In this document: positions 1 through 64,000 of the stretch, in pieces
Position numbering within the stretch: the stretch's first letter is position 1
Layout of the letters: each line of letters opens with the position of its first letter
DNA from: an uncultured Rhodobacteraceae bacterium
Lineage (GTDB): Bacteria > Pseudomonadota > Alphaproteobacteria > Rhodobacterales > Rhodobacteraceae
DNA: 64,000 nucleotides
Reading direction: 5' to 3'
Assembly (NCBI GenBank): GCA_943787985.1
Contig: CALSOO010000011.1
Span: 34,444 to 98,443, forward strand
Position numbers and translations under genes: made by a program
The notes under the pieces: model-generated
What the model saw: only the letters and a program-made list of their open reading frames with translations
Database searches by the model: none
Told to the model about the DNA's origin: nothing

Positions 1-1
1 G

Positions 2-439
2 CCCACACCGCCACGCGAAAAAGAACTGCTGCCCTACCTCAACAGCACTGTGGACGGGCTCTATACTATCGAACTCGAAGTGTTGATGCAGCCCGAAGGG
101 GCAGACACCGCAACGGCTCTGAGCAAAACCAACTACAACCGCATGTATTACTCCGCCGCGGAACAATTGTGCCACCACGCCGTCGGGGGCTGCGGTATGA
201 ACGCCGGAGACCTGCTCGGATCAGGAACCATATCAGGACCGGACAAATCCGAATACGGCTCGCTCATGGAAGTCTCATGGGCAGGGCGCGAACCTTTCAC
301 GCTCGACACAGGAGAGACCCGCACCTTTATCGAAGACGGCGACACACTGACCCTGCGCGGAGCCGCCAAAGGCGACGGCTACCAAATCGGGTTCGGCGAT
401 TGCACAGGAACAATCCTGCCCGCCGTAAAGCACCCCTGA
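2..439 (+). CDS. fahA: fumarylacetoacetase, C-terminal part (5' end upstream of window)
   Basis: Frame is open from the window edge to the stop at 437-439. The tail GSGTISGPDKSEYGSLMEVSWAGREPFTLDTGETRTFIEDGDTLTLRG matches the conserved FAH-fold C-terminus. Maleylacetoacetate isomerase lies 3 kb downstream. Confidence 0.8.
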   Translation, partial: PTPPREKELLPYLNSTVDGLYTIELEVLMQPEGADTATALSKTNYNRMYYSAAEQLCHHAVGGCGMNAGDLLGSGTISGPDKSEYGSLMEVSWAGREPFTLDTGETRTFIEDGDTLTLRGAAKGDGYQIGFGDCTGTILPAVKHP

Positions 440-520
440 TCCAAACTTCATCTCGCAAAATAAACCTCCCCCGGAGGGTCCGCTGCCAACCGCAAGCGCC
501 CTCACCCGAAAGGAAACACC

Positions 521-1471
521 ATGGCAAAAGCATTCGCATCCCAAGGCGACATGTCCGAAAAGAAAATCACGTTTGACGAAGTGGGCAAAGACCTCTGGGC
601 CTTCACAGCCGAAGGCGATCCAAACTCCGGCGTGATCATCGGCGACGAAAGCGTGATGATCGTCGAGGCGCAAGCGACACCGCGGCTGGCTGAAAAAGTC
701 ATCGAAAAAGTACGCAGCGTGACAGACAAGCCGATCAGCCACCTTGTACTGACACATTACCACGCCGTGCGCGTGTTGGGCGCGTCCGCTTACGGCGCAG
801 AGCAAATCATCATGTCCGACGTGGCACGTGGTATGGTCGAAGAACGCGGCCAAGAGGACTGGGACAGCGAGTTCCAACGCTTCCCCCGTCTGTTCGAGGG
901 GCATGAATCCATCCCCGGCCTGACTTACCCCACCACCACATTCTCTGACAGCATGACCGTCTATCTGGGCAAACGCCGGGTGGACATCAAACACATCGGC
1001 CGCGCACACACTGCAGGGGACGCCGTAATCCATGTGCCAGACGAAAACGTGATGTTTACCGGCGACATCGTCGAGGACCACTCTGCGTGTTATTGCGGCG
1101 ACGGATATTTCGGCGACTGGGGGCAGACGCTCGACAACATCATGACGTACGACGTGGACGCGATCGCCCCAGGGCGCGGTGATGCACTGGTCGGCAAAAA
1201 CGCCGTCGCACGGGCCATTGACAGCACGCGCGACTTTGTGGACAGCACGTACCGCCCCGCAGCCCGTGTGGCCGCGCGCAGTGGCAGCCTGAAAGACGCA
1301 TGGGACGCTGTGCGCGCGGAATGTGACCCCAAATTCCACGACTACGCCATCTACGAACACTGCCTGCCCTTCAACGTGGCGCGCGCATACGACGAAGCGC
1401 GCGGCATCGCACACCCCCGCATCTGGACCGACAAGCGCGATCTGGAAATGTGGGCGGCCCTCCAGGGGTAA
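521..1471 (+). CDS. MBL-fold metallo-hydrolase
   Basis: 316-aa ORF with a purine-rich SD before the ATG. Carries a metallo-beta-lactamase-fold His-rich region (LVLTHYHAVRVLG) and later His/Asp ligands (RAHTAGD, HVPDENVMFTGD). Confidence 0.7.
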   Translation: MAKAFASQGDMSEKKITFDEVGKDLWAFTAEGDPNSGVIIGDESVMIVEAQATPRLAEKVIEKVRSVTDKPISHLVLTHYHAVRVLGASAYGAEQIIMSDVARGMVEERGQEDWDSEFQRFPRLFEGHESIPGLTYPTTTFSDSMTVYLGKRRVDIKHIGRAHTAGDAVIHVPDENVMFTGDIVEDHSACYCGDGYFGDWGQTLDNIMTYDVDAIAPGRGDALVGKNAVARAIDSTRDFVDSTYRPAARVAARSGSLKDAWDAVRAECDPKFHDYAIYEHCLPFNVARAYDEARGIAHPRIWTDKRDLEMWAALQG

Positions 1472-1518
1472 AAGATTTTTCGACGAAAAATCTCGGCCCA
1501 GCACAAAGGGAGACCAAA

Positions 1519-3156
1519 ATGCCAGACGTTAGATATGAAACTGCTTTCAAGCTCTACCCTTACGAAAAGGTAGCCGCACAGGACACCGCTCCTGTGCGCC
1601 ACCCTGTTGTCATTGTCGGTGGTGGACCCATTGGCATGGCGTTGGCCCTGGATCTGGGCCAGCGCGGCACCCCTGCCCTGGTGCTTGATGATCACGACGG
1701 TGTAGGCCTTGGCTCACGCGCCATTTGTTTTGCCAAGCGCACCCTTGAGATCGCGGATCGCCTTGGCGCGGGGCAAGCCATGCTCGACAAAGGGGTGGTC
1801 TGGAATGTGGGCCGTGTGTTTCACGGCGACAGCAGTGTGTTCGACTTCAACCTGCTGCCCGAAGAGGGCCATGCACACCCGGCTTTCATCAACCTGCAAC
1901 AGCCTTATTTCGAGAAGTTCCTTGTAGACCAGATCCGCGTCGAACAAGCCAAAGGTGCCCCCATCGAAATTCGCGGCCGCAATCAGGTCACCGGTCTGCA
2001 CGATCACGGCGACCACGTCACCCTCGACATCAACACCCCCGACGGGTCTTACCAGATTGAAGCCGACTGGTTGATCGCCTGTGACGGAGCGCGCTCTCCT
2101 GTTCGTGATTTCATGGGGTTGAGTTTTGAGGGCCGTGTGTTCGAGGATAATTTCCTGATTGCCGACGTCAAAATGAAGGCGGATTTCCCGACAGAGCGCT
2201 GGTTCTGGTTCGAGCCCCCTTTCGAGGGTGCGGGTCAGTCAGCCTTGCTGCACAAACAGCCCGACGACATCTGGCGCATTGATTTCCAACTGGGGTGGGA
2301 CATCGACCGCGCCAAAGAACTCGACCCTGACCGCATTCGCACCCGCGTCGATGCCATGTTGGGCAGCCGCGATGGCACCATTCCCGACTACGCATTGGAA
2401 TGGACCTCGATCTACACGTTCCAGTGCCGCCGCATGGAGGACTTCCGCCACGGCTCCGTCTTGTTTGCCGGTGACAGCGCCCACCAAGTGTCCCCCTTTG
2501 GCGCGCGCGGGGCCAATTCCGGAGTGCAGGATGCTGACAATCTGGCGTGGAAGCTGGATCTGGTGGTCAAAGGGCACGCCCCCGAGGCCTTGCTCGACAG
2601 CTATTCCACCGAGCGCTCTCACGGGGCCGACGAGAACATCCTGAATTCCACCCGTGCCACTGATTTTCTGACCCCCAAGTCCGAGACCAGCCAGATTTTC
2701 CGCAACGCGGTCCTGCAACTGGCCCAACACCACGCCTTTGCCCGCCCCTTGGTCAATTCGGGGCGGTTGTCGGTCCCTTGCGTTTATGATGAGATGCCGC
2801 TGAACGGGCCGGACAAGCTGCATGCCCCTCATGTGAGCCGTGTCGGCGCCCCTTGCCCCGATGCTCCTTTGGGCGACGGCTACGTGTTGAACGCGCTGGT
2901 GGGCGGCTTTACCCTCCTTGCCTTGAACGCCGACGTCCCGACGGAAGTGACCGGGGTGACCGAGGCGGACGTCACCGCACGCGTCGTCCCTGTCCCCGAT
3001 GATGCCATCACCGATGATCTGCGCGCCCGTTACCTCGGCGACGCCAAAAGCGCGGTCTATCTGATCCGCCCCGACCAGCATGTCGCCGCCCGTTGGGCAG
3101 ATTTTGACACCGCCTCTGTGCGCGCGGCCTTGCGCACCGCCTGCGGAATGGAGTGA
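1519..3156 (+). CDS. FAD-dependent aromatic monooxygenase (PheA/TfdB/MhpA-type hydroxylase)
   Basis: Start chosen at ATG 1519 (SD AAAGGGAG upstream) inside the longer ORF 1450-3156. Has the GXGXXG dinucleotide fold VVIVGGGPIGMALALDLG, DGARSPVR, and GDSAHQVSPFGARGANSGVQDADNLAWKL. Confidence 0.85.
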   Translation: MPDVRYETAFKLYPYEKVAAQDTAPVRHPVVIVGGGPIGMALALDLGQRGTPALVLDDHDGVGLGSRAICFAKRTLEIADRLGAGQAMLDKGVVWNVGRVFHGDSSVFDFNLLPEEGHAHPAFINLQQPYFEKFLVDQIRVEQAKGAPIEIRGRNQVTGLHDHGDHVTLDINTPDGSYQIEADWLIACDGARSPVRDFMGLSFEGRVFEDNFLIADVKMKADFPTERWFWFEPPFEGAGQSALLHKQPDDIWRIDFQLGWDIDRAKELDPDRIRTRVDAMLGSRDGTIPDYALEWTSIYTFQCRRMEDFRHGSVLFAGDSAHQVSPFGARGANSGVQDADNLAWKLDLVVKGHAPEALLDSYSTERSHGADENILNSTRATDFLTPKSETSQIFRNAVLQLAQHHAFARPLVNSGRLSVPCVYDEMPLNGPDKLHAPHVSRVGAPCPDAPLGDGYVLNALVGGFTLLALNADVPTEVTGVTEADVTARVVPVPDDAITDDLRARYLGDAKSAVYLIRPDQHVAARWADFDTASVRAALRTACGME

Positions 3157-3160
3157 GCCT

Positions 3161-3349
3161 ATGTCTTTAAACCTGAACCCGAATATTCCTGACCCTGATG
3201 GGTTTTACGACTCTCTTGTCCAGGCGCACGAGGGCTTGAGCAAAACCCAGAGTGACGCCTACAACGCCCGTCTGATCCTTGTGCTGGCCAATCACATCGG
3301 GGACCGCGCCGTGCTCGCTGATGCCCTCAAGGCGGCCCACCATGCGTGA
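3161..3349 (+). CDS. DUF2783-like small protein
   Basis: 62 aa from ATG 3161, 4 nt after the hydroxylase stop. Sequence MSLNLNPNIPDPDGFYDSLVQAHEGLS...ARLILVLANHIGD resembles the small partner usually found after this hydroxylase class. Confidence 0.6.
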   Translation: MSLNLNPNIPDPDGFYDSLVQAHEGLSKTQSDAYNARLILVLANHIGDRAVLADALKAAHHA

Positions 3350-3959
3350 GGTCGTGTTGTGGGATTACCCCAAGTCCTCCGCCAGTTACCGCGTGCGCAT
3401 CGCGCTGAACCTTGCAGGGATCTCCTACCGGATCGAGACCGTGGATCTGTTGGCCAAAGACCACCGCTCTGACGCCCATCTGGCGCGCAATCCCCAAGGG
3501 TTTGTGCCCGTGCTTGACATAGACGGGCAGCGATTGACCCAATCCCTCGCGATCCTTGAGTATCTTGATACGACGCGCGGTCTGGGTCTGCTCCCGAGCG
3601 ACCCGCTGCTGCGCGCCCGCGTTCAGGCCTTGGCCCATGTCATCGCCGTGGACTTGCATCCTGTGTGCAACCTGTCCGTTATGGGGCACGCCACCGGCGG
3701 CCAAGAGCCGGCGCGCACCAACTGGATGACCCATTTCATCCCCAAAGGGATGCATGCGTTTGAGGCGCTCCTGACCGGCTTTACCCAGTCGCCGTTTTGC
3801 ACTGGACCCACCCCGACCCTGCCGGACCTGTGCCTGATGCCGCAAATCTACAACGCGCGGCGTTGGGGGGCCGATTACACGGATTGCGCCCGCATCCAAG
3901 CCATCGAGGCCGCCTGCACACAGCACCCCGCCTTTGCCGCAGCACATCCCGATTCCTAG
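3342..3959 (+). CDS. maiA: maleylacetoacetate isomerase (GST zeta class)
   Basis: Start ATG 3342 overlaps the preceding stop by 8 nt. GST-zeta N-terminus LWDYPKSSASYRVRIALNLAGISYR, plus QSLAILEYLD. Pathway context with fahA. Confidence 0.85.
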   Translation: MREVVLWDYPKSSASYRVRIALNLAGISYRIETVDLLAKDHRSDAHLARNPQGFVPVLDIDGQRLTQSLAILEYLDTTRGLGLLPSDPLLRARVQALAHVIAVDLHPVCNLSVMGHATGGQEPARTNWMTHFIPKGMHAFEALLTGFTQSPFCTGPTPTLPDLCLMPQIYNARRWGADYTDCARIQAIEAACTQHPAFAAAHPDS

Positions 3960-4190
3960 GCGCATTGGCGAAATCCCGACGCCCCGAGGGGCGCCCGGAT
4001 CACGTCATCTATGCCGCGCGCCCCCTTTGCAAAGCGGCCCCCTATTTATGCCCGATGCAAAGCACTGATATGTCATGATATATGTGCTGAGGGTGCAAAA
4101 TTGACGGGTCCAGAGCCACGACGCAATCGCGTCTTTTCCCTTGCGTCAATATCGCATAAACACAACCCTAAATCTGCCAAAGGAGTTCCC

Positions 4191-5000
4191 ATGAAGAAAG
4201 TTTACGGCTCAGCCGCTGAGGCCCTTGAGGGGCTTTTGTTTGACGGCATGTTCATCGCCTCCGGAGGCTTTGGCCTGTGCGGCATTCCTGAATTGCTGCT
4301 GGACGCGATCAAAGACGCGGGCACCCAGGACCTGACCTTTGCCTCTAACAACGCAGGCGTAGATGACTTTGGCATCGGCATTTTGCTGCAAACCAAGCAG
4401 GTCAAAAAAATGATCAGCTCTTATGTGGGCGAAAACGCGGAATTCATGCGCCAGTACCTGTCGGGCGAGTTGGAGCTGGAATTCAACCCTCAAGGCACAT
4501 TGGCCGAACGCATGCGCGCTGGCGGCTGTGGCATCCCGGGGTTCTACACCAAAACGGGTGTGGGCACCGTGATCGCGGACGGAAAAGAGCACAAGGATTT
4601 CACCACCCGTGATGGCAAGGTCGAAACCTACATCATGGAAGAAGGCATTGTCGCCGATCTGGCCATCGTAAAAGGCTGGAAAGCCGACGCGACCGGCAAC
4701 CTTGTGTTTCGCAAAACGGCCCGTAACTTTAACCCCCCTGCCGCCATGTGCGGCAAGGTCTGCGTGGTCGAAGTCGAGGAAATCGTGCCCACCGGCTCAC
4801 TGGACCCCGACACCATCCACCTGCCCGGCATCTACGTGCACCGCATCGTCCAGGGCGCACATGAAAAGCGGATCGAACAACGCACAACCAGACCAGCGTC
4901 CGCCTCTGGCGGAACACCAGCGTCCGCCTCTGGCGGAACACCAGCGTCCGCCTCTGGCGGAACACCAGCGTCCGCCTCTGGCGAAACAAGGAGCGCATAA
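4191..5000 (+). CDS. scoA: 3-oxoacid CoA-transferase subunit A with repeat-extended C-terminus
   Basis: ATG 4191 preceded by [41 protein letters not shown] is the typical subunit-A N-terminus. The last ~35 aa are (PASASGGT)x4. Confidence 0.9.
4893..4988. repeat. 4 x 24-bp perfect/near-perfect tandem repeat (CCAGCGTCCGCCTCTGGCGGAACA), in frame in scoA 3' end
   Basis: Read directly: copies at 4893, 4917, 4941 and 4965 (last copy has G to A). Encodes PASASGGT x3 plus PASASGET. The scoB SD (AAGGAG) follows immediately. Confidence 0.95.
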
Positions 5001-5001
5001 C

Positions 5002-5625
5002 ATGTGGGATCGCAATCAAATGGCGGCGCGTGCCGCACAAGAGCTGCAAGACGGTTGGTACGTGAACCTTGGCATCGGCATCCCGACGCTGGTCTCCAAT
5101 TACATCCCCGAGGGCATCGAAGTGACCCTTCAGTCCGAAAACGGGATGCTGGGCATGGGCCCCTTCCCAATTGAAGGCACCGAGGACGCAGACCTGATCA
5201 ACGCAGGCAAGCAGACCATCACCGAACTGCCCCAAACCGCCTATTTCGACAGCGCCCAATCCTTTGGCATGATCCGCGGCGGCAAAATCTCCATGGCGAT
5301 ACTTGGTGCGATGGAAGTGGCTGAAAACGGTGATTTGGCCAACTGGATGATCCCGGGCAAGCTGGTCAAAGGCATGGGAGGGGCTATGGATCTGGTCGCA
5401 GGCGTCGGCCGTGTGGTCGTGGTCATGGACCACACCAACAAACACGGCGACAGCAAAGTGCTGCCGGCCTGTACCCTGCCCCTGACCGGCAAAGGCGTTG
5501 TCGATCGCATCATCACCAACCTTGGTGTGCTGGATGTGGTTGAAGGCGGGCTGAAAATTGTCGAATGCGCTGATGGCGTGACCGAAGACGAGTTGCGCGC
5601 CGCGACCTTGGCCAAAATCGTCTAA
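5002..5625 (+). CDS. scoB: 3-oxoacid CoA-transferase subunit B
   Basis: ATG 5002, 2 nt after the scoA stop. [31 protein letters not shown] and the glutamate-containing SENG motif region ([12 protein letters not shown]) are typical of subunit B. Confidence 0.9.
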
Positions 5626-5632
5626 ATCCACG

Positions 5633-5668
5633 GCCCTTGCCGCGATTGTGGCAGGGGCTTTTGTGCTT
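5633..5668 (+). terminator. rho-independent terminator after scoB
   Basis: Hairpin GCCCTTGCC-gcgattgt-GGCAGGGGC (9 bp, one G-U pair) followed by TTTTGTGCTTTG, 8 nt after the scoB stop. Confidence 0.6.
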
Positions 5669-5915
5669 TGACACCCGTGCGTGATGGCCTTGAGGTATTT
5701 TGAGCCCCGCAGACCTTAAGTCCCGAGACTCCATCGCTCCTTTGGCTTGCTTTGATCAACCGGTCAACGCTGATACGGCAGGCTGGCCGACGCCCCTCCG
5801 CATGGACCGAAGCCGCGCCATCTGCACCTCAGGCAGCCAATAAAGAGTGCTCATATTAGCAGCGCATTAAACATCACAACCCCACATCGCAACGGTTGCC
5901 TCAAAGCTGGCTGGT

Positions 5916-6686
5916 ATGGTGGTTGTGAGCGCCCGTGGACGTAATGATCTTCAGGATAAGCACATCAGTACCATCCTGACCTTCCTCGCCAAAGACGAAT
6001 ATTGCCGTTTGAATTTTGTCGCTCAAAGGTTTGGTATCGATGACATCTACCAAGATCACTATCGTGACCAACTCAATCAAGCCGCAGGCCGAAACAGTGG
6101 GCTGCGTAAAAATCATGCGACGCCGTATGACCATGAAGTCATAGTCTCGCCGACGTTGCATCGTTGTCTATTGGCATTAAGTGTCGTCAGCTCCGATGGC
6201 CTTGCAACGACAGGAATGCGGCTTGACGAAGTTGCTTTGCTGGACTGGACACAAGTGAAGACCCAAGGCGAGATCACTTACCTCGATCTGACCCAAGCCA
6301 AAGTCAAAACGCAGGGTTCTGAGCGGTTGGTCCCTCTACATTCTGATTTAATCCTGCCTGCGCCCGGCTCTGGGCGCATCTTCTCATACCCGGTTGACCG
6401 TGATGGCAAAGCCGAGAACAAGGCGTCTAAGGCACTTATGCCTTACATTCGCGCTGTGGTTGGTAAAGATACTAGACTGGTCATCCACAGCTTTAGACAC
6501 ACTATCAAAGATCTTCTACGCGATGCCGGTATCGAAAAAGAGATGAACGACTTCATTACTGGCCACTCCAGTGGCGATACATCCGGCGATTACGGGCGCG
6601 GCCCGAGTCTGGCAAACCGATCAATCGCAATCGACAAAATAGATATCAGTTTCATATTCCAAACAGCAGACAGCCCAACGCTCTGA
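5916..6686 (+). pseudogene. tyrosine recombinase/integrase remnant (catalytic domain only)
   Basis: C-terminal half carries integrase catalytic-domain motifs (GMRLDEVALL, LVIHSFRHTIKDLL, GHSSGDTSGDYGRG). There is no recognisable N-terminal core-binding domain. The segment is AT-richer than its flanks. Confidence 0.55.
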
Positions 6687-6910
6687 AACGAGCGGCGCAT
6701 AGCGGTCATTGGACCGTTCCGCAGCTAAAGTCTGCTAGGAGCCCAATCTGTGAGTTCGGTTTTCTCGCTGCACGCGCTCGCCGCGCAACTTATGCTGCAA
6801 CTGCTCAAAATACTGTGCCGCAATTCAGCGAGTAAACCAGTCATTCATAAGGCCTGCAGCGAGGAAAACAGCCCTCGTACACACGGCCGACAAAGGGCTC
6901 TCGAGCTCCT

Positions 6911-8563
6911 TCATACCAACCTGCTTTTCAGTAAATCACCGGACTTTAACAAGATCGGATAGCCGACCATTGAAAATGCAGTATTGACCTGCTTCAGGGC
7001 GCGCAAGGTTTCTTGGTGGATGTTGCTGGTTTCGATACTTTCGGCCAAACCTTCACGTAGGCGGCCAATGTGATTGCGCTGTAGCTTCTGTTCAACCTTA
7101 CGGACCTTTTCCTTTGCTGCAACAAGCTCGCGGGCCTCGGCAGGATTCTGGTTCATCATGACGTTCAGCGCCAATTGTACATTGCTTTGAACCCGGTCGG
7201 AAAAGTCGCCAATTTCGATCCGACCTTGGGGGGAAAACTGGAGCTTCTGTGCGTCGAGCCGCTTGGCCAGTTCCAGCATGACCCTTGCGATCGCATCAGA
7301 CGCGGAATCAAGGCTCGATGAAATCGACGCAAGCTCCATTGATCGACGGCCAAGTTCTTCATCCAGCCCCGTCTGACCCAGCTTCGCGAGGTAAAGCTTC
7401 ACATCAAGATGAATCTGTTTGATCGTAAAGTCTTGATCGCGGATCGTTTTCGCAGCGGCAGTGTTCCAAGTGTCATAAAGCGGTTCGACCGAAATCAGCA
7501 TATGTTCGATTTTCTGGCCCATCCCGAGCAGCTCTCGCGCTGCACAATCGAGACCACGCTGGGGCCGTTCCAACGCGTTCGGATCGAGAGCCGAGACCGC
7601 CGCAAGGGAGGTATCCTCAGAAACCTTGTCCGGCATCAGGCGCGTCAGCAAAGATGTCAGCACGCCGACAAAGGGTAAGGCGATGACAGCCAGCACCAGA
7701 TTAAATACAAGATGTGAATTGATCGATTGGCGCGCCGGTGTCGTCCCCAAACGGTCCAGCAGATCGGGCGTCGCAGATATCAAAAAGGTTACCAAAATCG
7801 CTCCACCGCCTCGCAAAACAAGGTTTGCAACGATCATGCGGCGCGACGACAAGGGGGCCGACAACGTTAGAACGTAGGCAATGAGAGCACCGCCCAGATT
7901 TGCACCTAGGATCATGGCGACGGCTGCTGAAACTGGCAAAACGGCCTGTGCGGCCAATGTGACGAACAACAGCACCGCCGCGACGCTGGAATGAACGACC
8001 CACGCAAATCCCGCACCTAAGACAAATGCTGTCAGTAAATCACGGCCAAGATAGGCCATGACGGTCTGCGTTGCGGGATTAGCCACCAACGGCCCAGTCG
8101 CCGCGCGGATCATATCCAAGGACACAAAAATCAGGGCAAGCCCGATCAGAATGCGGCCAACTTGGCGATTGCTGCCGCTTGCACGTTGAAAGATAGCGAC
8201 CCCGATCAACAGCAATATCGGGATCAGGATTGGCTGACGCACCATCAAAAGCTGCGTTACAATTGCTGACCCAACGTCTGCGCCCAGTAAGATCGCCAGA
8301 CCAACAGCCGTCGCAAGCCCGCCCTTGGCCACAAAATTGGACACCAATACCGCCACCGCCGTCGAGCTTTGCAGGAACACTGCGGCCCCCATCCCTGTGG
8401 CTGCTGCCAGCAAACGGTTTTTGGCGGAATGGCGCAACCAGAACCGCAAGGGTGCTGCAAAGCCGCGCTCGACACCGGTGCGGACCAATCTGACAGCCCA
8501 GATCAGCAGCGCTGCTGCGCCGGCTATTTGAATCAGGAATTGTATCGGATGTGGGTCGTCCAC
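6911..8563 (-). CDS. Na/Pi cotransporter family protein with C-terminal PhoU-like domain
   Basis: 550 aa. N-terminus IQIAGAAALLIWAVRLVRTGVERGFAAPLRFWL...LQSSTAVAVLV is typical of the NptA/YjbB family. Two membrane repeats are followed by a soluble helical PhoU-like tail. Confidence 0.85.
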   Translation of the reverse strand: MDDPHPIQFLIQIAGAAALLIWAVRLVRTGVERGFAAPLRFWLRHSAKNRLLAAATGMGAAVFLQSSTAVAVLVSNFVAKGGLATAVGLAILLGADVGSAIVTQLLMVRQPILIPILLLIGVAIFQRASGSNRQVGRILIGLALIFVSLDMIRAATGPLVANPATQTVMAYLGRDLLTAFVLGAGFAWVVHSSVAAVLLFVTLAAQAVLPVSAAVAMILGANLGGALIAYVLTLSAPLSSRRMIVANLVLRGGGAILVTFLISATPDLLDRLGTTPARQSINSHLVFNLVLAVIALPFVGVLTSLLTRLMPDKVSEDTSLAAVSALDPNALERPQRGLDCAARELLGMGQKIEHMLISVEPLYDTWNTAAAKTIRDQDFTIKQIHLDVKLYLAKLGQTGLDEELGRRSMELASISSSLDSASDAIARVMLELAKRLDAQKLQFSPQGRIEIGDFSDRVQSNVQLALNVMMNQNPAEARELVAAKEKVRKVEQKLQRNHIGRLREGLAESIETSNIHQETLRALKQVNTAFSMVGYPILLKSGDLLKSRLV

Positions 8564-8591
8564 AGGCCACGCTTTCTGTCAGAGAAATAGT

Positions 8592-9383
8592 TTAGAACGG
8601 AAATGGGCCGGGACCGGCATCAGGTCCGATCCGAATGGTTTGAAAAACGCCGTCCCAAGTATGCAACAGGCACCCGTCCTCGAGAGTCATAAACCCCACA
8701 GTGGCGTCAGCGCGACGATCATAGGCGAATGTAGTACACGGCGATGGGGCGGAAATTGCGATGTGCCCTCCCACATCCGTGACCATCATAGAATGGATAT
8801 GACCACAAACAATCCGCAACGGGCCAGTGTGGTCGGACACAACATCGCGAAAGGCCGCACGATTGGTCAGGCCGATGTCGTCCATAAAATTGATACCGGA
8901 CCGAAACGGTGGATGGTGAAGCGCCAACAATGTGGGCGTCTCATACCCGTCCGCCAGTGCGGTTTTCAAAAACACCAAAGACTGCGCGGACAGCGTGCCT
9001 TTGCCCGATCCCTCGACCAGTGTATCCAGCCCAATGATCTTGAGGTCGCCAACCTGCGTAACCCAGTCAAGGGGCCCATCCTGCGTAAACTGGTCAGCAA
9101 ACGCCGCCCGCATCGGTCCGCGGGCGTCATGGTTTCCGGGAATTACCAGTAGCGGCAAATCAAGCGGAGCAAGTATAGCTTTGAACCGCTCATAGCTTTG
9201 CGCGCTGCCATCATCGCTCAGGTCGCCGCTGATCAAAACAACATCGATCGCGCCGATCTGATTGCGGACAGACTGGATCCTATCAATCAAGCGCGCCAAA
9301 GCCGCAGCAGTATCCAACCTGTCTGAAACTAGCGCGCCTTCACGCACAATATGCGTGTCCGTGATTTGAAGGATCGTGGTCAT
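8592..9383 (-). CDS. metallophosphoesterase (CpdA/GpdQ-type phosphodiesterase)
   Basis: Calcineurin-like motifs in order: ITDTHI, SGDLSDDGS, GNHD, HHPP, GHIH. Its start overlaps the upstream permease stop by 4 nt (ATGA). Confidence 0.8.
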   Translation of the reverse strand: MTTILQITDTHIVREGALVSDRLDTAAALARLIDRIQSVRNQIGAIDVVLISGDLSDDGSAQSYERFKAILAPLDLPLLVIPGNHDARGPMRAAFADQFTQDGPLDWVTQVGDLKIIGLDTLVEGSGKGTLSAQSLVFLKTALADGYETPTLLALHHPPFRSGINFMDDIGLTNRAAFRDVVSDHTGPLRIVCGHIHSMMVTDVGGHIAISAPSPCTTFAYDRRADATVGFMTLEDGCLLHTWDGVFQTIRIGPDAGPGPFPF

Positions 9384-10189
9384 TTGATCCCTGCACGCAG
9401 GAACGCTTGTACGAACTGGCGTTGAAAGATGAGGAACGCGATCAATAGCGGTGCGACGGACATCAACGTGGCCGCCGAAATCACGCTGATATCAACGCCG
9501 TTTTCAGGGGCACCAAAGATCGACAAGCCAACCGTCAGGGGGCGCGTCTCAGGCGAATTGGTAACAATGAGCGGCCAAAGGAAATTGTTCCAATGAGTGG
9601 ACACCGAAACAAGCGCGTAAGCCAGATACGTGGGTTTCGCCAGTGGAACATAGACGCGCCACAAGATGCCCAATAACCCACAGCCTTCGATCCGTGCTGC
9701 CTCGTGCAATTCAATCGGCACGCCTTTGAACGCTTGGCGCATCAGGAAAATACCAAACGCGGATGCCATGTAGGGCATGCCAACGCCGAGGATCGTGTCG
9801 AACAGACCAAGGCGCGACACCATCGCGTAGTTTTCCACGATCAGTACTTCTGGCAGAATGAACAGTTGCATTAGCACCAGAATGAACACGAAATCCTTGC
9901 CGGGAAATTGCAGTTGCGCAAAGGCAAATCCTGCCAAGGTCACCAGTATAAATTGACCGATCAGGATGACCGTCACCAAGCTGAACGTATTGATGAAGTA
10001 TTTGAGCCAAGGCGCGCCGTTCCAGGCAACGATGAAGTTATCCATGGTCCACGGTGAAAACAAACGCAGGTTAACCGCATCGGATGTGGAATGGGTCGCA
10101 GCCCAAAACGCAAACAGCAGCGGTGAAATCCAGATGACGGCCAAAAGGATCGCGCCGAAACTGTCCATGAAATTGCCAAAACGCTTCAT
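9380..10189 (-). CDS. carbohydrate/glycerophosphodiester-type ABC transporter permease (UgpE/MalG-like)
   Basis: 269 aa, 6 predicted TM segments, EAA-loop region HEAARIEGCGLLGILWRVYVPLAKP. Coupled by 4-nt overlaps to both neighbours. Confidence 0.9.
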   Translation of the reverse strand: MKRFGNFMDSFGAILLAVIWISPLLFAFWAATHSTSDAVNLRLFSPWTMDNFIVAWNGAPWLKYFINTFSLVTVILIGQFILVTLAGFAFAQLQFPGKDFVFILVLMQLFILPEVLIVENYAMVSRLGLFDTILGVGMPYMASAFGIFLMRQAFKGVPIELHEAARIEGCGLLGILWRVYVPLAKPTYLAYALVSVSTHWNNFLWPLIVTNSPETRPLTVGLSIFGAPENGVDISVISAATLMSVAPLLIAFLIFQRQFVQAFLRAGIK

Positions 10190-11079
10190 TGGTAATGCGT
10201 CCTTTTATCAAGATACAGGAACTTTGCAGCGGCCACGATGGCCAGCACTCCGATTACAAGGATCGTCATGGCGGCGGCCTGTGGCGCGTCAAAGAACGCG
10301 AACGCCATTTCCCAGATGTAATAGAGCAACAATTTGGACGCGTCCGACGGCCCACCCTTCGTCAGAATAAACAAATGGTCGATTAGTTTTACCGAATTGA
10401 TCAGCGCATTGATCGCAATGAAAATTGTAGTAGGCATCAACAACGGCAACACAATGCGACGGGTATAGGTCCAGCGACTGGTCCCTTCGATGTCTGCGGC
10501 TTCTTTGAGGTCCTCAGGGATCGTTTGAAGTGCGGCGAGGTAAAATATCATAAAGAATCCCGCCTCTTTCCAGATCGTCACAATGATAATCGCCCAAAGC
10601 GCGGTTTCCGGTTGTCCCAGCCAGTTGATCGACGGCAAACCAAAGACGCTGCCGATCTGATCAAGCACGCCCAAGCCAGGGGTATAAAAGAACAGCCACA
10701 GGTTGGCGGCGGCGATCATCGGCAGCACGGTCGGGGTGAAATAGGCGGTGCGCACAAATCCGCGAGCGGATATCTTGCCATTCGCCCACAGCGCCATCGC
10801 CAACGCGATCGCCATGGATACAGGGATGGTGACGCCCGCATACAAAAGGTTGTTCTTAACGACGATCCAAAACGTCGGGTCAGCGAACAGTTCAGTATAG
10901 TTTCCTGTGCCGATATATTCGACCGGATTGCGGCGCGTGCCCCGTGAAAAAAGGCTCGACCAGAGGGTCGACATGGTCGGATAGAACGCAAAGACCGACA
11001 ACAGAACGAGGGCCGGCGTGAGCAAAAGCCAGCCATAAATGGCCTGCCTGCGGCGTTCTAGATTGGCATGTGCTGACAT
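10186..11079 (-). CDS. ABC transporter permease (UgpA/MalF-like)
   Basis: 297 aa. EAA motif EAADIEGTSRWTYTRRIVLPLLMP and a multi-TM profile. Confidence 0.9.
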   Translation of the reverse strand: MSAHANLERRRQAIYGWLLLTPALVLLSVFAFYPTMSTLWSSLFSRGTRRNPVEYIGTGNYTELFADPTFWIVVKNNLLYAGVTIPVSMAIALAMALWANGKISARGFVRTAYFTPTVLPMIAAANLWLFFYTPGLGVLDQIGSVFGLPSINWLGQPETALWAIIIVTIWKEAGFFMIFYLAALQTIPEDLKEAADIEGTSRWTYTRRIVLPLLMPTTIFIAINALINSVKLIDHLFILTKGGPSDASKLLLYYIWEMAFAFFDAPQAAAMTILVIGVLAIVAAAKFLYLDKRTHYQ

Positions 11080-11148
11080 GGCGTGTCCTCGCGAGGTTTA
11101 AGAGTGGTCGGGCCGATGCGACCATGCACCGGCCCGTCCGGGAGGTGG

Positions 11149-12408
11149 TTACTGGTAGTCAGACAGCAGGCGCACCGCAGCGGCCTGCGCCTCGCCCAAG
11201 GCTTCGGCTGGTTCTTTAGCCCCTGTCAAAGCAGATTGGATCGCGCTGTTCAGACCGTCGCGAACACGTGCAGTCTCGAATGTTGAAAATTCGGCAACTG
11301 CGTTTTCCAACTGGTTGCGCGCCACAAGAGCAGGCGGGAATTCAGCGACATAGGCCTTCAACGCGTCAGTCTCATAGGCTGCGGGCGATACACCCATGTA
11401 GCCAGTTGCGATGGACCATGCGGCCGCCTGCTCTGGTGCAGTCATGAACTGCATCAACTTCAGCGCGGCGGCGCGTTCTTCATCCGTTGTGTCTTGGAAC
11501 AGATAGAAGTTACCACCACCAGTTGGTGATCCAAGACGCACATTGCCCGGAAGTTCTGCGACGCCAAAATCAAAGCTGGCGCCATTTTTGACGGCGGTCA
11601 GGTTGCCTGTGGAATGCCACATCATCGCGGTCTGGCCTTCAAGGAACGCCTGACGCAATGTGCCCCATTCAACGGTTCCCTCAGGCATAATGCCGTGTTC
11701 GCCCGACAAGGATTTCCAGAACTCCAGCGTTTCAACGACAGTCTCGTCGTCGAAATAAGTGGTCAAACCATCACCGGACATGACCTCTTTGCCGTTCTGG
11801 ATCGCGAGCGCTTGGAACATCCAATATGGATAGCCCGTGGACGGGATCATCAGACCGTACGTTTCGTCATTGGTCAGGGCTTTGCCCATCTCGATCATTT
11901 CGTCCCACGTGGTTGGGGGGGCTTCCGGATCAAGGCCAGCAGCGCGGAACAGATCCTTGTTATAATAGGCAACAATGGTCGAACGCTGGAACGGAATGCC
12001 CCATGTCTGGCCTTCGATTTGGCTGTTGGCCATCAAGGCTGGGTAAAAGCTATTCAGCCATTCCTTGTCCGCGTCTGTGGTGGCGACCTCCTCAAATGGA
12101 ACGATCAGTTCCTGTTCAATCAGGTCATATGCGTCGATGGAAAACATCACAGCCAGTTGCGCAGATTCACCGGACGCCAACGCGGACAATGCACGTACGC
12201 GCGTGTCGTCATAGTTCCCCGAATAGATCGCTGTGACGTTGATGTCAGGGTTTTCAACCTCAAAGTCAGCGACGATCCCGTCGACAACTTCGGTCAGTGA
12301 TCCACCCACTGCGATGGGGTAATACATCGTCAGTTCAGTTTGCGCGTGTGCAGTTGTGACGGCCATCGCGGTCGCCAGACCAAGTGCAGTAGTTGAGAAT
12401 AGTTTCAT
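11149..12408 (-). CDS. ABC transporter substrate-binding protein (family 1 extracellular solute-binding)
   Basis: 419 aa with signal peptide MKLFSTTALGLATAMAVTTAHAQ. Typical SBP_bac_1-like sequence, sitting upstream of the two permeases. Confidence 0.9.
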   Translation of the reverse strand: MKLFSTTALGLATAMAVTTAHAQTELTMYYPIAVGGSLTEVVDGIVADFEVENPDINVTAIYSGNYDDTRVRALSALASGESAQLAVMFSIDAYDLIEQELIVPFEEVATTDADKEWLNSFYPALMANSQIEGQTWGIPFQRSTIVAYYNKDLFRAAGLDPEAPPTTWDEMIEMGKALTNDETYGLMIPSTGYPYWMFQALAIQNGKEVMSGDGLTTYFDDETVVETLEFWKSLSGEHGIMPEGTVEWGTLRQAFLEGQTAMMWHSTGNLTAVKNGASFDFGVAELPGNVRLGSPTGGGNFYLFQDTTDEERAAALKLMQFMTAPEQAAAWSIATGYMGVSPAAYETDALKAYVAEFPPALVARNQLENAVAEFSTFETARVRDGLNSAIQSALTGAKEPAEALGEAQAAAVRLLSDYQ

Positions 12409-12454
12409 GTTGTCCTCCCTAGGATTTTCAGTCGTCTTCTAGCCACCGCAGATC

Positions 12455-13480
12455 TTATGTCTGCGTCGCTATTCTTTGCCCTGACGCATCAAAAACGTGC
12501 AGGTGTTCGTCAGTAAACGTGATGTCGATGGTGTCGCCTTCCGGCATCAATGCCATGCCGGATTTCAAGACACACAACCCCGTCGCATGGGCGTGATCCA
12601 GACCAATTAGCGTCTCGGAACCCAGAAATTCACTTTCGGTGATCGTGCAGGTCAAACGCCCTTCGCCTTTGGGGACGATTTGGATATTTTCTGCGCGGAT
12701 GCCAAGTCTTTGCCCCGCTTCAAATCCGCTTAGCCCGTCCGACGAAATCAATGCCATCGCCGGTGCCCCGACAAATTCGGCGACAAAGGTATTATTGGGT
12801 TTGTTGTATAACTCCTCTGGCGGGCCGACCTGTTGGATATGGCCGTCTTTCATCAGCACAACAGTATCCGCCATGCTCATGGCTTCGGTCTGATCATGGG
12901 TTACATAGACGACTGTAATACCTAGATCACGCTGTAGTTTTTTAATATCTTTGCGGACGGAATTGCGCAGCTTTGCATCCAGGTTCGACAAGGGTTCGTC
13001 CATGAGGCACAGACGTTGCCCCGCAACAATTGCGCGGGCCAGAGCCACACGCTGGCGTTGACCGCCGGACAATTCGCCCGGTTTGCGATCTTCATAACCA
13101 AGCAGCCCTGTGATTTCCAAGGCGCGGTGTAGTTTCTTTTGGCGCTCTAGCTTTGGCACGCGGCGGACCTTTAGGCCAAAGACGACATTTTCAGCCACCG
13201 ACAAATGCGGGAACAGCGCGTAAGACTGGAACACCATCGACAGGTTCCGGTCAGACGCAGCACTTGTGGTGACGTCTTTGCCGTCGATAAAGATTTTACC
13301 CTCATCGGGCAGTTCTAACCCCGCAAGCAAACGCAATGTCGTGGATTTACCACACCCCGAAGGGCCAAGCAGCGCCGTAAAGCTGCCCTCGGGAATATCA
13401 AGCGTGATACCCTCAACGCCAAGCTGGCCATTCCAGCGTTTGGCCACATCTTTTATTGCTACAAAGGGGCCGGTCGTCAT
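12455..13480 (-). CDS. ABC transporter ATP-binding protein (UgpC/MalK-like)
   Basis: Walker A GPSGCGKST, signature LSGGQRQR, Walker B LCLMDEP, and a C-terminal TOBE-like regulatory domain. Confidence 0.9.
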   Translation of the reverse strand: MTTGPFVAIKDVAKRWNGQLGVEGITLDIPEGSFTALLGPSGCGKSTTLRLLAGLELPDEGKIFIDGKDVTTSAASDRNLSMVFQSYALFPHLSVAENVVFGLKVRRVPKLERQKKLHRALEITGLLGYEDRKPGELSGGQRQRVALARAIVAGQRLCLMDEPLSNLDAKLRNSVRKDIKKLQRDLGITVVYVTHDQTEAMSMADTVVLMKDGHIQQVGPPEELYNKPNNTFVAEFVGAPAMALISSDGLSGFEAGQRLGIRAENIQIVPKGEGRLTCTITESEFLGSETLIGLDHAHATGLCVLKSGMALMPEGDTIDITFTDEHLHVFDASGQRIATQT

Positions 13481-14256
13481 ATTGCTTCTCCTTCGGCTAC
13501 AAGCAGCCTGTCGTTGATCTTATCCATCAGCGGCGAAAATGCCGGAGGCGGGCGGCGGTCAATGATGACCGTGTCGATGTCAGCGATATCGTCACCCAGC
13601 GCCGGCGCGTGACGTCCAAATTTTGAATGATCCACCACCAGCAGCGAATGTTGCGCGTTTTTGCAAAGCTTTTGTGTCGCCCGTACTTCAGTGGTGTGAA
13701 ATTCTAGAAGGCCACCATCGCTGGCGATACCTGCGGTACCAAACACGGCAAAATCGGCCCTGTAGCGTCCAAAGAAATCCAAGACTTCATTACCAAGTAT
13801 GTCGCGATCGGGAAGACGCAGCTCGCCGCCGGGTAACAGGATCCTGTTTGAGACTTCCTCACTCAATGCCATTGCTGCACTAAGATTGTTGGTGATCACA
13901 GTCAGACCCTTACGGTGACGCAAGGCTTGCGCAACGCTCAGCGGGGTCGATCCGATCGAAATGAACAATGATGACCCATCAGGGATCAGTTTCGCCGCCG
14001 CGTCACCGATCGCGCGCTTGCCCAGTAGGTTGGTGCCCGCTCGTTGATCAAAAGGCGTGTTCAAGAATTCTTCGCTCAGCTCAATTCGGCCATGCACACG
14101 GTGGAGCATCTCACCCTCACACAGGGTATCCACGTCGCGGCGAATGGTTTGCATGGAAACATCAAAACGATCAGCCAAGGACCCGACGGTCACAGCGCCC
14201 TGCTCTACAACAAGGGCAGCGATAGCCTCTCTGCGTCTGGCTTTCTTGGATGACAT
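13477..14256 (-). CDS. DeoR/GlpR family transcriptional regulator
   Basis: N-terminal HTH (VTVGSLADRFDVSMQTIRRDVDTL) plus a DeoR C-terminal sugar-phosphate sensor domain. First gene of the transporter operon. Confidence 0.9.
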   Translation of the reverse strand: MSSKKARRREAIAALVVEQGAVTVGSLADRFDVSMQTIRRDVDTLCEGEMLHRVHGRIELSEEFLNTPFDQRAGTNLLGKRAIGDAAAKLIPDGSSLFISIGSTPLSVAQALRHRKGLTVITNNLSAAMALSEEVSNRILLPGGELRLPDRDILGNEVLDFFGRYRADFAVFGTAGIASDGGLLEFHTTEVRATQKLCKNAQHSLLVVDHSKFGRHAPALGDDIADIDTVIIDRRPPPAFSPLMDKINDRLLVAEGEAI

Positions 14257-14501
14257 TCAAACCTCGTCTGTGCCGATGGTTTACATTAGGTTCAAAAAAA
14301 CAACAAAACAACATTTTAATATTACATTTCTACAATTAGGCCTCAAATATCTGAATAATAAGCATAATTTATAAATTCGCAACAGTATTTAGGTTAAAAA
14401 TCACCCCAAATGCCGTATTTTTGTTGTTTCTTCTTTCCCTACAACTTTTTTCTCGTAAGGTGGACCCACGCTGCAAAGTGGCTAACTTCAGATGGAAAAT
14501 C

Positions 14502-15386
14502 ATGCAAACAACACAGTCAATCTTTGATAGGTACGAGGAAATAAGTGAGCGATTGCCCAATGTTACATCGCGATCTGACACGTTGGACATTGCATCACTG
14601 CTAGATATTACCAACGACATCGACGCGTTCGTTTTTGATGCGTTCGGAGTGTTGAATGTGGGCGAAACAATGATTCCCGGTGCAGACCGCAGGCTGGATC
14701 AACTTCGCGAACGTGGTTGCGCAATCCGTATTTTGACGAATGCCGCCAGCTATGATCGTGCCGGAGCGATCGACAAATTCAAACGGCTTGGGCTGACGGT
14801 CGAAGACGATGAAATTATCACCAGCCGCGAAGCCGCATTGTTGCATTTAACGGCGGGCCATTGGGGCGTGATTTCTGCGACTTCAGACGATCTAAGCGAC
14901 CTGCCAGAAAGCGCAAGTCGCCTCGAAGATTCCTCGGATGTCTACGACACGGTAGACCATTTCCTTTTTCTTTCTACCGCAGAATGGACGCCTGTCCGTC
15001 AAGACCTGCTGATGGCGGCGATGACCACACGCCCTCGTCCCCTTTTGATCGGGAACGCCGATCTTGCAGCGCCACGCGACGACGGGTTTTCTATTGAGCC
15101 TGGTCACTATGGCCACCTCATCGCGGATAAATTCCCGGACCACGTCCGTTTCTTCGGCAAACCCTTCCCAGAAGTCTACGACCTCATTGAGGCGTCGTTA
15201 CCTGATGTACCATCAGCTCGCATAGCGATGTGTGGCGACACGTTGCACACTGATATATTGGGTGCTGCCGCGCGTGGTTGGCGAACGGTTCTCGTCACCC
15301 AAGACGGCCTATTCGCAGGTCACGAAACGAGCGTATTCTCAGCTAAATCCAACCTTTTTGCGGACTGGCGACTGGAACGCATCTAA
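14502..15386 (+). CDS. HAD-superfamily class IIA hydrolase
   Basis: Start taken at ATG 14502 within ORF 14421-15386. HAD motif I FVFDAFGVLN, motif II ILTNAAS, and C-terminal GDTLHTDILGA. Confidence 0.75.
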   Translation: MQTTQSIFDRYEEISERLPNVTSRSDTLDIASLLDITNDIDAFVFDAFGVLNVGETMIPGADRRLDQLRERGCAIRILTNAASYDRAGAIDKFKRLGLTVEDDEIITSREAALLHLTAGHWGVISATSDDLSDLPESASRLEDSSDVYDTVDHFLFLSTAEWTPVRQDLLMAAMTTRPRPLLIGNADLAAPRDDGFSIEPGHYGHLIADKFPDHVRFFGKPFPEVYDLIEASLPDVPSARIAMCGDTLHTDILGAAARGWRTVLVTQDGLFAGHETSVFSAKSNLFADWRLERI

Positions 15387-15713
15387 ACGACCGGTTTGGC
15401 GAAACTTGCTACACCACCAAAGGAAGGCGATCCAGTTGCGAGCAATTGCTGCGTGAGCATTAGCTGCACCTGCACAAGTCCGGTTTGTCCGGCATTGTGT
15501 AAGTTCAGGCATGGTGCAGCGAAGGGCATGAAAGCCCCCTGCCCGCGTATGTCAATCGCAGAGTAAAAAGGGGCCAAGTCGCGGCTTAAAACGGGTCCAC
15601 TGAGCTATCGCTTTTTGTGCGCTTTGGCGCGAGTGCTCCCCATATAGCTAACGCGTGCCAAAGCGCATGTTGGCCCTTTGGCCAACATTATTTTGATCTG
15701 GATAGAGCTTTGA

Positions 15714-16466
15714 TTACTTTTGCTTGCTGCGGCTGTGTTTGAGACGGTAACTTTCGCCGTTCATCTCGAGAATGTGGACGTGGTGGGTCAAGCGATCCAG
15801 CAATGCGCCGGTCAGGCGCTCGGAGCCGAAGACTTCAGTCCATTCGTCGAAGGGCAGATTTGATGTGATGATGATGGATCCGCGCTCATAGCATTGGGAT
15901 ATGACCTCGAAGAGGAGCTCCGCGCCAGATTTGCTGAGCGGCACGAAGCCCAACTCGTCGATGATCAACAGGTTTTGACTGGTGAGTTGTTTCTGCAGAC
16001 GTTGCAACCTTCGCTCATCTTGCGCCTCGATCAGGTCATGGACCAATGCCGCAGCCGTCGTGAAGCGCACCTTCAGCCCTCTTTGGCATGCGGCCAATCC
16101 AAGCCCCAAAGCGATATGTGTTTTGCCAGTCCCTGATGGTCCAAGGGCGATGATGTTTTCTCTGCGATCCATATACTCACACCGCGCCAGCTCCATGGTC
16201 AGAGGCTTGTTCAGGCTGGGCATTATCTTGAAGTCAAAGCTGTCCAGACTTTTGGTGCTGGGGAACTTGGCGGCCTTGATGCGCCGTTCAATCATTCGCC
16301 GTTCGCGGTCAATCAGCTCCATCTCACATAGCCGCGCCAGATATTGGACGTGGTCTTTGTTCTCGGCGGCACAAAGCTGTGCTTGCTTTGCGTACTCTCC
16401 TTTGAACGTCGGCAAACGCAATGTCTTGAGGTGGTGATGCAGCAGGATTTGAGGCGCGTCGGTCAT
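15714..16466 (-). CDS. istB: IS21-family helper ATPase IstB
   Basis: Start ATG 16466 overlaps the istA stop (ATGA). Walker A GPSGTGKTH, Walker B LLIIDELG, and typical LKTLRLPTFKGEY and LLDRLTHH motifs. Confidence 0.9.
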   Translation of the reverse strand: MTDAPQILLHHHLKTLRLPTFKGEYAKQAQLCAAENKDHVQYLARLCEMELIDRERRMIERRIKAAKFPSTKSLDSFDFKIMPSLNKPLTMELARCEYMDRRENIIALGPSGTGKTHIALGLGLAACQRGLKVRFTTAAALVHDLIEAQDERRLQRLQKQLTSQNLLIIDELGFVPLSKSGAELLFEVISQCYERGSIIITSNLPFDEWTEVFGSERLTGALLDRLTHHVHILEMNGESYRLKHSRSKQK

Positions 16467-17962
16467 GCCGCTGTCCCTCCCATCAGGCTCATGTAGCTGG
16501 CCGGGCGGGTTGTGCCCACATTGGCCTTGGGCAAATACGGATAGAAGTCCAAATCCAGCCGTGGTGGTCGCTTTTCGACCCGACACAGCACAAGATGTTT
16601 AACAGCGTCATAACCGATCGCACCCAGATCAATGGCATGGCTGATTGCACCCTGCACGACGTCGACCTCGAAGGTTTCCAAAAGGCGCAGAACTTGCACG
16701 TATTCCCGCTTGCCCGGTTTGCCCATTCGGGCTTCGAGCAGCCGGTGCAGGGTCGCGAAGACATCTGGCAAATCCCAGCCCTGTAACGGCGCGGCCTGAT
16801 CCAATGCACCAACCTTTTGTTCAATCAAAGGCAAAAAGTGGAGCGGGTCGAAGATCATATCTGCGGATGCATAGGATCGTTCGTGTCGTGCAATCACCTC
16901 ATTGCCGCAACCGATCAGGACCTCATGCACAAAGCCACGCACATGGACGTCGTGATGCGCATACGCCACCGGCACAGAGTAATCATTGCCGCGATATCGC
17001 ACCATCGAGATCGAGGTTGCCCGTGTACTGACATGATCGCAGGCTTCATATTCTGCGACGGGCAATCCCATCAGCGCATCCAAGTCGGACATCAAACGCT
17101 TACCGATGGACATGTCATGGCCGCGCAACGTATCGCCCTGACGCGCCAAACATTTCTCTTCCAGATGGGCGTTCAGATCATCAAAGCTGTCATAACGCGG
17201 CGCGGGCACCATGAAGTTGCGACGTGTGTAACCAACCATCCCCTCAACATTGCCTTTGTCGTTCCCGCGAGCGGGCCGCCCAAACTTGTCATCAAACAGG
17301 TAGTGCGACTGCAACTCTGTGAACCGACGCGTCCGGACACGGGTGCGCTCACCCAGAATCCGCGCCACGGCGATCTTGGTGTTATCGTAGAGAATGGATT
17401 GGGGAATGCCGCCGAAGAAAGCAAAGGCCGACACGTGGCCATCGCAAAACGCCTCGGTCGTCTCAGCAGGATATCCCTTCACAAACACCGCATCCGAATG
17501 CGGTAAACTCATCACAAAGAAGTGGATCTTGCATTCTACGCCGCCAATCACCCCAAGTGTCTCGCCAAAGTCCACTTGCGCGTGCCCTGGCCGATGCGAC
17601 AGCGGTACAAACACTTCTTTGGTGCGTCGCTTTTGTTCGCGCACGTAATAGGTCACCGTGGTCAGGCTGCCTGCGTATCCGTGTTCGTCGCGCAACCGTT
17701 CAAAAATCCGCTTCGCGGTGTGCCGCTGCTTTTTGATCAGGGCTTTATCCGTCCGCAAAATCTCATCAATGACACCGACATAACCATCAAGCGTTGGTCG
17801 CCGTGGGGCTTCTGAACGGCGATACCCTGGCGGCAAAGCATGACGCAGCATCTTCGCTATCGTCTTGCGGTCCTTGTTGAAATAACGGGCCGCCGCACGA
17901 ACAGACATACCGTCCTTCAAACACGCACGGCGCACACGACTATAAATATCCACAGAATACAT
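16463..17962 (-). CDS. istA: IS21-family transposase IstA
   Basis: 499 aa. N-terminal HTH (GMSVRAAARYFNKDRKTIAKML) and a DDE integrase core (QVDFGE..., YDNTK...). Classic IstA layout. Confidence 0.9.
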   Translation of the reverse strand: MYSVDIYSRVRRACLKDGMSVRAAARYFNKDRKTIAKMLRHALPPGYRRSEAPRRPTLDGYVGVIDEILRTDKALIKKQRHTAKRIFERLRDEHGYAGSLTTVTYYVREQKRRTKEVFVPLSHRPGHAQVDFGETLGVIGGVECKIHFFVMSLPHSDAVFVKGYPAETTEAFCDGHVSAFAFFGGIPQSILYDNTKIAVARILGERTRVRTRRFTELQSHYLFDDKFGRPARGNDKGNVEGMVGYTRRNFMVPAPRYDSFDDLNAHLEEKCLARQGDTLRGHDMSIGKRLMSDLDALMGLPVAEYEACDHVSTRATSISMVRYRGNDYSVPVAYAHHDVHVRGFVHEVLIGCGNEVIARHERSYASADMIFDPLHFLPLIEQKVGALDQAAPLQGWDLPDVFATLHRLLEARMGKPGKREYVQVLRLLETFEVDVVQGAISHAIDLGAIGYDAVKHLVLCRVEKRPPRLDLDFYPYLPKANVGTTRPASYMSLMGGTAA

Positions 17963-18560
17963 CTCCCGCCCTCCGATAACTCGAAGGGCACAAACTGGCG
18001 GACTTTTACTCCGCTACAACCGCGCTAAGCAGTCGTTTCTGTGGCCCATTATTGCTCCGCGTTTTACATCTTCGGATGTTCATGAAATTGTCGCTCATGC
18101 AGCAGCCTATCATACTAAGATCGCTGTTTTGTTTTACCCCGATGAAGCACGCATCGGCATCCGTTCGCTTGGAACAGCGTCTACTGGCTGTCGTCTGTGG
18201 GCCGTTGGTTTGTCTTTTACAAATATGATTGAAGATATCCGTGAGGGATTGATCGCAGCCGGTGTAACGGTCGGCATTTCGGCTGATGCTTAGCTATTTC
18301 CCCCGCAAAGTGACATCTGGCACGTTCATGTAACTATTTTGTCGATACTTAGTTGTTTGATTTCAGTCGTTTTCACATGGGACCGCGACATAAATCGGAA
18401 TACTTGCGCGGAGTTCATAAAAAAGTCATAGTTTCAATGCCTTAGAAGAAAAAACCTTCGCTGTAGTAGTCAACAGGTGTAGAGAATATCGGCTCGGAGA
18501 GAACGCTTTGGACCCTCCTAGCACCGGGGCCGGTGTTCAGCCCCACCCGCATAACCCTCG

Positions 18561-18592
18561 AAAACAACGGAAAAATCCGGCCTCAGCCGGAT
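18561..18592 (-). terminator. orphan rho-independent terminator in non-coding gap
   Basis: On the minus strand: ATCCGGC-tgag-GCCGGAT followed by TTTTTCCGTTGTTTTCG. There is no convincing ORF between it and the TPP-enzyme stop 500 bp upstream. Confidence 0.5.
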
Positions 18593-19100
18593 CGGGAGAA
18601 ACTTTTCTGTAGGGCAAGTGGCGGAGGGAACGGGACCCCCGTCGAATCTTCTCTACTCCTAACTCATTGATATTTATGCACATGAAGATTAGGAAGAGGA
18701 GATGTCGTCTTCGGACATTCCGTGCGCCCTGTCTCAACGATAATGATGCGGACTTTGTTGTCATTGGGTTCTCCACCTTTGCTGACGCAGCATTGCTTTG
18801 CGCTTGCGGCAAGCACTTCACTGCAATGCGGCTCAAGTCGCGGAAGCGGTCGTAGCTTGGAAAGTAAGTCCGGAATTGCAGACTGTTTAATCGCGACGCG
18901 TGATTTCAGCACACGAGGCACGTAACGTAATGGCGACGTTCAGATGTGCATCGAAGACAGGTTGGGACAAGCCCTCGTTTTCCGAGCGCACAAGCCAATG
19001 CTGCCTGTATGATCATTTTCTGAACGTTGTCGTGATATTGTCTAAGCTAAGACCTTCGTTCTAAGCGGACGCCGCACCAAAGTGCACCGTCCGCCTAAGA

Positions 19101-20894
19101 TCAAGTAGAGACGTGGCTCACATCCTTATCTGGCGAATAAATGTCTAGAATGTTCCAATGCCCTGTCGTTGGCGTTGGGTTGTTGATCATCGGCACGTCC
19201 AAGACTGTCGGCTTACCGCGGGCAATGGCCGCCTTCAAGGCCGGGAGCAGTTCATCTGTAGACGTAATCCGAATGCCTTCAGCGCCATAGCCCTGCGCGA
19301 TTTCGGCGTAGCCCGGGCCGTTGGTGGGGGCTTCCGCGCTACCGGGGAACGTGGTTCCATAGGTCAGACCGTAATGCGCCTTTTGCAGCCCTGCGATGGT
19401 GCCAAACGCATTGTTGTTCATCACAAGCCAGACGATACCCAGATCAAGCTCCACGGCTGTGGCGAGCATTGAAGGGTTCTGCCCGAAGCCGCCATCTCCG
19501 ACAAGGCTGATGACCACGCGATCTGGCGCTGCAAGTTTTGCCCCGATGGCAGCTGGAGGACCGAAGCCCATCGTCGCAAACCCACCCGGCGTAAGGATTG
19601 AGCCCGGCGTCAGGATGTCGAATTGCTGGCCTACGCCGTTCTTGTTCCACCCGACATCGGTGGTGATAATCGCATCGTCCGGAAGTGCTAGGCGGGCGTC
19701 GGCAAGGATGCGCTCCGGCATCATTGGGAAGGCGCTGGAAGTTTGCATCTCGTGGTTTGACGCCTTGAACGTTTTGCGGAATTCGACGACCTCAGCTTTC
19801 TTTTCAGTGCGTGCAAAACCGTCCGGATACATTTTCTTGGCTACGCGGATCAATACACGTAGCGCAGACTTGGCATCTGCGACAACGCCGATCTCGGTCG
19901 GGTAATTGCGCCCGATTTCCTGCGGTTCGATGTCGATATGAATGACGCGTGCATCGTTGCCTTGGGCCCCGATGTTAAACGTGTAGCCCGGATACCAGCT
20001 GGAACAATCCGCTTCTTTGAAACGCGTACCCACGGCAAAGATTGTGTCGGCATTCAGACAGGTTTGGTTCACTAACGTCGTGCCCCAGAATCCGGTCATG
20101 CCCATGACGAGCGGGTGATCGTCGCGCAGAGCGCCTTTGCCCATCAGACTATGGGCCACGGGAAGGCCCATGTGGTCAACAAATGCGCGAAGCTCTTCAC
20201 TGGCTTGAGCCAAAAGGATACCGCCGCCGACATAGGCAACGGGTTTTTTGGATGCGGCGAGCGCTTCGACAATCTCGCGTGCCGTTTCGTCATCAATCGA
20301 GGGCTTCTTCAAAGCACGGGTATTTTTGGCCACGCGGTCGAAAGTGTCGGAGGAAATCACTTCGGAAAATATGTCCATCGGGACGTTGACCAGCACAGGT
20401 CCGGGCTGGCCACTTTCAGCCAGATGAAACGCCTTTTCTAAAATGTCGGCCATCAGGTCGGCACGGTCGACCCGCCAAGCGCGTTTCACGAATGGACGGT
20501 AGATTTCCCATTGCGCCGCGTCTGCGTGCAAGTTCACCTCTTGGTGCGGATGCTTGCCGTAGTAATGCGTCGGAATGTCCCCCGCGATTACCACCATCGG
20601 GATGCAATCAAGTGCCGCATTGGCGACGCCGGTGGCACAATTCGTCAACCCGGGAGAAAGGTGTGACAGCACCACCGACGCGCGGCCCTGAACGCGGGCG
20701 TAGGCATCAGCTGCATGGCTTGCGATTTGCTCATGGCGCACGGTGATGAAATCAATCGGGCTTTCCGCAAGGGCGGCAAGCACCGCGATATTGGTGTGGC
20801 CGCACAGGCCAAACACATGATCTATTTCTCGTCGTTCCAGAAAATCAACGATGTGTTCGGCGACAGTTTTGCCGTCCAATTTAGTGCCGTCCAT
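19101..20894 (-). CDS. thiamine-pyrophosphate-dependent enzyme (acetolactate synthase/glyoxylate carboligase superfamily)
   Basis: 597 aa with three-domain TPP enzyme architecture: N-terminal PYR domain (GLCGHTNIAVLAAL...SPGLTNCATGVANAALDCIPMVVIAGD) and a C-terminal GDGGF...NN TPP-binding motif. Its start overlaps the upstream stop by 1 nt. Confidence 0.85.
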   Translation of the reverse strand: MDGTKLDGKTVAEHIVDFLERREIDHVFGLCGHTNIAVLAALAESPIDFITVRHEQIASHAADAYARVQGRASVVLSHLSPGLTNCATGVANAALDCIPMVVIAGDIPTHYYGKHPHQEVNLHADAAQWEIYRPFVKRAWRVDRADLMADILEKAFHLAESGQPGPVLVNVPMDIFSEVISSDTFDRVAKNTRALKKPSIDDETAREIVEALAASKKPVAYVGGGILLAQASEELRAFVDHMGLPVAHSLMGKGALRDDHPLVMGMTGFWGTTLVNQTCLNADTIFAVGTRFKEADCSSWYPGYTFNIGAQGNDARVIHIDIEPQEIGRNYPTEIGVVADAKSALRVLIRVAKKMYPDGFARTEKKAEVVEFRKTFKASNHEMQTSSAFPMMPERILADARLALPDDAIITTDVGWNKNGVGQQFDILTPGSILTPGGFATMGFGPPAAIGAKLAAPDRVVISLVGDGGFGQNPSMLATAVELDLGIVWLVMNNNAFGTIAGLQKAHYGLTYGTTFPGSAEAPTNGPGYAEIAQGYGAEGIRITSTDELLPALKAAIARGKPTVLDVPMINNPTPTTGHWNILDIYSPDKDVSHVST

Positions 20895-22303
20895 TACGCT
20901 ATCTCCTGACCGTAGAACTCACCGAACAGCTCTTCTTCCGAAGGACGATCCTCTGCGATGGGACGCGCCACCCAAGTATAGTTCATCATGTGTTTCATTG
21001 TGACATTCTCGTTGGTGATGTTGCCGCCCCAAACGCCGCAACCAAGGCTGGACGTCATCGGCATACCGTTGGTCCAAGACCCTGCATTGGCTTTGGATTG
21101 CGGCTGGCGCACCATCATCCGGCTGACCGGGGCAAGGCGGGCAAGACGGTCGATGTTCTCGTCATTGTGACTGTAAATGCCGCAAGAATGCCCTTTGCCG
21201 CCAGTGTTGTAGATTGCGGCCACCGTTTCGAGCGCGTCGTCGAATGTCTCGAAGTGATAAAGCGCCATAAGCGTGGTTAGTTTTTCTTTGGAGAACTTAT
21301 GCTCAGACCCGATCTGGCCCTGATTCTCGACCATCAGAAATTTGCGACCCTCGGGGATCGAGAACCCGGCGACGTCGGCCGTTTGCTGCGGTTTGCAGGC
21401 AATGGTTGGGAAAGTTCGGTTGCCGTTGTCGTCCCACATAGCCTTCTCGAGCATGGCCTTTTCTTCGGCGTTACAGAGGTAGCCGCCTTCTGCTTCAAGT
21501 GCAGCGACCATCTGATCGTAGACCGAGCGCTGGATAATGATGTTGCCATCCGCTGAACACCCAGACCCAAAGTCAGAAGTCTTGGAAATCCGCGTGTTCT
21601 GCGCTGCGATGTCGATGTCAGCTGTCTCGTCGATCACAATTGAGGAGTTGCCCGCACCAACGCCATAGGCCGGTTTGCCGGAACTATATGCGGCTTGCAC
21701 CATCGGCTTTCCGCCAGTTGCGAGCGTCAGATCACAGATTTGCATCAGGTGCTGTGTCAACGGAATTGACGGTTTGCGGATTGCCTGGAACAAGTCTTCG
21801 GGCGCGCCAACAGCGCGGCAAGCGGCACGCATGACTTCCGTCATTTCAAAGGTTGTTTGCGCTGTGCGCGGATGTGGCGAAAAGATGACTGCGTTGCGCG
21901 CATTGGCCGAGGAAACGCCGGTCACAGGTGGGGTCATCGCAGGGTTGGTCATCGGGATGAGTGATGCGATGACGCCGACGGGCTTGGCGTATTTCACCAA
22001 CCCACGCGCGCTGTCTTCTTCTACGATGCCGGTGGAAGGTGCGCGCAACACGTCGCGCAGGACCATTTGAATTTTGAACCGTTTGGCAGGGCGACCTGCG
22101 CGGTCGCCGATACCGCTTTCATCGACGCCTTGTTCCGCAAGCCGCGTGAATGTCGCTTCGTTGCCTGCGTACCACGCGATGGCTTGGCTCAGTCGGTCAA
22201 GCTGCTCTTGGCTCCAGTCTTCGATCTGGGCCTGGGCTGCACGCGCGCGGGCCAGCATGTCTTGGGCCTGAATGCGTTCGTCTTCTGTGAGGTCTCGTGC
22301 CAT
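20894..22303 (-). CDS. CoA-acylating aldehyde dehydrogenase (EutE/PduP/SauS-like)
   Basis: ATG 22303 has AAGGA 8 nt upstream; the ORF start at 22321 is TTG. ALDH fold with catalytic Cys region SDFGSGCSADGN and the short acylating-type length. Confidence 0.75.
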   Translation of the reverse strand: MARDLTEDERIQAQDMLARARAAQAQIEDWSQEQLDRLSQAIAWYAGNEATFTRLAEQGVDESGIGDRAGRPAKRFKIQMVLRDVLRAPSTGIVEEDSARGLVKYAKPVGVIASLIPMTNPAMTPPVTGVSSANARNAVIFSPHPRTAQTTFEMTEVMRAACRAVGAPEDLFQAIRKPSIPLTQHLMQICDLTLATGGKPMVQAAYSSGKPAYGVGAGNSSIVIDETADIDIAAQNTRISKTSDFGSGCSADGNIIIQRSVYDQMVAALEAEGGYLCNAEEKAMLEKAMWDDNGNRTFPTIACKPQQTADVAGFSIPEGRKFLMVENQGQIGSEHKFSKEKLTTLMALYHFETFDDALETVAAIYNTGGKGHSCGIYSHNDENIDRLARLAPVSRMMVRQPQSKANAGSWTNGMPMTSSLGCGVWGGNITNENVTMKHMMNYTWVARPIAEDRPSEEELFGEFYGQEIA

Positions 22304-22337
22304 ATCTGGCGTCCTTTTCAAATGTCGGAATGGGGGA

Positions 22338-23219
22338 TTAAGCGGCCAGCAAGCCCGCCTCGCGGCGTTTGGAGCAGGCGAGGCCGAAGGTCTGTTTGGC
22401 GTGGGTCAGGCAGCGGCGTGCGTGTTCTTCGTAACCAAGTTCTGCAACGCGGCTTTGGTTTGGTAGTTCAATGGAATAGTTCATTGGTGGACAGCGCTCG
22501 ATGATACCTGCGAAGTCGATCCATCCCTCGCCGGGGTACAGCCGCGCGTCGCGGGCCAGTTGAATCATGCCTTCGCGTGTATCAGCGATGCCCGGCAAGC
22601 AGTCCGAGATATGCAGGAAATGCAGCCATTCAGGCGGGACATGCAGCAATTCGCCAAGATCAACACGGCTGAGGTGCAAGTAAAGCGTGTCGACCAGCAC
22701 GCCCCCATTCGGACGATCTGCCGCCCGCACGATATCAAGAACCTCATCCAGCGTTCGTAGACGCGAAAAGGACGGAAATTCCAGATCAATTGTCAGCCCG
22801 TAAGGCGCGGCAAGATCGCAAGTCTCGGCATAGACATCGAGAAGGAAGTTACGGTCGTCACAACGAGTGGTCCAAGCAGACATGATCATATGTCGCGCGC
22901 CCATCTCGCCCCCCAGTTCAAGTGCGGCTTCAAATTCGCGGGGGTCGCAATCGTCGGTGATGCGGGCGAGTTCAATATCGAGGACCTTGAGCCCGGTTGT
23001 GTCCAGCGCCGTCTTTGTCGCTTGAACCTGTGCCTTGTCGAGCGGCGGATGCGTAAACTCACCCGGAACGTTCATCGGGATGAAACGCGGGCTGACCGCA
23101 TCGTAACCAGCCCGCGCCGCGACATAGACCAGCTCGGCCGGTGTGCAATTGATCAGCGTCAGATGCGCCAATGAGTATAGCGGATCGGCTGGATATTTTG
23201 GATCAACTGACATGGCCAC
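22338..23219 (-). CDS. sugar phosphate isomerase/epimerase (xylose-isomerase-like TIM barrel)
   Basis: 293 aa with the typical AP-endonuclease-2/xylose-isomerase-like TIM pattern (RHMIMSAW..., IDLEFPSF..., HISD...). Confidence 0.75.
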   Translation of the reverse strand: MAMSVDPKYPADPLYSLAHLTLINCTPAELVYVAARAGYDAVSPRFIPMNVPGEFTHPPLDKAQVQATKTALDTTGLKVLDIELARITDDCDPREFEAALELGGEMGARHMIMSAWTTRCDDRNFLLDVYAETCDLAAPYGLTIDLEFPSFSRLRTLDEVLDIVRAADRPNGGVLVDTLYLHLSRVDLGELLHVPPEWLHFLHISDCLPGIADTREGMIQLARDARLYPGEGWIDFAGIIERCPPMNYSIELPNQSRVAELGYEEHARRCLTHAKQTFGLACSKRREAGLLAA

Positions 23220-23251
23220 ATCCCGTGCGCGTGAGTCTTTAATTTCCTATG

Positions 23252-23284
23252 TTATAATAAATATCTGATGTTGTGTAAATCATC
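23252..23284. promoter_or_regulatory. candidate operator: TTATAATAA + 18-bp dyad GATGTTGTGTAAATCATC
   Basis: Lies in the intergenic gap inside the catabolic operon, upstream of the TIM-barrel gene. It shares architecture and 14/18 dyad positions with the site at 28953-28982. Confidence 0.35.
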
Positions 23285-23295
23285 GATTATACAGG

Positions 23296-24108
23296 CTAGG
23301 ATTGATCCTCACGCGGTTCATATTCGGGAAGATACTTCGGCGGCATCGGGCCTTTGTTCCGTCCGCCTTGCTGCATCTGCTCCCACCCATGTGCCAACAC
23401 GCCAACAGAGCGGGAAAGGCAGAAAAGCCCGCGTGACAAGGGCGGGGGAAAACCAAGCTCGCAAAAGATTACCGCGGTGGCCCCATCAATATTCATGGCG
23501 ATTGGCGTGCCGCGTGCCGCTCCGATCTCGGCCTGTACTGCCTCGCCGATTTCGGCAAAACGGCCAGACACTGTGCCTGCCTTCGCCGCCTCACGGACAA
23601 GGGCCATCAGGCGAGGTGCGCGTGGATCATCGGGTTTGTGAAACCTATGGCCAAAGCCTGATATTACTTTGCCATAGGTCTCGCGCCAGGCGGCGATGCC
23701 GTCAACGGTCGCCGTTTCCAATTCAGCGCCGCTGTCCATACGGCCTGCAATATCCAGATAAAGTTCAGCGCATTGCTCGCCCGCTCCGCCATGCACATCG
23801 CCGAGCATATTCACGCCCGTCGCCATCACATTGTTCAGCCCGACACCACAGGTTGCGGCCATGCGTGCGGCAGCAATCGAAGGGGCTTGCGGCCCATGAT
23901 CGACACCAGCCACAAGCGCACATTCCAGCAATTCGGCCTGTGCAAGCGTTGGCAGGTCACCATTAGTCATCAGCCAGATCATTTGGCCAAAAGTCACGTT
24001 GCCAATCAGGTCCTGAATGGGATGTCCGCGAAAGGCGATCCGTCCCGGGGCCATGTCGATGATCGAGGTTCGCCACCAATGGCGCACGGTGTCTGCATCA
24101 CTGCTCAT
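23296..24108 (-). CDS. citryl-CoA lyase / citrate-synthase-family small protein
   Basis: 270 aa. IAFRGHPIQDLIGNVTFGQMIWLMTNGDLP...VDHGPQAPS...GDVHGGAGE matches the citrate synthase catalytic (small) domain family. Confidence 0.7.
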   Translation of the reverse strand: MSSDADTVRHWWRTSIIDMAPGRIAFRGHPIQDLIGNVTFGQMIWLMTNGDLPTLAQAELLECALVAGVDHGPQAPSIAAARMAATCGVGLNNVMATGVNMLGDVHGGAGEQCAELYLDIAGRMDSGAELETATVDGIAAWRETYGKVISGFGHRFHKPDDPRAPRLMALVREAAKAGTVSGRFAEIGEAVQAEIGAARGTPIAMNIDGATAVIFCELGFPPPLSRGLFCLSRSVGVLAHGWEQMQQGGRNKGPMPPKYLPEYEPREDQS

Positions 24109-25991
24109 GCGATTTCTGCCTGTTTTGTATGTTGCATTTGGGCGGCCAACCGGATCGGCGCATTGCGCGCGCCGTAGCCGTCATAGCCGCCGCGCCGTTC
24201 GACGATTTCAAAGAAGAACCCGCCCCAGAAAGACGCGCTGTAGATCTGGAAATATTCACCGCGACCGTCGCGATCATAAAGGATGTTTCCAGCGCGAAGG
24301 GCTGTAATCGTATGATCCTCAAGGCCAAAGCGCGTTTGAAGATCGTCATAGTAATTTGCCGCGATGGTCAGTCGCTCGAATCCTGTGGATTGCAACTGGG
24401 TCGACGTCTCGAAGATGTCGTCGCTGGCAAAAGCAATGTGTTGAACGCCCGCCCCATCACCTTTACTAAGGAAGCTGCCAGCAAAAGTGCTTTGCCCGCC
24501 CGCTCCGTTCAGATTGAGCCGGACTTCGCCTTCCGGGCTGGCTAATGCCTGACTGAGGATCAGGCCCGAAGGATCCACCACATCGACCGCGTCCGCTTTC
24601 TCCATTTGGAACGTCGTCAGATAGTAGGTCAGCCAGCTCTGCATCTCCTGATACCGCATGGTTTGGGCTACGTGGTCGATCCGACGTAGCCCCGCGGGTT
24701 GAGGCGTTTTGGTTTTTGGGGTGGGATCAAATTCGATATCCCAGACGCGGTGCAAATCGGACTTCTCGTCGATGAAATGCACAACCGATCCGCCGACGCC
24801 TTTGATGGCAGGTATGTCCAGCTCTCCTGCGCCTACAGGTTGGGAAAAGGCCGGCGCGCCAAGCATAAGCGCGCGTTTCACTGTCTGACCGGCATCGCGC
24901 ACACGAAGACCCATGTCGCAGACCCTGGGTCCGTTTTCGGCTCGGGCTTGAGCCGCAAATCCATTAGATTCGGAGTTGATGACGATATTCACTGCACCTT
25001 GCCGCCACAGTTCAACTGCTTTGGATCGATGGTTGCGTTCTTCGCGAAACGATAGTGCCGACAGTACACTCGTCAGTGTGGTTTTTGCAGAAGGGTCCAC
25101 AGCGAATTCGATGAATTCAAAACCCGTCGCATGGACACGCGCGGGCAGCTCTGCGAGCGGTTGCGGCACGCGTGGTTCGGTCTGAGCGACGTCGTCTAGC
25201 AAGGACGCCAACGCGCGATATCCATCGCGAGCATAGGTATCGCGCCTGTCGGCAGCGGTCGCGCTAACGCGGGCCAGGGACCACGGCCCCTCATATCCGG
25301 CTCGCGCAAGAACGCGCACAAAACTCGCAAGGTTCAATCCACCTTGACCCGGCAACAGTCCAAATTGGCTCTTGCGGTGAGATATGTCGAAATCCACAGC
25401 CGCTGCATCTGACATCTGCACATGGAAAACTCGATCACCGGGAATATCGCGCAGTCGTGCGGATTTCGACCCGTCGGCAAGAGAGAAGAAGGAATTGAGC
25501 GCCAGCCCAAAATGCGGGCTGTCTACGGCTTCAACAAGCTCAAAGGCATCAAGCTCACGAATAACATGGGCAGCCCAAGGAATAGCGATCAGAGCGGCAC
25601 GGCAACCGGCCTTGCCCGCCCGTTTCGCCATCTCCTTGAAATCATCGACTAGCGCGTCACGATCAGTAAATGCGTCTTTTCGGGTGGATGTGGCAACCAA
25701 CAGGGTCTTGGCCCCGAGGTCCCGCATAAGCCCAAGTTTTTGATCCAGCCGCGCGAACGCCGCCACGCGCTCTGGGTCAGACAGCCCCTCAAAATCATCA
25801 AACGGCTGGAACACGTCCAATGTTAGCCCAAGCTTGGCTGCGTGTCGCGCGACGTCTTTTGCCGATCCGGAAAAACCCGTCAGGTCCGGCTCGTGCAGTT
25901 CAACGCCGGAGAACCCCGCCGCCGCGATCGTTTCGAGCTTTTGCAGCAGATCACCGGGAACAGAGGTCGTTGCAATGGTAAGTTGGGTCAT
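24105..25991 (-). CDS. TIM-barrel dehydratase fused to 4-hydroxyphenylpyruvate-dioxygenase-like domain (QsuB/QuiC-type 3-dehydroshikimate dehydratase-like)
   Basis: Start ATG 25991 overlaps the dctM stop (ATGA). The N-terminal ~270 aa form a xylose-isomerase-like TIM barrel and the C-terminal ~350 aa a VOC/HPPD-like domain (GLRRIDHVAQ..., GVQHIAF...FFFEIVERRGGY). Confidence 0.75.
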   Translation of the reverse strand: MTQLTIATTSVPGDLLQKLETIAAAGFSGVELHEPDLTGFSGSAKDVARHAAKLGLTLDVFQPFDDFEGLSDPERVAAFARLDQKLGLMRDLGAKTLLVATSTRKDAFTDRDALVDDFKEMAKRAGKAGCRAALIAIPWAAHVIRELDAFELVEAVDSPHFGLALNSFFSLADGSKSARLRDIPGDRVFHVQMSDAAAVDFDISHRKSQFGLLPGQGGLNLASFVRVLARAGYEGPWSLARVSATAADRRDTYARDGYRALASLLDDVAQTEPRVPQPLAELPARVHATGFEFIEFAVDPSAKTTLTSVLSALSFREERNHRSKAVELWRQGAVNIVINSESNGFAAQARAENGPRVCDMGLRVRDAGQTVKRALMLGAPAFSQPVGAGELDIPAIKGVGGSVVHFIDEKSDLHRVWDIEFDPTPKTKTPQPAGLRRIDHVAQTMRYQEMQSWLTYYLTTFQMEKADAVDVVDPSGLILSQALASPEGEVRLNLNGAGGQSTFAGSFLSKGDGAGVQHIAFASDDIFETSTQLQSTGFERLTIAANYYDDLQTRFGLEDHTITALRAGNILYDRDGRGEYFQIYSASFWGGFFFEIVERRGGYDGYGARNAPIRLAAQMQHTKQAEIA

Positions 25992-27283
25992 CCCTGATAA
26001 CCGAACAGTCTCGGCAGCCATAGCACAACGTCAGGAACAAGGATCATGAACAAGAGTGCGCCCAGCAAGACCGCGATAAATGCCCAGATCTCTGAGATGA
26101 TCTCTTTCAGCGGGATGCCCGTTACCGCGTTGATGACGAACAACAGGATGCCATAGGGCGGCGTGATCAGCCCGAGCATCGAGTTGACCACGATCAACAC
26201 GCCGAAATGTACCAGATCTATGCCCAGCTCGCGGCAAGTCGGGATGAACAGTGGAATGATCACAAGAATGATCACCGTCGCATCCAGAATGCATCCCAGC
26301 AGCAAGACCAGAAGGTTGACCAGCAGGATGAACATCAGTGGGCTAATATCGGCACCAGCAAACATGGCAGAGATGGACTGCGGCACGTTTTCCTGAATAA
26401 CGATGTAAGTCAGGATCATCGACGCCCCGATCACCAAACCAACCGAAGCAGAAGCACGCGCGCTTTCCACGAAGATCTGATAAAGCGTCTTGATCTTGAT
26501 GGCGCGGTATAGACCCGCTGCAATGACCAGTGCATAAAGGGCGGCGATGGCGGCGGCCTCTGTGGGGGTCGTGACACCAGAATAGATGCAGCCAAGCAGG
26601 ATGACAGGCATCAAGAGCGCAGGCGTTGCGCGCACCGTCAATTTGGGGAGGTCACGCAGTGGAACCGCTTCTTCCTGTCCAAACCCACGCCGATGCGAGA
26701 TCACGGTATTCATCCCCATCAAGACGACGCCCATCACGAGGCCAGGCACGATGCCAGCAAGAAACAGATCACCGATCGACGCGTTTGAAACCAATGCATA
26801 AAGCACCATTGGGATGGATGGGGGGATGATCGGCCCGATGGTTGCGGTTGCCGCTGTGATTGCGGCGGCGTAGCCACGCGTGTAGCGTCCGCTTTTTACC
26901 ATCATATCGATGATGATCTTACCGATGCCGGCCGCATCTGCCACGGCAGAGCCGGACATGCCCGAAAAGATCAGGCTGGCCACCACGTTCACATGCCCCA
27001 TACCGCCACGGAAACGACCGACTAGGGCGATGCAAAATTGCAAAAGCCTGTCAGAGATGGAGCCTGCATTCATGATATTGGCGGACGTGATAAAGAGCGG
27101 TACGGCCAGCAGCAAAAAGCCATCAAAGAGCCTTTGCACCATTGTCGTGCCTGCGATTGCCACGTCTTGCCCAGCGACACCCAGATAGACGATGCACCCG
27201 ACAAGGATGGCATAGCCAACGGGTGTCCCAATAGCTGCCATGCCGAACAGGGCGATCATCCCCAAGAGAAGTTCCATGCTCAT
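25988..27283 (-). CDS. dctM: TRAP transporter large permease
   Basis: 431 aa with ~12 TM segments and a typical DctM sequence (SGMSGSAVADAAGIGKI...). Confidence 0.9.
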   Translation of the reverse strand: MSMELLLGMIALFGMAAIGTPVGYAILVGCIVYLGVAGQDVAIAGTTMVQRLFDGFLLLAVPLFITSANIMNAGSISDRLLQFCIALVGRFRGGMGHVNVVASLIFSGMSGSAVADAAGIGKIIIDMMVKSGRYTRGYAAAITAATATIGPIIPPSIPMVLYALVSNASIGDLFLAGIVPGLVMGVVLMGMNTVISHRRGFGQEEAVPLRDLPKLTVRATPALLMPVILLGCIYSGVTTPTEAAAIAALYALVIAAGLYRAIKIKTLYQIFVESARASASVGLVIGASMILTYIVIQENVPQSISAMFAGADISPLMFILLVNLLVLLLGCILDATVIILVIIPLFIPTCRELGIDLVHFGVLIVVNSMLGLITPPYGILLFVINAVTGIPLKEIISEIWAFIAVLLGALLFMILVPDVVLWLPRLFGYQG

Positions 27284-27840
27284 CTGAATGCCTCCCCTTT
27301 TGCTTCATCGACAGAGGCGATTGCCTCCAACTCGGTTGCGGGGGGGCCGTATTTGAGCACCGTGTAAATGCGCCAAAGATAGCGAAGTGAGACAACGACC
27401 ATCATCATCACGAAAGGCGCGAACAGCCACTTGATTGCAATTTTGTCGCCAGTGACAGGTAGCCGAAGGGTCTGGATTTTCTTCAGGTTCATCAACCGAT
27501 TGTCGAACACTGTCTCCCAGACCGCAGGAAGCGAATAGACCATCGCCACGACCATCAGTACGGCTGTCAGCAGGGCCAAGACTTTGCGGGCAGGACGTGG
27601 CACTGCAAGATAAATGACGTCGAAATTAACATGATCGGTTTCACGCACGATAAACGAGGCACCGAAAAATATCAGCCATACCCAAAGAAGCGAGATCAGA
27701 ACAACCGACCAGCCGATGGGTTCTAAAAAGGGCGTATAGCGAAAAACAATTCCAAGAAGGAAGGTGATGAAAATTACCGCCAACATCATGGCGGCGATAA
27801 ACTCGGTGCCGCGGGTGAACCATTTTGAAAGGGACTTCAT
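27280..27840 (-). CDS. dctQ: TRAP transporter small permease
   Basis: Start ATG 27840 (MKSLSKWF...). 186 aa with 4 TM segments. 4-nt overlap with dctM. Confidence 0.85.
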   Translation of the reverse strand: MKSLSKWFTRGTEFIAAMMLAVIFITFLLGIVFRYTPFLEPIGWSVVLISLLWVWLIFFGASFIVRETDHVNFDVIYLAVPRPARKVLALLTAVLMVVAMVYSLPAVWETVFDNRLMNLKKIQTLRLPVTGDKIAIKWLFAPFVMMMVVVSLRYLWRIYTVLKYGPPATELEAIASVDEAKGEAFR

Positions 27841-27884
27841 ATCTGCTCTCCCGCGGAATTGATTTGTAGCTTTGTTGCCCAGTT

Positions 27885-28892
27885 TTAGTTGCCGAGCGCG
27901 TTGATCTTGTCCAAGACACCGTCTGGCCAAGACGCCGCGGCTTCAGAACCAACGTACTGAGCTTGAACATGCTCGCGGAAGGCGGCCAAATCTGGTGTGT
28001 AGATCTCTACGCCTTGGCTGCGAATGAAGTCCGCCAGATTGTTTTCTTTCTCCAACTGCTTGAGGCGACCCCAAGCGGCAGCCGCATCGGCAGCACGCTG
28101 AACAGTGAGTTGCTGGTCTGCGTCAAGGCTGTTCCAGGTTTCCGCTGAAAACGCGATGTAGTTCAGATCAACAAGGTGAGCTGTAAGCGCAATTTGCTTG
28201 GTCACTTCGTAGAACTTCTTGTCAACAACAGTCGGGAGTGGGTTGTCTTGTCCGTCAATCGCACCGGATGAAAGAGCGGTATAAACCTCAGAGAAGGCAA
28301 GCGGTGTTGGTGCGGCCCCTAGCGCTTTTCCGAGGAACTGCCAAGCGTCTGTGCCCGGCATCCGCAGGTTTACGCCCGCCAGATCGGCGGGTGTCTTCAC
28401 GTCCAGTTCTTCGCGCGTTTGGCGTAGGTTCACGTGACGGCGGCCAAGATACATGACCGACAACAGCTTAACGCCAAGCTCGGCGTCAACCGTTGCTTTG
28501 AACGGGTCCATCAACGGGTCATTAAAGACGCGAACCTGATGAGCGGCATCCTGATGGACATAGCCAGTCGCAAAGATGGAGAACTCCGGGAAGAACTGCG
28601 CGAGTTCCTGTGCGGATGCGATCGACATCGTGAGGTTGCCGCCTGCGATAGCTTCAAGCTCTGTGCCTTGTGCAAAAAGCGTGCCGTTATAGCCGGGCTG
28701 GTAGTCGGCAATCTCTGAAACCATTGGTGCGAATACTTTCGCAAGTGCTTCCGAGCGCGCATCGGTTTCAGACCCCGATGTCGCCATCGAGAATGTTGTT
28801 TTGTGGCCATCTGCAGCGGCAGGCAATGCTGCAGCGGCGATACCAAGTGCAGCGACAGACGCAATCGCGGCGCGACGAGTAAGTGTGAACAT
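27885..28892 (-). CDS. dctP: TRAP transporter substrate-binding protein (DctP family)
   Basis: Start ATG 28892 with GGGAGGA SD. Signal peptide MFTLTRRAAIASVAALGIAAAALPAAA. DctP-type SBP. Confidence 0.9.
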   Translation of the reverse strand: MFTLTRRAAIASVAALGIAAAALPAAADGHKTTFSMATSGSETDARSEALAKVFAPMVSEIADYQPGYNGTLFAQGTELEAIAGGNLTMSIASAQELAQFFPEFSIFATGYVHQDAAHQVRVFNDPLMDPFKATVDAELGVKLLSVMYLGRRHVNLRQTREELDVKTPADLAGVNLRMPGTDAWQFLGKALGAAPTPLAFSEVYTALSSGAIDGQDNPLPTVVDKKFYEVTKQIALTAHLVDLNYIAFSAETWNSLDADQQLTVQRAADAAAAWGRLKQLEKENNLADFIRSQGVEIYTPDLAAFREHVQAQYVGSEAAASWPDGVLDKINALGN

Positions 28893-28952
28893 TGTGTTCC
28901 TCCCTGAATCAAAACGCTTCAAGAGCGCCGACGATTTTTACCACTGATTTTT

Positions 28953-28982
28953 TTATAATAACAAGATATTTTATAAAACATC
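28953..28982. promoter_or_regulatory. candidate operator: TTATAATAA + 18-bp near-palindrome GATATTTTATAAAACATC
   Basis: Upstream of dctP in a strongly AT-rich gap. The dyad has one mismatch to perfect symmetry and is paralogous to the site at 23252-23284. Confidence 0.35.
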
Positions 28983-29023
28983 ATATATTTTTAATTTAAG
29001 TAGTTTATTTCGGAGGCCTTCTC

Positions 29024-30061
29024 TTAGATCTTTATCTCCCGCCCGGTTTCGGAAGACAGCGCAACAGCCTCAACAACTTCGAGCGATTTGAGCCCTTCAT
29101 GCCCAGACACCAAAGGCGCTTCGCGGCCCGCGATGATGTCCGCAAAATGTGCCATCTGCACGGCAAGAGGGTCGTCCATAAGACAAGTTAGATTGCGTGC
29201 CGAAATCGGCGTCCACCAATCTGGCTCAGCGTCATATTGCCAAACTCGCAAGTCTGGCAAAGACATGCCGCCCCGCGATCCGCCAATCAAATAACAGCTT
29301 TCGGACGTCGCGGGATACGCGGGATTCTCCCTTGCGGTCAGCTCCCAACTCCAAGGTGCGACGATGCTATCTGAGACCGAAATCGTTGCAATCGCCCCAG
29401 ACTTGAAACGCAGAGCCGCTGTCGCCAAATCCTCATTTTCGAACCCGCGATGCGATGGTACCGAAATGGCCTGAACGGTATCTACATCCCCGCAGAAATG
29501 CCTTAGCAAGTCGACATCGTGAACAAGGTTGACCGAGATCGGACCCGCCCCTTTCTTGGTGCGCCAGGGTGCTACTTCGTAATAGTGGTCGGGCTTGTAG
29601 AACCAGCAGGTTGCCTGAACTGCGCGGATGTCACCGATGTCGCCTTGCGCAAGCGCTGCTTTTGCCGCCTTGACCATCCCATTGTGCCGGCGATGGTGAC
29701 CTACAAGCAATGGAACACCCGCTGCATCAGCGGCATCGGTCAGTTTGCGTGCATCCGCAGACGTCACAGTGATTGGCTTTTCAATCAACACAGGGCACCC
29801 TGCTTTTACGCAAGCGAGCCCCTGCTCAAGGTGCAAAGGCGTTGGGGTCGCAAGTACGACGCCATCGGGATGAACAGTTGCCAACATGTCGTCCAGCGTT
29901 TTGAAAGCTGGATGACCCTGATCTTGCGCGGTAATGAACCCTTCCTGAGATGACTCAACGATTGCGGCAAGTGACAAATAGGGTGCACGCCGGATCACCT
30001 CGGCGTGTCGACGCCCGATCAGGCCAAAGCCTACAACTGCTATTCTGGTCGGATCTGACAT
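29024..30061 (-). CDS. Gfo/Idh/MocA family oxidoreductase
   Basis: Start ATG 30061. Rossmann N-terminus RIAVVGFGLIGRRHAE and the EKP motif (VLIEKPIT). Confidence 0.85.
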   Translation of the reverse strand: MSDPTRIAVVGFGLIGRRHAEVIRRAPYLSLAAIVESSQEGFITAQDQGHPAFKTLDDMLATVHPDGVVLATPTPLHLEQGLACVKAGCPVLIEKPITVTSADARKLTDAADAAGVPLLVGHHRRHNGMVKAAKAALAQGDIGDIRAVQATCWFYKPDHYYEVAPWRTKKGAGPISVNLVHDVDLLRHFCGDVDTVQAISVPSHRGFENEDLATAALRFKSGAIATISVSDSIVAPWSWELTARENPAYPATSESCYLIGGSRGGMSLPDLRVWQYDAEPDWWTPISARNLTCLMDDPLAVQMAHFADIIAGREAPLVSGHEGLKSLEVVEAVALSSETGREIKI

Positions 30062-30232
30062 GTCTTGGATTTCCTGAGTCGATGGTAGCTTGTCCAGGTA
30101 ACCTACCGATGTCAGGCAAAGATGCAATAACGTCTGATGTTTTCAGCTATACCATATAAAAGAAATAATTGATGTTCCTTGCTGCAATGCCTAGTTTATC
30201 GGAAAAATCCTAAGTTATCGGATGAAAGACTT

Positions 30233-30886
30233 ATGACAAAATCCCGCAATGTTGTTGGCGCCTCTACCTATCAGCGCATCAAGCGAGACATCATATATGG
30301 CGACCTTGCTCCGGGCTCTAAGCTGAAACTTGATGGTTTGCGAGATCGCTATCAGGTCAGCATGTCGACGCTGCGCGAGACCCTAAACCGGTTGGCCAGC
30401 GAAGGATTTGTGGACGCCTTGGACCAACGCGGGTTCTTTGTAACTCCGGTATCGCGCGAAGATCTCATCGAAATCGCCAATTTGCGCGTTCTGCTGGAAT
30501 GCCACGCGCTGCGACTATCGATCCAGAACGGTGACACCGATTGGGAAGGCAACCTCGTTGCCGCGCATCACAAGTTACACCTGATGGAACAAGGCATGTT
30601 GAAATGCGACGAAAGCAAGATCGAAGACTGGAAGCGTTATGATTGGGAGTTTCATCAGGCGCTGATCGAAGCATGCGGATCTCAGAATCTCTTGTCGCTG
30701 CACGCTGTCCTTTTCGATAAGTATCTTCGGTACCAGATGTTGGTTCTGACACACCGTGGCGAAGAGGCTGTTGAGGAGCATCGGAAAGTTTTTGAGGCAG
30801 CACTCGCCCGGGACATTGATACGGCCGCGGATACGTTAAGGATCCACATCGAGAAAGGGCTAGAGCATTCGCTTGCGGCCTTTTGA
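30233..30886 (+). CDS. GntR-family transcriptional regulator (FadR/FCD subfamily)
   Basis: Start ATG 30233. N-terminal wHTH (YQRIKRDIIYGDLAPGSKLKLDGLRDRYQVSMSTLRETLNRL) plus a helical FCD domain. Divergent from the oxidoreductase/TRAP operon. Confidence 0.9.
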   Translation: MTKSRNVVGASTYQRIKRDIIYGDLAPGSKLKLDGLRDRYQVSMSTLRETLNRLASEGFVDALDQRGFFVTPVSREDLIEIANLRVLLECHALRLSIQNGDTDWEGNLVAAHHKLHLMEQGMLKCDESKIEDWKRYDWEFHQALIEACGSQNLLSLHAVLFDKYLRYQMLVLTHRGEEAVEEHRKVFEAALARDIDTAADTLRIHIEKGLEHSLAAF

Positions 30887-30900
30887 TGTGTATTAGTCTC

Positions 30901-32106
30901 GATGTGATCTGACACCGCCCCCAATTTTTCAAATTGGATTGGGGGCGGTGGTTCCCTTGAAGGGAGATGGTTGTCGGTTTTGATGGTGGTGCGAACCGAA
31001 CCATCAAACAAGGAAACTACAATGTTGAATTCTACTGACAAGATCATCAAATACAAAACCGGTTTGCTGAACCTGGCCGAGGAACTGGGTAACGTATCGA
31101 AGGCGTGTCAAGTGATGGGTATGTCGCGTGACACCTTCTACCGCTACAAATCTGCGGTCGACGAAGGCGGCGTGGAAGCGCTGTTCGAGCGCACCTGACG
31201 CAAGCCCAATTTGGCGAACCGGGTGGATCAGGCGACCGAGGACGCCGTCATCAAATGCGCCACGGATTTCCCGGCCTACGGCCAGGCCCGCACCTCCAAC
31301 GAGTTGCGTAAACTGAGCGTCTTTGTCTCGCCATCAGGCGTCCGGTCGATCTGGCTGCGGCACGATCTGGCCAACTTCAAAAAGCGGCTCAAGGCGTTGG
31401 AAGCCAAGGTTGCCGAGGACGGCACAATCTTGACCGAGGCCCAGGTTCAAGCGCTTGAAAAGAAGAAGCTGGACGATGAGGCTTGCGGCGAGATTGAGAC
31501 TGCTCATCCGGGCTATCTGGGTAGCTAGGACACGTTCTATGTCGGCACCCTCAAGGGCGTGGGCCGCGTTTACCAGAAGACCTATGCGGACACCTATTGC
31601 AAGGTGGCCCATGCCAAACTCAACACCACAAAGACGCCGATCACGGCGGCCGACCTGCTCAACGACCGGGTGCTGCCATTCCAAGAAGAATACGACCTGC
31701 CGGTGCTGCGGATCATGACCGACAGGGGCACGGAATACTGCGGACGTGTCGACAAACACGATTTCCAGCTCTTCTTGGCGATCAACGATATTGATCACAC
31801 GAAAACCAAGGTGAAGTCGCCCCAGACCAACGGCATCTGCGAGCGGTTCCACAAGACGATCCTGCAGGAGTTCTATCAGTCGCGTTCCGCAAGAAGCTAT
31901 ATGACAGCATCGACGCGCTGCAGGCCGATCTGGATGGGTGGCTGCATCACTACAACTACGAGCGCACGCATCAGGGCAAAATGTGTTGCGGCAGAACACC
32001 CATCGAAACTATGATCGACGAGAAAGAAATCTGGCAGGAAAAGTTCGTGAACTGAACTTGACCTGACAGACGCCGCCAGAAAAACGGCCAACTGTCAGAT
32101 CACATC
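30901..32106 (+). mobile_element. IS481-family insertion sequence, decayed
   Basis: Perfect 14-bp terminal inverted repeats, GATGTGATCTGACA (30901-30914) and TGTCAGATCACATC (32093-32106), flank a disrupted transposase gene. The true ends may extend ~10 bp outward. Confidence 0.8.
31022..32055 (+). pseudogene. IS481-family transposase pseudogene (2 in-frame stops + 1 frameshift)
   Basis: Three ORF pieces (31022-31198, 31211-31528, 31559-) lie in one frame, interrupted by TGA 31196 and TAG 31526. A 1-nt frameshift near 31879 is needed to reach the conserved tail ...YNYERTHQGKMCCGRTPIETM. Confidence 0.85.
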
Positions 32107-32116
32107 TGAACCACTA
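32103..32116. repeat. 14-nt CATCTGAACCACTA, inverted partner at 34455-34468
   Basis: Read directly. Overlaps the last 4 nt of the IS481 right IR plus 10 nt of flank. Confidence 0.9.
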
Positions 32117-32173
32117 AAATTCAATGATGGACAGCCGCTTCAACTCCGATAATTGCTTTCCTGCATCGTGAGC

Positions 32174-34378
32174 CTAGGCTGCTGCATCAATAACTTCAAC
32201 ATGATCTGACAGTTGGTTGATTTCAGAATCAATTTTTGCTAGAGTTTCGCGGACCTTTCGAATTGCATTCGTTCCAGCATCAACAGTAGCGGCATTTTTT
32301 GATATGATTTCATTAATATCCGCAGAAGATTTTCCAACACGGACGGATAGCTCTTGGACCTGATCGGCAACAGCGCCGAACGCTCTCCCATGCTGGCCCG
32401 CTCTTGAAGCTTCTATCGTTGCATTGAGCGCAAGAATGTTTATCTTCGCCGCAATATCTTCAATCATTTTGACAATGTTTAGCGCTTCGTTAGAGGTATT
32501 TTGAATATCACTCAACGCGTCATCGGCATCTTCAGCGGTCATTCGACTTTCATTTGTCATCCGTTTCATCGACAATGTTGATTTTGCTTGCGTTTCGCTA
32601 AAGTTGTCCACGCTTCGATTGAAGTCATGCGACATACCCGCAAATTTCCCTAAATCGGAGGTTTCCATCCGATACCGCAGATCGCCAGACGCCAAACGTT
32701 TTAGAGCGTTTTCCATGTCATCCGTAACACTATCCACCACATCGAATAGCCGGTTTACACCTTCGCACGCTGTCGACAACATTCGGCTTGCCCCTTTCGG
32801 AGCATTTATACGATCGTGAAAAATACCTTTTACAGCATTTTCGATCATGGAATTGATTTGTTCGACAAGAAGTTCATCGACAAACTTTCGCTCTTCCAGC
32901 TCAGCCATTTTACGCTGGCTTTCCCTTTGGTTTTTTTGGTCTTCTGCAGCCATGCGTAGGGTCAGTTGATTGAATAACATAGACAATTCTCCAGACTCAT
33001 CCCCCTGCTCCACTTTTATCAACTCACCTGGCTTGGCATCATTCTCCAACATGCGGACAAGCATTTGCTGCAAGTGACCAGTGCCAAGCGTTTGACCGTG
33101 CTCCGCCGTATTCAAACCATCAAACTCGTCTTTTTCAGCCACTCTGAGCGGAACGAATTTATTTATAATTTTCAGACCTATGAATGACACGCCAAAACTC
33201 CAGGCAAAGACCAACAAAACGCCGCCGGTCTGTACCGCAATTTGCATTGCGCGTGAGGTCGCCAATAGTGAATCCGCCGGCGCCAAAATACCAACAAGAA
33301 TTGTCCCTAGGGCACCTGAAAAACCATGCACACCGATTGCTCCGACCACATCGTCAACTTTCCAAGCATGTAATAATAGGTAGTTGAAATATTGTGTGGC
33401 CATTCCACCGATGAAGCCAACTAAAGCTGCCGCTTGAATTCCGAACACGTCTGGACCAGCAGTCACACAAACCAGCCCCCCAAGTAGCCCGTTGATTACT
33501 CTATCAACTTTTAACTTTCGCCCATCAACAACGACGCTGTACAGCAATCCTCCAATACCACCAAAAACCGCTGCAAAAACAGTATTTGTGATGATTGTTG
33601 GCACCACATCACTGAGAGCAAGTGCCGAACCCCCATTGAAGCCCAGCCAACCTACCAATAAAATTAAAGCGCCAGCAGCTGAAATGACCGGATTGTGCCC
33701 GGAAATGTCAAGCACCTCACCATTTTTACCATAGCGCCCGATCCGAGGGCCAATGACCATAGCCGCGGCGAGGGCAACCCAAGCTCCCACTCCGTGAACA
33801 ACAGTTGATCCGGCAAAGTCCATAAATCCTAAATTACCCAAAATGGGTGCGTTTTCCGTTTGAAGCGCCGCTCCCCAAGCCCAATGGCCAACGACCGGAT
33901 ATATCAAGGTGCCAATAAAAACAGCTGCCAGCGTATATCCCCAAAAAGAACATCTTTCGGCAATGACCCCTGAGACAATTGTAGCCGCTGTACCGCAGAA
34001 CATTGCTTGAAATGTAAAGAATAACAGGGTGTTACCATCCATCTCATCCGGAAGAATGTATGCACCGCTGGCGCCAAACCATCCACCGACGGAGACGCCA
34101 AACATCAAACTAAACCCTATAAACCAATAGCCCGCAAGTGAAACAACAAAATCAGTTAGATTTTTTTGGGCAACGTTAATCGTGGTTTTTGATCTAACAA
34201 ATCCACATTCCAAAAGCAGGAATCCGATTTGCATGAAGGCAACAAGAGCTATGGCAACCAAAATCCACGAATGGTCAATTCGATTGGCATTGGATGCGAC
34301 AGTATCTGCCATTAGAGCTGAAGAAGTTAAGACATAAACAGCGCACACAGTTGCGCCACGGGTCAAGGCTTTCGTCAT
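32174..34378 (-). CDS. ammonium transporter (Amt) domain fused to methyl-accepting chemotaxis signalling domain
   Basis: Start ATG 34378 (the ORF start at 34426 is TTG). The N-terminal ~440 aa are an Amt channel with twin-His motifs (FAGSTVVHGVGAW, GAIGVHGFSGALG). The C-terminal ~290 aa hold a HAMP-like linker and the MCP hairpin tip IAAKINILALNATIEASRAGQHGRAFGAVADQVQELS. Confidence 0.85.
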   Translation of the reverse strand: MTKALTRGATVCAVYVLTSSALMADTVASNANRIDHSWILVAIALVAFMQIGFLLLECGFVRSKTTINVAQKNLTDFVVSLAGYWFIGFSLMFGVSVGGWFGASGAYILPDEMDGNTLLFFTFQAMFCGTAATIVSGVIAERCSFWGYTLAAVFIGTLIYPVVGHWAWGAALQTENAPILGNLGFMDFAGSTVVHGVGAWVALAAAMVIGPRIGRYGKNGEVLDISGHNPVISAAGALILLVGWLGFNGGSALALSDVVPTIITNTVFAAVFGGIGGLLYSVVVDGRKLKVDRVINGLLGGLVCVTAGPDVFGIQAAALVGFIGGMATQYFNYLLLHAWKVDDVVGAIGVHGFSGALGTILVGILAPADSLLATSRAMQIAVQTGGVLLVFAWSFGVSFIGLKIINKFVPLRVAEKDEFDGLNTAEHGQTLGTGHLQQMLVRMLENDAKPGELIKVEQGDESGELSMLFNQLTLRMAAEDQKNQRESQRKMAELEERKFVDELLVEQINSMIENAVKGIFHDRINAPKGASRMLSTACEGVNRLFDVVDSVTDDMENALKRLASGDLRYRMETSDLGKFAGMSHDFNRSVDNFSETQAKSTLSMKRMTNESRMTAEDADDALSDIQNTSNEALNIVKMIEDIAAKINILALNATIEASRAGQHGRAFGAVADQVQELSVRVGKSSADINEIISKNAATVDAGTNAIRKVRETLAKIDSEINQLSDHVEVIDAAA

Positions 34379-34454
34379 ATCACACTCATATATAATCTTT
34401 GCAACGACAACATTTATTAGGCACAAAAGTTTATAAAGAATTAAATTATCAAGA

Positions 34455-34468
34455 GTAGTGGTTCAGAT
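34455..34468. repeat. 14-nt TAGTGGTTCAGATG, inverted partner of 32103-32116
   Basis: Read directly. Abuts the left end of the IS1380-family element, which begins at 34469. Confidence 0.9.
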
Positions 34469-36140
34469 GAAACCCGCATTCCCCAAGTAGCCCGATGTTT
34501 TCGCGCCTCTGGAAGCCACTAATGTGTTATGTTTCAGCATGTTAATAGGGTTGAAGGTGGCCGATCATGGATCACCCAAAGGGTGCAGGCGAAACCGGAA
34601 ATGTTCGGCTTGGATTTGACCGTCGCGTGCGGCTGGAATTTCATGGATCAAAGATCAGTTCGGACGGTGGTCTGCTGTTGTTTCGGGAACTGGACGAGGT
34701 GCTTGGCCTGCACGACATTGCGGGCGGCGTTCTGAGTGACACCCGCACTGGTCACAATCGTCTGCACTCACTGGTCGGCCTGTTGCGACAGTCGGTCTTT
34801 GGTCGGCTGGCCGGGTACGATGATGTGAATGATGCGGATCGTCTGGCGCTCGATCCAGTGATGCGGCAGGTGGTCGGAGGACGGGCCGTTGATGCCAAGG
34901 CCGCGTCAGCAAGCCAGATGGGACGGTTCGAAACAGAGGTGCTGACGGCGGCTGGTAACCGCACTGCGCTGACTGATCTGCCGGGGCAATGGATCGACCG
35001 TGTTCACGAACGCAAACCGCCCAAGTGGATCACGCTGGATATGGATAGCTCGGTCAGTCCAACCCACGGAGCGCAGGAGGGCACGGCCTGGAACGGGCAT
35101 TTCGGTTGCATGTGTTATCACCCGCTGTTCGTTTTCAACCAGTTCGGTCATCTCGAACGCTGCGCTCTGCGCCCCGGTAATGTGCACAGCGCGTATGGAT
35201 GGGAGGAGGTTCTGAAGCCGATCATAGCGCGATATGCGGACCGTCACCTGATGCGGTTCTTCCGGGGCGATGCTGCCTTCGCCATGCCAAAGCTATACAA
35301 AACTCTGGAAGCGGAGAGATATTACTACGCCATTCGCCTCCGCACCAATCGTGTTCTTCAGGGCAGGATTGCGCATCTGCTCAAGCGCCCGATGGGTCGT
35401 CCGCCAAAAGGCGTGAAGCGTATCTACGGTGACTTTGAGTATCAGGCGGTGTCCTGGGACAAGCCTCGCCGCGTTATCGCCAAGGTCGAGTGGCATCCCG
35501 GCGAGTTGTTCCCGCGTGTCGGCTTTGTCGTCACCAACCTGCCAATGGAGCCAGACTGGATCATCCGCTTCTACAATCAACGCGGCACCGCCGAGCAGTA
35601 CATCAAGGAAGGCAAGCAAGCTATCAACTGGACACGGTTGTCTTGCAAGGGCATGGCGCAAAACGAGGTCCGCCTTCAGCTTCACGCACTGGCCTACAAT
35701 CTGGGTGTCTTCCTGCAAGGCACGGACCTTCCCAAAGAGATGGCCGACTGGTCTCTAACCAGCTTGCAAACCCGGCTGATCAAGATTGGTGCGCGCGTCG
35801 TCCGACATGCCCGTGCCATTACCTTCCAGCTTGCTGAAGTTGCCGTCAGCGGAGATTTATTCAATCGCATCTTGGCAGCCATCCAGCGGCTGCGCGCACC
35901 GCCGGTTCCCGCATGACCGCCTTAGCGATGAAATCTAAAGGAACGTGGCTCAATTGGTCCGTCTGGGCCGGTGATGTTCAGCCAAAAAGCCGGGTCAAAC
36001 CTGCTGCCGAACCCAAAATAGCGATCAGGCCGCACGACAGATCACCGAGTACCAGGCACAGCTTGTCCAAGAGTCTTGATCGGCACGCAAAACCGGTACA
36101 AACTGGAAAGAACGGCATTCTACTTGGGGAATGTCGGTTT
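34469..36140 (+). mobile_element. IS1380-family insertion sequence (apparently intact)
   Basis: 21-bp terminal inverted repeats matching at 19/21: AAACCCGCATTCCCCAAGTAG (34469-34489) and CTACTTGGGGAATGTCGGTTT (36120-36140). Single 449-aa transposase ORF. No flanking target duplication seen. Confidence 0.85.
34567..35916 (+). CDS. IS1380-family DDE transposase
   Basis: 449 aa. N-terminus ...FHGSKISSDGGLLLFRELDEVLGL... and a DDE core (ITLDMDSS..., FFRGDAAF..., RGTAEQYIKEGK) are typical of IS1380-type transposases. Confidence 0.85.
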   Translation: MDHPKGAGETGNVRLGFDRRVRLEFHGSKISSDGGLLLFRELDEVLGLHDIAGGVLSDTRTGHNRLHSLVGLLRQSVFGRLAGYDDVNDADRLALDPVMRQVVGGRAVDAKAASASQMGRFETEVLTAAGNRTALTDLPGQWIDRVHERKPPKWITLDMDSSVSPTHGAQEGTAWNGHFGCMCYHPLFVFNQFGHLERCALRPGNVHSAYGWEEVLKPIIARYADRHLMRFFRGDAAFAMPKLYKTLEAERYYYAIRLRTNRVLQGRIAHLLKRPMGRPPKGVKRIYGDFEYQAVSWDKPRRVIAKVEWHPGELFPRVGFVVTNLPMEPDWIIRFYNQRGTAEQYIKEGKQAINWTRLSCKGMAQNEVRLQLHALAYNLGVFLQGTDLPKEMADWSLTSLQTRLIKIGARVVRHARAITFQLAEVAVSGDLFNRILAAIQRLRAPPVPA

Positions 36141-36159
36141 AAGTAGGAAGGCCTAGCCT

Positions 36160-36411
36160 TTGGAAAATATAAGATCGTTAGTCTCGTGGTCGCTAAGGGT
36201 AGCCATTTTTATAACCGGCCTTTTCGCCGCAATATTGTATACCCTTGTGTCACTTAATATAGGAGATAAGCTTATACTCAGAATGACTAATCTAGTGAAC
36301 GTAACTGAATACGATCGTGACTTGATTGTGTTACAAAGCGTCCTGGTTGCATTTTGCACCACATTTGCGCTTTCTGTTTTTTGGCTAATTTTAATTAGGA
36401 AAAAAGGGTAA
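36160..36411 (+). CDS. hypothetical small membrane protein (2 TM)
   Basis: 83-aa ORF in an AT-rich segment with two hydrophobic helices (VAIFITGLFAAILYTLVSL; LVAFCTTFALSVFWLILI). Followed 3 nt later by the next ORF. No homology recognised. Confidence 0.35.
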   Translation: MENIRSLVSWSLRVAIFITGLFAAILYTLVSLNIGDKLILRMTNLVNVTEYDRDLIVLQSVLVAFCTTFALSVFWLILIRKKG

Positions 36412-36414
36412 CCC

Positions 36415-36711
36415 ATGGAGCTTAATATATCTAACCCCACAGGGGGGCTTCATCGCTCTGATGATAGCGACGTTATGGACCAAATGAGTAGAGCAATTGA
36501 TTTTGGCATATCAAATGATGAGATGGGGCAGAGGGGTGAGGCATATCATGGGGGCGCCATAGGGTTGATGGCTGCGGCTGCGGCCGGCATTTCTGTGTTA
36601 GCCGCAGGAGCCATGGGTGTTATTGGGGCTATTTTTGGAGTCACTGACGTAACCCATAACACAGTAACGCAAAATGCTCCTAGTGGATGGGTGTCCGATC
36701 TTCATGACTTG
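36415..36711 (+). pseudogene. hypothetical glycine-zipper protein, 3'-truncated by IS fragment
   Basis: The ORF begins at ATG 36415 and contains GAIGLMAAAAAGISVLAAGAMGVIGAIFG. From ~36711 the same ORF just reads the antisense of the truncated IS3-family orfB, so the native 3' end is lost. Confidence 0.3.
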
Positions 36712-37215
36712 CAAGTAGCGGCTGTAGTCATCCAAGATCGTGCTGAGATAATACCAACCCCAGCCGATGATCTTGAAGTAGGTGAAGTCCGTTTGCCACA
36801 TCTCGTTGATTGCCGTGGTTTTGTCTTTGAACTCATCGGCCGCTTTGATCACTACGTAATCCGGCGCAGTGATCAGGTCAGCTGCTTTGAGAATGCGATA
36901 AGCTGATGATCCAGAGATAAAATACCGTTTCTCATCAGTGTATTTGACGGCCAACTCCCGCGTACTCAGCGCTTCATGCTCCAGAGCAAACTCAATGAGT
37001 TCATTGCGGCGGGCATCCGGAATGCGGTTCCAGACTGACCCAGGGCGTGGCGAATGATCCGCCAATGCGTCCAGGCCACCGTCGACATAAAGATCGTACC
37101 ACCGGTAAAACGTGCTACGCGGAATGCATAGCATATCGAGGGCTTGTTTGACTGGCAGGTGCGAGCTCTCAACTGTGCGGATGATCTCAAGCTTTTCAGA
37201 CGCGGGATACCTCAT
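36711..37215 (-). pseudogene. IS3-family transposase OrfB (HTH + rve), 3'-truncated
   Basis: MRYPASEKLEIIRTVESSHLPVKQALDMLCIPRSTFYRWYDLY...WQTDFTYFKIIGWGWYYLSTILDDYSRY matches IS3-family OrfB up to the first DDE Asp region. Homology then stops at ~36711. Confidence 0.7.
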
Positions 37216-37390
37216 TCCCCGTACTCCCCACTTCCTGTCATGCTTTTTTTGAGCAAACGATTTTCAAGGGTCAGATCCGCTACGCATTCCTTCAGCGACA
37301 AAGACTCTGAGCGCAACTCCTTCACTTCTGGTAACGTCGCCTGGCGCGCAGTATCTCCAGACAAACGCCGCTTACCTGCTTCAAGGAATT
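37212..37390 (-). pseudogene. IS3-family OrfA 3' remnant (leucine-zipper end), cut by IS3 insertion/junction at 37391
   Basis: The last ~58 codons of ORF 37212-37877 read ...ATLPEVKELRSESLSLKECVADLTLENRLLKKSMTGSGEYGE. The stop overlaps the orfB ATG (ATGA). Everything upstream of 37391 is antisense of the nested IS. Confidence 0.55.
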
Positions 37391-37453
37391 TGGTCTTATC
37401 GCGGTTTAGTTCCGGTCTCTTTCGAGCAATGTTTGCTATGAAGGAGATAGAGA

Positions 37454-37729
37454 ATGGCAAAGAGATACACAGACGAGTTTCGGCGTGATGCGGTGCGCAT
37501 GGCGACGACCAGTGGCCTAACGCGGCCTCAACTTTCATCGGATTTAGGGGTTGGGCTTTCGACGCTGAACAAATGGGTTCAGCAACATCAACATGACGAT
37601 CTGATGTCAGGACCGCATGAAGACGTTGAAAAGGAAAACACGCGACTTCGCAAAGAAGTCCGTCTGCTGCGCGAGGAGAGGGAAGTGCTAAAAAAGGCGG
37701 CGATCTTCTTTGCAGGCCAAAGCCGGTGA
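37454..37729 (+). CDS. IS3-family transposase OrfA
   Basis: AAGGAG SD, HTH (SGLTRPQLSSDLGVGLSTLNKWV) and a leucine-zipper region. Confidence 0.9.
   Translation: MAKRYTDEFRRDAVRMATTSGLTRPQLSSDLGVGLSTLNKWVQQHQHDDLMSGPHEDVEKENTRLRKEVRLLREEREVLKKAAIFFAGQSR
37690..37696 (+). other. programmed -1 ribosomal frameshift heptamer A_AAA_AAG
   Basis: In the orfA frame the codons are cta AAA AAG gcg. A -1 slip enters the orfB frame, which is open from here. Confidence 0.8.
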
Positions 37730-38583
37730 GATTTGCTTTCATCGATGCCTGGAAAGAAGAATGGTCTCTGGAGTTCCTCTGCCGAATTATGAAGGTCACA
37801 TCACGCGGGTTCCGTGCTTGGCGGGTGCACCCAATGAGCCAGCGACAGCGTGATGATATGGTCCTTCTCGCCCACATCCGTGAGCAGCATAGGCTCAGCC
37901 TGCAAAGCTATGGGCGGCCACGGATGACCGAAGAGTTGCAGGAGCTGGGGCTGAACGTCGGTCACGGGCGTGTTGGCCGTTTGATGCGCGAGAACGGCAT
38001 CAAGGTCATCAGGACCCAGAAATACAAGGCCACAACAGATAGCGACCATACGTTCAACATCGCGCCCAACCTGCTGGATCAGGATTTCACTACGGATGGC
38101 CCGAACCAGAAATGGGCCGGTGATATAAGCTACATCTGGACCAGCGAAGGCTGGCTATATCTGGCTGTCATCCTCGACCTCTACTCTCGCCGCGTCATCG
38201 GCTGGGCTGTCAGCAATCGCATGAAACGGGACTTGGCGATCCGGGCGTTGGACATGGCTGTGGCACTACGGCGACCGCCCGAAGGCTGCATTCACCATAC
38301 GGATCGCGGGTCGCTATACTGTTCCAACGAGTATCAACGACGCTTGTCAAAGCATGGCTTCAAGGTCTCGATGAGCGGCAAGGGTAATTGTTACGACAAT
38401 TCGATGGTTGAAACGTTCTTCAAATCCATCAAGGTTGAGCTGATCTGGCGCAACAAATGGGACACACGTCGTCAGGCAGAAGGTGCGATCTTCCAGTATA
38501 TCAATGGCTTTTATAACCCGCGCCGACGTCACTCATCGCTAGGTGGCAAAAGCCCCTTGGCATTCGAACGAAAGGCCGCATAA
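37726..38583 (+). CDS. IS3-family transposase OrfB (rve integrase core; expressed as OrfAB fusion)
   Basis: DDE core: KWAGDISYIWT, HTDRGSLYCS, CYDNSMVETFFKSIKVE. Confidence 0.9.
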   Translation: MRFAFIDAWKEEWSLEFLCRIMKVTSRGFRAWRVHPMSQRQRDDMVLLAHIREQHRLSLQSYGRPRMTEELQELGLNVGHGRVGRLMRENGIKVIRTQKYKATTDSDHTFNIAPNLLDQDFTTDGPNQKWAGDISYIWTSEGWLYLAVILDLYSRRVIGWAVSNRMKRDLAIRALDMAVALRRPPEGCIHHTDRGSLYCSNEYQRRLSKHGFKVSMSGKGNCYDNSMVETFFKSIKVELIWRNKWDTRRQAEGAIFQYINGFYNPRRRHSSLGGKSPLAFERKAA

Positions 38584-38683
38584 ATGAGTTCAGAGACCGG
38601 AATGTAAACGCGACAAGTCCAACCCTGCCTGAAGCTCCCTGCTGGATTCCATGACCGGCTGACACGCTGCCACGCCGCCAGCT

Positions 38684-38941
38684 TTAAAACTCGCCGTCGC
38701 GCAGCCGGTCAACCAGCTCCCCGCGATTACGAGGACGGCGAGCCGCCGACTCCAGCATCCGGCGTTGGATTTCATTGGCCTTCTCCGTGGTTTCAAAACG
38801 TTCCTCCAGGCGACCGACGCGCTCACCGGAGCGGCGGATCGACAGTAGGAACAGAAAAATGGTGAGAGTGATCGCACCATAACGTAGGGCCGCCCGCATC
38901 CATGGGATGGCAGCGATACCGCCGAGAAAGGTCGAAATCAT
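38684..38941 (-). CDS. small membrane/coiled-coil protein (possible spanin- or lysis-related)
   Basis: 85 aa with an N-terminal TM region (IAAIPWMRAALRYGAITLTIFLFLL) and a charged helical tail. 4-nt overlap with the upstream ORF. Confidence 0.4.
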   Translation of the reverse strand: MISTFLGGIAAIPWMRAALRYGAITLTIFLFLLSIRRSGERVGRLEERFETTEKANEIQRRMLESAARRPRNRGELVDRLRDGEF

Positions 38942-39165
38942 CGCTGCCCCCTGCGCCAGTCATCAAGGCGGGCGTATATCGTGACTGCGATCCCACACAG
39001 CGCCAAGGCGATGAAGACCCAGCGAAGCGTGTCGAGATACGGGACGAGCGGAAGTATGGCCGTTTGGGTCTCGGCCAGGACGCTCTGTGCAACCTCCACG
39101 CCCGCTGCACCCAGCGTCGCCACCCCGGCCGCTCCGGGATGCGTGGTCTCGGTGAGCGTGGTCAT
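38938..39165 (-). CDS. small C-terminally anchored membrane protein (holin-like?)
   Basis: 75 aa with one TM (LRWVFIALALCGIAVTIY) followed by basic residues. Starts 4 nt after the protease stop. Confidence 0.4.
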   Translation of the reverse strand: MTTLTETTHPGAAGVATLGAAGVEVAQSVLAETQTAILPLVPYLDTLRWVFIALALCGIAVTIYARLDDWRRGQR

Positions 39166-39169
39166 GAGG

Positions 39170-40252
39170 TTATCCTTTCAGCTTGAAGGTGCGGGCGACG
39201 ATCTCGCCCCAGGGGCGGGCCGTCGTGGTCCGGCCGGGTTGTGGGTGATGGGCGGCAATCTCGGGTTCGGCCTCGGCTTTTGCCGCCAGAAGGGCCATGC
39301 GGACGTCGTCGAGGCTGGCGTCCTGTTCGAGGAACCGCCCAGCCATCTGCGGCTGGCCTGCAAGGCGGCAGAGATCGACGACAGCGCGAGCATGGGTGAT
39401 CGCCTCGGCGCGGATCGCGGCGGGATCGAGCGGTGCGCCATCCGGAGTCGGGATCGGATCCGAAGGGCTGGGCAAGTCGTCGGTGACACCATGCCCTTCC
39501 GGCTCGACCGGCGCTTCGTCGCTGTCCGCCTCGCCGGTGCTGTCGTCAGGTTCGACATCGCCGTCCACGATACTTTCGGTCTTTGTGCCCGTGTCTTGGC
39601 TAGTATCCTCGGGAACGTGCTCCAGTTCGGGCTGAACACCCTCCGCGCCTGTTGCATCGACAGCCTTGACGAGGTCGGGCGGCGCGTTGCGGAACCGACC
39701 GATGTCGAACCGCGCGGCCATCCTCACAGGGTCCGCCAGCCGATCCGCAAAGCCCGCCGCCACCGCATCACCCGCATCGAACCAGGTTTCGGCCGCCATC
39801 AGCGCTGCGATCTCGTCATCTGGTTTGCCGGATTTGGCGGCATATCCCCGGACGAGGCTGCCCGCGATCTTGTCGAGCGCCTCGGCCATGGCGCGCATGT
39901 CACCCGCCGTGCCCATTGCCAGACCCGACGGATCGTGGATCATCAGGAACGCATTTTCCGGCATGACGATCTCGTCACCCGCCATCGCGACATAGGACGC
40001 GGCAGAGGCGGCAATACCGTCGATCCAGACCGTGACCGTGCCCGCGTGCCGCTTCAGCGCATTGTAGATCGCCACGGCATCAAAGACTGACCCGCCCGGG
40101 CTGTTCAGCCGCAGATCGACCGGCGTCCCGTCGGGCAACGCGCCGAGTTCGGCAAGGAACCCCTTCGCCGAGACCCCATAGGCACCGATCTCGTCATAGA
40201 TCGCCACTTCCGCACCTGTTCCCCGGGCGCGGATCGCATACCAGCTTGTCAT
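39170..40252 (-). CDS. phage head maturation protease (ClpP/S49 type) with scaffold-like C-terminal half
   Basis: Start ATG 40252, 4 nt after the portal stop. LNSPGGSVFDAVAIYNALKRHAGTVTVWIDGIAASAASYVAMAG is the Ser-protease core. The acidic, low-complexity and helical C-terminus is like lambda C/Nu3. Confidence 0.85.
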   Translation of the reverse strand: MTSWYAIRARGTGAEVAIYDEIGAYGVSAKGFLAELGALPDGTPVDLRLNSPGGSVFDAVAIYNALKRHAGTVTVWIDGIAASAASYVAMAGDEIVMPENAFLMIHDPSGLAMGTAGDMRAMAEALDKIAGSLVRGYAAKSGKPDDEIAALMAAETWFDAGDAVAAGFADRLADPVRMAARFDIGRFRNAPPDLVKAVDATGAEGVQPELEHVPEDTSQDTGTKTESIVDGDVEPDDSTGEADSDEAPVEPEGHGVTDDLPSPSDPIPTPDGAPLDPAAIRAEAITHARAVVDLCRLAGQPQMAGRFLEQDASLDDVRMALLAAKAEAEPEIAAHHPQPGRTTTARPWGEIVARTFKLKG

Positions 40253-40256
40253 ATTG

Positions 40257-41780
40257 TCACTCCTGTTCGGTGGCGGGATCGGTGGAGGCGGATCCATCGC
40301 CTGTGTCTTCGCCTGTGCCATCTCCAGGATCAGGCCGCGCGGCGGGCGTTGCTCGCGCGCCCTGTGTCTCGCCGGGGCTCGCGCGGTAGCTCAGCCCCAG
40401 ATCGGCAACGCGTTTGGCATCCGCCGCATTCTCTCGGTCGACTTCTTCGACGTCATAGCCAGTGGCCTCGACCACCTTGCGCCGCGAGGTGATGCCTGCT
40501 TCCATCGCCAGCACTTGCGCCTGGATGTCCTTCAGCGGGTCGACCCAGTCCCAGCGTGGCGGGATCCACTGCACCGGCCGCGCGACGGCGGGATTGCCGA
40601 TATCCAGCGCCCCCGACAATACGGCCGTCTCAAGCCAGCGCCGCCAGATCGGCCGACACAGCTGGTGCGCCATCACCCCATGCTGCAGCTGGCCAATGCG
40701 TCGCCGGAACTCGACCAGCTCTGCCCGCAAGCTCGAATAGTTCGCCTGGCGCACATCGCCGGTGACGAGGTGATAGGGCAGCCCCAGAGAGGCCGAGACC
40801 GACAAGAGCGTCCGGTATTGAAACGCCTCATAGCCACCCCCAACATCTGCGGGGCTCGAGAACTTCACATCCTCGCCCGGCAGCAGCACTTGCATCGTGC
40901 CCGGCTCCAGGCTGGCGATGGCCGCCCCATCGAGATCGGCTTCGGACTCGCCCATCATCGGGTCTTCAGGTGCTGTCTTGGTGATGAAGCCCGCAAACAT
41001 CGCCGCCGTCTTCTTCCGGTCCAGTTCAGCGTCGTCGTACTGGTCCAGCAGAAACAGCCGCACCATGGCCGGGGCCACATGCGGCAGGCCCCGGATTTGC
41101 CCCGCATCAATGGGCCGGTAGATGTGAAGTACATCCTCAGCGGGCACGCGCACCGTCTCCGGTATCACCGCCCCTTGGTCGGTGCTGTCGCCCGGATGGC
41201 GTCGGCGGAAGTGATAGGCCACGCGCCGTCCGATGCCGTCAAATTCAATCCCGCAACGGATGCGATTGCCGTTTCCCGACGTTTCCGTCTTCTCGAAGGG
41301 CAGCATTTCCGACTGCAGGAGCTGCAGTTGCAAAGGCACCAGCAGACCATCCTCAGACCGGCGCGGCCGCAGCCGGACAAAGCATTCGCCCGCCACGAAC
41401 ATCTCGCGTGCGACCATAGCCTGCAGACCGTAGAAGTCGGTCAGACCGTCCGCGTCAGCCTCGTCGGTCCATGCGAGCCAGAGCTGCTGAACACTGTCAC
41501 GCAACACCGCATCTGAGATCAGCGACGACGGCTTGATCCCGTCGCCGACCATGTTCGACGCAAATGCCTCGCAGGCATTGGCGGCATAGCCGTTGGTGAC
41601 GACTAACTCGCGCGACCGCGCCAGCAGGCGGGGGCCGCCCGAGGCGACCAGCGAATTGATGTTCTCTAGCGGCGGGTTCCAGCCCCGCAAGCGCCGCCTT
41701 GCCAGAGCGCCTTCCAGACGCGCGGACACGGCGGCGGGACCGCCGGGGACACGGCGGCGAAAGCGGTCAAACAGGCCCAT
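40257..41780 (-). CDS. phage portal protein, lambda family
   Basis: 507 aa lying between gpW and the protease. Sequence features are typical of lambda gpB-family portals (…GYAANACEAFASNMVGDGIKP…). Confidence 0.9.
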   Translation of the reverse strand: MGLFDRFRRRVPGGPAAVSARLEGALARRRLRGWNPPLENINSLVASGGPRLLARSRELVVTNGYAANACEAFASNMVGDGIKPSSLISDAVLRDSVQQLWLAWTDEADADGLTDFYGLQAMVAREMFVAGECFVRLRPRRSEDGLLVPLQLQLLQSEMLPFEKTETSGNGNRIRCGIEFDGIGRRVAYHFRRRHPGDSTDQGAVIPETVRVPAEDVLHIYRPIDAGQIRGLPHVAPAMVRLFLLDQYDDAELDRKKTAAMFAGFITKTAPEDPMMGESEADLDGAAIASLEPGTMQVLLPGEDVKFSSPADVGGGYEAFQYRTLLSVSASLGLPYHLVTGDVRQANYSSLRAELVEFRRRIGQLQHGVMAHQLCRPIWRRWLETAVLSGALDIGNPAVARPVQWIPPRWDWVDPLKDIQAQVLAMEAGITSRRKVVEATGYDVEEVDRENAADAKRVADLGLSYRASPGETQGARATPAARPDPGDGTGEDTGDGSASTDPATEQE

Positions 41781-41783
41781 GAG

Positions 41784-41999
41784 TCAAAGACCCTTCGTCG
41801 TCGTCACACGCACCTGCCGAACGATCCGTCGTCCCTCGGCAGCCGCAATCTCGCGGTCGAGCGCCTCGATGGCCCGGTCGATTTCCGCCACACTGCGATA
41901 GTCCACCGTCTTTCCGTCGTAGCTGACGCGCGCCACGCCTGAGGAACGCTGAACAGCCAGGGTCTCGCGGCGACTACTGAGTTCCGTCAATGTCGGCAT
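41784..41999 (-). CDS. gpW-family head-tail joining protein
   Basis: 71 aa immediately upstream of the portal gene. LTELSSRRETL...VSYDGKTVDYRSVAEIDRAIEALDREI fits the gpW pattern. Confidence 0.75.
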   Translation of the reverse strand: MPTLTELSSRRETLAVQRSSGVARVSYDGKTVDYRSVAEIDRAIEALDREIAAAEGRRIVRQVRVTTTKGL

Positions 42000-42064
42000 C
42001 TGAATTGACCTGACTTGGGAATATGTTTCATTGAGCCAACCGAATCCCGAGTGAGGGCAAAACC

Positions 42065-42958
42065 ATGACCCCGACCGAAATCATGCGCGATCTCGCGCGC
42101 AACGACATTTTTCCGAAAACCGCCATGGCCGAAGCAGGCACCCGGCGCGAAGAAATGGCGCCAGTCTTCATCGATCTCGTAACCCGCCTCGCACATCAGC
42201 GTATCCCGGCGATGAAAGACGCTGATCTGATGGCTTTTATTCCGATCTTCCACATGCTGGGCGAATGGCAGGATCCTCGTGCCTATCGCCCTTTGGTTCA
42301 GATGCTCCGTCGTCCAACCAAGGTCATCGACCATCTCCTCGGGGACGCTGTCACCGAAACGAGCTTTCGCGTCATCGCCGGAACATTCGACGGTGACCTG
42401 CAGCCCGTGTTCGACGCGATCGAGGACAGGAAGGCTGACGAATTCGCGCGTCTGTCCTTGATGAATGCTCTCGTCTTGATCGCGCAACTGCACCCCGCTG
42501 AACGCCCGGTGATCGAGAATTATTTCCGGACCTTTCGCCAACGCTGTCCCAAGGCACCCGTGGACCTCCTCACTGGCTGGATGGGCGCTATTGCCGCCCT
42601 CGGACTCGAGGATATGTCCGAGGCCGTGCGCGAGGTTTTCGACCAGGGCCTTATCCCGAAAGAGTATTGCGACTTCGGGCATTTCCTTGAGGATCTGGAA
42701 ACCTCCCTCAACGAAGGTGTTTCCCCCGCAAACCGTCGTTACCAGAAAGCCCTGATCACCAATTCCATCGATGAGTTGTCGAAATGGCACTGTTATACCG
42801 ATGAGTTTCTCGCCCAGCAGAAGACCCGCAAAGTTGACAACGCCTTACGCGTGGCCCCCTGGACAGAGGCCCTCACAAAGACACCCGACAAACTTGGCCG
42901 CAACGATCCCTGTCCCTGCGGCAGCGGCAAGAAGTTCAAGAAATGCTGCCTGCACTGA
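42065..42958 (+). CDS. DUF1186-like protein with C-terminal SEC-C metal-binding motif
   Basis: 297 aa on the strand opposite the packaging operon. The C-terminus is [20 protein letters not shown]. The competing antisense ORF 41987-42790 has no motifs. Confidence 0.8.
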
Positions 42959-42996
42959 ACCGGCCCGGCCAACAAGACCCTGCGTTTCCAGCCCCT

Positions 42997-44997
42997 TCAC
43001 CTCATGTAACTTGAGCGCACGGTTCGCCGCTGTGGTCCCGCACGCCGAGAAGCGGGCGTGGTGTTTCCCGCCCCGTCCTCAGCCATGTCCTCCGCCGTGA
43101 TCCCGACCTGTGCTTCCAGATCAGTCCACCGCGCATCGGACCAACGGTCAGCGCCCAATATCCAAGCCGCGGCCCTCGCATAGACCCGTGTATCCAGCGC
43201 CTCGTTGCGTTCGCGCAGCTTCTGCCATTCGAGCCGGGCAAAGCCGCGTTTGGTGCGCACCGTGATCAGTTGTTCGGCCGTGAATTGCTTCAGCCACTCG
43301 CCGTCCGCCCAGTTTGGCAGATGGATGGTTCCGGGCGGGCAAAGATGCCCAGCCTCGATTTCCTCCCGCGTCGGCCGGTCCTGGCGCAAATAGCGATAGG
43401 TCTCGGTCTTGAAGGTCGACGTGGCGACCGTCCAAAGCCGCGCCCCGCGCCGCAGCCTTTTGCCTGCGATGGTCGCGTCCACATAAGTCGGGCCAGTGAC
43501 CGGGCTCGAGCGGTTGAAGCCCTCGACGCCTTTGACCGGAGCCACCTGCGCAAAGCCGACCTGTCGCGACCAGGCATACACGGCACTGGTCTCGTAGCCT
43601 GTGTCGATCGCCAGCCGTGCCAATGTCATGTTTTGACCGGAAGCATGCTCCCAGGTCTGACCGAGCAAATTGGTCAGCTGCTGCCAGCACGCCGGGTCGC
43701 CGGGCCCGCCCTCAATGACCAGGTGATCGATCAGCCAACTCTCCAGCCCGCGGCCCCAGGCCCAGACATCGACCTCGATGCGATCTTTTTGAACGTCCGC
43801 CCCGGCGGTCAGGAACAAGCCCCGCTCTGGAACAGTGCCTCCTTCCCAAGTCTCGCGCTGATCCGCCAAGCGCTGCCAGGCCGGCGCTTCACCGGTTTCT
43901 ACCCATGTCTCGCCGAGGATCGTGTTGCGGAACGCCTTGATCGCTTCATCCGACCCCTGCGCCGCGTCCCATGCCCGCACGATCCGCTCCCAGCTCAGCC
44001 AACCGATCGGCGAATACAGCGCCGAGAGGTGATAGCCTACAGTGCCGGGATCGGCTGCGGTCTCAGTCGCGCGCCATTCGCCTGCCTCCAGCATCGCCGT
44101 CTTGTTGTGTTCGGCGATAGGCGTCTCGCAGCCCTCGCAGTGATATTCAGCAGTCTCCGGCCGCCCCTTTTGCCAACGCAGCCGCTCGAACTTCAGCCAC
44201 TGTTCCTGACCGCAATGCGGACACGGCACGAAATACCGGCGTTGGTCGCTGGCGTCGAACTCGCGCTCGATCCGGCTCAGCCCCCGGATCGTCGGCGTCG
44301 AGACCAGGAACACCTTGCGCCGATGCGCAAATGTCAGCGACCGCGCTTCGGCCAGCGTGACCGGATCGCCTTCGTCGTCAGCGGATGCCGGATAGGCATC
44401 GACCTCGTCGAGGAAGATGTAGCGCGCCGGAGTCGAGCGCAGGCCCACGGCCGAGTTCGCCCCCGTCATGATCAGGATGCCGCCCGCGAATTCCTTCGAC
44501 AGCATGGTGTTGCCCGCGTCGCGCGAACGGGCGGGTTTGACCCGTTCCCGCAGTTCCGGGCTCTCGTCGATCAGCGGGTCGATCCGCTGCCTTGAGTTTC
44601 GTTTCGCCAGTTCCACCGTCGGCTGGACCGCCAGCATCGGGCCCGGTGCCTGGTGGATCGCAAAGCCGATCCAGTTGTTCCAGGCCTCGGTCGCGCCGAC
44701 CTGCGCTGCCTTCATGAAGACGATCCGCTGCGTCGGATCGCCGGGTGAGAGCCTATCCATTATTTCGCCCATGTAGGGCGTGCGCGCCGTGCGATACCGC
44801 CCGGGTTCTGCCGAAGCGCGCCCCGAAAGCATCCGGTGCCGGTCCGCCCATTCCGAGACCGTCAGGTCCGCATCCGGCGTGAGGCCAGCACCCCAGGCGC
44901 GCAGGATTTCCGCAGCGCCGTCAAAATCCAGAATATCGTCGGCATCACCGGAGATCGGGTTTGACCTCGGCAAGATCGTCGAGCTGGGCACGGACAT
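42997..44997 (-). CDS. phage terminase large subunit (GpA family)
   Basis: 666 aa. LTVSEWADRHRMLS...EPGRYRTARTPYMGEIMD...VFMKAAQVGATE (Walker A-like) is typical of lambda gpA-type TerL. Confidence 0.9.
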   Translation of the reverse strand: MSVPSSTILPRSNPISGDADDILDFDGAAEILRAWGAGLTPDADLTVSEWADRHRMLSGRASAEPGRYRTARTPYMGEIMDRLSPGDPTQRIVFMKAAQVGATEAWNNWIGFAIHQAPGPMLAVQPTVELAKRNSRQRIDPLIDESPELRERVKPARSRDAGNTMLSKEFAGGILIMTGANSAVGLRSTPARYIFLDEVDAYPASADDEGDPVTLAEARSLTFAHRRKVFLVSTPTIRGLSRIEREFDASDQRRYFVPCPHCGQEQWLKFERLRWQKGRPETAEYHCEGCETPIAEHNKTAMLEAGEWRATETAADPGTVGYHLSALYSPIGWLSWERIVRAWDAAQGSDEAIKAFRNTILGETWVETGEAPAWQRLADQRETWEGGTVPERGLFLTAGADVQKDRIEVDVWAWGRGLESWLIDHLVIEGGPGDPACWQQLTNLLGQTWEHASGQNMTLARLAIDTGYETSAVYAWSRQVGFAQVAPVKGVEGFNRSSPVTGPTYVDATIAGKRLRRGARLWTVATSTFKTETYRYLRQDRPTREEIEAGHLCPPGTIHLPNWADGEWLKQFTAEQLITVRTKRGFARLEWQKLRERNEALDTRVYARAAAWILGADRWSDARWTDLEAQVGITAEDMAEDGAGNTTPASRRAGPQRRTVRSSYMR

Positions 44998-45505
44998 GTT
45001 TCTCCAGAACCTTCTGCATTGCGGCGGGCTCGACGCCCAGATCGGCCGCCATCAGCGCCGCAGCTCGCGACGGCCAGTTGACCCAGACATCGCGCTCCTG
45101 CCGCGCCAGCCGGAACACCAGCGACAGCGCACGGGCCCGGTCGATCAACTCGCCTTTCAGCTTTTGCAACCGGAGGCGGCGCTCCTGCGCCTTCAGCACT
45201 TCGTTCGCCGTCTTGGCCTGCAGGAACGTGGTGCCGCTGCCAATGGGCGGAGCCGCCAGCCCCTGTTCGCGCAGGGTTTCTCCCACGGCGGAGACCGCCG
45301 CCTCCGGGACGGGTTTGAGTTTCGGCTTCGTTGCTTTGCGGGTTTTGGACGGATCGGTTGCTTCAGCGCGCAAGGCATCGCTGGCCACCGCGTCAATGCT
45401 GCCATCGCCGTACAGAACTAGCCGCCCTGTCGCCTTGGCCTTCTGGATCGCCCCGCGTGAGAGACCGACGCGGGCGGCATACTGGCGCTCGCTCAGACCC
45501 TCCAT
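44945..45505 (-). CDS. phage terminase small subunit (Nu1-like HTH)
   Basis: 186 aa directly upstream of, and overlapping, terL. N-terminal HTH LSERQYAARVGLSRGAIQKAKATGRL. Confidence 0.7.
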   Translation of the reverse strand: MEGLSERQYAARVGLSRGAIQKAKATGRLVLYGDGSIDAVASDALRAEATDPSKTRKATKPKLKPVPEAAVSAVGETLREQGLAAPPIGSGTTFLQAKTANEVLKAQERRLRLQKLKGELIDRARALSLVFRLARQERDVWVNWPSRAAALMAADLGVEPAAMQKVLEKHVRAQLDDLAEVKPDLR

Positions 45506-45616
45506 TGCGCGCTCCGATTATCATTCAAAATCATGTGCTTATGTAGTTGATAAGCCTCCGCACCAGAGCGAACGTGATCCTACGAAAACGATGCAACTCA
45601 CAACGGAGCCGCCACT

Positions 45617-45886
45617 ATGACCCGCCTGAACCCAATCACCACACCCCGCCACCAGCTGCGCGCCGCGAAGGCGGCCCGGAACCGGGAGGCGGCTCTCAAT
45701 GCGTTCATCGGCAAAAAGGCCGAGATCGACGAGATGCTCGCCCGCTTGGCAAGCCTTAGCGACGAGCACTTCAACGCCCACCCAGACGAGATCAACTGGG
45801 GCCACGTCGGCACCCTTGAGCATTACGCCAGCCTCCTGAAGCGCATCACCGACAGCGCCTGCGGCGAGGGTGAGCACGCGGAGTGA
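45617..45886 (+). CDS. hypothetical phage protein
   Basis: 89-aa ORF, first of a plus-strand trio divergent from terS. Its stop overlaps the next start (GTGA). Confidence 0.5.
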   Translation: MTRLNPITTPRHQLRAAKAARNREAALNAFIGKKAEIDEMLARLASLSDEHFNAHPDEINWGHVGTLEHYASLLKRITDSACGEGEHAE

Positions 45887-46110
45887 GCACCATGGAAACC
45901 AGCACCATCCGCATTGCCATTCGTAAGCTGCCTGAGCGCTTCGACCGAAGTCGTATCACCACGGTTCTCGACGAAATCGAAGGTGCATTGATGGACGATG
46001 GCGGCGTTTATATCCTCGCATACGCTGACAGCATGACGATCACCATCGAGGTGCCGACCGATCAGCTGATCGATGCGGCAACCTGCCTGAAAGATCTCGA
46101 CCTGATCTGA
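45883..46110 (+). CDS. hypothetical phage protein
   Basis: 75-aa ORF with a GTG start coupled to the upstream stop (alternative ATG at 45892). Confidence 0.45.
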   Translation: MSTMETSTIRIAIRKLPERFDRSRITTVLDEIEGALMDDGGVYILAYADSMTITIEVPTDQLIDAATCLKDLDLI

Positions 46111-46200
46111 TTTGGGCAACCGCGCAGACCCGCCCCGCACGCGCGGGGCTCGTCCTAGTAGAAGGGTCGCATTCCGCGCCCTCGATGACCGGAGACAACC

Positions 46201-46443
46201 ATGGCCAAGAATTCCATCCCCAAAACAACCGATGCAGCCCCGCGCCAGACCAAGCAGCAGATAATGATCGATCTACTGCGGCGGCCCGAAGGCGCGGGCA
46301 TCGAAGAGATCACCGCTGCAACCGGATGGCAGTCGCACACTGTGCGCGGCGCAATGTCCGGCGCGCTAAAGAAGAAGTTAGGCCTCGAGATCACCTCGAA
46401 GAAGGTCGAGGGCCTCGGACGGGTCTATCGTATCAAGCGCTGA
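46201..46443 (+). CDS. DUF3489-like protein
   Basis: 80 aa. QIMIDLLRRPEGAGIEEITAATGWQSHTVRGAMSGALKKKLGLEITSKK matches the conserved DUF3489 core as I remember it. Confidence 0.65.
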   Translation: MAKNSIPKTTDAAPRQTKQQIMIDLLRRPEGAGIEEITAATGWQSHTVRGAMSGALKKKLGLEITSKKVEGLGRVYRIKR

Positions 46444-46796
46444 TTTCGATCCGGCGCACCGCTGAAGTCACGACTATAAGGAAGCCGTCGCCGTGTAAGC
46501 GGCGGCTTCGTCTTTCTCACCCGGATCGCCTCGAAGAGCCGCCGCAGCACATAGGACCGAGCAATACTCACCACGGTGAACACCGCGCCCATCTTCAGGT
46601 TTTGCGTTAGCGTCGTATGCAACCCGAATATCGGAAAGATCAGGATCTGCGTAACAACCGCGACACTATAGCCGACAAATACGTTGGCGACGGACTCAAC
46701 CAGCGACATGAAGCGCGACTGGCTGCCATTCGCAGGCATTGTGTCTTGAACAGAAGTTCTTAAATCTGAGTCAGCAGTAGTAGAAGTCCTAATCAT
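46425..46796 (-). CDS. hypothetical membrane protein (start uncertain: 46796, 46739 or 46709)
   Basis: Two hydrophobic helices (VANVFVGYSVAVVTQILIFPIF; GAVFTVVSIARSYVL). Convergent with the DUF3489 gene. Confidence 0.45.
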   Translation of the reverse strand: MIRTSTTADSDLRTSVQDTMPANGSQSRFMSLVESVANVFVGYSVAVVTQILIFPIFGLHTTLTQNLKMGAVFTVVSIARSYVLRRLFEAIRVRKTKPPLTRRRLPYSRDFSGAPDRNQRLIR

Positions 46797-47352
46797 GATC
46801 GATGCCCCTGAAATAATTGATGACCTCCGTCACACCTCACCGATGGCCGTGACTGGAAATGGCTGGGCGCTCATTTCTGACCGTGTAATGGGCGGGGTTT
46901 CGGCCGGAACGATGCGACGCGAAATGGTCGACGGCCGCGAGGCGATCCGCATGCGAGGCGGCGTCAGCCTTGAGAATAACGGTGGCTTTCTCCAAGTCGC
47001 ACTGGATCTTGGTGATGCAGGCGGTGAAGTCGACGCGCGAAACTGGACCGGGATCAAGTTGGACGTTTTCGGGAACGACCAAGTCTACAACCTACATCTG
47101 CGGACATCAGATATTCACCGCCCCTGGAAATCTTACCGCCAAAGTTTCTGCGCTCCGTCCCGCTGGACGACTATCTACCTTCCGTTCTCCGAATTTGTGC
47201 CGCATCGAACGGAACGCCCGCTCAACACCGCCCGGCTTCGCCGAATTGGTCTGGTCGCGATTGGCAGAGAATTCGAGGCCGACATATCCATTGCCGACAT
47301 CCGCTTCTATACCGCTGCCGGAGAAGTGGAGGCAGCTTCGTCGCTGTCCTGA
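46795..47352 (+). CDS. CIA30-family (complex I intermediate-associated protein 30-like) protein
   Basis: GWALISDRVMGGVSAGTM...GGVSLENNGGFLQV...IKLDVFGNDQVYNLHLRT...RIGLVAIGREFEADISIADIRF fits the CIA30 beta-sandwich family pattern. Confidence 0.7.
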   Translation: MIDAPEIIDDLRHTSPMAVTGNGWALISDRVMGGVSAGTMRREMVDGREAIRMRGGVSLENNGGFLQVALDLGDAGGEVDARNWTGIKLDVFGNDQVYNLHLRTSDIHRPWKSYRQSFCAPSRWTTIYLPFSEFVPHRTERPLNTARLRRIGLVAIGREFEADISIADIRFYTAAGEVEAASSLS

Positions 47353-48612
47353 ACCGGTCTGTCTCGCTCTTGGCGTGCATCGGCAAAGGTTCGGTCCTGC
47401 CCTGCGAGAACAGCGTCCTTTCCGGTGAACTGTTGCCAACGCTCTATGGCAACATCGACATAGGCCGGATTGAGTTCGATCCCGTAGCAGACGCGACCCG
47501 TCGTCTCGGCAGCGATCAGCGTGGTGCCGGACCCCATGAAGGGCTCGTAGACCGCTTGACCCGGGCTGGAATTGTTGAGGATCGGCCGACGCATGCATTC
47601 GACGGGCTTCTGGGTGCCATGAACGGTTTCCGCATCCTGGTCCTTGTTGGCGATCTGCCAGAGCGTCGTCTGTTTGCGATCACCGGCCCAATGGCCCTTG
47701 CCGGTCTTTTTCACGGCATAAAGGCATGGTTCGTGCTGCCAGTGATAATCACCGCGGCTCAAGCACCAGACGGTCTTTTGCCCAGATGATCTGCGACCGG
47801 ATATTGAAGCCGGAGGCAGTCAGGCTGTCGGCGACTGTCGTTGCATGCAGCGCGCCGTGCCAGACATAGGCCACATCACCTGGGAATAGCGCCCAGGCCT
47901 CGCGCCAATCGGCGCGGTCATCATTCAGCACCTTGCCGGTGCGCTTGGTGGCGGCAGCCCCTGCCTTGTTGCGCCAGCCGGGATCGTATTCGACGCCATA
48001 GGGCGGATCGGTCACCATCAGGAGCGGTTTCACATCACCGAGCAGACGCTCAACATCGGTGGCAACGGTCGCATCACCGCAGAGCAGTCGGTGCTTGCCG
48101 AGCACCCAGAGATCGCCAGGGTGGCTGATCGGGATTTCAGGTACGTCAGGAACATCGTCCTCGCCCTCACGAGAGGCGGTTTCAAGGTCGACCTCTCCAG
48201 CCAACAGCGCCTCGAGCTCAGCGTCGTCGAAACCAATGAGCGACAGGTCGTAGTCCTCGGCCAGCAGGTCGTTCAGTTCCGCCGAAAGCAGCGCCTCATC
48301 CCACGTACCGAGCTCAGTCAGCTTGTTGTCCGCGATCCGATAAGCCCGGCGCTGCGCCTCGGTCAGATGCCCCAGCACGATCACCGGCGCATCCGTCAGC
48401 CCGAGCTGCGTGGCGGCCAGCACCCGGCCATGGCCCGCGATCAACTCGCCGTCGTCCGCGACGAGGCAGGGAACGGTCCAGCCAAACTCGGCCATGCTCG
48501 CCGCGATCTTCGCAACCTGATCCGCGCCATGCGCCTTCGCGTTTTTCGCGTAGGGCTGGAGCTTGGCCAGCGGCCAGGTCTCGATCGCGTCAGGGGCAAA
48601 GCTCAGGGTCAT
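47307..48612 (-). pseudogene. ParB-like-nuclease-domain DNA methyltransferase, split by a 1-nt frameshift near 47768
   Basis: ORF 47749-48717 (start taken at ATG 48612) carries the ParB N-domain (IAGHGRVLAA) and the MTase DPPYG motif. ORF 47307-47762 continues ...SRGDYHWQHEPC...TQKP...FMGSGTT in another frame. The junction reads RLVL/SRGDYHW. Confidence 0.8.
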
Positions 48613-48936
48613 GATGGTCAGATCGCCTTGGTGGGGTGGATCCCCTGGACTCCGGACACCCGCAGCCAGCCTGGACTCCGCAAGGGTCCAGCGGCCACCG
48701 GACGTGTCCGGTTCCAAGAGTTTGTTTTGTTGTGGTTTTCAGCAGGTCTCGGGTGGATGCCCTCTGGGGTGGCTTCCCAAAAAACCGGCCCTGTCGCTGG
48801 CGATATTGCGCGCTTCGCCCGCCCGTATACGTTTGTGGCCAGGAAGGACCCGTAAAGTCAGTGGGTTAGCCGCCTAGCCCCCAACTGGACCCTTCGGTGG
48901 ACCCCGGAAGCCAGTGGGACATCCAGCAACGAAAAC

Positions 48937-48967
48937 GGGGAGAGCCGTTTTCCAACGTACTCTCCCC
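48937..48967 (-). terminator. rho-independent terminator ending the early operon
   Basis: On the minus strand: GGGGAGAG-(ta CGTT ggaa AACG g)-CTCTCCCC followed by GTTTTCGTTG, ~70 nt after the stop at 49040. Confidence 0.55.
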
Positions 48968-49039
48968 ATTATGCCCTACGGATAGCACAGAAATGTTGCA
49001 TGTGTCGAACACAAAAGTGTTGCAACACATTGGATTCGC

Positions 49040-49417
49040 TCAAGCATTCAGTCGTGAGGCAATCTTGGTAAGCGCCAGCTGCCACCTCCTCCACGCAGTT
49101 GTACGATCACACCCTAATTCACCACTGATCTGTTTCCACGGCACGCGGGCAGCACGCGACCAGACCAGCTTGCGCTCGGCCTCCTCGATCCAAAGCACCC
49201 AGTCAAAGGTCTGCTCGAGCCGGGTGATCGACGCCGCCGAAGGCCAGACGCGCATGGGTTGCGGTTCCATCGCTGCGATCTCGCGGCTGGTCCGCACGAT
49301 GTCCGGCCATGCGTTGAAATACCCACGGGCCTTGACCGGCGGTAGCTTCCGGAGCGTGCGGAACGCTTCCTCGAAATGATCGGCGACATCGTCAGCAGTC
49401 CAGATGTGATCAGCCAT
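49040..49417 (-). CDS. DUF6362-like phage protein
   Basis: 125 aa. HFEEAFRTLRKLPPVKARGYFNAWPDIVR...ERKLVWSRAARVPWKQISGELGCDRTTAWRRWQLAL resembles the family as I recall it. Confidence 0.5.
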   Translation of the reverse strand: MADHIWTADDVADHFEEAFRTLRKLPPVKARGYFNAWPDIVRTSREIAAMEPQPMRVWPSAASITRLEQTFDWVLWIEEAERKLVWSRAARVPWKQISGELGCDRTTAWRRWQLALTKIASRLNA

Positions 49418-49607
49418 GACGCACCTCCCCTGCAGGGCGTGGCCCGTAGAGCTTCGTACCCAGTTGTTCGACCAGTTCGCGTTCGGGCCAAGTCAGGCGT
49501 TGGTCATCGACACTGACAGCCAGCACACCCAGTTCTTGCCAGCCCTCCTGCTTGACCTGCTCGGGGTCGCGGCGCTGACCGCCATAGCCTTTGGGGGTGA
49601 ACCTCAT
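49410..49607 (-). CDS. hypothetical phage protein
   Basis: 65-aa ORF tightly packed between neighbours, overlapping by 8 nt and 4 nt. Confidence 0.45.
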   Translation of the reverse strand: MRFTPKGYGGQRRDPEQVKQEGWQELGVLAVSVDDQRLTWPERELVEQLGTKLYGPRPAGEVRHG

Positions 49608-50089
49608 GCCGCACCTCCCTGGGTCTCGATAGCCCAGTGGAGGATGGCGATGGCGTCAGCCTCATTGTCGTCGGCCGGGCTGAAGCCTCGGGCGCGCGCT
49701 GCGTCGATCATCGCCTGCTTTGGCGCGTTACCCTTGCCGGTCGCGTAGCGCTTGATGGTGCCGACGGGCACGCCCTCATATGGAATGCCCCTGAGTTCGG
49801 CCCAGCTGGTCAGCGACGCCATCAGGCCCCCATAGACATGGGCCGCGTCGGTGCCTGCATGGCGACGGACTTCCTCGAACCAGATCGCCGCGCAAGGGCC
49901 CGACAGTCGATCCAATTCGGTCAGCCAGTTGGTGAAACGCAGATAGCGCATTCCACCGCCATCGTAGCGTCCAGGTTTGAACGACGCCGTGCCGGTGGTG
50001 ATCAGCCCGTCAAAGGTCCGGAGCGCCCAGCCCGTCGTGGTTCCAAGATCGAGCGCCAGAATGCAGCGCTGCATTTGTGATTGGGTCAT
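49604..50089 (-). CDS. RuvC-like Holliday junction resolvase (RNase H fold)
   Basis: 161 aa with catalytic-type motifs ILALDLGTTTGWAL ... WFEEV ... DNEADAIAIL. Confidence 0.65.
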   Translation of the reverse strand: MTQSQMQRCILALDLGTTTGWALRTFDGLITTGTASFKPGRYDGGGMRYLRFTNWLTELDRLSGPCAAIWFEEVRRHAGTDAAHVYGGLMASLTSWAELRGIPYEGVPVGTIKRYATGKGNAPKQAMIDAARARGFSPADDNEADAIAILHWAIETQGGAA

Positions 50090-50240
50090 GACGACCTCCT
50101 CTTCGGTTTGCCGGGCTCGGCGAGAGGGCTGGCCGGTGAAGGCTGCGGTCTCGCCAGGCCCCGAAGGGTGGTCTGGTCACGTCAGGCGCAGGGCGATCGG
50201 GTCGCACTGCGAATTATTCTTGGGCTTCAATGTCCCCCCG

Positions 50241-50398
50241 TGAAGGATTGGGGCCGCTAACCCATTGCCCAGTCTCTATAATATATAATTATTCAATTAT
50301 TATATAGTTATAGTGGGTGTCTCTCTATTTCTAAACGCGCGCGCATACACGCGAGTGGTATAGGTATCCTCTTGAAAGATTGAAGAATGTGAAGGAAT
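50241..50398. other. candidate phage replication origin: iteron-like TGAARRAT repeats flanking an AT-rich block
   Basis: TGAAGGAT at 50241. An almost pure A/T stretch at 50277-50313. Alternating GC tract ACGCGCGCGCATACACGCG. TGAAAGAT, TGAAGAAT and TGAAGGAAT in tandem at 50373, 50381 and 50390. The region lies in the gap between the primase and ruvC-like genes. Confidence 0.35.
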
Positions 50399-50433
50399 CT
50401 GTTTTCGGTTATCTTTCATACGGTTAGGCAGCA

Positions 50434-52758
50434 TTACAGTTCCTTCTGACTGACTTTGCGCCCTGAAGCATCTCGCCAGGGGCCCATCCAGCGGGCCATC
50501 CGGTACACCATGGCCTGCCGCGTCGATGATCCTCGCATACCCGTCGTGACGTCTCCGGTTTCGATCAGTGTGAGCAGGATCTCATCACGGTCGCGGGATT
50601 TCAGCCACTGGGAGGCACGCGTGATTTCCGACTTGGTAATCCCGTTCGCTCCTGCTGCGCGGATTACCTCCTTAAGCCGTTTCAGGTGGGCTTCGGTCTC
50701 TGTGTCGGCCACGTGGCGCTCAACTGCCTCCATGGTCTGCCGCGCATAGTGGCGCACGAAGTCGATAGCCCAGTCCGCCACCGAGAGGTCGATCTCGGGT
50801 TTTGCCGGGTCGCGCCCAACCGCTACGATCAGCGCCAGCTTCAACGCGTTTTCACCAATGCGAGCCAGGATCGCTGTGAATGCTGTCCCGGCTGCAGCCC
50901 GCAATTCCTCCGTCAATTCGGCACTCAGTGCCTTGAAACGCGCCCTCGCTTCATCGGTCATGGGCACGATGGTCGGATTTACTGTCGTGTTCTGATCGGC
51001 CGTCTTGCCCGCAAGATTGCCCTTCTGGTGCCCACCCCCAGCGGCCACGCCCTGCAATCCGTGGATCAGTGCTTGCGGTGCCTGGCGGATCCCAACGGCG
51101 ATGTTCTCGTCCGGGTAATCCTCGTCGCTGGGCAGGATCAGAAACCGAGCGAGCGAGCCATCGACCACATTTGCCCCCTGCAGCGCGCCCCAGAAGTGCA
51201 AGGGCGTCGTGGTGCCATAGACGCAAAGACAGGGCTGAACGATGTCGCGCCGTTCGTTCGACCCATCACGGTTGGCGTATTCCGCGCCGAGAAAGATTCC
51301 GCCCGCTGCGGTATAGAGCTCGGTCATGTTGTCGAGGATCTCGGTGATATGACGCGGACTGCGCCGTCGATCGGCTGCCGCCGCCAGGAACATGCCGAAT
51401 TCGTCGATCTGGAACAGGATCGCGGGCTGGCGGTGCAGCGCGGTCAGAAGACCCGCCCCGGAGGCGATCTTGTTGCCACCGAGATGATGCGCCAGCCCCG
51501 CCTCGAAGAAGACCTCGTTGATGATCTCGCGGGCGTGGTTTTTCCCCGACCCGCTGTCGGCGATGCCGACGACATACAGGTTCGAACGCAGGTTGCTTTC
51601 GGTCCGATACTGCCGCCCCATCAGAGCGCCGATCGCACAGAGGCTCGCTCCGAGCGACAAAAGCGGCTGCGGTCGCCGGGCCGTCGACAGCATGTAATCC
51701 GTCAAATCACCCACCAGCCCGTCGGGCATCTCCAGCGTGAACGGCGAGCTCGCCGGGGTTTCGACGCCTTCTTCAGGATTACCATCCAGCCTCGACAACA
51801 GCCCCGCCGCTGGATGCTTGCCGTCGCAGGCCATAGACCCATCAAGCCGCAGCGATGCGTCAGGCTGCCAGCCGCGCTCCATGGCGAGGTGATAGATCGT
51901 ACCAGCCCCGATGCGATCGGGTTTGAAGCTCGTCCACGCCTTGGCGGTGGTCGCGGGTACGTCCTTCGCAGCCTGCGCTGACCAATCCGTGAACAGGTCT
52001 TTACCGGCTTCACCGAGCGCGCCCTTCAGGGCCATACCAACCCGCATCCAGCTGTCGTAGTCGAGTTCCAGGTTGGGCAACCATTCCAACGCCGCCTGGA
52101 TGGCAGGCCTTGTACCGACCTGGTTATGGCTACGCAGGTGTTCTGCCGCAGGCGACATGGCTGAAAACCCTCGCTGCCGTAACGACTCGGGGAGCAGCGC
52201 ATAAGCCTCGTCCAAGAATGCGGCTGCTGTCTCGGTGGTGATTTCTGGCAGATCGGTGATGTCGAGATCAGCCAGCCCTTCCTCGGGCCAGACATAGGGG
52301 GCGCACGTGTCCGGATGATCGGCATAAGCAAGGAACTGCTGGCCGAGGCAGAGCACTTCCAAAGGGTGGTGCTTGATTCCCCGGAACGGCGCGGCCGTGC
52401 GGTAAATCAGCATGCGCTTTGGGGCGCGACCAATGCGCAAGGCGGGCGTATCGCCCAGCCGTTGGCGCGCAAGTTGCTCGATCTGGAGCGCCAATTCAGG
52501 ATCCTCGACGATATCGATGTCGACAGCAGCAACTGCGCCGCCAACGATCCCGATGCCGCACTCGGGCCAAGCCGACCATGTCATCACCTCCACCTCGGTC
52601 GTGGGGCGCTCTGCATGCCGGTTCCATTCTGGATAATCGGTCCAGGCCCCTCGTTGGAACCGCCCCGGCTTCTTGGTGCCCGGGCCAATCGGCAGAATGG
52701 CATAGCCGTTGGTGACCAGCCGCGCGCCGAAACGCGCCATGTAGGATGTCTCGGCCAT
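50434..52758 (-). CDS. phage primase-polymerase (PrimPol N-domain) fused to DUF3987/helicase-like ATPase
   Basis: Start ATG 52758 (MAETSYMARF...) shares one nt with the upstream stop. PrimPol motif AAVDIDI, a central primase-C-like region, and P-loop GIADSGSGKNH. Confidence 0.8.
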   Translation of the reverse strand: MAETSYMARFGARLVTNGYAILPIGPGTKKPGRFQRGAWTDYPEWNRHAERPTTEVEVMTWSAWPECGIGIVGGAVAAVDIDIVEDPELALQIEQLARQRLGDTPALRIGRAPKRMLIYRTAAPFRGIKHHPLEVLCLGQQFLAYADHPDTCAPYVWPEEGLADLDITDLPEITTETAAAFLDEAYALLPESLRQRGFSAMSPAAEHLRSHNQVGTRPAIQAALEWLPNLELDYDSWMRVGMALKGALGEAGKDLFTDWSAQAAKDVPATTAKAWTSFKPDRIGAGTIYHLAMERGWQPDASLRLDGSMACDGKHPAAGLLSRLDGNPEEGVETPASSPFTLEMPDGLVGDLTDYMLSTARRPQPLLSLGASLCAIGALMGRQYRTESNLRSNLYVVGIADSGSGKNHAREIINEVFFEAGLAHHLGGNKIASGAGLLTALHRQPAILFQIDEFGMFLAAAADRRRSPRHITEILDNMTELYTAAGGIFLGAEYANRDGSNERRDIVQPCLCVYGTTTPLHFWGALQGANVVDGSLARFLILPSDEDYPDENIAVGIRQAPQALIHGLQGVAAGGGHQKGNLAGKTADQNTTVNPTIVPMTDEARARFKALSAELTEELRAAAGTAFTAILARIGENALKLALIVAVGRDPAKPEIDLSVADWAIDFVRHYARQTMEAVERHVADTETEAHLKRLKEVIRAAGANGITKSEITRASQWLKSRDRDEILLTLIETGDVTTGMRGSSTRQAMVYRMARWMGPWRDASGRKVSQKEL

Positions 52759-53144
52759 CAGAAGGGCACCTCCGGGCTCATCCCGTCGAGCCGCGTGCGG
52801 TCCTTGGCCGCAAGCTCCCGCAGGTGGTCGCAATATCCGGTGACGACCGCGTCGATGAAGCGGTCCCACTCGGTCTCGGTCAGCGTCGTTAAATCGGATT
52901 TACCTATGCTCTCGAGGTATTCACCGCCTTGTTGGCCGCCGACGCTCATGGCCTCGCTCTCGTTCGGAGTGGGGTCGATCATGCCCTTCCTCCCATGGCA
53001 GATGTCCTGGCAGGCGCGAGAGCAGAGGCGCTTGCGGCTTGCGTCCCTTCGCTGGTCCGAGATCCGGAAGATCGGGTTGAACCAGCCAAAGCCGCGAGGT
53101 TCCCGGTGGCAGACGGCGCAGAGGCCGGGGTGGATTTGGCGCAT
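52758..53144 (-). CDS. DUF6511-like phage protein
   Basis: 128 aa with an N-terminal Cys motif (CAVCHREPRGFGW). Overlaps the 3' end of the helicase ORF by 166 nt in another frame. Confidence 0.5.
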   Translation of the reverse strand: MRQIHPGLCAVCHREPRGFGWFNPIFRISDQRRDASRKRLCSRACQDICHGRKGMIDPTPNESEAMSVGGQQGGEYLESIGKSDLTTLTETEWDRFIDAVVTGYCDHLRELAAKDRTRLDGMSPEVPF

Positions 53145-54718
53145 GGATCGAACCTGTAGCCGGAGATTTCAAAATAGCGGCCCGATGGACGGACCGAGAT
53201 TTCGCTTGGGCCCGTGAGACGGTTTGCCTGCGCAATGGCCTCATTCACGCTAAGCGGAACGGGCAGACCTGGTGCACGTTTGCGCCACCAATCGGCGGCC
53301 TTCTGGCGCGCATAGCCCTTATGCTCGAAACAGACCCATTCGCTGTAGGTGGCAAGACCGCAGCTGTAAGTGACCTTGAGCGACGGCCGCCCGCCGCGTT
53401 TGTCGTGTCGGGTGTAGGATACGCCGCTCACCTGCAGCCATTGAGACGCTTTTGGCGACAGGACCGGCAGCGTGGCTGCGGTCGGCGCAATCTTCACCTC
53501 ACGGGCCGGGAATTCATAGCCGCAGTCCGGACATTCGGTGGCCGAGAGCGCCACGATGCTCTCACACATGGGGCAGACCTTTGTGGGTGCCTCGCCCCCG
53601 CCATTCTCGCCGGGACGTTTCGGACGCACGAGATCGATCGGCCCGTGGCGTCGAACATTGCCCGCGAAATCCAGAACGAGGCAGTTCTCCTTGCCCGGTG
53701 CCAGACGCGTGCCTCGACCGACCATCTGGACATAGAGCCCGGCCGATTGCGTCGGACGCAGGAGCGCAATGAGATCGACGGCCGGGGCGTTGAAGCCGGT
53801 AGTCAGCACGCCCATCGACGCCAACGCGCGGATTTCGCCCCGCTTGAACGCGGCGATGATGGCATCTCGCTCGTCCTTGGGTGTGTCCCCGAAAATCGTC
53901 TGACAGGTGATACCCTGACGTCCGAATTCCTCAGCGACATGGCGGGCGTGATCGACACCCGAACAGAAGGCCAACCAGGATTTCCGATCCTTGCCATACT
54001 CGATGATCTCGGTGACAGCCGCCCGGGTGGTCGCCTCCTGGTCGACCGCCGCCGCCAGGTCGCGGGCAATGAAATCACCAGCGCGGGTGCCGACCTTCGA
54101 CACATCAAGCCGGGTGGCGGGCTGCTTTGAAACAAGCGGGCTTAGAAAGGCCTGATCGATCAGGTCGCGGACCGGGGCTTCGTAGGCGATGTCCGTAAAG
54201 AGCGCGTTCTTGCCTTCATGCAGCATGCCGCTGTCGAGCCGAAACGGCGTGGCCGTGAGACCGATTACCTTCAGCGCCGGGTTGATCGCGCTCAGCGCAT
54301 CGAGAAAACGCCGATACATGGTGCTTGATTTGCCCGGGATCAGATGGGCCTCGTCGATCAGCACCAGATCGGTGTGGCCGATTTCGCGGGCCCGGCGATG
54401 GATCGACTGGATGCCTGCGAACAAGACGCGCGCCTGCGCCTCGCGCTTACCCAGACCCGCCGAATAGATGCCCGCTGGCGCGTCAGGCCAAAGGCCGATC
54501 ATCTCGGCATAGTTCTGCGCGATCAGCTTGCGCACATGGGTCACGATCAGGATGCGCTGATCAGGCCAGGTCTTCAGCACCTCTTCGATGAAGGCGGCCA
54601 TGACGAGGCTCTTGCCCCCAGCTGTTGGAATGACCACCAGCGGATTGCCGGTGTTGCTCTGGAAATAGCCGTAGATCGAAGAGATCGCAGCGTTTTGGTA
54701 TGGGCGCAGGGTCAGCAT
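52979..54718 (-). CDS. DEAD/DEAH-box (SF2) helicase
   Basis: Motif I PTAGGKS, motif II LIDEAH, motif III LTATP, and a C-terminal zinc ribbon CPMCESIVALSATECPDC. Confidence 0.85.
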   Translation of the reverse strand: MLTLRPYQNAAISSIYGYFQSNTGNPLVVIPTAGGKSLVMAAFIEEVLKTWPDQRILIVTHVRKLIAQNYAEMIGLWPDAPAGIYSAGLGKREAQARVLFAGIQSIHRRAREIGHTDLVLIDEAHLIPGKSSTMYRRFLDALSAINPALKVIGLTATPFRLDSGMLHEGKNALFTDIAYEAPVRDLIDQAFLSPLVSKQPATRLDVSKVGTRAGDFIARDLAAAVDQEATTRAAVTEIIEYGKDRKSWLAFCSGVDHARHVAEEFGRQGITCQTIFGDTPKDERDAIIAAFKRGEIRALASMGVLTTGFNAPAVDLIALLRPTQSAGLYVQMVGRGTRLAPGKENCLVLDFAGNVRRHGPIDLVRPKRPGENGGGEAPTKVCPMCESIVALSATECPDCGYEFPAREVKIAPTAATLPVLSPKASQWLQVSGVSYTRHDKRGGRPSLKVTYSCGLATYSEWVCFEHKGYARQKAADWWRKRAPGLPVPLSVNEAIAQANRLTGPSEISVRPSGRYFEISGYRFDPCAKSTPASAPSATGNLAALAGSTRSSGSRTSEGTQAASASALAPARTSAMGGRA

Positions 54719-55659
54719 GGCGCGGCCTCCGTGGTACGAGCGTCATTTGACCAGGAGGAGCCATCGGCCATGCGGTAGGTGACGATGTCGTCTCCCGCAT
54801 CGACGACCTCACCCGGCACGAGATCGGGGATGAAGAGATGTTTGCCGCAGGCAGCACGCTGCTCGGGTGGAGCCAGCATCCGGTCGTGGCGGGCGCAGTG
54901 CCAACCGCCGTCAATGGGCGTCGAATGCAGACAGGACCGGCAGGTCATAGCCGTACCGGCACCCTCATGGCAGGCGATGTGGTGATCGCAGAACCGGCAT
55001 TCGAACCAAGCCGGGTCCTCGCTGATCCGCACGGGTGGATGCTGGGCGAATATGACCCGACCGGCCTTGTCCAACAGGCGTTCGGCCATGGCTGGATCGG
55101 CCTCAACCCGTTCGATATGCAACGCGTCGGTATCCTTGCAGACTGCGACGTAGAGCGCGCGGATGATGCCGGTCAGGTGCATGTAGATCTGCATCTGCGC
55201 CGCATGTTGCGGCTTCGACAGCACCACGCCTTTTGAAGTCAAGTCGGCAAAGCTCTTCGCTGAATGCGTCTTGAATTCCAGAACGTGCCAGGTTTTCGGG
55301 GCCTCAAGCAGCCCGAGGGCGACGCCATCAAGCGAGCCGCCAAAGTGGCCGCCATGGGCTTCGACGCGGAACTGGCGGCCAGTGTCCGGATCGACCTCAA
55401 GCACGGTCGCACCGGTGGCGCGCAGGTTGCGGACCATACGGTCCTCTTCCAGTTGGCCGGTCTCGAACAGACGCAGCAGACGGCCGGAATGGCGTGAAGG
55501 CGTCACCCAGCGGAAATCATACCAGAGCTCGCGTGCGCAGGATTTGCCGATGATCGACGCGCCAAGGTGATCGCGAAAGCCATCGCCCTGCCGCTCCTCA
55601 TAAGACGCATAGATCGCCGTCAGTGTCGGCGTTGTTGGTGAGGGAAGATCAGCCATCAC
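54712..55659 (-). CDS. PD-(D/E)XK nuclease with C-terminal Cys cluster (Cas4/phage exonuclease-like)
   Basis: D...LEFK motif (GGSLDGV..., HVLEFKTH) and Cys residues CRFCDHHIAC...CRSC...C...C, suggesting an Fe-S or Zn site. Confidence 0.6.
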   Translation of the reverse strand: MMADLPSPTTPTLTAIYASYEERQGDGFRDHLGASIIGKSCARELWYDFRWVTPSRHSGRLLRLFETGQLEEDRMVRNLRATGATVLEVDPDTGRQFRVEAHGGHFGGSLDGVALGLLEAPKTWHVLEFKTHSAKSFADLTSKGVVLSKPQHAAQMQIYMHLTGIIRALYVAVCKDTDALHIERVEADPAMAERLLDKAGRVIFAQHPPVRISEDPAWFECRFCDHHIACHEGAGTAMTCRSCLHSTPIDGGWHCARHDRMLAPPEQRAACGKHLFIPDLVPGEVVDAGDDIVTYRMADGSSWSNDARTTEAAPC

Positions 55660-56018
55660 AAGCCCTCCCGTTCACTGCGGGCCTGGGCCTCGGCCAGAAT
55701 GTCGTCCCAGGTCTCCGGGTCATGCCGGTCACGCAAAACGCCGATTAGGGCGTCCTTCAGCTTCTCGCGACGACGGCGGCCGGTTCCTTTCGCCAGCAGT
55801 TCTGCCCGTTCGCGGCACAGGTGGCGCAGCGCGGTCCGTGCCCGGTGGAACCAGTCGGGATCGATGGGTTTTTGCCCCCGCTGGCGTGCCAGATCGGCGG
55901 TCGCGATTTGTGTGCGGATCTTGGCAATATCGTCGTCGAGTTCGATCAACCGGCGCTGGTCTTCAGGCAAGCCGGGGCTGATCACGGCCACAGGGGCCGC
56001 ATTGGTCAGATCAGTCAT
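55656..56018 (-). CDS. hypothetical phage protein
   Basis: 120-aa ORF with a 4-nt overlap to the downstream gene. Helical and charged. Confidence 0.5.
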   Translation of the reverse strand: MTDLTNAAPVAVISPGLPEDQRRLIELDDDIAKIRTQIATADLARQRGQKPIDPDWFHRARTALRHLCRERAELLAKGTGRRRREKLKDALIGVLRDRHDPETWDDILAEAQARSEREGL

Positions 56019-56081
56019 GGAAATATCCTCAGATGTGTTTGGGCGCTGCCCCGGCGAACAGGGGCGGAGCAGCGCGGAGCA

Positions 56082-56582
56082 TCAGCCCTTCTTGTTCCAC
56101 GGAGCGGAGGCCATCTTGGCCGGGGCTGCTGCTGCGTCCCCGCCGGTCTGGGCTTTCTTCGCAGCCTGCGATGCGGCCGTGCCCTGTTCCGGCGTCATGT
56201 AGCGGATCGCATTGCTCTCCCCGTAGCCGTTCTTGGGCGGCTTCACCGTAACCTGGATCGTCATCGGGATGAGGTGCAGTTCCTCGCTGTCGCTGACCTG
56301 CATCTTGCCCGTCGCATGGCAGATCGCCGACAGCGTCCGCTGCGCAATCTCGACCGTGGTCGGGTTCGGGTTCACCAGATTCAGCTGGTCGAAGATCTTC
56401 CGGCCTTTGTGCGGGCCATCCAGAATATCCAGCATCAGCCAGAGGAACTGGCCCATGCCGTTGCGGGTCACGCGCATCTCGCTCTCGACGATCTGGGCGC
56501 TGTATTTGCCTGCGGGCAGCAGCTCATATGCGGTGGTGGGCTCGATGCCCGAGGCATCAAATGCGGCGTCAAAACGTGCCAT
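56082..56582 (-). CDS. DUF669-like phage protein (ssDNA-binding-like)
   Basis: LLPAGKYSAQIVESEMRVTRNG...LWLMLDILDGPHKGRKIF is the usual DUF669 N-terminal pattern, and it is the usual partner of AAA_24 ATPases. Confidence 0.65.
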   Translation of the reverse strand: MARFDAAFDASGIEPTTAYELLPAGKYSAQIVESEMRVTRNGMGQFLWLMLDILDGPHKGRKIFDQLNLVNPNPTTVEIAQRTLSAICHATGKMQVSDSEELHLIPMTIQVTVKPPKNGYGESNAIRYMTPEQGTAASQAAKKAQTGGDAAAAPAKMASAPWNKKG

Positions 56583-56605
56583 GGTCGTATCCTTTCAGGT
56601 CTGGA

Positions 56606-57352
56606 TTATTCAGGTTGGGGCATGGCTGCGAGGAACTCTGACCACTCGAGCGGCAAGGTGTCCGGCAGGCCGTAACGGTTCTTGGCGAGGAAAGCCGGGC
56701 GCTCTTCGGTGTGCATGACGCGCGCACCGGACCCGAGCGCCCGGGTCACCTTCTTGTTGAAGCCGACATCAGATTTTGCGACCGAGATCTGGTAGTTCGC
56801 GAAAAGCACCACATCGGAATGCTCCTGCAGCAGCGCCGAGGCGCGGGTCTGCAGCTTGATCACATACCGGTCGTAGGGTTCGTGCTCGGGGCTGTCGAAA
56901 CGCTTGATGTCGGTATGGGCAATCTGGATAACCACCATGCCCTTCTGATCGCGAAGCGCATTCAGCTTATCGAGGTATTCGCGCCAGACGGTCAGAGCCT
57001 CGGCGTAACCTTTGCCAAAGCCCGGGGTTTCGATCGACTGCCAGCCGTTGCGTTTGCACGCTTCAGCCCAGATCAGCGGCTCGAGCCAGTCTACGCTGTC
57101 AACAACGACGGTCCCATAATCGTGATCTTCATCCAGCAATGCGTCGAGCGCTTCCGCCACCTCAGCATAGCTGGTCGCCAACGGAAAATGCGGGACCTGC
57201 AATTTGCCGAGACCGTCCTCGGTCATGATGAACACCGGCGCGCCAGCGTCAGCCGCGAAGGTGGATTTTCCGACCCCGGCAACCCCGTGGATCAGGATGC
57301 GCGGCGGCTGGAGCACCGAGGTGGTGCGCAGAGATGCGAGAGAAATAGCCAT
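56606..57352 (-). CDS. AAA_24/Sak4-like RecA-fold ATPase
   Basis: Walker A HGVAGVGKST and Walker B VVVDSV. 248 aa, in a phage recombination-module context. Confidence 0.8.
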   Translation of the reverse strand: MAISLASLRTTSVLQPPRILIHGVAGVGKSTFAADAGAPVFIMTEDGLGKLQVPHFPLATSYAEVAEALDALLDEDHDYGTVVVDSVDWLEPLIWAEACKRNGWQSIETPGFGKGYAEALTVWREYLDKLNALRDQKGMVVIQIAHTDIKRFDSPEHEPYDRYVIKLQTRASALLQEHSDVVLFANYQISVAKSDVGFNKKVTRALGSGARVMHTEERPAFLAKNRYGLPDTLPLEWSEFLAAMPQPE

Positions 57353-57837
57353 CAGCGCACCTCCTCGCCCAGCAACAGGCGGAACTTGGGCTTGCCGGTC
57401 CGGACCGTGCGCGCGGGTTCAAAACCCTTGCACCAGGACTCCGGCAGTGCAGTGTATTTGCGCTCTGACACCTTCAACGTGGTCTCGATGAACTCGGCCG
57501 GGTCCTCGCCAGCCGATGCGATGTTTTCGGCGATCTGGGCGAGTTTCGCCTGATCCCAATCGATCCGTTTCGCCAAGTCGGCGATCACGGTGACGTCGCC
57601 ATCTTCAAAGCGGATCGTGCCCGTGTCCTTGCCCGCCTCATGACGGCATTCGGCTGCACGTTCGGCGTATTTCAGGGAGATGGCACCATCGAGCCAATCA
57701 GATACGGTTTTGGCCTGGGTGAGCTGCTGATCGGCCGTCTCCTTCAGCATTGCCAGCTGATCAGCGGGCAGTGCGGCGATCTGGCCAACTGGCATGCGGT
57801 GGATATCGGCCAGTGTGATGTGGTTAGAAATTGTCAT
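57352..57837 (-). CDS. hypothetical phage early protein
   Basis: 161-aa ORF whose stop overlaps the downstream start by 1 nt. Confidence 0.5.
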   Translation of the reverse strand: MTISNHITLADIHRMPVGQIAALPADQLAMLKETADQQLTQAKTVSDWLDGAISLKYAERAAECRHEAGKDTGTIRFEDGDVTVIADLAKRIDWDQAKLAQIAENIASAGEDPAEFIETTLKVSERKYTALPESWCKGFEPARTVRTGKPKFRLLLGEEVR

Positions 57838-57848
57838 GTTGGTCCCCC

Positions 57849-58058
57849 TTACGCCGACATCGGGCGGTGGGGCTCGTGGTCCGAGCCGCGGATCTGCTCG
57901 ACCTCGAAAGCCTCGACATCTTCGAGCCGGTAAATCACCCGCCCCCCGAGTTTGATGAATTTCGGGCCTTCACCCGTCCACCGCCAACGCTCCAGCGTGC
58001 GGTGTGAAATGTTCCAGCGAGCCGCCAGCTCGATCTGGGAAAGGTGCCTTAGCGCCAT
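57849..58058 (-). CDS. MerR/excisionase-type helix-turn-helix protein (AlpA-like)
   Basis: LSQIELAARWNISHRTLERWRWTGEGPKFIKLGGRVIYRLEDVEAFE. AAGGAGG SD. First gene after the terminator at 58161-58195. Confidence 0.7.
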   Translation of the reverse strand: MALRHLSQIELAARWNISHRTLERWRWTGEGPKFIKLGGRVIYRLEDVEAFEVEQIRGSDHEPHRPMSA

Positions 58059-58160
58059 GTGAACCTCCTTCGGGTTTTTGCGAACACTTGCGGGATCAAC
58101 ATGGCGGAGGGGGTGGTAGGGCTCAGGAAGGTGTGCGGTAGGGGAACTGGTAGGAGAGCC

Positions 58161-58195
58161 ACAAAAGCAAAAAGCCGCCCCGGAGGACGGCTTTT
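58161..58195 (-). terminator. strong (bidirectional-looking) rho-independent terminator after the unknown two-gene cassette
   Basis: On the minus strand: GCCGTCC-tccg-GGGCGGC followed by TTTTTGCTTTTGT. It also has an A-tract/T-tract on the plus strand. Lies ~25 nt after the stop at 58218. Confidence 0.65.
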
Positions 58196-58217
58196 GTCAT
58201 CGCAAGATTTCCTTGGA

Positions 58218-59153
58218 TCAGGGCTCGATCCAGCAGTTTCCTTCGGCGTACTTTAGAAATGAACGCCAATCGTCACGGCCGCTGAAAACCTTTGCGAAGG
58301 CGTTCGTACCGTCCTTGTAACCGGCTTCAAACAGAACGGCGGCTGTCCGACACTCAGGCGAACCGGACCAGTATGCATCGAACAGCAAGCCCAACAGTTG
58401 CCGCTGTTTGTCGCTACGGAAAGTAAGGGTTTCGTTCCGCAGCCAGACAATGCCGTAGTCATCCGAATGGTCGATCGGGAAACGGCGCTGGACTTGACCC
58501 GGGAACACCCGTGACCGCAGAACCTGCGGCGAGATCGCGAGCTTGCCGGGTCCCATAACGTCTGCCACGCTGATGACGTGATTGCGCTTGTGAGTGGTGA
58601 CCGGAATGCGATCGCCCGGCGTCGACGTCAGGATGATGCGGGCTTCCACCGGAGGCCTGCGCTCGAACAGCCCCTCGACCCTCGCCCAGGCCGCAGGATC
58701 GCCGAGACGCCGCGCAAACCAGACAGGCGCAGGGGTTTTGGCGCCTGCAAGCCTGATGGTGCCAACATCCCAAAGCTGATCCTTGATCAGTGGCTGCGGT
58801 CCCGGCGGCCCCTGTCGCTCGAACGACACCAGCATTTTGGCGAGAGCCAGCCCATAGTCGACGCGATAGGCCGCGATCTCCTGCTCATCGACTTGGATCC
58901 AACGGCCTACGCTGTCGTGGTAGCCATATGACTTCAGCACTGGCGACCAGGTGACCTCGACCGGCTCGTCTTCGTAGTCATCCATCGCGGCAACGACCGA
59001 AACACGCCCGCCAGCAACGAGAAGTTTGGCCTCAAGCAGTATCTCGGTCGCTCGTGGCGAAACCTGGTGCAGCGTCGTGCCCTGAACAGATATGCTGCGG
59101 GCTTCCATGGCCCGCAGCAGAAGGTCGATCGCCCGCTTATTCAAGAACATCAC
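58218..59153 (-). CDS. hypothetical protein, no recognisable domain (cassette gene 2)
   Basis: 311-aa ORF whose start overlaps the upstream ORF by 17 nt. Codon usage is like its neighbours. The antisense ORFs are shorter and motif-free. Confidence 0.6.
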   Translation of the reverse strand: MMFLNKRAIDLLLRAMEARSISVQGTTLHQVSPRATEILLEAKLLVAGGRVSVVAAMDDYEDEPVEVTWSPVLKSYGYHDSVGRWIQVDEQEIAAYRVDYGLALAKMLVSFERQGPPGPQPLIKDQLWDVGTIRLAGAKTPAPVWFARRLGDPAAWARVEGLFERRPPVEARIILTSTPGDRIPVTTHKRNHVISVADVMGPGKLAISPQVLRSRVFPGQVQRRFPIDHSDDYGIVWLRNETLTFRSDKQRQLLGLLFDAYWSGSPECRTAAVLFEAGYKDGTNAFAKVFSGRDDWRSFLKYAEGNCWIEP

Positions 59154-60363
59154 CCTCGTCGGTGTCGTCTTTCAGGATGCCCCAGAGGCGCAGGTATTTC
59201 TCGCCGATCAGGCGTTCCTGTGGCGTCATGTCCTTCAGATTGCAGCCGTGCGGCATGGTCACAGTCAGAGCCAGAGACTTGCCGCGCCCACCTTCGGGGC
59301 CGGGGTGGAACTTGATCGTGAAGCGCGCGCGGGTGATCACCCATTCAGGCACCTCGCCTACAAAACCGGCCCCATGAGTACCGCTGCCGATATCCAACCC
59401 GATGCGGTGTTCTCCCATCTGCCAGATCGTCCGGTCCGCCCCCGACATGGATTCAAGCGTGATGCGTTCTTTCGCATCCCCGAGATCCATCAGGCGCAGT
59501 TCCTTGACCGTCACGCTGGCGATGCCGTCGGCCGGGTCCGTCGGAAAGTCGAAAGGCTGCAGAAGCATGCTCAGATCGTATTCGCGCAGCGGCAACGCTT
59601 GGTGCTCATCAATAGTGATGCCCAGCAGATCCCGGGCCATGAAACGCGTCAGATCCATACGATCCTCGCGGGTCTTGGCCACGACCTCAATCACGCCGGT
59701 CGCTGCCTCATAGGTCAATGCGGCCTCGAACACCGGTTTAACGATCCGGCGCGCCAGCGTGCTGTTGGCATCAAAGCCAAGCGTGTCCTCGGGGCGCCCC
59801 TCGCGATAAACTGCTACCTGGACGAGCTCACACTCTTCCCCATCGAGGATAACCCGGTGGCGGTCGAAGATGTCGACATGGACATTTGGCGTCTCAAACC
59901 GCTCACGGATCGCTGCGGTGAACGCCGCGATCGAGATTGGATCCTTCCGCACTGCAAGATCAGCATCGACTCCAAAACCGCTCCACGACCGGGTCCGGCG
60001 GCGCTCATCATTGTAGCGGACCTCTTCGGCCAGACGGAAACGGTCGGTCTCATTGAGGAAGACCCAGAGCGAGCGATTGTTTGCCCCTTCCAGCGGGTCG
60101 AACACAGCGCGGTTGAGAACCACGTTCTGCAAGGCGTTCTGGCCCGGCTCATCTGCGAGAGCGGCGACCCGGCCTGCATCTAGAATGACCCGCTGTTTTT
60201 CGTCATCGTTCATGTCGTCGACAGCCTTGATCAGGGGCTCGACGACCTCCGACTCGGGCTTGGTCCAATCGACCAGCGCGAGGGAAGTGAATCCGGCAGC
60301 GGTGAAGTAGTCTTGCAGTCGGGTGACGGGTGTTTTGCGGAGGAAGGCGGCGATGGCAGCCAT
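59137..60363 (-). CDS. hypothetical protein, no recognisable domain (cassette gene 1)
   Basis: 408-aa ORF starting at ATG 60363, divergent from the XRE repressor gene. The competing plus-strand ORF 59092-60183 looks like a GC-rich antisense shadow. Confidence 0.6.
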   Translation of the reverse strand: MAAIAAFLRKTPVTRLQDYFTAAGFTSLALVDWTKPESEVVEPLIKAVDDMNDDEKQRVILDAGRVAALADEPGQNALQNVVLNRAVFDPLEGANNRSLWVFLNETDRFRLAEEVRYNDERRRTRSWSGFGVDADLAVRKDPISIAAFTAAIRERFETPNVHVDIFDRHRVILDGEECELVQVAVYREGRPEDTLGFDANSTLARRIVKPVFEAALTYEAATGVIEVVAKTREDRMDLTRFMARDLLGITIDEHQALPLREYDLSMLLQPFDFPTDPADGIASVTVKELRLMDLGDAKERITLESMSGADRTIWQMGEHRIGLDIGSGTHGAGFVGEVPEWVITRARFTIKFHPGPEGGRGKSLALTVTMPHGCNLKDMTPQERLIGEKYLRLWGILKDDTDEGDVLE

Positions 60364-60410
60364 GGGAGCCCTTTCTGGCCAGGAGGAGGAGGGAATCGGT
60401 GCAAAGCGAT

Positions 60411-60487
60411 ACGATTATGTTCGATAAATACCGAACAAACCGCCTCGTCTAATTGCGCGGCACGATTTTGTTCGGCATACCGAACAA
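60411..60487. promoter_or_regulatory. two operator-like repeats in the divergent immunity promoter region
   Basis: ACGATTaTGTTCGataaataCCGAACAA (60411-60438) and ACGATTtTGTTCGGcataCCGAACAA (60462-60487). The second contains a perfect 8+4+8 palindrome, TTGTTCGG-CATA-CCGAACAA. Confidence 0.5.
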
Positions 60488-60521
60488 GCTTCCTGCAACC
60501 AAGGAAAACAAGGATGATACG

Positions 60522-60842
60522 ATGACCACGTCCCTCGGTGCCAAGATCAAGCGCCACCGCCAGGAAAAGGGATACTCCCTAGACAAGCTCGCGGAACTGA
60601 CCGACTCGAGCAAGAGCTACATTTGGGAGTTGGAAAACCGCGACGCACGAAAGCCGTCCGGAGAAAAACTGACACGGATCGCTCAGGCCCTCGAGGTCAC
60701 CACCGATTATCTGCTTGATGAAAGCGAGGAGCCCGGAGACGCGGTTCTAAAGGAGGCATTCTTCCGCAAATTCAGCAAGCTTGCCCCGGACGACCAGGCG
60801 AAGATCAATCAGATGATCGATATGTGGGGAAAGAAGGATTGA
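60522..60842 (+). CDS. XRE-family HTH repressor (cI/ImmR-like)
   Basis: Start ATG 60522. LGAKIKRHRQEKGYSLDKLAELTDSSKSYIWELENRDARKPSGEKLTRIAQALEVTTDYLL is a canonical HTH_3 domain. Confidence 0.85.
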   Translation: MTTSLGAKIKRHRQEKGYSLDKLAELTDSSKSYIWELENRDARKPSGEKLTRIAQALEVTTDYLLDESEEPGDAVLKEAFFRKFSKLAPDDQAKINQMIDMWGKKD

Positions 60843-61758
60843 GCCTGCCCACGACGCCACAGGGTTGGGCAATCCGCCTTACGCAGATCCTGTCGCTGCA
60901 TCAGGCAGCGCATGGGCTACCGCGGTTTCCGATTGATGTGGCGGCGCTGGCGCAGGATTTCTCACGACAGGTGTTTCCGGACGCACCGATCACAATGGTC
61001 GGCGGGCTGGACCTGTCCAAAGGCGTCGAAGGCATGTTGATGCCGCACCCCAACGGTTCTGGTGAGTGGGGTATCATTTACAATGAGACCATCCGTTCGC
61101 CGGGGCGGCGGAACTTCACGTTGGCCCATGAACTGGGCCACTACCTGCTGCACCGCAGACCAATCCCAACGGCCTCGAATGTAGCAACCGCAACATGGCT
61201 GACTGGGATGAGGGCCGGAACAAGATCGAAGGTGAGGCCAATACCTTCGCCTCCTACCTCTTGATGCCGCTCGACGACTTCCGAGCCCAGATCAAGGACC
61301 GCCCCATCGACATCGACGTGATGACCGATCTGGCGGACCGCTATGCCGTATCGCTTACCGCTGCGATTCTGAAATGGATGACCATCACCCAAAAGCGGGC
61401 CATGATCGTCGTCGGAAAGGACGGCTTCATCGACTGGGCATGGTCCAGCGAGCCTTTGATCAAGTCCGGGATCTTCTATGCCGCCCGGCAGAGCGTGATC
61501 GAACTTCCACAGGCCTCTCTCGCCGCACAAGAAGTCGACATGGACACCGGCCGCCATGGCCATCGCCACCCGGCAGGTGTCTGGTTAGGGTCTGAGCCCG
61601 TCCATGAAATGACGGTGTTCTCGCCCCGCAACGACCAGATGACGATCTCGCTGCTGCTTTATCCTGACCGCGCCCCATCCCGCTGGGAGATGGCTGAGCT
61701 GGAAGAAGAGCAGACCATCGATACATTCGACAAATTCATGGATGGTCGCGCAGGCTGA
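60824..61758 (+). pseudogene. ImmA/IrrE-family zinc metallopeptidase, interrupted by a frameshift (~61150-61195)
   Basis: ORF 60824-61264 ends just after the HEXXH motif (LAHELGHYLLH). The conserved continuation ...GLECSNRNMADWDEGRNKIEGEANTFASYLLMP is in another frame (ORF 61195-61758). Confidence 0.75.
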
Positions 61759-61980
61759 TTCGGCTCTGTGACTCCAATTGGCGCCCCCTACGGGCGCATA
61801 GTCATTGCGCAGAAATACGCGGCTCTACGCGCAGGTCGATTCTGTCCGCAAATTATTGAATTACTTGTGATTTCCTGATTTCGCGATACATTGACGGCAT
61901 CATTCCAATCGCGAAAAGTCGCCATGCCCAGCATCACATCAGGCCCGATTTCGGGTCCCAATCCTCTTTGTCCTGAGCGC

Positions 61981-62172
61981 ATGTCAGCGGACGCGCGCCT
62001 CGAAGAACTCGGTCGTATTCTGGCGGCTGGCGTCATTCGACTGAACACCGAAAACGCCAGTTCTTTATCTGCCGGAGGCGGAGACAGTTTCGTGGACTTC
62101 TCGCCCCGAAAGAGCGGTGGTCGTCGTGCAAAACGTATCCGCATCGGAGGAATTGATGAAGCATCACAATAA
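61981..62172 (+). CDS. hypothetical small protein upstream of DUF2924/recombinase
   Basis: 63 aa from ATG 61981 (MSADARLEELGRILAAGVIRL...). Overlaps the DUF2924 start by 17 nt. Start and reality are uncertain. Confidence 0.3.
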   Translation: MSADARLEELGRILAAGVIRLNTENASSLSAGGGDSFVDFSPRKSGGRRAKRIRIGGIDEASQ

Positions 62173-62656
62173 GATAACAGCGCCAAAGCCTGAGCAGGAC
62201 CGCGCAATGGATCAAACCGTCTTGGCGCGCTTGGCCGCACTAAAGGCGATGTCGGTGAAAGACCTGAAGGTCGAATGGGAAAAGCTCATCGGCAGCGCCG
62301 CGCCGAACAACAGCCGGACCTTTTTGGAAATCCGGATCGCCTATCGCATCCAGGAACTGACCTACGGCGGCCTCGACCGGGAAACTCGCCGCATGTTGGA
62401 TCTGCTGGCCGATGAGGTCGAAGGCGTCGCGCGCCGGAAAAACCAGATCGCTGATCCGCGCAATCCGGTCATAGGGACCAAGCTCATCCGGGAATGGGAC
62501 GGGGTCGAGCATACGGTGATCGTCCTGAAAGACGGTTTCGACTGGCAGGGCCGGAAGTTCAAATCGCTCTCGGCGGTGGCCCGTGCCATCACCGGAACGC
62601 GCTGGAATGGCTATCGCTTCTTCGGCTTGCGCGAACGCAAGCGGGAGGAAGCATGA
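62156..62656 (+). CDS. DUF2924-like protein
   Basis: ATG 62156 with GGAGG SD. LKVEWEKLIGSAAPNNSRTFLEIRIAYRIQELTYGGL...KFKSLSAVARAITGTRWNGYRFFGL matches the DUF2924 pattern seen next to serine recombinases. Confidence 0.7.
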   Translation: MKHHNKITAPKPEQDRAMDQTVLARLAALKAMSVKDLKVEWEKLIGSAAPNNSRTFLEIRIAYRIQELTYGGLDRETRRMLDLLADEVEGVARRKNQIADPRNPVIGTKLIREWDGVEHTVIVLKDGFDWQGRKFKSLSAVARAITGTRWNGYRFFGLRERKREEA

Positions 62657-63981
62657 TGGACATCAACGCCCGCCCCAACCGCCGCCTGCGCTGTGCGATC
62701 TACACCCGCAAGTCGAGCGAGGAAGGGCTCGACATGGAATTCAACAGCCTCGATGCCCAGCGGGAGGCCTGCGAGGCCTATGTCGCCAGCCAGCGATCCG
62801 AGGGCTGGGTTGCGACCCGCGAACGCTACGACGATGGCGGTTTTTCCGGTGGCACCCTCGAACGTCCCGGTCTTAAGCAGCTTCTGGCCGACATCGACGA
62901 CGGGTTGATCGACGTGGTCGTGGTCTACAAAATCGACCGCCTCAGCCGCTCGCTGATGGATTTTTCTAAGCTGGTCGAGATCTTCGACCGCAACGGCGTC
63001 ACCTTCGTCTCGGTCACGCAGTCGTTCAATACCACGACGTCCATGGGGCGGTTGACGCTGAACATCCTGCTCAGTTTCGCCCAGTTCGAGCGCGAGGTCA
63101 TCGGTGAGCGCATCCGCGACAAAGTGGCGGCATCGCGCAAGCGTGGGATCTGGATGGGCGGCTATGTTCCGCTGGGTTATAATGTGGAGGATCGCAAACT
63201 GTTGGTGAACGATGCCGAAGCCGCATCGGTCCGGCGCATCTTCGAGCGGTTTGTCGAACTGGGATCCGCGACGGTTCTCGCGCGCGAACTCCGCCGCGAC
63301 GGCTTCCGCAACAAGCAGGGTACGCTGATCGACAAGGGCTACCTCTATCGGCTCCTGAACAACCGAGTTTATCGTGGTGAAGCCGTCCACAAGGGCAAGG
63401 CTTATCCGGGCGAGCACGACGCTATCATCGACAACGACCTCTGGGATCGCGCCCACGCCATCCTGCAGGAAAGCCCCCGCAAACGGGCCAACAATAGCCG
63501 ATCCCGGACTCCTGCTCTTTTAAAGGGGCTGATCTTCAGCGACACCGGCGCTGCCATGACCCCCACCAGCACGAAGAAGGGCGCGAAGCTTTACCGCTAC
63601 TATGTGTCGATGGACGTCATCCGGAACCGCGAGACCGGTGCTGAGACCGCCCCGATGCGGCTGGCGGCTGGAATGGTCGAGGATGCGGTCGTGACCGAGG
63701 TCCGGCGCATTCTACAGACGCCGGAGGTGGTGACACAGGTGATTGCGGCCCTGAAGTCGGAAAATAGCGCGATTTCCGAGGCCGACGCCATCGCAGCACT
63801 TCATGATTTCACCGGGCTCTGGGCGCAACTATTCCCGGCCGAGCAGGCACGGATCATCCAGCTTCTCGTACGGCGCGTCACTGTCACTGCCGCAGGTCTT
63901 GAGGTGGACATCCGACGCGAGGGGATTGCGGGCGTCATCCGCGAGATGGTCGCGCCGCGCAGTCTGGAGGCCGCCGAATGA
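62653..63981 (+). CDS. large serine recombinase (resolvase domain + recombinase domain)
   Basis: ATG 62653 overlaps the upstream stop. Catalytic-Ser N-terminus RCAIYTRKSSEEGL...SLDAQREACEAY, VVVYKIDRLSRS, and the recombinase domain GGYVPLGYNVEDRKL. Its stop overlaps a further ATG at 63978. Confidence 0.9.
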   Translation: MMDINARPNRRLRCAIYTRKSSEEGLDMEFNSLDAQREACEAYVASQRSEGWVATRERYDDGGFSGGTLERPGLKQLLADIDDGLIDVVVVYKIDRLSRSLMDFSKLVEIFDRNGVTFVSVTQSFNTTTSMGRLTLNILLSFAQFEREVIGERIRDKVAASRKRGIWMGGYVPLGYNVEDRKLLVNDAEAASVRRIFERFVELGSATVLARELRRDGFRNKQGTLIDKGYLYRLLNNRVYRGEAVHKGKAYPGEHDAIIDNDLWDRAHAILQESPRKRANNSRSRTPALLKGLIFSDTGAAMTPTSTKKGAKLYRYYVSMDVIRNRETGAETAPMRLAAGMVEDAVVTEVRRILQTPEVVTQVIAALKSENSAISEADAIAALHDFTGLWAQLFPAEQARIIQLLVRRVTVTAAGLEVDIRREGIAGVIREMVAPRSLEAAE

Positions 63982-64000
63982 CGCATGCCGATGACACAAT

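Follow-up and report, generated by a model that had tools for sequence, protein, structure and literature searches.

A conserved gene pair next to the immunity repressor of alphaproteobacterial prophages, a candidate regulator of the adjacent replication operon

In lambda (CII), Mu (Mor/C) and P2 (Ogr), the first transcript released by the repressor encodes an activator of the next promoter. Class-II activators of the PhoB/OmpR and SARP (AfsR) type bind direct repeats with a period of about 11 bp, which stand in place of the -35 element and reach to about 10 bp from the -10. A -10-like hexamer without a -35 is the usual mark of activator dependence, as in the PhoB and SARP architecture. The RexA protein of lambda, whose genes rexA and rexB adjoin the immunity repressor, biases the lysis-lysogeny switch independently of RexB; RexA and CENP-N/L form one fold class, and the members of the RexA/RdgC/CENP-L/N class are DNA-binding dimers (PMC11077077). 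The slot upstream of Bub operons is reported to hold CapW/BrxR or CapH+CapP regulators in 39% of cases, CapW/BrxR and CapH being described as transcriptional repressors (bioRxiv 10.1101/2024.11.21.623953).

Here we compare with these systems a pair of genes, A and B, found in a prophage within a 64-kb window (the whole stretch of DNA that was analysed, 64,000 nucleotides, from an uncultured Rhodobacteraceae bacterium). On comparative grounds A-B is rather probably a conserved, undescribed regulator module of the prophage switch, which controls the next operon.

Anatomy and conservation of the A-B locus

The pair is placed between a divergent region with two operators and a conserved terminator (Table 1). 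The A and B ORFs overlap by 17 nt, or by 14 nt if B is counted from the ATG at 59150, one codon inside its ORF. This second start gives an alternative product of 310 aa, which is the length of a database protein (P0121) 100% identical to B. Most relatives retain a similar overlap and, because B overlaps the stop of A, translational coupling of the two genes is suggested. The hairpin of the terminator spans 58195-58170, with the T-run reaching 58161. A terminator hairpin at this place is found in nearly all relatives, with stems that differ (for example GCCGTCC..GGGCGGC, GGCCGCTCgattGAGCGGCC and GGCCGCCCggtGGGCGGC), and it stays beside the repeat array and HTH17 where cargo lies behind B. In all prophage-type loci A-B is followed by HTH17, with which the downstream operon for replication and recombination begins.

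Table 1. Features of the A-B locus, in coordinates of the window
Feature	Position	Strand	Description
HTH_17 (AlpA/Xis-like) gene	57849-58058	-	Pfam HTH_17, E 1.6e-8
-10-like hexamer CATGTT (nATnnT)	58098-58103	-	11 nt downstream of repeat 4
Four phased direct repeats CCTACC/CCTACC/CCTTCC/CCTACC	58115-58154	-	putative B binding site
Intrinsic terminator of the A-B unit	58161-58195	-	11-bp stem, 4-nt loop, T-tract; terminator scan
Gene B	58218-59153	-	GTG start, 311 aa, basic (pI 8.5); overlaps the stop of A
B C-terminal domain (~residues 232-311, ~80 residues)	58221-58460	-	putative sequence-specific DNA-binding domain
Gene A	59137-60363	-	ATG start, 408 aa, acidic (pI 4.9)
Divergent control region, two palindromic operators	60364-60521		inverted-repeat scan
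Operator O1	60418-60437		palindrome TGTTCGATAaaTACCGAACA
Candidate A promoter TTAGAC, 16 nt, TATTTA	60452-60425	-	read by eye; overlaps O1
Operator O2	60468-60487		palindrome TTGTTCGGcataCCGAACAA
XRE-type repressor gene	60522-60842	+	Pfam HTH_3, E 5.9e-11
ImmA/IrrE-type metallopeptidase gene	60824-61758	+	Peptidase_M78 matches on both pieces

The XRE gene is divergent from A in every locus with enough flank; in the window its ORF is open from a TTG at 60453, the ATG at 60522 being the likely start. The ImmA gene of the window is frameshifted by a 1-bp deletion after ~61154 (relative to L059 and L001, where the gene is intact) and is split into ORFs 60824-61264 and 61195-61758. The half-site TGTTCG is common to operators O1 and O2, which lie 50 bp from each other, centre to centre. 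A consensus scan for sigma-70 promoters over 57700-60900 found none, the candidate A promoter included.

An earlier note, made by reading this DNA without database searches, had described two overlapping minus-strand ORFs, a divergent operator region upstream of A and a strong hairpin with a T-tract after B. The ORF check bears out the coordinates and the overlap, the operator region does contain two palindromes, and the terminator scan agrees with the third point. To the note the pair also looked transcriptionally autonomous and like genes expressed in the lysogen. The terminator is confirmed; the promoter region is shared with the operators of the repressor. Expression in the lysogen is not supported: since O1 overlaps the sole plausible A promoter, and since A-B lies on the strand opposite the repressor, A-B is probably repressed there.

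Neither protein could be placed in a family, as had been claimed from the sequence. A and B have zero matches at E<=1 in Pfam, NCBIfam and PADLOC and none among PDB sequences; the sole match of A when PHROG is included is PHROG 37634, annotated 'unknown function' (E 6e-73). The claimed absence of TM segments is likewise confirmed by KD19 hydropathy, with maxima of 1.23 (A) and 1.59 (B) against 2.39, and 51 windows above 1.6, for lambda RexB. Checks of B by Pfam, PDB and hydropathy revealed nothing resembling a nuclease, an NTPase, a pore or a TM protein. Purifying selection acts on both genes (dN/dS ~0.1 for A and ~0.2 for B). Their alleles are deeply diverged (dS 1.3-1.9) within near-identical flanks, a pattern that is also known from arms-race genes.

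A was found in 209 species genomes and in 202 contigs of IMG/VR, and the layout was examined in 80 loci of each set. Every A-seeded locus with enough flank has the layout SerRec<DUF2924<ImmA<XRE <> A>B>HTH17>p161, which spans Rhodobacterales, Hyphomicrobiales, Caulobacterales, Sphingomonadales and Rhodospirillales and holds across two different replication modules; a distant metagenomic phage also keeps the order A-B-HTH17. Cargo is variable (AbiEi/AbiEii, a PemK TA, a SEC-C protein and others) and its insertion point is immediately after B. In relatives seeded with p161, A-B is replaced only by other regulator-type modules; one alternative occupant of the slot is a 617-aa QueC-like + HTH_11 protein with repeats GTCACA. 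PADLOC gave no match for A and B of the window or for the L063 and L081 variants. The view that the pair is moron-like accessory cargo is disfavoured because A-B is invariant in position while the patchy genes lie after B. A-B is a fixed core part of this prophage family.

Predicted folds, the repeat array and its contexts

The AF2 model of A (pLDDT 80.1, pTM 0.65) has an N-terminal helical domain (~residues 1-122) followed by an alpha/beta body. In a Foldseek search of the PDB with this model, CENP-N and CENP-L chains fill all of the top 10 places (E 8e-5 to 2e-2), the best being CENP-N (E 8e-5, probability 1.0), and lambda RexA (8twq_B) comes at rank 14 (E 0.063, probability 0.14). A 'Recombination-associated protein' is at rank 2 in BFVD (E 4e-3). 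The body of A is therefore predicted, from the model, to be of the RdgC/RexA/CENP-L/N type, with low TM-scores (0.14-0.28) to the RexA/RdgC class. By hhalign the probability is 0.1% both for A (A1) with lambda RexA, where Pfam likewise gives nothing, and for A with E. coli RdgC, where Pfam has no RdgC match at E<=1.

The B family comprises 375 clusters at 50% identity, nearly all of 300-330 aa. A profile of 113 sequences still has no Pfam or PDB sequence match, Pfam finds no Trans_reg_C in these 113 members, and no receiver or BTAD domain was detected in B. The overall model of B is weak (AF2 pLDDT 62.7). Its C-terminal domain is modelled as a beta-hairpin, three helices and a second beta-hairpin (pLDDT 65-82), and the Foldseek matches of B, themselves weak (E 0.26-0.97), are the winged helices of DrrB, HP1043, AfsR and Crp (OmpR/PhoB/SARP/Crp). 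Profile searches with this domain gave no link to PhoB or any PDB chain (0.2% with PhoB by hhalign). From the modelled secondary structure and these weak structural matches the domain is predicted to be winged-helix-like. It also stands alone in short B-like proteins of 227-251 aa, which align only at positions ~211/236-308 of the B profile (E 1e-12 to 1e-15) and whose genes directly precede HTH17. In one locus, L195, the short B-like gene and a CI-like repressor are divergently arranged, the former in the 'cro position'. The C-terminal ~80 residues of B are a separable, modular domain.

Between the terminator and HTH17 lies the array, with hexamers at 58154-58149, 58142-58137, 58131-58126 and 58120-58115 (12, 11 and 11 nt from start to start). 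The GGTAGG repeats reported by the earlier note are confirmed; read on the coding strand, they are four copies of CCT[A/T]CC, which form the sole phased array of this motif in the window, against a chance expectation of 0.32 phased pairs. The motif is loosely defined, since the base at position 4 of the hexamer differs among the copies of an array. The array lies ~56 nt from the HTH17 ATG, also when cargo is inserted after B, and 9-12 nt separate its end from the -10-like hexamer across all module types. An anchor, CGCA[AG]G, is found 34 nt before the ATG in 165/174 loci, so that the geometry is fixed. No -35 consensus is evident by inspection at repeat 3 or upstream of the -10-like hexamer. 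A candidate activator-dependent promoter would thus drive the HTH17 operon.

The type of the B C-terminal domain was compared with the repeat motif across 197 loci. A CCT[ACT]CC array accompanies the window-type domain in 141 of 144 loci, TCTC[TC]C the L063-type in 23/23 and [CG]ATCCC the short-B type in 8/8; the three L203-type loci have TTCCCCC x4, and gammaproteobacterial B types have CACACC x4 or CACCCC x4. The four-copy 12/11/11-12 geometry recurs with these other motifs. When L061-type and L063-type loci are compared, identity is 93-98% for A and 94-100% for HTH17 but just 26-30% for the B C-terminal domains, and the motif switches too. The co-variation could in part reflect co-transfer of adjacent DNA. 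Mere adjacency is argued against by HTH17, which is 94-100% identical across the switch of motif. Because its C-terminal domain type switches together with the cognate motif, B is probably a transcription factor that binds the four-repeat array through a sequence-specific DNA-binding domain. The statement of the earlier note that B has no HTH motif is therefore probably wrong for the C-terminus, given the winged-helix-like model and this co-variation. The note had named a match to a transcription factor as a result that would speak against a defence role, and the domain does co-vary with the array as that of a transcription factor would.

A and B also occur together outside the prophage family, in gammaproteobacterial defence islands, an ICE and a plasmid (one homologous pair), so the co-occurrence that the earlier note had proposed to survey is found in both settings. 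The operons that follow there are of the Ubl conjugation (Bub/Bil-type) or toxin kind: A-B precedes Multi_ubiq + JAB + E1 (ThiF) in five loci (L240, L241, L242, L244 and L247) and MuF_C + SpoVG in L243. In L246 it precedes DUF2924 + SerRec, and the search detected no four-repeat array in that locus. The -10-like hexamers of the gammaproteobacterial loci (CATAAT, TATACT, CATACT or GATTAT) are at the same offset. A-B with its array is thus a portable module common to prophages and gammaproteobacterial operons. Its link to defence is the slot ahead of defence-type operons, where the published Bub regulators sit. Since A-B-Ubl-JAB-E1 recurs as a five-gene cassette, A and B could also be working parts of that system and not regulators.

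Proposed role and rival explanations

Read directly or by comparison, the anatomy, conservation, co-variation, promoter geometry and contexts of the locus are best accounted for if A-B is an immediate-early pair, with B an activator and A its RexA-like partner. We infer from them that B binds the array, that it activates rather than represses and that XRE represses A-B, as well as the role of A. In the lysogen, XRE bound to both operators (60418-60487) would hold the A-B promoter off. Removal of XRE, normally the work of ImmA, would make A and B the first leftward genes to be expressed, on a transcript ending at the hairpin 58170-58195. B would then bind the hexamers 58154-58115 through its C-terminal domain and would probably sit on one face of the DNA, either as a tetramer or as a pair of dimers. 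The four hexamers would cover about -63 to -24 of a promoter with a -10-like element and no evident -35, and B would switch on the HTH17/replication/recombination operon in the way of PhoB/SARP-like class-II activators. A, made in a fixed ratio with B as its partner, would most plausibly modulate or gate B or the switch via DNA or protein contacts, like RexA at the lambda switch.

A broader and more tentative idea is that A-B represents a new class of signal-responsive switch, in which A, with its RexA/RdgC fold, reads the DNA or infection state and a multimeric activator B reads the four-repeat operator. If so, A-B would be the means by which temperate phages start their early operon and by which plasmids, ICEs and defence islands turn on Ubl conjugation or toxins. 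In function the pair would then correspond to CapH/CapP and CapW/BrxR, and it would be suggested that RexA-like proteins ancestrally served switch control, not exclusion.

The geometry of the array can also be read with the opposite sign. It overlaps -35 to -24, and a protein bound there could just as well obstruct RNA polymerase; L195 has a short B in the cro position; and the regulators reported upstream of Bub operons, CapW/BrxR and CapH, are described as transcriptional repressors. Bound to the four repeats, B would then repress the HTH17 operon, either adding a second layer to immunity or providing negative feedback in the manner of Cro, with A as co-repressor or anti-repressor. This we consider unlikely: no -35 is evident in the target promoters, whose -10-like hexamer stands at a constant offset, and a terminator-isolated upstream unit that feeds a downstream promoter suits a positive cascade. 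If XRE represses A-B, a repressor would moreover be odd as the first gene made after derepression. The earlier note had instead proposed a defence or exclusion cassette in a position like that of rexAB. The likeness holds in that A-B is adjacent to the repressor and that the predicted fold class of A includes RexA; it fails for the strand, opposite to the repressor, and for B, which is not RexB-like. A Rex-like exclusion or abortive infection system, in which A senses foreign DNA or replication intermediates and B is a non-canonical effector, would also fit the adjoining immunity genes, the deep allelic divergence between conserved flanks, the defence-cargo hotspot next to A-B and the homologues in gammaproteobacterial defence islands. 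But the pair is invariant, not patchy, and under purifying selection, B is soluble and basic with the signature of site-specific DNA binding and none of the features of an effector sought in it (nuclease, NTPase, pore, TM), PADLOC has no match, and in defence islands A-B is always ahead of another, self-sufficient-looking operon. The cassette proposed by the note is thus not supported, and exclusion appears quite improbable.

Phased repeats beside the gene of their binding protein are also typical of iterons and of parC-type centromeres, and one homologous pair is plasmid-borne. B might on this basis be a replication initiator or a partition protein, the repeats an origin or a centromere, and A a clamp or loader. 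Several observations make this very improbable. When cargo is inserted, the distance of the array stays fixed to the downstream operon and not to B; a -10-like hexamer follows the array; neither an AT-rich unwinding region nor an NTPase partner accompanies it; and the prophage has its own primase-helicase module. Moreover, chromosomal defence islands and the cargo of ICEs also carry A-B with its array, there ahead of Ubl or toxin operons.

Comparison with described systems

With B as activator and A as its partner, two large orphan families (A in 209 species genomes and 202 viral contigs, B in 375 clusters at 50% identity) would receive a testable role, and a switch architecture is identified for very widespread alphaproteobacterial temperate phages, the marine Roseobacter group included. 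The pairing of at least five B C-terminal types with five hexamer motifs in one 12/11/11 geometry offers a protein-DNA recognition code. The analysis also marks the true insertion site of defence cargo in this prophage family, directly behind B. Should the association seen in Gammaproteobacteria hold, A-B would be a third type of regulator for Bub/Bil-like and other defence operons and would give a new angle on RexA/RdgC-fold proteins at genetic switches.

Like lambda RexA/RexB and the Rex-like pairs of actinophages, A-B adjoins the immunity repressor, and the predicted fold of A falls in the RexA/RdgC/IML3-CHL4 class. A is however longer than RexA (408 against 279 aa), with an extra N-terminal helical domain and without sequence similarity, and B is a soluble, basic protein of DNA-binding type whereas RexB is a 4-TM membrane protein. 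Unlike the rex genes, A-B lies on the lytic-direction strand, divergent from XRE and so not predicted to share a transcript with the repressor, and it is invariant in its phage family. The best structural matches of the A model are RdgC and CENP-L/N (Iml3/Chl4); as in CENP-N, a helical N-terminal domain is predicted ahead of an RdgC-like body, but in contrast to RdgC itself A has no Pfam RdgC match and only the low TM-scores and hhalign probability given above.

CapH+CapP and CapW/BrxR resemble A-B in lying directly upstream of defence-type (Ubl conjugation) operons. CapH/CapP follows the XRE + ImmA logic of prophages, and both module types are common to prophage switches and defence operons. 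A-B is nevertheless unrelated to these regulators and has no XRE HTH, M78 peptidase or WYL domain, although its neighbours XRE and ImmA do carry HTH and M78 domains; its putative operator is a set of four phased direct repeats, where that of CapH/CapP and CapW/BrxR is a palindrome. The putative array of B has the ~11-bp phasing of PhoB/OmpR/SARP targets, overlaps the -35 region and ends 9-12 nt before a -10-like hexamer, but it has four hexamers instead of two or three 7-bp boxes, and B differs from these activators by its obligatory partner gene A. The proposed logic would by analogy be that of the early-to-middle cascades of lambda CII, Mu Mor/C and P2 Ogr, from which B is set apart in being unrelated, much larger, paired with A, and part of a module that is also found outside phages.

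Setting of A and B in the prophage

The two minus-strand orphan genes A and B lie between the XRE/ImmA switch and the operon opened by HTH17, an HTH_17 (AlpA/Xis-like) gene, with the coordinates and lengths claimed in the earlier note (see the table). They overlap by 17 nt if B starts at its GTG and by 14 nt if it starts at the ATG, and such a start/stop overlap is kept in most relatives. The anatomy given in that note is right: neither A nor B has a TM segment, a hairpin with T-tract follows B, and the GGTAGG repeats are real. The divergent region carries two palindromes. These repeats, the four phased hexamers called the array, are the sole such phased array within the 64-kb window (chance expectation 0.32 phased pairs). 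An Rfam scan of 57800-60700 gave sub-threshold matches only to known RNA families, over the terminator hairpin and the B-HTH17 spacer.

Features of the window and of loci in relatives
Feature	Sequence	Position	Strand	Details
Gene A	window	59137-60363	minus	408 aa, ATG start, acidic, pI 4.9
Gene B	window	58218-59153	minus	311 aa from GTG; 310 aa from ATG at 59150; basic, pI 8.5
Palindromic operators	window	60418-60437, 60468-60487		in 158-bp divergent control region; half-site TGTTCG common to both
Terminator hairpin	window	58195-58161		11-bp stem and T-tract, 3' of B
Array	window	58154-58115		four CCT[A/T]CC hexamers, spacing 12/11/11 nt
-10-like hexamer	window	58103-58098		CATGTT
Further TGTTCG	window	58081-58086		
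Hairpin inside 5' end of B	window	59093-59119	minus	10-bp stem, T-poor tail
ImmA/IrrE metallopeptidase gene	window	60824-61758		in two frames
DUF6511 ORF	window	52758-53144	minus	128 aa
Cargo hotspot	L062	10641-12295		
Cargo hotspot	L069	2904-4573		
Cargo hotspot	L009	12310-13473		
Cargo hotspot	L018	12182-13174		
Cargo hotspot	L041	5388-6206		
Cargo hotspot	L245	8110-8705		
Pair in place of A-B	L193	2611-5246		261-aa and 617-aa proteins
Five-gene cassette	L240	5989-10670		
Rewired A-B locus	L246	5273-10336		
A-nuclease fusion	L239	5001-6608		P0058

The element around A-B is a prophage. Its plus-strand genes are XRE, ImmA/M78 (frameshifted in the window), DUF2924 and a serine recombinase; on the minus strand are HTH_17, a 161-aa protein (p161), AAA_24, DUF669, a PD-(D/E)XK nuclease, a helicase, a primase-polymerase, terminase gpA, a lambda-type portal and a ClpP-type protease. 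Compared with the intact genes of Sedimentitalea nanhaiensis DSM 24252 (L059) and of locus L001, the ImmA gene has a 1-bp deletion after about 61154; the prophage may be unable to cleave its own repressor, or the frameshift may be a sequencing error. In the region of 36598-37877, with 39170-44997 and 32174-34426, an IS-type transposase (HTH_32/rve) lies just past the ClpP-protease, portal and terminase genes, and next comes an ammonium-transporter/MCP fusion, a host-like gene. Nothing identifiable as a capsid or tail gene stands between them (genes left of 36 kb are unclassified) and relatives are 40-47 kb long, so the window's copy may be truncated.

Three smaller features were recorded. The ORF with the strong DUF6511 match (E 2.6e-23) shares sequence with the 3' part of the long helicase ORF call; the true helicase is probably shorter at that end than its 579-aa ORF, or the two genes overlap. 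The hairpin inside B is terminator-like by scan but probably due to chance, since it lies within coding sequence and the scan gave 3 sites against 2.8 expected from shuffled sequence. The half-site of the XRE operators recurs about 25 nt 5' of the HTH17 start codon, inside the conserved CCGCAAGTGTTCG, and could serve as a weak third site for the repressor or simply belong to the 5' UTR; a related TTGTTCGCA stands at a comparable position in loci of the L193 type (QueC/HTH_11).

The C-terminal domain of B and the array

The decisive evidence on B is comparative. Its AlphaFold model is weak overall (pLDDT 62.7), with a C-terminus predicted as a beta-hairpin, three helices and a beta-hairpin (pLDDT 65-82). 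Foldseek returned weak matches only, several of them to OmpR/PhoB/SARP/Crp winged helices; sequence methods gave this winged-helix reading no confirmation (hhalign of the domain with PhoB, probability at most 0.2%). Clustering the B family at 50% identity gives 375 groups, with lengths almost always of 300-330 aa.

Relatives seeded with p161 were used to survey the slot preceding HTH17. It is occupied by A and B, by a short B-like protein of 227-251 aa having only the last 75-95 residues of B in common, or by a 261-aa and a 617-aa protein. Upstream of the short B, in L205, L206 and L209, is an unrelated protein of 269-304 aa, and the partners of 275-304 aa in short-B loci show no relation to A; in L195 the short B faces a CI-like repressor from the "cro position". 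The third arrangement (L193, L204, L210, L222, L231, L235 and L237) looks like an alternative regulator module for the slot: the 617-aa protein combines a QueC-like PP-loop domain with an HTH_11 at its C-terminus, and GTCACA repeats flank the terminator before HTH17.

Domain type and repeat motif were tallied over 197 loci. For the window-type domain CCT[ACT]CC is dominant in 141 of 144 loci, for the L063-type TCTC[TC]C in 23 of 23 and for the short-B type [CG]ATCCC in 8 of 8; TTCCCCC is dominant with the L203-type (n=3). As an adjacency control, loci of L061-type and L063-type were compared: A is 93-98% and HTH17 94-100% identical, the C-terminal domain of B only 26-30%, and the repeat motif switches. 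From this co-variation and its control we infer that the C-terminal domain of B binds the array in a sequence-specific manner.

Other roles for the repeats fared less well. HTH17 is disfavoured as the array binder by its near identity across the motif switch, and position 4 of the hexamer (A versus C) was dropped as a specificity switch because mixed arrays exist. That the CCUCC repeats act as an anti-Shine-Dalgarno sequence sequestering the strong GGAGG of HTH17 was rejected, since L061-type and L063-type loci have the same Shine-Dalgarno sequence with different repeats, and since ATCCCC and CACACC motifs lack complementarity to theirs. Antitermination by B is unlikely, the array being downstream of the terminator.

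Conservation of the pair, fold class of A and competing readings

A relatives were found in 209 genomes by a scan of one genome per species. Every one of the 80 fetched A loci that has enough flank reads SerRec<DUF2924<ImmA<XRE <> A>B>HTH17>p161, and this arrangement is constant over five alphaproteobacterial orders and two different replication modules. A also occurs on 202 viral contigs in IMG/VR, many of which measure 33-47 kb. In loci with flanks near-identical to those of the window (XRE 96-100%, HTH17 94-100%), identity to the window is only 76-79% for A and 60-62% for B, with dS of 1.3-1.9 for A/B versus 0.1-0.7 in the flanks. The dN/dS, about 0.1 for A and about 0.2 for B, indicates purifying selection on both. 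A and B exist as old alleles, swapped by recombination between conserved flanks.

The failure of the earlier note to place either protein in a family was confirmed: at E≤1 neither has a match in Pfam, NCBIfam or PADLOC, and the only PHROGs match of A is PHROG 37634, "unknown function". Scanning 18, later 113, diverse B homologues against family libraries gave nothing consistent, PDB sequences searched with profiles of either protein (A1, A2, A3, A4 and the C-terminal-domain-only A6) gave chance-level matches only, and tblastn in 50,697 GenBank genomes of cultured phages found neither gene. All database relatives (473 for A, 343 for B) are labelled "hypothetical", and a literature search on the prophage family carrying A-B found nothing specific.

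The AlphaFold model of A is good (pLDDT 80.1, pTM 0.65), with a helical N-terminal domain and an alpha/beta body. CENP-N and CENP-L chains fill its ten best Foldseek places in the PDB (E 8e-5 to 2e-2, probability 0.47-1.0), and rank 2 in BFVD is a phage "recombination-associated protein" (E 4e-3). According to the RexA structure paper, RexA, RdgC, IML3 (CENP-L) and CHL4 (CENP-N) have one common fold and bind DNA non-specifically as dimers, and RexA without RexB biases the lambda switch (PMC11077077). With moderate confidence, A may be placed in this fold class; low TM-scores (0.14-0.28) and the absence of any sequence-level link make this a fold-class assignment, not family membership. For the function of A we infer from a single basis, its fixed coupling to full-length B.

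These results bear on the proposal of the earlier note that A-B is a moron-like defence or exclusion cassette. Its parallel with lambda RexA finds a structural echo (rank 14 in the PDB, E 0.063) but no support in hhalign, where A reaches a probability of at most 0.2% with RexA or E. coli RdgC. Cargo in relatives sits between the B stop and the terminator with its array: AbiEi/AbiEii on the reverse strand (PADLOC E 6e-59 and 1e-93), a 387-aa SEC-C-motif protein, a CxxCxxCC protein, a secreted protein, an unknown 182-aa protein and, in another lineage, a PemK toxin-antitoxin pair. Since these variable genes lie directly 3' of B, the moron or defence slot adjoins A-B and A-B is not that slot. The pair being present in every A locus with enough flank, the cassette is not favoured for the window's locus, and a Rex-like exclusion system is quite improbable.

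The spacing from the array to the downstream gene is fixed, and cargo inserted after B does not alter it; in 165 of 174 loci an anchor CGCA[AG]G stands 34 nt 5' of the ATG of HTH17. The -10-like hexamer lies 11 nt after repeat 4, its pattern nATnnT being kept in the aligned examples inspected, and repeat 3 occupies the position expected for a -35 element. PhoB- and SARP-type activator-dependent promoters have the same layout, and on this likeness we propose activation by B; that B is instead a repressor of the operon is unlikely. An iteron or centromere role for these phased repeats is very doubtful. The best-supported reading, which we consider probable from the comparison of sequences, is that A-B is a portable two-gene regulator. 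B would be the DNA-binding component, its target a phased operator of four repeats at the promoter that drives whichever operon follows, and A its RexA/RdgC-fold partner; in the window's prophage the pair would form an immediate-early step linking the XRE/ImmA switch to the replication operon.

The pair outside alphaproteobacterial prophages

The sole plasmid match is that of Ca. Tenderia electrophaga, with an A-like gene at 34% identity, a B-like gene overlapping it (hhalign probability 99.5%) and a phased TTCACACC array. The operon that follows encodes a multi-ubiquitin protein (PDB 9cd2, E 2.7e-21), a JAB-like protein and an E1 (UBA1 E 7e-18; BubCD E 2e-7). Homologues of the Tenderia A number 78 proteins. 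The same five-gene cassette (A-like, B-like, multi-ubiquitin, perhaps with E2, JAB-like and ThiF-type E1; L240, L241, L242, L244 and L247) recurs among Gammaproteobacteria, where its sites are a plasmid, a chromosome, an ICE and a defence island; its contexts include the Oleiphilus messinensis chromosome (L241), a defence island that also has type I R-M, Fic and RloB, ICE cargo and Ca. Thiodiazotropha. A different defence island has A-B ahead of MuF_C, SpoVG and further genes, and an Acanthamoeba endosymbiont has the pair in the prophage layout. The locus of a Magnetococcales MAG (L246) is rewired: 3' of A-B come a 68-aa gene, DUF2924 and the serine recombinase, and on the opposite strand XRE and ImmA run in the same direction as HTH17, p161 and AAA_24.

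Each of the eight pairs, that of the Tenderia plasmid and those of the seven further loci, is homologous to A and B over the full length. A four-copy array of CACACC or CACCCC, spaced 12/11/10-12 nt, accompanies seven of them; none was detected after B in the Magnetococcales locus. These seven arrays are followed after 9-12 nt by a good -10 hexamer (CATAAT, TATACT, CATACT or GATTAT). On one metagenomic contig (L239) an A homologue, cut at about residue 371, continues in frame into a GmrSD_C (DUF1524) nuclease domain, and McrBC-like genes (AAA_5, DUF2357) lie past XRE and ImmA; either a defence locus has here a rearranged remnant, or the assembly is chimeric.

The five-gene cassette may be an undescribed regulated variant of the Bub/Bil-type ubiquitin-like systems. 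CapW/BrxR or CapH+CapP regulators are reported to lie upstream of Bub operons in 39% of cases (bioRxiv 10.1101/2024.11.21.623953), the same position as that of A-B in the loci described here.
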